In this document: positions 1 to 32,515 of the stretch, in pieces | How positions within the stretch are numbered: position 1 is the stretch's first letter | Layout of the letters: each line of letters begins with the position of its first letter | NCBI GenBank assembly: GCA_964525635.1 | Contig: CAZGJX010000043.1 | Span: 1 to 32,515, forward strand | Source: an uncultured archaeon | GTDB lineage: Archaea > Asgardarchaeota > Lokiarchaeia > Sigyniarchaeales > SOKP01 | Direction of reading: 5' to 3' | Length of the DNA: 32,515 bases | The notes under the pieces: generated by a model | Database searches by the model: none | Seen by the model: the letters and a program-made list of their open reading frames with translations, nothing else | Told to the model about the DNA's origin: nothing | Translations under genes and position numbers: made by a program

Positions 1-189
1 TACAACGTAATATAGCTAAATTAGATTTAGAGATCTACTTCCTTTGATACTGAGTATAATGTTTTTTTTTTTCATAATAATATATTTTTTAAAGATTTTT
101 AATAGAGTGGGCATTATTGCTTAATGTGTAAATAATTTTAAAAAATATGATATGAAAAGTAATTAAATAAATAAGCGAGCTTCAAACTT

Positions 190-1899
190 ATGAAAGGGCG
201 ATTACTGAAAAAAAAAAATATAGATCTTTTTGCATTTATTCTTGTGATCGTATTAAATGGGATAATTGTACTAAGTGGAATTACAAATCGTTCTCTTTTT
301 ATGGATGAATTATTTTCATTGGGATTAGCAGACTCGAGTTTGGATGAATTAATGAATGTTACAATGAATGATTGTCATCCTCCATTTTATTATATTCTAT
401 TAAATGGATGGGTTAAAATATTTGGAACTTCTGAATTTTCTGTAAGATTTCCTTCATATATGTTTGGAGTAGGGTGTTTAATTTTAATATTCTACTGGAT
501 TCGAAAAAATATTAATAAAAAAACAGCGGTTCTTTCATCATTATTAATAGCGATTACTCCTCTTGTAATAAGATATCAACAAGAAGCTCGCATGTATACT
601 TTATTACCTTTCTTATTTATATCACTATTTTTATTATTAGAATATTGGATTAATAATAATTTTCCAAATAAACATAGCATATACATAATCATTATCGCTA
701 CGTTGTTATTATATACTCATAACTATGGTTTAATAGGGATTGTTTTAATTTTTTTTATTTTTATGATTCGGATTATAATATTTAGAAGAAATATTTCGAA
801 TAAAGCATTTCTTATTCATTTTATACCCATTGGATTAGTACTCATAATAATCTATCTACCTTGGCTTCCAATTGTTTATAATCAATCTCAGAAATTCAAT
901 TTCTGGTATCAAAAAGTAGGAGAAATTACTTTTAATGATTTTTGGTATCATTCACTATCCTCTATTCCTGTGTATATCAGTAGTTTTCAGAAATTTTTAT
1001 TTTTATTCTTTAGTTTAATGCTTTTTTTAGGATTAATTATAATGTTTTCTGATTTTCTAATAAGAAAACTCTCAATTATAAAAAAAAAGAAAAATAATAT
1101 AGATAGAGAAAATAATACTACATCTGTTAAATCTAAATTTGAAAGGGAGAATATCGTTATATCTTTAGTAATTGGATTTATTTATTTTGGAGTTCCTTTC
1201 TTCATTAGTGCAACAGAATTTCTTCTTGGTTATAGTATTTATGCACCCAAATTTATGTTATTTTCAGTTATTTTATTTAAAATTGTAATTTCTTATTGCT
1301 TAGTTACAGTTATTCCTCAATTTATAAATCGTGTCTATAATTTTCTTAGATATGAATTTAAAAAGAATAGATTATTTCAATCTTCTCTTAAACCTCAGTT
1401 GATTACAGAAGCTTTTATTTTTATATTTATAATTGGAATAATTCCCTACTCTACAATATCTTATTTAAAATATTCTAATCCTTTAACGGATAAATATTTT
1501 CATACATTACATCCTGATTGGCCTTATTCAGATAGATTTTATTGGTCAAATCCAGATTATCGTGGTGCTGCATCCTTTATTGAACAGAATTCTGCTTATG
1601 TTATACCTGTTATTACTGACTGGACAGTTGTTGGTGGTTTTCAATATTATTTAGATGATCCTTGGCAATCACATCTGCATTGGATTCCAACTTCTCCATT
1701 GAATGAAACCCAGATCATCAATGATATATATGACATCGTGAACTATCATTTTGCCTCAAGTTTTTGGTTTTCAGTTTTTTGGGCTCCAGATGGAGATAAC
1801 TATGTTTATAATTATTTTAATGGCCTAGGATTAGCAGATACTACTATTGGAATACGATGGTTTGAAGGGGGATTAAGATTAATTAGAGTAAATCTATAA
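190..1899 (+). CDS. GT-C fold integral membrane glycosyltransferase (PMT_2/ArnT/GT39-like)
   Basis: First-loop 'MDE' acidic motif, 'DCHPPFYY', 'SEFSVRFPS', 'QEARMYTLL', 'LLLYTHNYG'; many hydrophobic TM segments and a soluble C-terminal domain. Confidence 0.85.
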   Translation: MKGRLLKKKNIDLFAFILVIVLNGIIVLSGITNRSLFMDELFSLGLADSSLDELMNVTMNDCHPPFYYILLNGWVKIFGTSEFSVRFPSYMFGVGCLILIFYWIRKNINKKTAVLSSLLIAITPLVIRYQQEARMYTLLPFLFISLFLLLEYWINNNFPNKHSIYIIIIATLLLYTHNYGLIGIVLIFFIFMIRIIIFRRNISNKAFLIHFIPIGLVLIIIYLPWLPIVYNQSQKFNFWYQKVGEITFNDFWYHSLSSIPVYISSFQKFLFLFFSLMLFLGLIIMFSDFLIRKLSIIKKKKNNIDRENNTTSVKSKFERENIVISLVIGFIYFGVPFFISATEFLLGYSIYAPKFMLFSVILFKIVISYCLVTVIPQFINRVYNFLRYEFKKNRLFQSSLKPQLITEAFIFIFIIGIIPYSTISYLKYSNPLTDKYFHTLHPDWPYSDRFYWSNPDYRGAASFIEQNSAYVIPVITDWTVVGGFQYYLDDPWQSHLHWIPTSPLNETQIINDIYDIVNYHFASSFWFSVFWAPDGDNYVYNYFNGLGLADTTIGIRWFEGGLRLIRVNL

Positions 1900-2149
1900 T
1901 ATCTTAATCTCTGGCTCTAAATAAAAAAAAATCTAGTTAAATTTAAATGATGACTTTTTCTGAATTATTTTAAAAAGTTGTATTTAAGTATTAAATCCAG
2001 AATAAATTGAAATAATAATAGAAATGTATGAAAAGTATTATCTTTGTTATAATTTATTCAAAAAAAATTTATATATTATATAGTTAAGATATAATCTACT
2101 ATATTTAAAATCTATATTCAATGAAAAAAACAGAATAGAAGAGATTTTA

Positions 2150-2524
2150 ATGTCAAAAGAAAATGAAATGTTAGATGAATTAAAAAAAATCCGTGAGCTT
2201 CTTACCCCTGAACCAGAAAAAGCTCCAGAAAAGCCTAAAAATCTCGCAGCTGAATTTTTACAGTTCATTAAAAAGCATAAGATACTTGGACTTGCATCGG
2301 CATTCATCATCGCTCTCGCTGTTAATGCTCTTATTTCATCCTTGGCTGCGGATATAATAACACCAATAATAGGTATTTTTGTACCCGGATTCGAGGATAT
2401 TAAGGATATTAAAGTTGGAGTATTTGGTATAGGAAATTTTATTGCAAGTCTTATAAACTTTATAATTATAGCATTTATTGTATTTCTATTAGTGAAATAT
2501 GCTACTAAAATAGGGATCGAATAA
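2150..2524 (+). CDS. mscL: Large-conductance mechanosensitive channel MscL family
   Basis: 'AEFLQFIKKHKILGLASAFIIALAVNALISSLAADIITPIIG' (S1 helix + TM1) and 'IGNFIASLINFIIIAFIVFLLVK' (TM2). Confidence 0.9.
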   Translation: MSKENEMLDELKKIRELLTPEPEKAPEKPKNLAAEFLQFIKKHKILGLASAFIIALAVNALISSLAADIITPIIGIFVPGFEDIKDIKVGVFGIGNFIASLINFIIIAFIVFLLVKYATKIGIE

Positions 2525-2598
2525 ATTGCTATTTTTTTTTTACTTTTAAAATTAATTCCAACTAAAAGAGTAATGTGAATAGAAAAAAAAATTATATT

Positions 2599-3042
2599 TT
2601 ATGGTAAAAAAGCTCTGATCTCCCTAACTAAATCTCCGATAAGTATACTGGTTTCTTTTAGAAAATACCCTCTATTTTTATAATCATTAATGAGTGGCTG
2701 CAATTTATCTTCAGAAATTCTGGATAATAATAAAACAGCACCTAAACATTTACCTTTTATATCTTTTATTAGGTTTGGAACAAACAATCCATCTTTTTTT
2801 TTAATCCATTCTCGTTTATATCCTTCTAAGAGTGCAGGTGACCAAGGAACAGGATTCTTTAATAAATCCATTAAAAGATCTGACTTCATATATTTATCCC
2901 AAATAAATATTAAATCCTTTTCATCAATTTCATTTGGACTAATTATATGTTTTGTTACGTGAACTATAGATGTTGCATATGGTTGATAAAAACCAAACCA
3001 ACACATTGTAAATAAATTTTTTTCATTTTCAATTGCTGTCAT
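2599..3042 (-). CDS. Hypothetical protein (147 aa)
   Basis: ATG-started ORF with normal composition, flanked by AT-rich intergenic DNA; no family recognised. Confidence 0.65.
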   Translation of the reverse strand: MTAIENEKNLFTMCWFGFYQPYATSIVHVTKHIISPNEIDEKDLIFIWDKYMKSDLLMDLLKNPVPWSPALLEGYKREWIKKKDGLFVPNLIKDIKGKCLGAVLLLSRISEDKLQPLINDYKNRGYFLKETSILIGDLVREIRAFLP

Positions 3043-3399
3043 AATACAAGCTCTCCGATATTTATTTTATTATATTCTTAAACATTGTATGATTAATACC
3101 CTTTTTATATTTATCATTATAATTAAAACCATCAATTATTATTTGTTAACTAAAATTCTCTTTCTACTAATAGAGATTTAATATTATTAATATAGAAAAA
3201 GTTAATCTATATATATAAAAAACCTTAAATCATTTCTTAATTAATGAAAATCATGATTTATAGAGAATTTCCATTTTATCATAGGAAAAAAAAAATTTAT
3301 ATACTAGCAAAACTAAATTTGTAACACCAGTATATTAAACTTTTTAAAAATAAAATCTTATTTAATCTTTCATAGAAAGTTTCAATTGGAGCATTAAAA

Positions 3400-4815
3400 A
3401 TGACTACTAATTTATTTCATAAACATAAGATCACTCCGCCAATAACAAATAATATACTTTTCGTTATACCAAGTTGGAGTGAAGTTTTAGGATATCCTAC
3501 ATTAGGCAAATATGCTAATCATGATATTACAAAAATTTTAACTGATATCATTATTTTTTTTGGAGGCACTGAACTTAGTATAATTACTGATAAAGGAACT
3601 TTATATTGTATTTTTGGATTGGGGTATTATTATACAAAATTCGAATTAAAATCTGGAAGATATATCATAGATAGTAGACAATTAAACGGATTATTACTTT
3701 CTGATTTTGTTTATGATTATATTGCTACATCACCAAATATTACTTTAGAAAATGATCAAGATGTAGTCTATACAGATAAAGTAGTAAAAGTCCCTATAGA
3801 TTTATCTTTTAAATCAAATACTGCATTAACTTTCATTAAAGGAGCCTTGATGAGAAACCTATTCATTCCTTATAAGGATAGTTTTCTTGAAATGATGAAT
3901 ACAATAAAAAAAAATGATAGTTATAATATCAATGAAGATGGTTATATGCTTCTTAGTACACATTGGGATTGCTATAACAAGATATTGATATCATCAAAAA
4001 TGAATTATGCAAAATATATAAATCCCACAGCAGGAATAAATGAAATAACTACTGGTGCTGATGACTTTATAAAAGCATCATTTTCAAATTCTAAAATTAT
4101 GGATATTGAAAAAAATATTTCGCAATTGAAAGATGTCTATTCAATTATTGAATATGATCCTATGTATTTATTTTCAATAATAGAAAACGCATCTAAATAT
4201 CTAAGAAATCCGGAAATAAGACTAAAAGAGCAAAAACAACTAAATAGACAAAAAACCCAAAAACAATCAATATTAATTTCAGCTGAAAAAAAAATAAATA
4301 CACTCACTCAATGGCCATCTACTTTTAGAAGGAAAACAAAAGAAGAATTAGAATTCTCAATACCAGTTATTAATCATCACCTTAATGAAGGAAATAATGT
4401 ATCCACAAATAATTTAAATAGTTATCAATCAGATTTATATAATAATGAGGGATATAATACACCTAAGAATGAGGATTTTGTTTTAAAAACTATGAGAAGT
4501 AATTTTGTTAAAAGTAAACCACTCCCACAAATTCCAACGACGAGTATTAAAGATATTTTATTATATCTAAAGTCTATTATCAAAGAGGATTATGATATGC
4601 CTTCTATTGGTATAGCTCTTGAACTTGCTCGAGATAATTTAAGGAAACATGCTTTACACTTGAATTATATGTGGGAAATGAGCAAACTCGCAAATTTTTA
4701 TAAACGACAAAATCCCAATCTAAGTTTAAGTAAAAAAGATAAATTCCTGCTAATAGAAAAAGTTGATGATTGGATTAATAATGCTCATAAAAATATGATT
4801 AGATTAAATCCATAA
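3400..4815 (+). CDS. Hypothetical protein (471 aa): globular N-terminal region, Asn-rich linker, helical C-terminal domain
   Basis: Long ORF with GGAG upstream of the ATG; no family recognised. Confidence 0.8.
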   Translation: MTTNLFHKHKITPPITNNILFVIPSWSEVLGYPTLGKYANHDITKILTDIIIFFGGTELSIITDKGTLYCIFGLGYYYTKFELKSGRYIIDSRQLNGLLLSDFVYDYIATSPNITLENDQDVVYTDKVVKVPIDLSFKSNTALTFIKGALMRNLFIPYKDSFLEMMNTIKKNDSYNINEDGYMLLSTHWDCYNKILISSKMNYAKYINPTAGINEITTGADDFIKASFSNSKIMDIEKNISQLKDVYSIIEYDPMYLFSIIENASKYLRNPEIRLKEQKQLNRQKTQKQSILISAEKKINTLTQWPSTFRRKTKEELEFSIPVINHHLNEGNNVSTNNLNSYQSDLYNNEGYNTPKNEDFVLKTMRSNFVKSKPLPQIPTTSIKDILLYLKSIIKEDYDMPSIGIALELARDNLRKHALHLNYMWEMSKLANFYKRQNPNLSLSKKDKFLLIEKVDDWINNAHKNMIRLNP

Positions 4816-4858
4816 AAATTTTTTAAAAATTAATTTATCAATAACAATAAAAAAAACA

Positions 4859-4867
4859 AAGGAGGTG
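4859..4867 (+). promoter_or_regulatory. Shine-Dalgarno-like AAGGAGGTG at the 5' end of the profilin-like open frame
   Basis: Consensus SD in otherwise AT-rich DNA, located just after the last in-frame stop (4848-4850) of the 5079-5588 frame. Confidence 0.5.
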
Positions 4868-4868
4868 T

Positions 4869-5588
4869 GTTAAAGTTAATTTTAAAAATGGAATAAAATT
4901 TCTACAAAAAAATTATCCAGACGCAACTCAAATAGCAGTTGTCAATAGATCTGGAAAAAACTTATTTTCTACAGGTAATTGGAATATTAATGGAGAAATA
5001 AGAGCACTTCTATCCAATTGGGCGAGTGGAACTGCACAATATGTCACTCTGGGGGGTATAAGATACTCTATTCTTCAAATGGCGCCCGAGCGTTTTGTAG
5101 GTACCAATAGAAAGAAGAAAGGACATTTGATTGGGGCCTCTACTCCAAGTGGAGATACATACATGATTGCTCATGTTAATCCAAGAGCAAAAGGATGGTT
5201 CCATGAAGCATATCCTGCAGTTGCACGAGCGGCTGCCATGATGGAAACAGGAATACAAGTTGGTGTAAAAGTTTCCAAGAATGATAAAATATCTAAACCA
5301 TCTAAACCATCTAAGCCAAAGAAGAAGAAAAAGGGAAAGGATAAACCAATTCAAGAGGAGCCCCGGAAGACTTTTGTTCAATCGACGAGTACTTCTTCAA
5401 CAGTATTGCTACAGCAACAAACTCAAGGAGATCCCTATGTAAAAGTAGAAGCAGAAAACTTTTTACAATGGTTAAGGGACCCTCAAGGTCTTGCGAATTA
5501 CATTAATTACTATCTGACTTATAATGACTTCTCTATGATCTCGCAACTTGCTAATATTTATAAAAGGCTCTATAAGATGTTTTACTAA
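4869..5588 (+). CDS. Asgard profilin-like protein with polybasic linker and C-terminal helical domain (start codon uncertain; ORF track truncates it at 5079)
   Basis: Frame is open from 4851: VKVNFKNGIKFLQKNYPDATQIAVVNRSGKNLFSTGNWNINGEIRALLSNWASGTAQYVTLGGIRYSILQMAPERFVGTNRKKKGHLIGASTPSGDTYMIAHVNP; matches the Asgard profilin pattern (hhh-x2-G..TxNW; hTLxGI[RK]Y; ERhhGTN..KGHhh). Confidence 0.75.
   Translation, partial: VKVNFKNGIKFLQKNYPDATQIAVVNRSGKNLFSTGNWNINGEIRALLSNWASGTAQYVTLGGIRYSILQMAPERFVGTNRKKKGHLIGASTPSGDTYMIAHVNPRAKGWFHEAYPAVARAAAMMETGIQVGVKVSKNDKISKPSKPSKPKKKKKGKDKPIQEEPRKTFVQSTSTSSTVLLQQQTQGDPYVKVEAENFLQWLRDPQGLANYINYYLTYNDFSMISQLANIYKRLYKMFY
5292..5318 (+). repeat. 9-bp tandem repeat x3 (tctaaacca tctaaacca tctaagcca) encoding SKP-SKP-SKP
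   Basis: Read directly from the sequence. Confidence 0.8.
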
Positions 5589-5944
5589 AAACTTCTGTTA
5601 GAAATTAATTTAGTTGGAAAAAAACCTAGGTACCATTAGTTCAATTTAGATTAAAAAACAATTCTTTTATTATTTTATCTATAAGTGAAGTCTAATTAGT
5701 ATATTGAAAATAATATTTTTATTTATCATGATAGAAAGCTATTAAACTTCTACCTTATATTAATCACAGCATAATCATTCTTATATTCATTAAAAAATAG
5801 TATCATTTAAAATAATTTTAAAATTAGTAAGAATAAAACATTGTGAAATCAGAAAACCACCTTACTAATTAGTTTCATTTATTAATATTATATATTACTA
5901 TTTAGCAAGAATATCATTTATTTAAAAAAAGAGGAAAATATATT

Positions 5945-7129
5945 TTGAGTGATCATGGTTCAATACTTCCAGAATTACTAAAACATTATCCTTGGTTGCC
6001 CTCTCTCAAAGATATTTATAGAGATATTGCATTAAAAGAACCGGTTGAATTTGTGGAGAAAATCTTTAAAAATCAAGAATATAATCATATAATAGATAGG
6101 ACTGCAGAATTCTTTAGGACAGCATTTGAAAATATAGAAGATTTTCCCACTTATAATAAAGATCAATATAATATATCTTTTTATTTATTACTGAGGATAA
6201 TGCTATATCTGTTAGGTAATAATAGAATTATAAATAGATTAGCAAATCTATTTTCTAAAATAACTTACAATGATATGAAAAATGAAATTATGAATGGTAA
6301 ATTGTTTAATCTTTACCACATATGTATAGATTTAGATATAGATATAGATTATTTGAATAAGGAAGAAGTTTATCATACAAATTTAATCAAAGATCAAAAA
6401 GAAGAAATTAAAACCAATTTTAAGATATATTTTACAGATTATTTAAAGATAGCATCCAATTTAAAAGATGATTATCGAAAATTAGTAAATAATGCTCTTT
6501 CGGGGGGATATGTGTATATCAAACCAAAAGATTTAGCAAGATTAATCCAAGAATATGTAAGAGGTAAGTTTCTTGAAATAAACTCATTTGATAAAAGTAA
6601 TTTAGAAAATATGAGAGAAACCCTATTCAGCGTCAAATCATTTAAAACCATATATGATGATATTTTAAACTTATGGGAATTGAAAAAAGAGGATTTTGAA
6701 TTTTCAGTTCAAATTAAATATGAAAAAGGTAAAAATATAACAAGTAATTTTCCTCCTTGTATAAAAGATATACTCTTAAATATTAAAGAGGGTCAAAATA
6801 TCTCTCATATAGGTAGATTATTTTTTACTTTTTTTTTAATTGCTTTAGATTATCCGATAGAGATGATTATTGAACTTTTTTCAACTTTACCTGATTTTGA
6901 TTTAGAGAAAACAAATTACCAAGTAAAATTTGCAAAAAGAAAAGGATATGTCCCACATTCTTGTGCAACATTAAAATCTTTAAATTTATGTCTGGCATCT
7001 AAGTATAAGGATGAACTCTGCTTAAAAGGTTATTATTCAAAAAAAAAGGATTCAGAACAAAAAATAAAACATCCCCTTTTTTATATTCAGTATAAACAAT
7101 ATAAAACATCAAAAACTCAAAATGAATGA
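5945..7129 (+). CDS. priL: DNA primase large subunit
   Basis: 'YPWL', 'LVNNALSGGYVYI', Fe-S domain 'FPPCI...HIGR...PDFD...TNYQV...YVPHSCATLKSLNLC...KHPLFY'; TTG start; overlaps priS. Confidence 0.95.
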   Translation: MSDHGSILPELLKHYPWLPSLKDIYRDIALKEPVEFVEKIFKNQEYNHIIDRTAEFFRTAFENIEDFPTYNKDQYNISFYLLLRIMLYLLGNNRIINRLANLFSKITYNDMKNEIMNGKLFNLYHICIDLDIDIDYLNKEEVYHTNLIKDQKEEIKTNFKIYFTDYLKIASNLKDDYRKLVNNALSGGYVYIKPKDLARLIQEYVRGKFLEINSFDKSNLENMRETLFSVKSFKTIYDDILNLWELKKEDFEFSVQIKYEKGKNITSNFPPCIKDILLNIKEGQNISHIGRLFFTFFLIALDYPIEMIIELFSTLPDFDLEKTNYQVKFAKRKGYVPHSCATLKSLNLCLASKYKDELCLKGYYSKKKDSEQKIKHPLFYIQYKQYKTSKTQNE

Positions 7130-8396
7130 TTTTAATTATTTAGAACGCGTTTTTCAAGCATATTATCGAGAAAGAAGTATTGAAATTCCATCAGTTAGTT
7201 CATTTGATAAAAGAGAATTTGGATTTATTCCATGGAATAAAGAGATCATGATTCGCCATATAGCATTTAATGACTCAACTACTTTAAACAATTATTTAAT
7301 AAATAATACACCAAGACATACATATTCTAGTGGAGCTATATACTTAAAACCTGCAAACTTGGATATGAAACTAAAAGAATATCAAGGATGTGATTTAATC
7401 ATTGATATTGATGTAGATCATTTTTATACTCCATGTAAAAATAAACATGATTTATGGTATTGTAAAGAATGTGATAAATCTGGAAAAGGAATGATTGATA
7501 AGTGCCCTAAGTGTAAAAGCCTAAAAATTAAAAAAATTCCTTGGATTTGCGATGATTGTTTAGAAATAGCTAAAAATGAAATAATTAGATTAATTGATAA
7601 TTTTCTTATTCCTGATTTTAATATACATCCAAAGAATGTTAATATTGCATTTTCAGGGCATAGAGGATATCACCTAAAAATAGAAAATGAAAAAATTAGA
7701 AAATTAACAAGTGAACACAGAAGGGAGCTTGTCGATTATTTTACAGGAAATAATATATCTTTTCAAATTCTTGGATTTGAAGAATATAGGAATAATTTCT
7801 ATGGATTTTTAAATAATAATAAAGATTGGTCAAATAAAATTATTAAAAAGATAGAAAGCATTTTAATTAATCTTACTAATGAAGAAATTCTGAAATTATT
7901 TGAGAGATATGGATTAAACGAGAATATTATTAAAAGTTTTTATAATTCAAGAGATTATTTTTTAGAAATTATTAGAAATAATAATCAGAATTTGTGGAAT
8001 ATAGAAGGTTTTGGGATGAAAAAATGGAAAACGTTCTTAAAAGCAATAGTTCATGAAATAGGAATCGAAATAGATGAACCAGTTACCATTGATATTCATA
8101 GATTAATTCGATATCCCGGCTCATTACATGGAAAAACCGGATTTAAAGTTCAAGAAATATCTATTGATGAATTATATGATTTCAAACCTTTAGACGAATC
8201 AAATGAACAATTAAATCCTATCGTTTTTGAAAGTACTGAAAACAATCAAAAAGTTGAAATAACAGCTTTAGAAATACCAGAAATTAGAATAAAAGGATCT
8301 TCTTATGGCCCCTATTTTAAAGGTGAGGAAGTTGAAGTTCCAAATCATATTGCTATATTATTCTTATGTAGGGGAGTTGTAAGACTAAAAAATTAA
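7122..8396 (+). CDS. priS: DNA primase small (catalytic) subunit with Zn-ribbon insertion
   Basis: 'REFGF', 'DLIIDIDVDH' (DxD), 'FSGHRGYH', 'IDEPVTIDIHRLIRYPGSLHGKTG'; CxxC-rich insert. Confidence 0.97.
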   Translation: MNDFNYLERVFQAYYRERSIEIPSVSSFDKREFGFIPWNKEIMIRHIAFNDSTTLNNYLINNTPRHTYSSGAIYLKPANLDMKLKEYQGCDLIIDIDVDHFYTPCKNKHDLWYCKECDKSGKGMIDKCPKCKSLKIKKIPWICDDCLEIAKNEIIRLIDNFLIPDFNIHPKNVNIAFSGHRGYHLKIENEKIRKLTSEHRRELVDYFTGNNISFQILGFEEYRNNFYGFLNNNKDWSNKIIKKIESILINLTNEEILKLFERYGLNENIIKSFYNSRDYFLEIIRNNNQNLWNIEGFGMKKWKTFLKAIVHEIGIEIDEPVTIDIHRLIRYPGSLHGKTGFKVQEISIDELYDFKPLDESNEQLNPIVFESTENNQKVEITALEIPEIRIKGSSYGPYFKGEEVEVPNHIAILFLCRGVVRLKN

Positions 8397-8496
8397 ATTA
8401 AATTAAGAAATTTTCTATAGTTTATACTTAATGTAAAGAAATATAAACATTTGAAAATTCTTTTAACCATATTACTTTACATATTTTTTAATATCC

Positions 8497-9168
8497 ATGG
8501 ATTTAAAGAAAGAATATAAAACATTATATCAACATTGGATTAATGAGTTTGAATCATCAGATTTAACTAATTTGAGTGATAAAACCTATAGTAATTATAA
8601 AGAACTTATTGAATTTCTTGATACTTATGAAATAAAAAAGGATGAGAAGCTAAAAAATGATATTTTAAAGGAATATGATAATAATTTCAATTTTTTATTT
8701 GATGATCTTTTAAAAATCCGAATAAATAAAATTACCAATAAAGCCTTATCACTTGAAGAAATAGATATAAATAAACTATTTGAAGCAGAAAAATTATTAT
8801 ATCAAAATCTAATTGCTTCTATTAAAGGGTATCAGAAAATTAAAACACTTTCAACTTATGAGAATAATAAACTTATAAAATCTGAAGAATTAGAAATATC
8901 TTCAGATAAAACTAAGATAGTTGAAAGAGAAAATGGGTTTATAAATAATAAAAATGACGAAAAGGTCAAGGATGGTTCTGATACTAATGAAGTATTAGAA
9001 AAGGTTAATTATAAATTAATAAGAATCCTAGAACCCACACCTGCATTGGTAGGAATTGATCTTATCAATTATGGACCCTTCCAGAAAGAAGATATAGTAA
9101 ATTTACCTTATGAAAATGCGAAAATCCTTGCAAATGAAAAAAATGCTGTATTTATTGATATATCCTAA
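8497..9168 (+). CDS. DNA replication complex GINS subunit (Gins15/Gins51)
   Basis: Helical A-domain ('LLKIRINKI') and C-terminal B-domain 'PALVGIDLINYGPFQKEDIVNLPYENAKIL'; position after priS is typical. Confidence 0.9.
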   Translation: MDLKKEYKTLYQHWINEFESSDLTNLSDKTYSNYKELIEFLDTYEIKKDEKLKNDILKEYDNNFNFLFDDLLKIRINKITNKALSLEEIDINKLFEAEKLLYQNLIASIKGYQKIKTLSTYENNKLIKSEELEISSDKTKIVERENGFINNKNDEKVKDGSDTNEVLEKVNYKLIRILEPTPALVGIDLINYGPFQKEDIVNLPYENAKILANEKNAVFIDIS

Positions 9169-9356
9169 ATTTGATTGAATTTTTTTTTAAATTCTTCTTT
9201 AAAATAATCTAATCGATATTTCTGATATTTATCTATAGGAGAATATTTTGGTGGTCTTGGATTTATTAATTTTCCACTACAATAGCGACATTTTGATTCT
9301 GGATTTTCTAATCCATACTTACCACAATCCACGCATTTTTTAAGATATTTTGTCAT
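9165..9356 (-). CDS. nop10: H/ACA RNP protein Nop10
   Basis: CxxC..CxxC Zn ribbon then 'PRPPKYSPIDKYQKYR'; directly downstream of aIF2-alpha. Confidence 0.93.
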   Translation of the reverse strand: MTKYLKKCVDCGKYGLENPESKCRYCSGKLINPRPPKYSPIDKYQKYRLDYFKEEFKKKFNQI

Positions 9357-9388
9357 GATTAGACTTATAATTATTTTAGAAGAAAAAA

Positions 9389-10213
9389 TTAATCTCTTAT
9401 AAATTCATATAAAGCATTATATTTTTGTGCTTTTTCTTCTAGTATTTCTAATGTTTCAGATAATATATTTTCTGCATCTAAATAATCTTTCGATACTATT
9501 TCTAATCGATAAAATGGAGCAGCGATATAGGAGATTTCTACTTTTCTAGTACTTTTTGGATTTTTTAATTTACTTTTGGCCTCAATTATCGATTCTTTAA
9601 TCAATTCTATTCCATTATTTTGATTAAATTTTAATTTTACTTTCCCTAAAATATTTATAGTTGATATCTCAACATTTTCATCAACTACTTTTAGAAACTT
9701 CTCCTTGGTTTCTTTGGGAATATCTTTTATATTATTTAAAACATCCATTCCATTTTCTTTAAGTTCTTCAACAGTGTCTTGATAATTATCATTAAAAAGT
9801 GCTAAAATTGGAAAACCAATTTTTTCATAAGCCTCATCTAAAGTCATATTATCATATTCATCAGCTAAAAATTGAAGTAAATTTTCATATTTTACAGCGT
9901 ATTTCCATTCTTTCATTTTATTCTTTCTTTGAGCATCATTTGTCCTTCGATAGGATAGATCAACATGACCTTTTTCAATATCTACTCTTATTACCCTTAA
10001 AACAATTCTCTGACCCTCACGGACAAAGTTTCTGATATTTTTTATCCATCGACTTGATATTTCTGATATATGAATCATCCCTCTGGCAAAGGGTTCTGAT
10101 GGTAAACCTTTATAATCTAAAAGTTCTACATAAACATACTGATTTTGGATCTCTATAACTTTTGCTACAACGAATTCTCCTTCTCTCGGAAACAAATTTC
10201 GGGACTTAGGCAT
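9389..10213 (-). CDS. eif2a: Translation initiation factor 2 subunit alpha (aIF2-alpha)
   Basis: S1 domain 'PREGEFVVAKV...GMIHISEISSRWIKNIRNFVREGQ...KGHVDLSYRR'; 'YIAAPFYRL'. Confidence 0.96.
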   Translation of the reverse strand: MPKSRNLFPREGEFVVAKVIEIQNQYVYVELLDYKGLPSEPFARGMIHISEISSRWIKNIRNFVREGQRIVLRVIRVDIEKGHVDLSYRRTNDAQRKNKMKEWKYAVKYENLLQFLADEYDNMTLDEAYEKIGFPILALFNDNYQDTVEELKENGMDVLNNIKDIPKETKEKFLKVVDENVEISTINILGKVKLKFNQNNGIELIKESIIEAKSKLKNPKSTRKVEISYIAAPFYRLEIVSKDYLDAENILSETLEILEEKAQKYNALYEFIRD

Positions 10214-10499
10214 TTTTTCACTTCTCTGAATTTATTTTTTATAAAAAAGTAATTGTTAATTGATTCTTGTTCCTATAAAGAATTCATTGTTTTTTATTTT
10301 TATTATTAGATTAGAACTTAGAATATAAAAAAAAAGATTTATTATTTATTTTATTTTAATTATTCATATTAAATCTTATTTTAGGTACGGTTAGAAGTTT
10401 ATAAAGAGTGATGTATTCTAATAACTCAAAATAAGATAATTTACATTAAAAAGATTTTATTTTAAATTTTTAATTAAGTAATAAGTTAAATATGTTTAA

Positions 10500-11027
10500 A
10501 TGCAATTAATTATGGATTTATGGATATATATTTTAATAAATGGTATTTTTTTTGCTATTATTTTAACTCTTTATTTATTATTTATAATGATTAGGTATAG
10601 TCCACGTATATGGGGATTCAGTGATTATCCTAAAGCAATTACCGAAAAAGTACCATCTCAAACTAAAGAAGAAAAGAAAAAGGCAAAGAGTATTTATATT
10701 TTCTTTTTGCTTATTGGTTTAGGCTTTCCAATCATATCTACAATAGTATTAGAGAATATCCTATATAAGGGAAAAATCGATTTTTTAACTGCTTTTCTTA
10801 ACATCTTTATTATTATTATGTTTGGAAACATCGCTGATTTGATTATTCTGGATATAATGATTGTTGGTACATTAACACCTAAATTTGTTATAATACCGGG
10901 AACTGAAGATATGAAAGATAAGGAATATAGAGATTTTAGGATAACCCATACTATTACCCATATAAAAGGAACAATAATTTTAATTCTTTTGAGTATATTA
11001 ATAGCTATAATTATGTGGATATTTTAA
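10500..11027 (+). CDS. Hypothetical integral membrane protein (about 4 TM)
   Basis: Four hydrophobic stretches; conserved-looking 'PRIWGFSDYP' and 'DLIILD..IV...PKFVIIPGTE'. Confidence 0.75.
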   Translation: MQLIMDLWIYILINGIFFAIILTLYLLFIMIRYSPRIWGFSDYPKAITEKVPSQTKEEKKKAKSIYIFFLLIGLGFPIISTIVLENILYKGKIDFLTAFLNIFIIIMFGNIADLIILDIMIVGTLTPKFVIIPGTEDMKDKEYRDFRITHTITHIKGTIILILLSILIAIIMWIF

Positions 11028-11072
11028 GAAAAAAAGAAAAAAAAAAAGAGTATGATTAAGAGTTTAAATAAT

Positions 11073-13010
11073 TTAAATTAAAGTTAATCCATTATTGATA
11101 GAAAGAATATGCCAATCGTTTTCGTGGGACCCTAGATCTTTCATTGGTGTATTATAATGATCTTGTTCCATCATACCATATGTTAAATACCATAATTCAT
11201 ACATAGATACGATATCATTCTGATTTCCATATATGATACAATTATAAAAATCAGTATAATGATCTGCAGGAAATCCCATTTTATCTGGAAATTGTGGAGG
11301 TTCCATTTGCTGATATGTTAAACCATCTGATATATAATCATTCCAAGGTGCTTCAGTAGGATAACTGGATTCATCATCCCCACTAGAAGTGAAAACTATT
11401 CTATTAGGATCACAGATACTATCATATTCAAGCGTATTATTATTATCAATAATGAAAGAACCTGAATTACAAGCTTGCACAAACACATACATATTATTAT
11501 AATTGATCATAGATAATAATTCATTAAAATATGTAGAAGTCAAAAGATTGTTAGAGTTTTCACCACATTCTAATATATCAACATTTCCATGACTAGACCA
11601 CCATATAATGATTTCATCATATTCATGTTCTTGAGAATTCTTAGAAATTTGTCTAATTGTCCATTTAAGATTTTGCATAGTAGTTTCATTATCTTTTTTA
11701 ATATCTGAGAAAGTTTTAATCAGTAGGAAGATCTCATCATCAGAATAAAAATAAAATTCATTAAGTACATTATAAAAGTCAATAGCATCTTCTTTAAATA
11801 TATGATCATATAAACCATCAACTCCCAATTCATCACTTCCAGCCACTAATAAAGCACATTTTCTATATCGATCAAAATCTAATCTTCCAATTTCTAAATA
11901 ATTTAGTATAAATCTATTGTTATCATTTGAATCATCCCAATCAACAATTTGAATCTCAATATGATGTTGATTCTGATTTTGATACCGTAATTTTAGTTTC
12001 TCTACTTCAAGAGTATGTTCCCAAACATTAACATTGTCTATAAGATATATATCTGTTGTAAAAATTAACTCTCCATCAACTCTAACATTAATTGTTATTA
12101 CTATTGGACTATTAATCGTCTGAGATATACTATATTTTATTTGGGGTAAGATATTGCTAAATTTTTTTTCAGTCTGAATGGTAAATCTTAAACTTGAATC
12201 ATCCCTTATAGGAAAAGCTTTATTAATAGAATCATTCAATGTTTTAAAATACCATCCATCAGGTTCACACGAATATTCAACGATATTAGAACAATAAAGT
12301 CTTCCATTTGAAATTTTTCCAATGATTTGAAGATTGTGTTCTCCTCCATCATAGATAGGAAATAATTGATTTTCAGGTATATCCTTCTTAATCCCATCAT
12401 AAATACACCAAAATTCATTAAATGATATTTCTTCATCAGGTGTAATAGATATGTAATATCCATCATTAGTATCTGGTTCAGATATTATTCCTGTCTCAAC
12501 ATTCATAGCAGGAATTTCCAATAAAATTTTTTGTATTGGATTGTATACACTCACAGAATTACTTTGTTCAGTTGCAACATGCCATAGTCCACTTTCTGAA
12601 ACTGAATGACCAGACCATCTATCACCTACCCATTTATGTCTTTCAGTACAATATTCTCTTACTTCAAAAAGATAGACACCTGATTCACTCAAAGGAATGG
12701 TCTTACTTAAAGTACCTGAATTATAATGTGAAACAGTGGTATATTTTATAAAGTCTCCATTATATTTTTTCATCCATATTTCTGATATATATCCTCCATA
12801 GCTCCATTCTCCATCATAAGGTTTAGCCAAAACAGTCCATTGGATCACTATGTTTTCTTCTGTGAAGATTGCATCAGGATTTGCAGTAACATTTAATTCT
12901 CCATCCACAGCAGAAGTAGGACTAGTAAAATTAATTATGCAAAGAGTATTTATTACAAATATCCCTAAGAATAATTTAACTAAAAAATCTTTATTTTTTA
13001 TTTTTCGCAT
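11073..13010 (-). CDS. Secreted clan CD cysteine peptidase (caspase/legumain C13-like) with N-terminal beta-rich domains
   Basis: Signal peptide; 'KCALLVAG', 'IIIWWSSHG' (catalytic His-Gly), 'VFVQACNSGSF' (catalytic Cys), 'RIVFTSSGDDESSY'. Confidence 0.8.
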   Translation of the reverse strand: MRKIKNKDFLVKLFLGIFVINTLCIINFTSPTSAVDGELNVTANPDAIFTEENIVIQWTVLAKPYDGEWSYGGYISEIWMKKYNGDFIKYTTVSHYNSGTLSKTIPLSESGVYLFEVREYCTERHKWVGDRWSGHSVSESGLWHVATEQSNSVSVYNPIQKILLEIPAMNVETGIISEPDTNDGYYISITPDEEISFNEFWCIYDGIKKDIPENQLFPIYDGGEHNLQIIGKISNGRLYCSNIVEYSCEPDGWYFKTLNDSINKAFPIRDDSSLRFTIQTEKKFSNILPQIKYSISQTINSPIVITINVRVDGELIFTTDIYLIDNVNVWEHTLEVEKLKLRYQNQNQHHIEIQIVDWDDSNDNNRFILNYLEIGRLDFDRYRKCALLVAGSDELGVDGLYDHIFKEDAIDFYNVLNEFYFYSDDEIFLLIKTFSDIKKDNETTMQNLKWTIRQISKNSQEHEYDEIIIWWSSHGNVDILECGENSNNLLTSTYFNELLSMINYNNMYVFVQACNSGSFIIDNNNTLEYDSICDPNRIVFTSSGDDESSYPTEAPWNDYISDGLTYQQMEPPQFPDKMGFPADHYTDFYNCIIYGNQNDIVSMYELWYLTYGMMEQDHYNTPMKDLGSHENDWHILSINNGLTLI

Positions 13011-13210
13011 TTTTCATCATTTTTGTTATTTAATTACCCTTTCAAGGGTTTAAGATTGAAAGTGCTAAATTTATTTATAATATTTGAGGCACCCTTTTTG
13101 AACTTAAAAAAAAATAAATTTCATATAATCTCAATAAAGCTGTAATTCCCTAAATCTATCAAATAAGTAAAAAATGAATTCGATTACAAATATCAGAGTT
13201 AATTATCTAT

Positions 13211-15472
13211 CTATTCTCTAATCAAAAATAGGTTTAAATTATGACCTACTTTTTGCGTTTTTATTAAATTATTATTTTTCAATTTATAGATGTGATAATT
13301 TAATGTTGTCTTTTTTAATTCTAACTTATTTGCAATTGTAGAAGGGATAATCCCTGGATTCTTCTCTATCAAATATAATATTTGTATTCTTAACTTTGAT
13401 TTGATTAAAACTTTATTGTATTTATCTAAATCCATGTTTTCAATACGCGAAAAATATGATTTATATTGCCCTATTGATTTTTTCTTAATAATTTTAAATT
13501 CTTCTAGTACCTTTAAATGCCATCTTAATTGTCCTGATTGTAAATAACATTCTCTTAGTAATTCTTTAAAATGAATACCAGGATTTGATAAGATTACCCG
13601 AATTATTTTTTGACGATTTTTATTTTCAAAAATCTTATCAAAGTCAAGTTTTCTATGGACTATTAATTCTTTATTTCTTGTTCTTAGATATGATTTATAT
13701 TCCTGTAAAGATATAACCAAAGATATTGAAATTAATAATAAAATTATAAGAGCTAAGATAAGTAAAAAATAAGGTATAAGGAAAACAAATGGATTATCTG
13801 CTATTTCATCAATTCCCCTTCTTACATTATTATCAATTTGATAAACTTGAAGGGAGATAAGTGAAACCGTTAAAGAAATATTGCAGAAATCTATTAAGAT
13901 TTTCTTACTTAGTTTTTGTTTTCTTTTTTTTGTATTACTTTCTAAAAATAGAAGTAATGCTATACAACTTAAAATAAAAATACTAATTACAATAATAATA
14001 AAAGGATTTATTAATGGATTTGAAGTTGGATCCGGTAAAAATGAATATGATATTTGTATTGACATAATTTCTTGATCAAAACCCCAGCTTCCGAATGTAG
14101 AATCTTCCCAAATCACATAAATATTTTCAGATGAATCTGCAACAATAGAGGGATTTGTACTGTCTAAATTATTCCATCCCGTTTCATCATCTGAGATTAT
14201 AGTGACATTAGACCACCCTACTCCTTCTGTAAAATTCACACACATAATCTCAGCATCAGTACCCCAAACCCCATCTGTACCATCACTCCATACCACATGT
14301 AGACTTCCAGAAGCATTCAATGTAATATCAGGAACTATACTAGTACCATCATTCCAATAATAATTGTTATATCCATCTGAAATAACAGTTGCATTAGACC
14401 ATCCAACTCCTTGTGTATAGTTTACATACATGATCTCTGTATCAAGGACACCCCCTCCCCAAACACCCTCAGTATCATCACTCCATACCACATAAATATT
14501 TTGAGATCTATTAGCTATAATGGAGGGATACATACTTCCTCCATCATTCCAATAATAATTGTTATATCCATCTGAGATAATTGTTGCATTAGACCATCCA
14601 ACCCCTTGTGTATAGTTTACATACATAATCTCCGGATCAAGAGTGCCCCCTCCCCAAACACCCGTTGTAGAATCAACCCATACCACATTAACAGTTCCAG
14701 AAGAATCTACAGTAATTGAAGGTTCTTGACTTAAACCATCATTCCAATAAAAATTATTATATCCATCTGAGATAATAGTTGCACTAGACCATCCAACTCC
14801 TTGTGTATAGTTTACATACATGATCTCCGCATCAGTACCCCAAATCCCATTTGTGTTATCCATCCATACCACATGAATATTTCCAGAATTATCAACAGCA
14901 ATAGAAGGCTGAACACTATTATCATCATTCCAAAGAGTAATATCATCTGAAATAACAGTTGCATTAGACCATCCAACTCCTTGTGTATAGTTTACATACA
15001 TGATCTCCGCATCAGTACCCCAAATTCCAACAGTACTATCATCCCAAACGACATGGATATTCCCTAAATTATCTACGGCAATAGAAGGGGCCTCGCTGAA
15101 ATTATTATTCCAATAATAATCATTATATCCATCAGAGATCACTGTAGCATTAGACCAACCTATTCCTTCCATATAAAAAGCATACATAATTTCAGTATCA
15201 GGAATTCCTCCACCCCATAAACCGTTGGATTCATCAACCCATACTGCATATATATTTCCATCATCATCTATAACCATAGAGGAATCCCGACTATTAGCAT
15301 TATTCCAATAACTATTATTATATCCATCTGAAATTGGATTTACCTGGGAAAAATCAATAGTATTCGGTCTCAGTCTTTCTTGTTGATTGGAGTCTTCTAA
15401 GGGAAGAAAAAATAAGTTAAATAAACATATAATTCCTATAATACCAATATATTTAATATCAAATTTTTTCAT
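13211..15472 (-). CDS. Membrane-tethered transcriptional regulator: 7-repeat extracellular beta-propeller, about 3 TM helices, tandem winged-HTH (COG3398-like)
   Basis: Signal peptide; 7 repeats 'PSIxVDxxGNIHVVW'; hydrophobic helices; 'NRQKIIRVILSNPGIHFKELL...QLRWHLKVLE' and 'ILYLIEKNPGI...TLNYHIYKL'. Confidence 0.85.
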   Translation of the reverse strand: MKKFDIKYIGIIGIICLFNLFFLPLEDSNQQERLRPNTIDFSQVNPISDGYNNSYWNNANSRDSSMVIDDDGNIYAVWVDESNGLWGGGIPDTEIMYAFYMEGIGWSNATVISDGYNDYYWNNNFSEAPSIAVDNLGNIHVVWDDSTVGIWGTDAEIMYVNYTQGVGWSNATVISDDITLWNDDNSVQPSIAVDNSGNIHVVWMDNTNGIWGTDAEIMYVNYTQGVGWSSATIISDGYNNFYWNDGLSQEPSITVDSSGTVNVVWVDSTTGVWGGGTLDPEIMYVNYTQGVGWSNATIISDGYNNYYWNDGGSMYPSIIANRSQNIYVVWSDDTEGVWGGGVLDTEIMYVNYTQGVGWSNATVISDGYNNYYWNDGTSIVPDITLNASGSLHVVWSDGTDGVWGTDAEIMCVNFTEGVGWSNVTIISDDETGWNNLDSTNPSIVADSSENIYVIWEDSTFGSWGFDQEIMSIQISYSFLPDPTSNPLINPFIIIVISIFILSCIALLLFLESNTKKRKQKLSKKILIDFCNISLTVSLISLQVYQIDNNVRRGIDEIADNPFVFLIPYFLLILALIILLLISISLVISLQEYKSYLRTRNKELIVHRKLDFDKIFENKNRQKIIRVILSNPGIHFKELLRECYLQSGQLRWHLKVLEEFKIIKKKSIGQYKSYFSRIENMDLDKYNKVLIKSKLRIQILYLIEKNPGIIPSTIANKLELKKTTLNYHIYKLKNNNLIKTQKVGHNLNLFLIRE
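14050..15340 (-). repeat. Intragenic tandem repeats, period 180-195 bp (propeller blades)
   Basis: 'gcattagacc'-type anchor recurs at 14205, 14391, 14586, 14781, 14961 and 15147; copies at 14781 and 14961 are nearly identical over about 65 nt. Confidence 0.9.
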
Positions 15473-15834
15473 TTTAGAATCCTCAATTATAAAGCAATAT
15501 TGCTATTAATATCTGCATTTTTATTTTAGATTTATGAAATTCTTAAATCTGTATTTTTTTTTTTTATATTTTATTTTTAATGGGTTTTTTTATTTTTCTT
15601 TATAAATCTTATAATAAAGTAAGATCCTTTTTTCTAATATTCTTCATTTTTGATTAAAATTGGATTATTGATTTATATAATGCTTTTATTATATTTAAAT
15701 TCAATTATAAACCAAAATTTTCAAAAAAATATTGAAATCTATTTTTATTTTTTAAATCAGTATTTTTACACTCTCAATCTTCTTATATTATTTTTTTCCT
15801 AACTTCTTATATTCATTATTAAAATATCAAAGAT

Positions 15835-16131
15835 GTGATGATAAAAATGGAAGCTATTCAAAAAATGGCTAAATCTAATTGTATATATAAAAAATTAAGA
15901 GTTTTAAATCAAATAGAATCAAGATATCTATGCTCAATTTGTAATCATCCCTTATTCTTAGCTAGACTTGAGATTTGGGAAGAAAATTCTTTAAAAGAAG
16001 TGGATTATAATAATTACTTCTGTGAAAAATGTGGATTATTTGAATATGAACCAGAATATGATGCTAAAATATACTTCAACAAAAAAATTCATAATAAAAT
16101 ATATAGAGAACAATTAAAATCTTTTTATTGA
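15835..16131 (+). CDS. Small Zn-ribbon protein
   Basis: CSIC...CEKC pair; followed by a T-tract; true start could be 15838, 15847 or later. Confidence 0.6.
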   Translation: MMIKMEAIQKMAKSNCIYKKLRVLNQIESRYLCSICNHPLFLARLEIWEENSLKEVDYNNYFCEKCGLFEYEPEYDAKIYFNKKIHNKIYREQLKSFY

Positions 16132-16203
16132 ATTCTAACTTACTTTTTTTTTTTCAAAAATAGCAAGCAAAACAGGATCTTATACTTAAAAAAAAAAGAT
16201 AAT

Positions 16204-17754
16204 TTATTTATTTGGTCGTGTGAGTTTTCGATGAATTAAAAATATTAGAGAAATTACACCAATTCCAAAATAAAGAAAAAATAAAGGACCTAATGAAATT
16301 CCAGAATTATTAATTGAAAAAATTAATATCCCCTTTTCTTTCCATTGGATTTCACCTGATCCACTAACTCGCTGTGCATATATTCCAAGATTTCCAGTTA
16401 TATCCTCCCAGGTTATGATTGCTCCTCCATTACCATCGCTACATAGTTGGGGATCTACTTGTCTTTCATTTGCGGTACAAATTTCTGTTCCATTTGACAT
16501 CCATTGAACATCACCTAAACTATTTATTCGCTGTGCATAAATATCAGTTGGTTTATTTCTTAAATCCATCCAAGTAATAATTACCCCTCCATTTCCATCA
16601 CTACATAGTTGTGGACCTATTTGAAGACCATTTGCGGTACAAATTTCTGTTCCATTTGACATCCATTGAACATCACCTGAATGATTGACCCGTTGTGCAT
16701 AAATATTATATTCAAGAATTTCTCCATTTCTATTATCTGACCAAGTAATTATTACACCTCCATCACCATCACTGCATACTTGTATGTCTGAGAGGGAATA
16801 ATATAAGGTACCAACTTCTATTCCATTTAACATCCATTGTATATCACCTGAACTATTAATCCGTTGCGTATATATAGCTTTTAGCCCATTTCTTGCATCT
16901 TCCCAAGTTATGATTGCTCCTCCATTATCATCACTACAAATCCGTGGTGTATATTGGTAATTTGAAGCATTACATATTTCTAATCCATTTGATATCCATT
17001 GTATATCACCAGAACTATTAATCCGTTGTGCATATATATCTCCTTCCCCACTTCTTTTATCTTGCCAAGTAATGATTACCCCCCCATTACCATCACTACA
17101 AAGTTGGGGAGCTGCTTGAGTTCCATTTGCGATACATATTTCTATCCCATTTGGAATCCATTGAATATCACCTAAACTATTAATCCGGTGTACATATATA
17201 TCTCCTTCCCCACTTCTTTCATCTTGCCAAGTAATGATTACCCCCCCATTACCATCGCTACAAATTTGTAGGTTCTCTTGATCATTAATTATTTTACAGA
17301 CATCTATACCTTTTATTTCCCAGTCAACATCTCCTAATGAATTAATAGCCTGTGTGAAAATATCATGCCCCATATTTGAATCTCTATAACTATCCCATGC
17401 AATAATTGCTCCTCCTACACCATCACTACAAATTTTTGGCATATTACTTCCATCTATTGTATTTATATACACACCATTTTCTTTCCATTTGATATATCCT
17501 GAAGAATCTATTTTTTGAGTATAAATTTTATTGGCATTATAATTCCAAGTTATAATCGCTCCACTAACACCATCCCTACAAATTTGAGGATAACTAAGAT
17601 ATTTATCAGAAGATTTAATTTCAGAACTATAAGAATTTTGATTATTACTATAATTCATAAGTTTATAATTGAAATCAATATTGAGGTCTAAAAAGAATAG
17701 GATTATAAACAATGCCCAATTCCCATATTTTCGAGAAAATCTAGTCTTTATCAT
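16204..17754 (-). CDS. Cell-surface 8-repeat beta-propeller-like protein with C-terminal membrane anchor
   Basis: N-terminal hydrophobic segment; 8 repeats '[IL]CSDGNGG[AV]IITWxD..DIYAQRINSxGDIQW'; C-terminal TM plus basic tail 'GISLGPLFFLYFGIGVISLIFLIHRK'. Confidence 0.85.
   Translation of the reverse strand: MIKTRFSRKYGNWALFIILFFLDLNIDFNYKLMNYSNNQNSYSSEIKSSDKYLSYPQICRDGVSGAIITWNYNANKIYTQKIDSSGYIKWKENGVYINTIDGSNMPKICSDGVGGAIIAWDSYRDSNMGHDIFTQAINSLGDVDWEIKGIDVCKIINDQENLQICSDGNGGVIITWQDERSGEGDIYVHRINSLGDIQWIPNGIEICIANGTQAAPQLCSDGNGGVIITWQDKRSGEGDIYAQRINSSGDIQWISNGLEICNASNYQYTPRICSDDNGGAIITWEDARNGLKAIYTQRINSSGDIQWMLNGIEVGTLYYSLSDIQVCSDGDGGVIITWSDNRNGEILEYNIYAQRVNHSGDVQWMSNGTEICTANGLQIGPQLCSDGNGGVIITWMDLRNKPTDIYAQRINSLGDVQWMSNGTEICTANERQVDPQLCSDGNGGAIITWEDITGNLGIYAQRVSGSGEIQWKEKGILIFSINNSGISLGPLFFLYFGIGVISLIFLIHRKLTRPNK
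16330..17590 (-). repeat. Intragenic tandem repeats, period about 162 bp
   Basis: 50-nt identical blocks at 16467-16516 and 16629-16678; near-identical blocks starting about 17032 and 17194. Confidence 0.9.
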
Positions 17755-18392
17755 ATACTCTTCTAAATTTAATTTTATTATGAATTAATAGATTTATATG
17801 TCATTCCATATTTAAAGGGATCTGGTAAATTTTTTAAGTATTTTCAGGTTAAATCAACATCAAAAAGGAAAGGACAAATATAGGATATAGATATATTAGA
17901 TATATAAAAGAAGATTTTTTATATGAATTATGGTGGTGTTTCTTTAAAATTAATGTTAATTTAGAAAAGATTACTGGCAATTACTTCAAGAAAGAAAAAA
18001 TATTCATATACCATGAATACTCCCAAATAAAAAAGAATTCAATTTTTACATAAAAGAAAGTGTATACTCTATAAAATAGTCAAAATATAAGAACTTAAGA
18101 TTGAATCTCCCCAATATTTAAAAAATAATAATTCATATAAGTTTAGAAATCTTAAAGTAATTTTTCATTTATTTGTATAGGGTTAAAAGTGATTAATTCT
18201 AAGATTCAATACTACTGACTTAATTATATTGAGGGAACGTTTTCCCAAATACCAAAAAGAATTTAAAGTCCATATCATTTTTATAAAATATCACATATAT
18301 GATTCTTACAATCAAAATAAACTAAAAATTGTCTATAAGATTGAACAGAATCAGATATAAATATAAAATATGAAAATATAATTGATGAAAAT

Positions 18393-19694
18393 ATGCCGAA
18401 AGAAAAACCACATCTTAATTTAGTCATTATCGGGCACATAGATCATGGAAAATCTACAATGATGGGTGCCCTACTCATCAAAACTGGCGCAGTAACCGAT
18501 CGTGAAGCTCGGGAACTTGAAAAAATCGCTAAAGAATATGATAGAGATTCATGGTCTTATGCTTATGTATTTGACAAACTTAAAGAAGAAAGACAAAGAG
18601 GTATTACAATCGATTTAGCATTCAGAAAATTCGAAACTCCAACCAAATACTTCACTGTAATTGACGCTCCAGGACATCAAGACTTCGTGAAAAATATGAT
18701 TACAGGAGCTAGCCAAGCTGATGCTGCTGTATTAGTTGTCTCTGGTAAAAAAGGTGAAATGGAAGTTGGTATAGCCGCAAATGGTCAAACAAGAGAACAT
18801 GCATATCTTGCTCAAACTCTTGGTATTAAACAACTAGTTGTAGCTGTTAATAAAGCTGACAATTGGGAATATAAAAAAGAAAGATACGATGAAGTCGTCT
18901 CAGCAACCTCAGCTTTACTTAAACAAATTGGATTCCCTGTTAAAAAGATTAACTTCGTCCCTGTAAGCGGGCTTAAAGGTGAAAATCTCACTGAAAAATG
19001 TGATAAATTAGATTGGTATGATGGCCCCACTCTCCTCGAGGCTCTCGATCAATTTGAAATACCTGAGAAACCAACTGATAAACCATTACGATTACCAATT
19101 CAAGATGCTTATAGAATTAAAGGTACTGGCGTAGTCCCTGTCGGTAGAGTCGAAACTGGGGTAATGAAAAAAGGTGATAGCATCATTATTCAACCAACTG
19201 GTTTCAAAGGCGAAGTTCGAAGCATGGAAATGCATCATGAAGAAATCCCACAAGCTGAACCAGGAGATAACATCGGTTTTAGCATCAGAGGTCTAACCAT
19301 AGAAGATGTAAGCAGAGGAGACTGCCTCGGCCATCCTAACAACCCTCCTACTGTTATCACTCCAAAAGGAGATTGGACCGGACAAATTATTGTAATATGG
19401 CATCCAACAGCAGTCGCTCAAGGTTATACCCCTGTTGTACACGCTCATACCGCTCAAGTCGCTTCTAAGTTCATCGAACTATCCAAAAAACTCGACCAAA
19501 AAACTGGCGCTATTATCGAAGATGCTCCTAAATTTCTAAAGAAAAATGAAGCAGCAATCGTAAAACTCCAACCAATTAAGAAGCTCTGCCTTGAGAAGTA
19601 TGAAGATATCCCAGAGATGGGGCGCTTCGCTGTAAGAGATATGGGGCGCACAGTAGCCGTTGGCATTGTTAAGGATATCAATACAGGCGAGTAA
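18393..19694 (+). CDS. tuf: Translation elongation factor 1-alpha (aEF1A)
   Basis: 'GHIDHGKST', 'ERQRGITID', 'DAPGHQDFVKNMITGASQAD', 'NKAD', 'GRFAVRDMGRTVAVG'; visibly more C-ending codons than its neighbours, as expected for a highly expressed gene. Confidence 0.98.
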   Translation: MPKEKPHLNLVIIGHIDHGKSTMMGALLIKTGAVTDREARELEKIAKEYDRDSWSYAYVFDKLKEERQRGITIDLAFRKFETPTKYFTVIDAPGHQDFVKNMITGASQADAAVLVVSGKKGEMEVGIAANGQTREHAYLAQTLGIKQLVVAVNKADNWEYKKERYDEVVSATSALLKQIGFPVKKINFVPVSGLKGENLTEKCDKLDWYDGPTLLEALDQFEIPEKPTDKPLRLPIQDAYRIKGTGVVPVGRVETGVMKKGDSIIIQPTGFKGEVRSMEMHHEEIPQAEPGDNIGFSIRGLTIEDVSRGDCLGHPNNPPTVITPKGDWTGQIIVIWHPTAVAQGYTPVVHAHTAQVASKFIELSKKLDQKTGAIIEDAPKFLKKNEAAIVKLQPIKKLCLEKYEDIPEMGRFAVRDMGRTVAVGIVKDINTGE

Positions 19695-19748
19695 ATCAAA
19701 CAGCTTAAAGACCATCCTTTTTTAGCTCATTTAATTGAGATTAAAATA

Positions 19749-19801
19749 TTTTTTTTGTTTCCTTTTTTTTATTGTTTTTGTTTTTTCTATATTTTTTTCT
19801 T
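19749..19801 (+). terminator. Probable oligo-T archaeal terminator region after tuf
   Basis: Several consecutive T5-T8 tracts 55-105 nt after the stop codon. Confidence 0.5.
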
Positions 19802-19940
19802 AATTCTTGTAGAATTTATCTATTAGAATTCATTTTTTGTTATTTTAAGAAATATTCTATAGAAATTTTTGTTATTTTTTATTTAAATAGTCTTATCTAT
19901 TTTTAGTATAAATTAATTAAAAATGGGTAAATAATTAAAG

Positions 19941-20234
19941 ATGAATAAAAAAGGAGTAGATATAGCCCAACAAGTATCATTTGCCTGTTATAATCGCTCT
20001 GTTATCATAAAAGATATCGAAAATTTAAGCAAAAAGCTCTATAATCTTCCTATAATGAAAGGAGAGATTTTGAAATTTGATTATAAAGGAGATATTATAG
20101 AACTTGTGGTTCTAAACCATACTCCAGAGCCAGGTGTGGTAGTAATTACGGATGAGACTAAATTTTTTTTACAGCATGGAGATTATAAATCAAGAATAGA
20201 ACAAATAAAGAAGACAATACTTCAGAGGTGTTAA
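19941..20234 (+). CDS. Small protein resembling the second (Nc, CDC48_2) subdomain of the Cdc48/VAT N-domain
   Basis: 'AQQVSFA...LSKKLYNLPIMKGEIL...IELVVLNHTPEPGVVVITDETKF' follows the archaeal Cdc48 pattern AxxVxhAP..LxxxPhxxGD..hxhhVxxxxP.GhVhIxxxT. Confidence 0.6.
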   Translation: MNKKGVDIAQQVSFACYNRSVIIKDIENLSKKLYNLPIMKGEILKFDYKGDIIELVVLNHTPEPGVVVITDETKFFLQHGDYKSRIEQIKKTILQRC

Positions 20235-20237
20235 ATT

Positions 20238-22388
20238 GTGAAAGAAGTTTGGCATTCACGGGTAAAAATCACACAATTTCCAATGAAAGTCGAGAAAGAA
20301 AAAGTATTTCTTTATATGTTAGGAAGTAGAGAAATTTCCAAGACGTGGATGTATGATATTTTGTCAGACAAATCTGTTTATGGATTGGAGATAGTATGTA
20401 ATAGAAGTCTTTCGATGGTATTTTTTAAGAAAGTGAGTTCTTTTGAGGAAGCTCGTTTTCAAGGTAAAAAATTGTTGAGTTTATTGGAATTAAAGTTTCA
20501 GGGCTTAACAGGGATTGTGGAAGTACTCCGGGTAGGGGACATGGTTTGTGAGGAGAATTTTCTTCTTTATGAGCTAAAGCTTCCTAGATTGGAGGTAAAA
20601 GATACAACTCTTTTTCCAATATTATCGAAAATAGTGCATATTTTTAAGAATCTATATGGTTATACGATGAAATTTTATATAATTTGGCAACGCGATGACT
20701 CAAGAAATTATGAGAAGCTTGATTTTAAAACTGGTGATATGGCTCTCTATGAAACGTATAAGATAAAATTATTTGTAATGGAGTTATTTAAGGGGAGTTC
20801 TATAGAGGATAGGAGGGGGTATTTAGAGGCTTTTAAGATTAATTTAGAATTTTTTATTTGTGATTTAATTAGTAGTTTAAGAGTTTCTGGAAATATAATT
20901 AAATGCTCTCCTGACTATCTGAGAAAATTGTATAAGCTTAATGTATTTTGGAAGAATAAGATGGTGATACAGACGGGTGTGAGATATGCTGATATGTATA
21001 GGGAACTACTTCCTCATTTAATGCCAAGTTTTATTAATCCAAACAACGTGGATTTTAGTTTTTTAGAGATCCTTCCTATTCCAAAATCAATAGGCTTATC
21101 GAGAGAAAACCTTAATTTTATAAATTTAAAAGGAAAAAAGCGAGATATTATTCTTGGGGAGTATATATCAAATGGAGTTCCCACGAAAAAAGCTGCTTCA
21201 CTTTCCCTGCAATCCTTTTCTCAGAGCGTAATAATTTTTGGTCAACCTGGGACGGGGAAGACAAATTTGCTTGGTCATCTCTCAAAGGAACTTTATTTAA
21301 AAGCAAAAGATGTTGGGATATTATACTTAAATTTGGGTAAAGGTAATCAAGAGCATTATTATTTTTTTGATCGTTATTTGAAATATAAGGACCCTGATCT
21401 TAGAGTTCCCTATTATATAGAGGGAAATCCGAAATATTGTAATAAAGATATATCCGAGACCGCGACTTATGTGATTAGCTCATTAGGATTGAAAGACCCT
21501 GTCGATAAAGTCCTTTCCAACCTTATGCATTGGTATAAAAAGAATCTAGGGCATTTACCTTATGATTTAGAGCTATTATTAATTAACTTACTGAGCTGGT
21601 ATGAGGTAAATAGTTACCACGAAGAATATCAGACAAATATCTTACGAGCCCTTGAAAATAGAATTTCTTCATTATTTTCAAATTCTGATTACCAAGCTAT
21701 CTCTGAAATGAAGGAGAAATTTCAAAAAGGCAATGGAGATTTAAAATCATTAACAAAGCTGGTCTTTAATAAGGCATTAAATAAGACCTTGGAATTAAAG
21801 GATGGTTTTAAAGTTCCAGATTTGTTTAAAGAGTGGAGAGCAGGGAAGAAGATTTTCATCGATTTATCTATGTGCAATATCCATGTAAAGCGTTTGGTTA
21901 GTAATGCGATTTTTCAAATGGTTAGGAGCTTAATTCCTGATATGGATGTAGAATCCCTTCAAAATATTATCGTTATTGATGAAGCTCACCAGCTATTAGA
22001 GAAGCCAATCATTAATAATCCTTTAGATGATGATTGCATTGCTCGTGAGCAAATCGAGAAGATATTTAACACCCTTTTAAGAGAATTTAGAGGGAAAGGT
22101 TTAGCATTTATTCTTGCTGATCAGACACCACATTTATTATTCAAATGTGTTTCAACCCTCCCAAGTCTCAAAATATTATTTCGGTTGGATTATAATAGTT
22201 CTGAACTCTTTACCAATAACAAAGAGGAATTAGATTTGATTACCTTCCAAAAGAATCGACAAGCCTTAGTGTTGAATGGAGTAACTGCTGAGCGCTATAT
22301 TATTAAGACTTTTAATTACACTCCCTTTGTTTCACCCCATTATAATAATAAAAATGAAATAATAAAAAAGGAGGAAATTATGTTATGA
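20238..22388 (+). CDS. FtsK/HerA/VirB4-superfamily ATPase (DUF87-like) with an uncharacterised ~300-aa N-terminal region
   Basis: Walker A 'GQPGTGKT' (21240-21263), Walker B 'IIVIDEAHQLL', arginine finger 'LREFRGKG', 'LADQTP'; no obvious TM segment; GTG start. Confidence 0.88.
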   Translation: MKEVWHSRVKITQFPMKVEKEKVFLYMLGSREISKTWMYDILSDKSVYGLEIVCNRSLSMVFFKKVSSFEEARFQGKKLLSLLELKFQGLTGIVEVLRVGDMVCEENFLLYELKLPRLEVKDTTLFPILSKIVHIFKNLYGYTMKFYIIWQRDDSRNYEKLDFKTGDMALYETYKIKLFVMELFKGSSIEDRRGYLEAFKINLEFFICDLISSLRVSGNIIKCSPDYLRKLYKLNVFWKNKMVIQTGVRYADMYRELLPHLMPSFINPNNVDFSFLEILPIPKSIGLSRENLNFINLKGKKRDIILGEYISNGVPTKKAASLSLQSFSQSVIIFGQPGTGKTNLLGHLSKELYLKAKDVGILYLNLGKGNQEHYYFFDRYLKYKDPDLRVPYYIEGNPKYCNKDISETATYVISSLGLKDPVDKVLSNLMHWYKKNLGHLPYDLELLLINLLSWYEVNSYHEEYQTNILRALENRISSLFSNSDYQAISEMKEKFQKGNGDLKSLTKLVFNKALNKTLELKDGFKVPDLFKEWRAGKKIFIDLSMCNIHVKRLVSNAIFQMVRSLIPDMDVESLQNIIVIDEAHQLLEKPIINNPLDDDCIAREQIEKIFNTLLREFRGKGLAFILADQTPHLLFKCVSTLPSLKILFRLDYNSSELFTNNKEELDLITFQKNRQALVLNGVTAERYIIKTFNYTPFVSPHYNNKNEIIKKEEIML

Positions 22389-22726
22389 CAGATTTGAATT
22401 ACCTAAATAATTGGAGATATAAAGAAAAAAGAAAGGAAAAATCTGAGGAAAAAGTGCATGATGAATTTCAAAATGAGAAGCAAAATAAAGATAAGAGGTT
22501 AGAATTTGATCCATTTCATTATTTAAAAAGTGAGAAAGCGAACTCTTGTAGGATTGACTTAGGACCCAAGAAATCCAAAGAAGAAAAGCCAGTTGTCATT
22601 ATAATTGCGGCAGCCCAACCAGAGCCAGAATTTGACAAGTCAGAAGAGCTAATAGATCACACTATAATAAAAGATGATCCGATGAGGAATGAAGAAAAAC
22701 GAGATGTGAGCTTATCTGAAGAATAA
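22385..22726 (+). CDS. Small highly charged hypothetical protein
   Basis: ATGA overlap with the ATPase stop; GGAGG at 22370-22374. Confidence 0.7.
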   Translation: MTDLNYLNNWRYKEKRKEKSEEKVHDEFQNEKQNKDKRLEFDPFHYLKSEKANSCRIDLGPKKSKEEKPVVIIIAAAQPEPEFDKSEELIDHTIIKDDPMRNEEKRDVSLSEE

Positions 22727-22734
22727 AGAAGAAA

Positions 22735-25700
22735 ATGAGCGATAAGGGATTTTGGTATAGAGAAAAGGGCAAATCAAAGGGGTCTCCTGAAGATGAGAAG
22801 GATGTTGAAGGTAAAAATGAGAAGAAAAGAGATAAGAATAGGGAACGCTCCTCAGAATTAAGAGGAGATAGGCCTAATAAAGATAAACCTTTCTTTAAAA
22901 GAGAGAAAAATGAACTTAAATTAGATTTAAGAGAAAAAAAGAATGAAGATAAAGAAATTGTTCCATTTAAGGCACTTTTTACCCCTTCTCATAAATTCGA
23001 TTACAGTTCATCTCTAAAAAAAGGGGAGAAGGAAGAGGCATCAACACTAAAAAAGAATGGTTCTATAGACGCAGATTCTAATCTCGATATCACATCAGAT
23101 TCAACGCCAAAATTAGAAAAAGAAGAGGAGAAGAAAGGAGTAGTAAAGAATGATGATAATCGTCAACAGAGTGTAGTATTACCAGATAAAATAGAGAAAG
23201 GTTATAATAAAAATTCCAAGGAAAAATTAAAAGAGCCAACAGATAAGACCCTTATAGTTGGTTGGGTTGATTTAGAACCTATTAGAGATCCTAAAGTATT
23301 AGAGGATTATAAGGATAATAAGCCAATTTCAAAAGTACAAGAAAATTTTGTTGATACTCCTACTAAACTGAAACATGATAAAGAAGCATTAGATAATCAC
23401 ATTATAATTGATGCTAATGATCTTGAACTGAAAGAGGAATTATTTATTAAAGAAAATGATGAAGAACTAAATAAAATTAGTGAAGTTAGTAAATCTCTTG
23501 AATATAATGCAAATTTATCTAATATTAGAAACAATCTTATCGAGCCTAAAGCTATCAAGATTACTAGTGAGGATTTAAATTTAATTGATGTTAAAGAAAG
23601 AAAAAAAGAAGTGAAAGAAAAGAAATCCAATAGAGAAGTTAATGATAATCCTCCTCAAGAAAAACTTAAAACTATTCAAAAACTCCATGAAAAAAGAGAA
23701 AAGAATGAGGAAATAAATAAAATAACTCCTCAAAGAATAAATCGAATTGATCAACCAATAGATATTAGCAATATTGATATAAAAATTAAAAGTATTGAGA
23801 TTTCGAATCAATCTACGTTCGAAGAACCATTTAAGACATATAAATTGAATCCTTCCAAGAAATCTCAATTGAATATTTATCATTTAGAAAAAAATTCCTC
23901 GAATAAAGAGGAGAAAGATTCCAATTCAAAAGAAATAGAATCTAATCGGGAAACTCAAAGTGAGATAGAAAATGAGAGAAGGAATGATGCTAAGACAGAA
24001 ACTAAACCTAATTCAAATGAATTTAATAGAAAAGAAAAGAAATCAAATATTATATCAAAAGAAGAGGATGTAAGACTAAATCATAAAAATAAAGAAAGCT
24101 GTGAAATTTGGAGAAATCTACAAAAAGAAGCATTATGGATAAAATATCTAAGAGTAAATCTCCTTAAATATAAGGGAGAGTATAATTCAGAAGAGACAAA
24201 GGCATTACTGAATCAATTATTATATCTTTATAAAAATTGTCGATATTGTTATAAACTTAAACAAAAATTGAACCAGAAGCGGAATAATGGTAAATTAACT
24301 AATGAAGATGTGAAATTATTAGAAAAAATTTCGAAATTCCTAAAATCAATTAGTCCATTTGAAGAGGAAATCTTTAAAAGTTATGTTGATTTTCGGCGAC
24401 GATTCTATAACAAACAGATGACAAAAAATCAAGTTTATCCTTTTTTAGAACATCTTTACCGAAAATTAAATGCTTTACAATTTTCAAAAGATTGGAAAGA
24501 TTATATTAAAAATCACAAGGAATTACTTCAAAATCTAGGAAATGGTGATGTAGCTCATATATTACAAATTCTAAATAAGGATGAAATAGATGGAGATGAT
24601 ATCAAATTGATAGCTTCTAAACTTAGTATATTAGAAACCAAGCAATTAATTGAGATATTTGGTTATTTATTTAAGCTCCATACCCATAATTATATCCGCT
24701 GGGGATTTGATTTTTATCCACACGTGAAACAGCAAATAATAATAGATTTTATAGAAAAAAATAGGAGTTTAAGACGTTTCAGTGAGACATCAATTGATGG
24801 GTATCATACTCAAATTTCTAAAAATAAAATCATAAATCAACCAACCTCAATAAATGAAAAGGCACTTTTTGAGAAGCTTGAAAACTGGAAAGGCTCAAGT
24901 CCCTATTATCCTTATTTCAGAAAATTTATCGAGGATCTTGTTAAGTTGTTAAATAATTTTGGGATTCTTACAACGAATAATTTAAATGAGCTTGAAGAAG
25001 TAGTTTCTATAGGCAAATCAGGGATTCATGGAATGTTATGGTCCTTAAAGGAGGGTTCAGAGCGCAACCATTTTAATATTGGTGAGGAGACCTTAGATAA
25101 ATGGTTTATTCAACTTCAAATGAAAATTACCCAAAGTAGATTAAAAATCAATAAAGGAATGTATCTAAAGGACCTCCATGGATTATTTAATGACTATTAT
25201 CGAATTTCAGGGATGAATTCTTCAAATGTATTATATAAACCTTTTCGAATGATGATTGCTCAATTAGTTGAGTATTTGTATCAATTAAATCTTATTCAGG
25301 AGATTAATTATAAATCACTTGATACGCTTATTGGAATACGAGGTTTCTGTTCAAAGTCATTTTATAAATTAAAAAATGATTTTAATTTTATTCCTCAAAA
25401 CATCATCACTTTTAAGACATCTTTATTGAAAAATATTGAACCAATGAAGTTACCACTGAATCAGATTAAGAGAATCAAGGACATTATAAACGAGTTTTTA
25501 TCAGAAATCGCTCAGAAAAACGAGATTAATGACCTCTTGGTGGATTACAAAGATTCACCATTTAAAAAGTTGATACATAATTTAATGTCTTTAGATAATG
25601 TATTTGGTCAAATCGGAAAAAAATCAGTCTTGGCTAGATTATATTTCCAGAGTTATGATGTTTGGAAGAAAGCTTTACCTACACTAAACTCCAATGCCGA

Positions 25701-26295
25701 GCCAGTAAGACTTCCACTTTATAAGATTTGGCGTATTGTCTATTGTTCTCAGATGTGGACAGTTAAGACATTTACCGATAAAGGACTAAATATTGAAATA
25801 GATATGTTGGAAAAACTCAAGGAGCAAATTAAGTTAAAAATAGATGAGTGGGTGTTTGAAAATCCGTATAAAGAGCCATATGTATGTGAACTTCCCACAA
25901 GAAAGACTCGGAAATTTTATAAGATACAGCAATTCGAAAAAAATTATCAATATTCTGAATATGAATTAATCCAATTATTATGGATGGCTTGTGTTGCGTA
26001 TACTAATAATTTAAGCTTTTCTTTTTCCCAAATGAACAAGCGCCTTAATTATAAGAATCTTCGCAATGTATTAAGTCAAGGAGATGTTAATATAAATATA
26101 GATAAGCTAAAGGGAATTCTTTTAACTATTAATAAATGGGCTGGTGAAGAAGCAAAAGTTATAAGTCAAAATACAAAAATTAAAGGTATGGTTGAAATGC
26201 CCTATTCTTATAAAATGAAGATATATAGACGTGTGATGGATGAAATTTCAGAATACATAGGAATACATAGATGCAAGAGGACTATCCTTCATTAA
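22735..26295 (+). CDS. Giant protein, 5' part: ~450-aa K/E/N-rich low-complexity region followed by helical repeats; truncated by a frameshift
   Basis: 1186-aa ORF; its last 11 residues arise out of frame after the duplication at 26251-26270. Confidence 0.85.
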   Translation: MSDKGFWYREKGKSKGSPEDEKDVEGKNEKKRDKNRERSSELRGDRPNKDKPFFKREKNELKLDLREKKNEDKEIVPFKALFTPSHKFDYSSSLKKGEKEEASTLKKNGSIDADSNLDITSDSTPKLEKEEEKKGVVKNDDNRQQSVVLPDKIEKGYNKNSKEKLKEPTDKTLIVGWVDLEPIRDPKVLEDYKDNKPISKVQENFVDTPTKLKHDKEALDNHIIIDANDLELKEELFIKENDEELNKISEVSKSLEYNANLSNIRNNLIEPKAIKITSEDLNLIDVKERKKEVKEKKSNREVNDNPPQEKLKTIQKLHEKREKNEEINKITPQRINRIDQPIDISNIDIKIKSIEISNQSTFEEPFKTYKLNPSKKSQLNIYHLEKNSSNKEEKDSNSKEIESNRETQSEIENERRNDAKTETKPNSNEFNRKEKKSNIISKEEDVRLNHKNKESCEIWRNLQKEALWIKYLRVNLLKYKGEYNSEETKALLNQLLYLYKNCRYCYKLKQKLNQKRNNGKLTNEDVKLLEKISKFLKSISPFEEEIFKSYVDFRRRFYNKQMTKNQVYPFLEHLYRKLNALQFSKDWKDYIKNHKELLQNLGNGDVAHILQILNKDEIDGDDIKLIASKLSILETKQLIEIFGYLFKLHTHNYIRWGFDFYPHVKQQIIIDFIEKNRSLRRFSETSIDGYHTQISKNKIINQPTSINEKALFEKLENWKGSSPYYPYFRKFIEDLVKLLNNFGILTTNNLNELEEVVSIGKSGIHGMLWSLKEGSERNHFNIGEETLDKWFIQLQMKITQSRLKINKGMYLKDLHGLFNDYYRISGMNSSNVLYKPFRMMIAQLVEYLYQLNLIQEINYKSLDTLIGIRGFCSKSFYKLKNDFNFIPQNIITFKTSLLKNIEPMKLPLNQIKRIKDIINEFLSEIAQKNEINDLLVDYKDSPFKKLIHNLMSLDNVFGQIGKKSVLARLYFQSYDVWKKALPTLNSNAEPVRLPLYKIWRIVYCSQMWTVKTFTDKGLNIEIDMLEKLKEQIKLKIDEWVFENPYKEPYVCELPTRKTRKFYKIQQFEKNYQYSEYELIQLLWMACVAYTNNLSFSFSQMNKRLNYKNLRNVLSQGDVNINIDKLKGILLTINKWAGEEAKVISQNTKIKGMVEMPYSYKMKIYRRVMDEISEYIGIHRCKRTILH
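26251..26270 (+). repeat. Exact 10-bp tandem duplication GAATACATAG-GAATACATAG causing a frameshift
   Basis: Read directly; deleting one copy fuses 22735-27007 into a single 1420-aa ORF. Confidence 0.92.
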
Positions 26296-27007
26296 ACAAA
26301 AAGGGAAATCATGGTATGATAGAGAATTATGGTATGATAAGCTCACTCGTTCTTATCATATTGTTTTTTTATTTGCCCGTCAATTGGGATTTGATCCACT
26401 CACCTTTATACCCTTAGAGGATAGTATTTTTAAACAGCGAATCTATATAAGGTCATCTGGTAAGCTCTTGTTTACAAGTGATTATCGTCGCCATCATTTG
26501 GATATAAATAAAAAACGTTCAGTTTTTTTTCAGGATTTAGCGCTTACAGATATAAGGACTCATAATTACTGGAATCAACTGAGTGAGGAGGAAAGTAAGG
26601 AGCTTTTAAGACGTTTCTCTTTGTTAGTGAATAAAAGAGGAGAGGTAACAAAAGTAGATATAATAAAAACATTTGAAGGATTAGATTGGGTTTTATATAA
26701 TGAAAAGACTGGATGGTTTAATTATAAAACATTTAATTATAATATCGCAAAATTTAACCAGAGAAAAAATGTATTAAATAACTTGGATTTAGAAGGATTT
26801 ATAGAAAAAAATAAAATGGAGTATAATGAATTATATAATAGATTTTTTAAAAATATTGTAGAAGATAAATTAAAGAGAATAATTTTATATATAAAACCTC
26901 CAAATTTAGGATTTCGTGATCATACAGATCATTTTATAATAGAGCAATATTTTAAAATAGAAGCAAAATTAAAAAAAAAATGTAATAATAAATTTCCAGA
27001 GTCATAA
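26261..27007 (+). pseudogene. Frameshifted 3' part of the giant gene carrying an HNH-like nuclease motif
   Basis: Frame is open from 26261 (EYIDARGLSFIKQKGKSWYDRELWYDKLTRSYHIVFLFARQLGFDPLTF...), 41 codons before the TTG at 26384; 'RRHHLDINKKRSVFFQDLALTDIRTHNYW' resembles HHxDxNK..[ND]LxL.....H. Confidence 0.7.
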
Positions 27008-27039
27008 TATTTAAATAATTAACATGGTGTATAATAATT

Positions 27040-27432
27040 GTGAGAAAAAAAAGGACTATTATGGTAAGACATCATAAATTAAAAGAAATTAGAAATAATC
27101 TAAGAAATCTTCTTATAAATGTTACTCAAGAAGAATTACTGAAAATTCTTGATAAAATAAAAGAAATGGAATATGATTGTAATGGTAATATGATCCATCC
27201 AAATAATATGAATATAAAGAAGAAATCTATATTAAATGAATTAACAAAAAAGGAGGTTGAATTAAGAAATCTAATTAACAATTCAATATGTGAATGTCGA
27301 AGGTGTGTTAAGACAGATCAAGATATGACCTATAATCCTGTTGATAAGTCATGGTATTGTGTGGATTGTTATAAGGAAATGCAGAGATGGACCGCAAAAA
27401 AGAAGACTGGAATCTCTGTTTTATTTCCTTAA
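27040..27432 (+). CDS. Cys-rich putative Zn-binding protein, paralog 1
   Basis: 'SICECRRCVKTDQDMTYNPVDKSWYCVDCY'; homologous to the N-terminal part of 27557-28195. Confidence 0.8.
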   Translation: MRKKRTIMVRHHKLKEIRNNLRNLLINVTQEELLKILDKIKEMEYDCNGNMIHPNNMNIKKKSILNELTKKEVELRNLINNSICECRRCVKTDQDMTYNPVDKSWYCVDCYKEMQRWTAKKKTGISVLFP

Positions 27433-27556
27433 TCCTAATTATTTTTTATTTTTAAGTTAAGCTAATAATTATAGCAGAGATTCATAAAATCCATAAGCTC
27501 ATACATATGAAAAGAGGGAAGTTTAAATTATTTAAAAGAAAAGATAAATAATAATT

Positions 27557-28195
27557 ATGAAAAAAAAAAGAACTATCTCATTAAAACATCCCAAGCTGCA
27601 ACAAATTAGAAATAATTTGAGGATTTTATTTATAATGGCAACAAATACTCAATGGTTTCATCTCCATAATGAAATAGATGAAATTGAATATGACCAAAAT
27701 GGAGAATTAATTTTTTTTGATGATTTAGCTGAAGAACAAAAAGAAAGAATAATTGAATTAGAAAAAGGAAAAACAGAATTACATAACTTGGTTGAAAGGT
27801 CAATATGTAAATGTCGACGCTGCGTGAAGACTGATCAAGATATGACTTATAATCCTAATGATAAGTCATGGTATTGTGTAGAATGTTATACTGAGATGTA
27901 TAATTCAGATCAAAGAATTTTATATTTAGAACATAAGCTTACCTTATCAGAAGAACAGATTAGGGAATTTGTATATCGTTTAGCTAGTCCCGAAGGCTGC
28001 CAATATAATGGAATTAAATGGAGATGTGGAGGGAAGAATCATGAATATTCACGGCAAATTTTGAATAGAATGAAGGTTTCAAAGAAGAATAAAGAAGTAT
28101 TATTGGAATTATGTAAAGAATTAGGTGGTTATTGTGATTGTGAGATTTTAATGAACGTTGCTTCTTATTTATTAGGTGAAGAGACACCATGGTAA
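27557..28195 (+). CDS. Cys-rich putative Zn-binding protein, paralog 2, with C-terminal DUF2695-like domain
   Basis: 'SICKCRRCVKTDQDMTYNPNDKSWYCVECY' plus 'LCKELGGYCDCEILMNV' (GGYCDCE.L.N signature of DUF2695). Confidence 0.8.
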   Translation: MKKKRTISLKHPKLQQIRNNLRILFIMATNTQWFHLHNEIDEIEYDQNGELIFFDDLAEEQKERIIELEKGKTELHNLVERSICKCRRCVKTDQDMTYNPNDKSWYCVECYTEMYNSDQRILYLEHKLTLSEEQIREFVYRLASPEGCQYNGIKWRCGGKNHEYSRQILNRMKVSKKNKEVLLELCKELGGYCDCEILMNVASYLLGEETPW

Positions 28196-28230
28196 AGATT
28201 TGAATTTGTTATGATTAATATATAATTATA

Positions 28231-28353
28231 AAGATGGTACAAGATAAAACTTATAATCTTGTTGATAAATCCTGATATTAGATTGATTGTTATAAAGAGA
28301 TATAGAAATCAACAACGAAAATATGTATAGAAATTTCAATCTTATCTCGCTAT
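28231..28353 (+). pseudogene. Decayed third copy of the 3' end of paralog 1
   Basis: Gapless alignment to 27310-27432: KMVQDKTYNLVDKS*Y*IDCYKEI*KSTTKICIEISILSR versus KTDQDMTYNPVDKSWYCVDCYKEMQRWTAKKKTGISVLFP. Confidence 0.8.
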
Positions 28354-28534
28354 TATTAATAATTATGAATTTTAACTTAAACTAATCTAAAAAAATCTAT
28401 AGTCTATTATTCTTTAATTTTTAAATTGGTTATATTAAAATATTTTTATTACAAGTGAATCTCACACAATATTCATAAATAAAAAGATAATTAATAGAAA
28501 AATTTTCTGCATTTAGCCTAAATGACTTCTTTAA

Positions 28535-29125
28535 TTATTTTTTTGGTAATATAAGAGAAATATCATAATAACCAAGATCTTGACCTACTACTTTCTTTAT
28601 CCAAATATTATTATTCATAATTTTTTGAAAATATTTAAAATCTGATGGAGATAATAAATCATTTATAAGAGATATTTTTTCATTTATTGGGAATTCAGGG
28701 AATTCAATTAATTTTGTATTAGCTGAAATTCCTTTGAGCTTTAATAGAAGATTTAATATTTTTAAATAATCACTATTATATTTTTCCAAGGTTTTAAAAT
28801 ATCCTTGAACCGTAGAAGGAGTAATATTAAATTTTTTTGCTATATCAGATATATTTAATTCAAGTGCCTTTAATTGAAGTGCTATTTCAATTTTTCTTGA
28901 CCTTGAATGAATATTACTTTTTTTAGATTTAGGTTTTTTTTCAATTGTAATCAATTCAATTAGTTTATGTTTTTTTAACCATCTTAAAAATTTAGCATTA
29001 TTATTTTTTTGATTTATTAAATCAGTTGGAATTTTAACTGATTTATTATTCTCAATAGCTTTATCAATTATTTTTATAAAATCTCCAAATGATATTCTAA
29101 GCGATTTAATTTCAATAGAATCCAA
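28535..29125 (-). CDS. HTH-containing putative DNA-binding protein
   Basis: 'LNISDIAKKFNITPSTVQGYFKTLE'; starts 9 nt after the stop of the upstream ATPase gene. Confidence 0.7.
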   Translation of the reverse strand: MDSIEIKSLRISFGDFIKIIDKAIENNKSVKIPTDLINQKNNNAKFLRWLKKHKLIELITIEKKPKSKKSNIHSRSRKIEIALQLKALELNISDIAKKFNITPSTVQGYFKTLEKYNSDYLKILNLLLKLKGISANTKLIEFPEFPINEKISLINDLLSPSDFKYFQKIMNNNIWIKKVVGQDLGYYDISLILPKK

Positions 29126-29134
29126 ATTAATGAT

Positions 29135-31333
29135 TTATTCACTACCTTTATTTGTTATATTTTGTATTTCTTTAAAGATTTGAATCATCAAACTCTCCGG
29201 ATCATTTTTACAATCTGATTTATCAAAATAATCCCAATTAAATTCTATACGCTCATTTTTTTCTCTTATAATATTATTTAATTTAAGATATTCTAATGCT
29301 TCATCAAAAGAATTTTTTAACAGAGGTTGTTTTATAGAATTTTTAACAGTTTTAATAGTTCTATATGAATATACTTTATTTCTACTTCCCATACTAGTTA
29401 TTATTTCTACAGCTGTTCTTTTGGAAGTTTCATCAATATTTCGTAATTTTTTTAAGAGTTCAAGATAAGATTCTTCCTTAAATTGAACTTGGGGTGGTGG
29501 TTTTGCATCTGAGTTTTTTTTTACAATTGGAATCTCTTCCTCCTCAGTTAAAAATAAATTTGTTAGTTTTCCATGAAAATCTTTATTCAATAATCTTAAT
29601 AATTTATCAAAATCTTCAAATTTTTCACTAAGTTGAGTGTAATTTGTTTTTCCTAAACCAACAAGACAATTTAGAAGTGTTTGATCATTAATAATTATGG
29701 GAATTATCAATTGTAAATCAATATTGGAATCAAAATATCCAAAATTTTTCCATTTATGAAGACTTTTTCTAACAAAATCTTCAGTTAAATTTTTACAAAA
29801 GATGAAAAAAATCACTATCGAATTTTTATTTTTTACACAATTAATAACTTGTTTTGATTTTCCTAAATCAAATGATTCAGGTTCTCCAAATGATTTAATT
29901 TCAGCAAATATTTCAATATTACCTCCTTTAATAGCCATAAATTTACCATCTATTAATTTTCCATTTCCCACGTCAATATGTTTTTTAACAAAATGAAAAT
30001 TTAGAAAATTTAAAAAACTTGAAAAAATAGGTTCTATAATATTCCCAATTGTTAAATAATGAGTACCATGTTTTTCTGCTGTATTATATTCATTTTGACC
30101 TTGTTTTATTTCATCTGTTAGATTTATAAATGATTTAATTGAAGAAATGATCGCTTGATTTGCTTTTCTTCTCGAAAGTTTTTTATCAATTTTATTTTCT
30201 AGAGTTGGTAGAAAAGTACTAAAGATTTCCAGATCTGCTTTTTTATATGCTTTTTCTAATAAAATGAGCCATTTTAACACAGCTTCTTGTGCTTCATCGT
30301 CCTGATATACACCTTGCTCTCTAACGTGAACATATGATCCAGAAGGAGTTACTTTCATCATTTCTGTAGATAATCTTTGTATTCCAGGGGCTCTATCACT
30401 TTGTTCGCTTCTAATTGATTCAAAAACTCTTGAAGTTAAACAGAAAATTTGATATAATCGAAAATCTGAAAGTCTATCTAATAATTTTCGAAAAAAGTAT
30501 TGTCTTTTTAAAAAATTTTTACTCCAAATTGAATCCTCCTCCACTTTTGATAACCAATCATCACACTCATCATACATAAATAAGAAGACAATTTTATACT
30601 TTGAAGCAAACGCCATTATATCAAAAACTATTTTTAATAAACGTTCTTCATCAATTAATGGTAATTGAGAGATTTCATATCTAATATTAGAGATTTTTTT
30701 ATCTATTCCTGGGGAACTCTCTATAATTCTTTCAAGTTCTATTAAATTTCTATTAATCTTATCCAGATGCTCAGGAGCATTTTTTGCTTTTCTAAATTCT
30801 ACTAATAAGTTTAGAAAATTTTCAAATGAATAAGTATCGTCTTTAAAATCTTCAGAATCCTGGTATAATTCTATTTGTTTTGTTAAAATACGAGCAGTTT
30901 CATTTTCAATTTGCTCTCCTAAAAATGTTGCAGTTAAATCAACTGTACCATTAAAAACAACAGGAATAGTACAAGAATAAGGCGGATTCTTACTAATTCT
31001 ATTATCATAAATTATACTCTTTATTAATTCAATATATTGAGTTTTAGAACCACCATACTCTGATTCATAGTATTGAGCTCCAGTCTCATTTTTATCATTA
31101 GTTGCGATTCTTCTAATATTATTATCAAATTCTCTAAAACCTTTCTTCATATTTTCTGAAAGTATTAATATAGTTTCTAATTTTTCTTTAAATCCCCCAC
31201 TTTGTAAATGTTCTGATTTTAATATCGAAGTACCTTCATATTCCAATACCTCCAATATTCTCTTTGCAATATCTCGATTTATATTACTTAAATTGATTTC
31301 GAGTTGTCTATATTTTTTTTGTATAGATGTCAA
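29135..31333 (-). CDS. P-loop ATPase (BrxD/DUF2791-like, deviant Walker A) fused to a PD-(D/E)xK nuclease-like domain and a C-terminal wHTH-like domain
   Basis: 'IAKRILEVLEYEGT', 'ESEYGGSKT', Walker B 'FLFMYDECD', nuclease-like 'GNIIEPIF...LIDGKF...IFAEIKSF', C-terminal 'FDEALEYLKLNNIIRE'. Confidence 0.6.
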   Translation of the reverse strand: MTSIQKKYRQLEINLSNINRDIAKRILEVLEYEGTSILKSEHLQSGGFKEKLETILILSENMKKGFREFDNNIRRIATNDKNETGAQYYESEYGGSKTQYIELIKSIIYDNRISKNPPYSCTIPVVFNGTVDLTATFLGEQIENETARILTKQIELYQDSEDFKDDTYSFENFLNLLVEFRKAKNAPEHLDKINRNLIELERIIESSPGIDKKISNIRYEISQLPLIDEERLLKIVFDIMAFASKYKIVFLFMYDECDDWLSKVEEDSIWSKNFLKRQYFFRKLLDRLSDFRLYQIFCLTSRVFESIRSEQSDRAPGIQRLSTEMMKVTPSGSYVHVREQGVYQDDEAQEAVLKWLILLEKAYKKADLEIFSTFLPTLENKIDKKLSRRKANQAIISSIKSFINLTDEIKQGQNEYNTAEKHGTHYLTIGNIIEPIFSSFLNFLNFHFVKKHIDVGNGKLIDGKFMAIKGGNIEIFAEIKSFGEPESFDLGKSKQVINCVKNKNSIVIFFIFCKNLTEDFVRKSLHKWKNFGYFDSNIDLQLIIPIIINDQTLLNCLVGLGKTNYTQLSEKFEDFDKLLRLLNKDFHGKLTNLFLTEEEEIPIVKKNSDAKPPPQVQFKEESYLELLKKLRNIDETSKRTAVEIITSMGSRNKVYSYRTIKTVKNSIKQPLLKNSFDEALEYLKLNNIIREKNERIEFNWDYFDKSDCKNDPESLMIQIFKEIQNITNKGSE

Positions 31334-31713
31334 TTTACTATTCTTAATGTATAGATAATTATGTGATTTAATTTGTCTTTTTTTGATTAATATATTATAT
31401 AGGACCTATATATAAAGCTTTTTTAATATTTCAAAATTTGAGTGTAATTGGATTCTAGGTTAATAATTAAAATAATTAATTTTTATTTTAAGTTCAACAT
31501 CAACCATCTTTCCAAATCTAAATTCTTTAATATACAATCACAACTTCCAAAATATTACAATTAGAGAAAAAAACAAAAAAAGATTTCTTACAATATTATT
31601 TTTTTGTCCTTTTATAATCTATATATATGATTTAATAGAAATAGATTGATTTTAATTAGATTTTAAGATCTACTTCCATTGAAACTGAAATTTAAATTAT
31701 TAAAATTAAATTC

Positions 31714-32253
31714 TTAATAAAGAATTTCTTCTATGAAATGATCTTCATGTTCTTCTTCAACACATTCATCACATAAATAGACATGTTTGTCTGTATTTTC
31801 ATAACACTCTATACAATCCCATATTGCTTTTACTTTTTTTCCTTTATGTTTACAGGATGTACAATATTTAATACGAGTTCTACTTTTTGCAATAATACGA
31901 GGTGTATCATTCGCATGTTCTAAACTTTCAATATCCTCTAAAATAATAATATGATTTATATTAGCACCAAAATCATAGACATATTCCATTTTATTTCCTT
32001 TTGATAAATTTAGGTCATTAATTTTTCTTTTTTCTCCAAATCCAGAATTATCAGGTATCATTTCACCCAATTCTTTTGATTTCCAAGCAAGACCTGAAAA
32101 AAAACCACTTACATGATCCCATGTATCATAATTAAAAGCCTGACGTATTATATCATCAAAATCTCTAAGAGTTTGATCACCCTTTATTTCTATTCTACGC
32201 CATAAACCTTTTCGGTATTTTAAAGCAATCTTAAAAGTAAAAACACTTTCCAT
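31714..32253 (-). CDS. pRiA4b ORF-3 / IS1096 passenger TnpR family protein with C-terminal Cys/His Zn finger
   Basis: 'LWRRIEIKGDQTLRDFDDIIRQAF...DHVSGF...MEYVYDFGANINHIIILE'; tail 'CTSC...WDCIEC...LCDEC...HEDH'. Confidence 0.85.
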   Translation of the reverse strand: MESVFTFKIALKYRKGLWRRIEIKGDQTLRDFDDIIRQAFNYDTWDHVSGFFSGLAWKSKELGEMIPDNSGFGEKRKINDLNLSKGNKMEYVYDFGANINHIIILEDIESLEHANDTPRIIAKSRTRIKYCTSCKHKGKKVKAIWDCIECYENTDKHVYLCDECVEEEHEDHFIEEILY

Positions 32254-32515
32254 AGAGATAATAATTTTACTTAATCATATTTAATTTTTTATTTATCACT
32301 TGATATCTGTTATAACTTTATGTTATTTATTTTTTCCTTAGTATTTAATTTATTAGCTAATCCTTAAAGCAGATTGCTAAAAAGAGATTCATCAAAATAT
32401 TTATTTTCTATTATCTTTGAAAAAATGTTATAATTTTATAATAAATTTTATCAGTATGTGCTTTTAAATTTTTGATCAAATTATTTTTCATAATAAACTC
32501 TATAATGGTATGTAT

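Follow-up and report, generated by a model that had tools for sequence, protein, structure and literature searches.

Organisation of the Locus

The genes described here form an undescribed accessory gene cluster of an Asgard archaeon of Lokiarchaeia type and lie in a window (the whole stretch of DNA analysed) of 32,515 nucleotides. As shown in Table 1, seven open reading frames (ORFs) of 97, 716, 113, 1186, 207, 130, and 212 aa follow one another on the + strand between positions 19941 and 28195, with gaps of 3, −4, 8, and 32 nt within the run, the first of them between the Cdc48-like and ATPase genes and the last ahead of Cys1; the tightly packed same-strand run noticed in the preliminary description is found in full. 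The confirmed features of the locus are not a product of chance. Two modules, an ATPase module and an HNH cassette, are fused in it, each with a distribution of its own. PADLOC, Pfam, and NCBIfam recognised no described system matching the locus, as the preliminary description had supposed, and PADLOC matches none of the neighbouring genes either, which leaves a defence island unsupported.

Table 1. Features of the locus and their positions in the window.
Feature	Position	Strand	Basis
Cdc48 N-domain subdomain-2 (beta-clam)-like protein, stand-alone, 97 aa	19941..20234	+	Pfam match, position
FtsK/HerA superfamily P-loop ATPase (DUF87-like), 716 aa	20238..22388	+	Walker motifs, profile matches
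Small charged protein, 113 aa	22385..22726	+	Position, charge; no family match
Giant, frameshifted 1186-aa ORF	22735..26295	+	Repaired frame of 1420 aa
Giant, low-complexity K/E-rich N-terminal region, aa 1-469	22735..24141	+	Composition
Giant, core 1, helical, aa 470-730	24142..24924	+	BLAST, jackhmmer, AF2
Giant, core 2, helical, aa ~710-1175	24862..26260	+	Homologues, AF2
10-bp tandem duplication, GAATACATAG x2	26251..26270	+	Sequence; junction in intact homologues
HNH (beta-beta-alpha-metal) nuclease domain, shifted frame	26261..27007	+	Alignment, AF2, fold matches
207-aa HNH ORF, start TTG 26384	26384..27007	+	ORF call
Cys1, 130 aa, zinc ribbon	27040..27432	+	Family position, conservation profile
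Cys2, 212 aa, Cys1 paralogue with C-terminal DUF2695	27557..28195	+	Identity, Pfam
Decayed third copy, Cys-gene 3' end	28231..28353	+	Ungapped nucleotide match to 27310-27432

The ATPase and Its Upstream Partners

The ATPase contains a Walker A motif (GQPGTGKT, residues 335–342), a Walker B motif (IVIDEAH, residues 578–584), and a DQTP motif (residues 628–631), and G335, G338, G340, K341, D581, E582, and R618 are invariant in an alignment of 17 homologues. Among the PADLOC profiles, it matches mad8 across the P-loop domain (E 2.7e-14) and HerA (E 1.5e-6); the match to Pfam DUF87 (E 3.8e-4) falls short of the family cut-off, and the closest Atlas clusters are DUF87/HerA_C. The Walker motifs and the HerA/DUF87-like profile matches agree with the FtsK/HerA/VirB4-type ATPase first proposed. 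The enzyme carries a single P-loop domain, and its N-terminal ~300 aa form an uncharacterised domain. The family occurs only in Asgard archaea, where it is patchy (63 of 400 genomes; 55 of 134 within one family), often with two loci per genome; no relative was found in the IMG/VR viral contigs searched. In most of about 37 non-redundant loci, a same-strand ORF starts −35 to +116 nt after the ATPase gene, and it encodes 700–1790 aa in loci with enough flanking sequence. The order of ATPase, charged region or small protein, and long protein, which the preliminary description had left to be checked, is kept in the relatives.

The 97-aa protein, whose ORF stops 3 nt ahead of the ATPase start, matches Pfam PF02933 (CDC48_2) with E 1e-6 and 28.7 bits, above the cut-off of 22.4, which bears out its earlier description as Cdc48-N-subdomain-like. 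Homologues lie at the same position in loci L002 (55% identity) and L003 (47%), and a full Cdc48-N protein is encoded 5 kb upstream in L004. The Cdc48-N2-like protein is limited to the clade of the window and is a rare variant of the upstream ATPase partner; it is probably an adaptor for the ATPase. Most relatives instead have, at this place, a 230–261 aa membrane protein with an HExxH motif (M50-like) and 4–6 transmembrane segments, or an ATPase with its own fused transmembrane domain. The window operon encodes neither a membrane protein nor a signal peptide. The membrane association of most ATPase relatives is as compatible with export as with defence.

The Small Charged Protein and the Giant Protein

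The start of the small charged protein and the ATPase stop share 4 nt, with GGAGG at 22370–22374, and the protein has no match in Pfam, PADLOC, or NCBIfam. Its position is taken by an 89-aa ORF in L003 and by acidic/basic proteins of 143–228 aa in L011, L016, L019, and L020; it is the counterpart of the acidic repeats that make up the N-terminus of the giant in other loci. Residues 1–470 of the giant, described earlier as a low-complexity N-terminus of ~450 aa, are 31% K+E (K 17%, E 14%, N 10%) and have no family match in Pfam; in relatives, this place is taken by 5–8 acidic repeats in tandem, which carry an F-[DN]-P-N motif. The helical stretch described after it is likewise recovered, residues 470–1186 being all-helical in AF2 models. 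Core 1, modelled as helical with moderate confidence, is common to long proteins adjoining ATPase homologues, and BLAST and jackhmmer match it to the giants of L004, L005, L008, and L018, as well as to P0030, P0036, P0040, P0046, and P0054. Core 2 (pLDDT mostly >90, all-helical) has 52 homologues among 1.84 billion representatives, gave no significant match in fold comparison, and stands N-terminal of the HNH domain throughout the cassette family.

The 10-bp duplication and the 1420-aa repaired protein of the preliminary description are correct: the repeat is exact, and removing one GAATACATAG copy restores a single 1420-aa ORF. Intact homologues run continuously over the junction with the same sequence (...SWYDR.LWY...SYH..FLFARQLGF), and because the 1186-aa and 207-aa ORFs match the same homologues, they are pieces of one broken gene.

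The HNH Domain and the Exchange of Effectors

In the HNH alignment (A2), H79 and N166 are invariant and H78 and H101 nearly so, the RHH motif (26489–26497) comprising H78–H79, with H101 at 26561–26563 and N166 at 26756–26758. The AF2 model (pLDDT 83.8, pTM 0.82) has an HNH fold in which H79 closes strand 75–79 and H101 lies in the helix after strand 93–97. The best fold matches (VIA-align) are Cap5 (Z 5.7, rmsd 2.8 over 91 aa) and the Cas9 HNH domain (Z 4.1–4.5), and PtuB and retron-associated HNH proteins are also among the matches; the Z scores are modest, with a maximum of 5.7, and all 20 of the rows listed in a second look at the fold search are HNH-containing proteins. Both the C-terminal HNH-like motif noted earlier and the fold expected of the last 250 aa are therefore supported by conserved residues and model.

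The HNH cassette, made up of the helical region and the HNH domain, ends proteins of 200 to 12,745 aa. The HNH and Cys pair also occurs alone, including as free-standing 5'-truncated pairs, and it terminates unrelated giants as long as 12,745 aa, none of which adjoins an ATPase. The largest has about 10 transmembrane segments and lectin domains; that the cassette ends such supergiants, which resemble surface proteins, favours a secreted-toxin role for the cassette.

The C-terminal domain was expected to vary, and core-1 long proteins end in HNH (the window, L018), LAGLIDADG (L004, L005), or treble-clef zinc fingers (L008). In addition, the protein after the ATPase contains Hint and LAGLIDADG (intein-type) modules in L012 and L014. 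In a genome of the same genus (G160, locus L002), EF-1alpha, Cdc48N-like, and ATPase genes lie at the same site, the giant is absent, a PemK/MazF domain (E 7.6e-18) is fused to the ATPase, and a Cas6 gene adjoins it; in a third member of the genus, the genes that follow EF-1alpha are unrelated. The MazF–ATPase fusion supports intracellular defence, which the preliminary description listed among its alternatives, at least as well as export.

The Cys-Rich Proteins

All three of the claimed Cys-rich paralogues, two intact and one decayed, are present. Cys1 has a conserved basic N-terminus (R.I.IK...L..IRNN.R), a variable middle, and a CxxC...CxxC zinc ribbon in its conservation profile; it shares 54% identity with Cys2 over 114 aa, and together they make up a 517-nt tandem repeat extending to the 9 nt before each start. 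Cys2 also matches Pfam DUF2695 (E 3.6e-8), and the third copy, aligned ungapped to the 3' end of Cys1, agrees with it at 82 of 123 nt and is interrupted by three in-frame stops. In 22 of 23 HNH loci, the next gene downstream, on the same strand, belongs to this family, sometimes in tandem, and a member also follows both HNH paralogues of the same genome. The association of Cys-rich genes with the nuclease accordingly stands for these loci, but not for every member, since Cys2-type genes carrying a DUF2695 tail are also found apart from any HNH gene, as on contig C151 of the same genome and in L004 near an ATPase locus. Pairwise divergences of HNH and Cys proteins correlate weakly (rho 0.17), which gives no support for tight toxin–immunity co-evolution. 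Cys1 is probably a partner or inhibitor of the HNH domain; we read the zinc-ribbon protein as an inhibitor (immunity- or antitoxin-like), a cofactor being less likely.

Comparison with Known Systems

HerA-effector antiviral systems (Sir2-HerA, DUF4297-HerA) and Septu (PtuA ATPase, PtuB HNH) resemble the locus in that a HerA/DUF87-type or related P-loop ATPase adjoins a nuclease effector, loci differ in the type of effector that they have exchanged, and the distribution is patchy and accessory. Unlike in these systems, a 1420-aa scaffold with low-complexity and novel helical regions bears the effector as its C-terminus, the nuclease comes with a small zinc-ribbon partner gene, and most relatives have the membrane M50-like partner; PADLOC gives weak single-protein matches for the ATPase and no system. 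With polymorphic toxin systems whose toxins have an HNH/EndoVII fold and adjoin their immunity genes (Zhang et al. 2012, PMC3482391), and likewise with colicin E7/E9–Im pairs, the locus shares a long protein with a variable C-terminal nuclease, a small gene immediately 3', tandem and decayed small genes, truncated orphan cassettes, and one cassette on different N-terminal carriers. In contrast to polymorphic toxins, no trafficking or secretion domain, RHS or filamentous repeats, or known Imm family was found here; a helical module of ~470 aa is part of the cassette; the ends of the Cys partner are strongly conserved and its divergence tracks HNH weakly; and the host is an Asgard archaeon, such systems reportedly being rare among archaea.

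Type VII secretion systems (T7SS), in which an FtsK-like ATPase (EssC/EccC) occurs with LXG toxins, similarly combine an FtsK/HerA-superfamily ATPase with signal-less long proteins, C-terminal nucleases, and downstream small genes, and a membrane partner is present in most relatives of the window ATPase. However, the latter has one P-loop domain and no FHA or transmembrane region, WXG100/LXG and EssA/EssB/EsaA-type genes were not found, and the partner is HExxH M50-like. MADS (mad1–mad8) is an eight-gene bacterial operon (bioRxiv 10.1101/2023.03.30.534895); mad8 is the best profile match of the ATPase, but the other six proteins of the locus match no mad model. The aloposons of Heimdallarchaeia, which have a MinD/ParA-like ATPase, tandem giants of 3000–6000 aa, and tRNA-site integration (Wu et al. 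2022, PMC8813620), are likewise Asgard-specific loci, in which an ATPase gene accompanies giant genes of unknown function, whereas the present locus has a HerA/FtsK-like ATPase and one 1420-aa protein, with no tRNA gene or integrase in the window.

Possible Function

The locus is tentatively interpreted as an accessory conflict system (defence or toxin) in which an ATPase-coupled nuclease effector is paired with an inhibitor-like partner, a reading to which we give somewhat less than an even chance. The HerA/FtsK-superfamily ATPase, presumably a ring motor, would work with an adaptor (the soluble Cdc48-N2-like protein here, the M50-like membrane protein in most relatives) and a long scaffold protein, whose charged N-terminus and core 1 may engage the ATPase and whose C-terminus would bear an interchangeable nuclease. 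The HNH domain and its helical module would travel as a cassette with the small zinc-ribbon gene; the ATPase might control or position the tethered nuclease against foreign nucleic acid in the cell, as in HerA-plus-effector defence, and the Cys-rich protein might hold the HNH domain harmless until then.

The conflict or export module proposed in the preliminary description is partly supported: most of the checks favoured it, but export is a candidate route only and the modules are two separate ones. T7SS that depend on an FtsK/HerA ATPase have been reported to deliver toxins of the HNH fold whose immunity genes lie alongside (Zhang et al. 2012, PMC3482391). In an export reading, a membrane-anchored ATPase might recognise the acidic N-terminal repeats, with the Cys genes as immunity arrays. 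This T7SS-like export of polymorphic nuclease toxins is rather unlikely, as is its corollary that the signal-less giant leaves the cell and its C-terminal nuclease kills competitors. It draws on the transmembrane HExxH partner or fused transmembrane domain of most relatives, the conserved N-terminal parts and variable C-terminal nucleases of the long proteins, the cassette at the end of the 12,745-aa protein, the tandem or decayed Cys genes, and the orphan pairs. Against it stand the window operon without membrane protein or signal peptide, the absence of WXG100, LXG, or any other trafficking domain found in the window, a single P-loop domain unlike EssC/EccC, a partner from a protease family not known as a channel, the weak HNH–Cys co-variation, and the same-site MazF–ATPase fusion of the congener, which would be senseless for a secretion motor. 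That fusion, of a toxin and not a homing enzyme, also speaks against a still less probable reading, in which HNH with Cys and LAGLIDADG are homing-endonuclease-like mobile cassettes in the 3' ends of long genes; equally improbable is its second part, that the ATPase and giant serve another role, such as the handling of DNA by a mobile element or a membrane or cytoskeletal process. HNH and LAGLIDADG are classic homing-endonuclease families, the cassette is found by itself, in truncated form, and as the end of unrelated giants, L012 and L014 have Hint and LAGLIDADG modules after the ATPase, and aloposons combine an ATPase with giant genes (PMC8813620); but the window has no integrase, transposase, tRNA gene, or flanking att-like repeats, a search of IMG/VR viral contigs found no ATPase relative, and a homing endonuclease needs no strictly linked small partner gene.

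In this genome, the 10-bp duplication shifts the frame, ends the giant 245 residues early, and severs the HNH domain; it has uncoupled HNH from the scaffold, so the window probably carries a disabled system or no more than a free HNH/Cys pair. That the whole locus here is a decaying remnant without current function is doubtful, although a truncated giant, the stops in the third Cys copy, and truncated HNH genes in several related genomes point that way. The remaining ORFs are intact and tightly spaced, the 1420-aa frame has no other visible lesion, and the duplication could be an assembly error. In addition, the 207-aa ORF begins at LGFDP, which is also where the 212-aa HNH gene standing free in L085 begins, and its product could therefore still be made.

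Gene organization and the split giant gene

All of the ORFs and spacings that the preliminary description of the locus had given were found in the window. The 10-bp duplication claimed there is GAATACATAG in tandem, and deletion of one copy yields, as had been proposed, a single 1420-aa ORF for the giant protein, which as found is split into ORFs of 1186 and 207 aa. The claim that these are pieces of one gene also held: homologues of residues 710–1186 also align, further on in their own sequences, with the 207-aa ORF, and intact homologues continue across the junction with the same sequence there. Since homologues span both pieces and read through the junction, it is shown independently that the duplication broke a single gene. 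Homologues of the 207-aa piece were recovered by phmmer, run locally on the set of homologues of the giant, and not by a word-based search. As the effector is frameshifted in the window genome, at least as assembled, the locus may be disabled there. Cys1 and Cys2, the small zinc-ribbon genes 3′ of the HNH ORF, are a 517-nt tandem duplication followed by a third, decayed 3′ fragment.

Coordinates of the locus and of related or neighbouring features (L-numbers, related loci; G-number, Asgard genome; C-numbers, contigs)
Feature	Sequence	Position	Strand
Locus under study	window	19941–28353	+
10-bp tandem duplication	window	26251–26270	
Extra genes: 175-aa ORF; C13-peptidase-like protein, 645 aa; propeller + wHTH membrane protein, 753 aa; 516-aa protein	window	10500–17754	
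732-aa protein and 196-aa HTH protein	window	28535–31333 and 31714–32253	−
ATPase homologue with MazF domain	L002	2267–4861	+
Cas6-like gene	L002	4936–5808	−
Full Cdc48 N-domain protein (170 aa) and Cys2-like gene	L004	128–637 and 3952–4569	
Protein containing Hint enclosing LAGLIDADG	L012	12096–14219	
Protein containing Hint enclosing LAGLIDADG	L014	8658–11321	
12,745-aa open frame	G190, C7 (L079–L081)	19221–57455	
5494-aa protein	own genome, C9	43996–60477	−
151-aa gene	own genome, C9	43453–43905	−
Lone Cys2-like gene	own genome, C151	1655–2260	−

The ATPase family and its partners

The 97-aa protein at the start of the locus lies above the Pfam cut-off for CDC48_2 (E 1e-6). The 716-aa ATPase has a Walker A motif, GQPGTGKT (residues 335–342), and a Walker B motif, IVIDEAH (residues 578–584), with DQTP downstream, and the residues G335, G338, G340, K341, D581, E582 and R618 are invariant among 17 homologues. 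Both motifs agree with the FtsK/HerA consensus, which is GxxGxGK[ST] for Walker A and hhhhDE, then AH, for Walker B. The match to Pfam DUF87 (E 3.8e-4, 21.0 bits) is just under the cut-off of 23.2; among PADLOC models, mad8 is matched at E 2.7e-14 and the HerA models at E 1.5e-6 to 9.5e-5, and the nearest Atlas clusters are DUF87/HerA_C proteins. A search of PDB sequences with the ATPase profile gave no match. The family comprises only 18 clusters among 5.8 billion proteins, and its distribution is accessory: it occurs in 63 of 400 Asgard genomes and in 55 of the 134 genomes of the taxonomic family to which the window belongs, and a genome often carries two loci. A scan of IMG/VR with two patterns revealed no relative of the ATPase.

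The commonest upstream partner of the ATPase is a protein of 230–261 aa with 4–6 transmembrane segments and the motifs HExxH (invariant) and SAAPSxxDL; it shows weak matches to the Pfam families M50/M50B. In other loci a transmembrane domain lacking HExxH is fused to the ATPase. A Cdc48-N-like small protein takes the place of the membrane partner or fused domain only in the window and the related loci L002 and L003. PADLOC gave no match for one M50-like partner, the giant of L008 or a stand-alone HNH paralogue. L004 is composed of an M50-like gene, the ATPase and a LAGLIDADG giant without HNH. Two further genes precede these on the same strand: one encodes a full Cdc48 N-domain on its own, the other is Cys2-like and has DUF2695 as its tail.

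Long proteins encoded beside the ATPase

Gene order was examined in about 37 non-redundant ATPase loci, and in most of them a same-strand ORF begins −35 to +116 nt after the ATPase. Judged from loci with at least 3.5 kb of downstream sequence, this ORF encodes 700–1790 aa in L003, L004, L005, L012, L014, L015, L018 and L021; in L011, L016, L019 and L020 an acidic/basic protein of 143–228 aa follows the ATPase. The giant N-termini of L003, L004, L005, L008, L009, L015 and L018 contain 5–8 tandem acidic repeats of about 16 aa with the motif F-[DN]-P-N; they resemble a series of short linear motifs used for binding. The window counterpart consists of a separate 113-aa charged protein, whose ORF is preceded by GGAGG and includes a single EFDPF (the only such motif in the window), and a K/E-rich N-terminus of 470 aa on the giant itself.

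A helical core (core 1, residues 470–730 in the window) is common to the giants of L004, L005, L008 and L018 and to several database proteins, and different C-termini are attached to it: the window and L018 have HNH, L008 has zinc fingers of the treble-clef type, L004 and L005 have double-motif LAGLIDADG, and the database protein P0036 also ends in LAGLIDADG. In L012 and L014, after ATPases with fused transmembrane domains, an intein-type Hint enclosing LAGLIDADG makes up most of the C-terminal part of the protein encoded next; it may represent either a genuine intein or self-processing of the Hint type.

The HNH domain and core 2

Among 1.84 billion representative sequences, 52 fall in the same family as residues 710–1420 of the repaired giant. 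In the C-terminal domain of this family, 22 sequences show no variation at H79 and N166 (domain numbering) and at least 90% conservation at H78 and H101; the window protein has the motifs RRHHL and THN, which supply the His and Asn residues expected of HNH nucleases. An AF2 model built from the 22-sequence alignment (pLDDT 83.8, pTM 0.82) places strands at 75–79 and 93–97 and a helix at 98–104, the arrangement of a beta-beta-alpha finger, with H79 ending the first strand and H101 in the helix after the second. In an unbiased structural search the first match was Cap5 (Z 5.7, rmsd 2.8 over 91 aa), followed by HNH domains of Cas9 (Z 4.1–4.5), IscB, McrA, PtuB, a retron, T4 EndoVII and ZRANB3. 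In a second-look search all 20 rows were HNH-containing proteins, the Z values being modest. Despite these Z values the HNH assignment is sound, given that matches from several families agree and that the His residues are conserved. Searches of Pfam, NCBIfam, PADLOC and PDB sequences with the C-domain gave no match at E up to 1–10, as the family is too divergent for curated HNH profiles; Foldseek against the PDB at E ≤ 0.001 returned nothing for the HNH model or the helical model, and BFVD nothing for the HNH model. Core 2, the 470 aa before the HNH domain, is confidently helical in its model and has no recognisable relative. For the 717-aa model that covers core 1 and core 2, all matches were to generic helical bundles, with Z no higher than 7.5, and no fold was assigned.

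The HNH cassette and the Cys family

The C-domain is present in 19 of 400 genomes of the phylum, all from one taxonomic family, and ends open frames of about 200 to 12,745 aa. The genome containing the window has two more copies of the cassette, one ending a 2884-aa protein and one a 661-aa stand-alone; neither is near an ATPase, and each has a Cys-family gene within about 35 nt downstream. Overall, a Cys-family gene lies directly 3′ on the same strand in 22 of 23 HNH loci, one of which has a tandem pair. Five loci have 5′-truncated HNH genes (116–371 aa) with a Cys gene in unrelated contexts, and one of these truncated genes begins at LGFDP, the same position as the 207-aa ORF of the window. 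In Cys-family proteins the basic N-terminus is conserved, the middle varies and a CxxC…CxxC ribbon is present; no annotated relatives of the family were found, the Atlas search with Cys1 giving sub-threshold leads only.

The features that mark polymorphic toxins are found in part. Core-1 proteins carry a variable C-terminal domain on a conserved carrier, and the HNH–Cys arrangement has a small gene directly downstream, with a putative role in cognate immunity. As regards secretion, no signal peptide, transmembrane segment or known trafficking domain was detected in the window proteins.

Genomic setting

The window is chromosomal DNA of low GC content (about 27%) from an Asgard archaeon and contains the genes for the primase subunits PriS and PriL, GINS, eIF2-alpha and EF-1alpha, the last lying 246 nt from the start of the cluster. 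All named homologues of the locus come from Promethearchaeota, Promethearchaeia or Thorarchaeota MAGs. G160 is a genome of the same genus. At the corresponding site, its EF-1alpha is followed by a Cdc48N-like gene and the ATPase, and the giant is absent; the ATPase homologue there has a C-terminal PemK/MazF domain (E 7.6e-18). A Cas6-like gene (E 1.4e-8) is convergent with and adjoins this ATPase–MazF gene. In a second congener, G159, synteny is kept up to EF-1alpha and the genes beyond are unrelated. The different contents 3′ of EF-1alpha across congeners indicate that the site is variable and that the ATPase is coupled to alternative nuclease effectors. The variability extends to the entire EF-1alpha neighbourhood: compared with the G159 contig C264 (L094), the window has extra genes between eIF2-alpha and EF-1alpha that are missing from the congener.

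The window was searched for Rfam families, tRNA genes and att-like flanking repeats, and none was detected. Downstream of the locus lie genes for a 732-aa protein and a 196-aa HTH protein, and the next gene encodes a PRiA4_ORF3-family protein (E 1.1e-16). The 732-aa protein has no PADLOC or Pfam match, so that a BrxD-like identity is without profile support, and neither the HTH protein nor the other neighbouring genes matched PADLOC; these results therefore give no support to a defence-island context.

Comparison with known systems and interpretation

Several described systems were compared with the locus. Type VII secretion is marked by a multi-domain EssC/EccC ATPase and WXG100/LXG substrates; the window ATPase contains just one P-loop domain, and no WXG100/LXG family was recognised by Pfam. 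MADS is an eight-gene mad operon, whereas the window locus has a mad8-type match in its ATPase alone, the other six proteins matching no mad model. It has been reported that aloposons have a ParA/MinD-like ATPase and tandem giants of 3–6 kaa and integrate at a tRNA gene (PMC8813620). The window ATPase is HerA-like and its giant is a single 1420-aa gene, with no tRNA gene in the window. MADS, Septu, HerA-effector systems, type VII secretion and aloposons each miss a defining feature, and no described system fits.

The window locus is a fusion of two modules, one consisting of the ATPase and a long protein and the other of the HNH cassette and its Cys partner, and the same fused architecture is found in L018 and in the database proteins P0023 and P0024. 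The general class, an accessory conflict system in which an ATPase is coupled to a scaffold with swappable nucleases and a small nuclease-linked partner, is fairly well supported; alternative nuclease effectors at one variable site are typical of conflict systems. As for the mechanism, intracellular defence is favoured, because a MazF domain fused to a motor ATPase, as at the same site in the congener, points to action within the cell, because the effector domains are swapped, and because the window operon has no membrane or secretion feature. A serious rival is the export of polymorphic toxins by the ATPase locus: most relatives of the ATPase have membrane partners, the cassette is borne by supergiants resembling surface proteins, and orphan cassettes and Cys-gene arrays occur. 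Pairwise co-divergence of HNH and Cys is weak (rho 0.17), which tempers an immunity reading of the Cys genes. A further reading, rather unlikely, would make the ATPase, its M50-like partner in the membrane and the core-1 giants an archaeal export machine of a kind not known before, a functional analogue of type VII secretion. Such a machine would recognise the F-[DN]-P-N motifs of the tandem acidic repeats and carry polymorphic nuclease toxins of giant size from one Asgard cell to another, and the Cys-rich zinc-ribbon proteins would constitute a new family of immunity proteins.

No prokaryotes are more closely related to eukaryotes than the Asgard archaea, whose conflict systems and giant proteins are, to our knowledge, largely uncharted. 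Three families are defined by the locus: an ATPase family without annotation, which occurs in about 40% of the genomes of one Asgard family and is consistently paired with long proteins bearing swappable nucleases; a divergent HNH family; and a family of zinc-ribbon partners. The last two are new, and they travel as a unit, capping proteins as long as 12,745 aa. Intracellular defence, if true, would be an Asgard-specific addition to archaeal immunity; export, if true, would be a new secretion route in archaea; and under either reading the HNH/Cys pair is open to a simple toxicity-and-rescue experiment.

Giant proteins and Cys-type genes at other loci

The 12,745-aa open frame ends in core 2 and HNH and is followed by a Cys-family gene. 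Its product has about 10 hydrophobic (transmembrane) segments in the first 1200 aa, Laminin_G_3 and H-type lectin domains, and an acidic body rich in S/T/N/Y; contig C77 of genome G241 encodes an 11,241-aa counterpart. In the genome containing the window, a 5494-aa protein has no transmembrane segment or signal, and the next gene encodes 151 aa, with an N-terminus that fits the Cys-family motif (HMM E 9.8e-5) and a different Cys pattern; the link of small Cys-type genes to giant genes may be wider than the HNH loci. A lone Cys2-like gene is also present in this genome.
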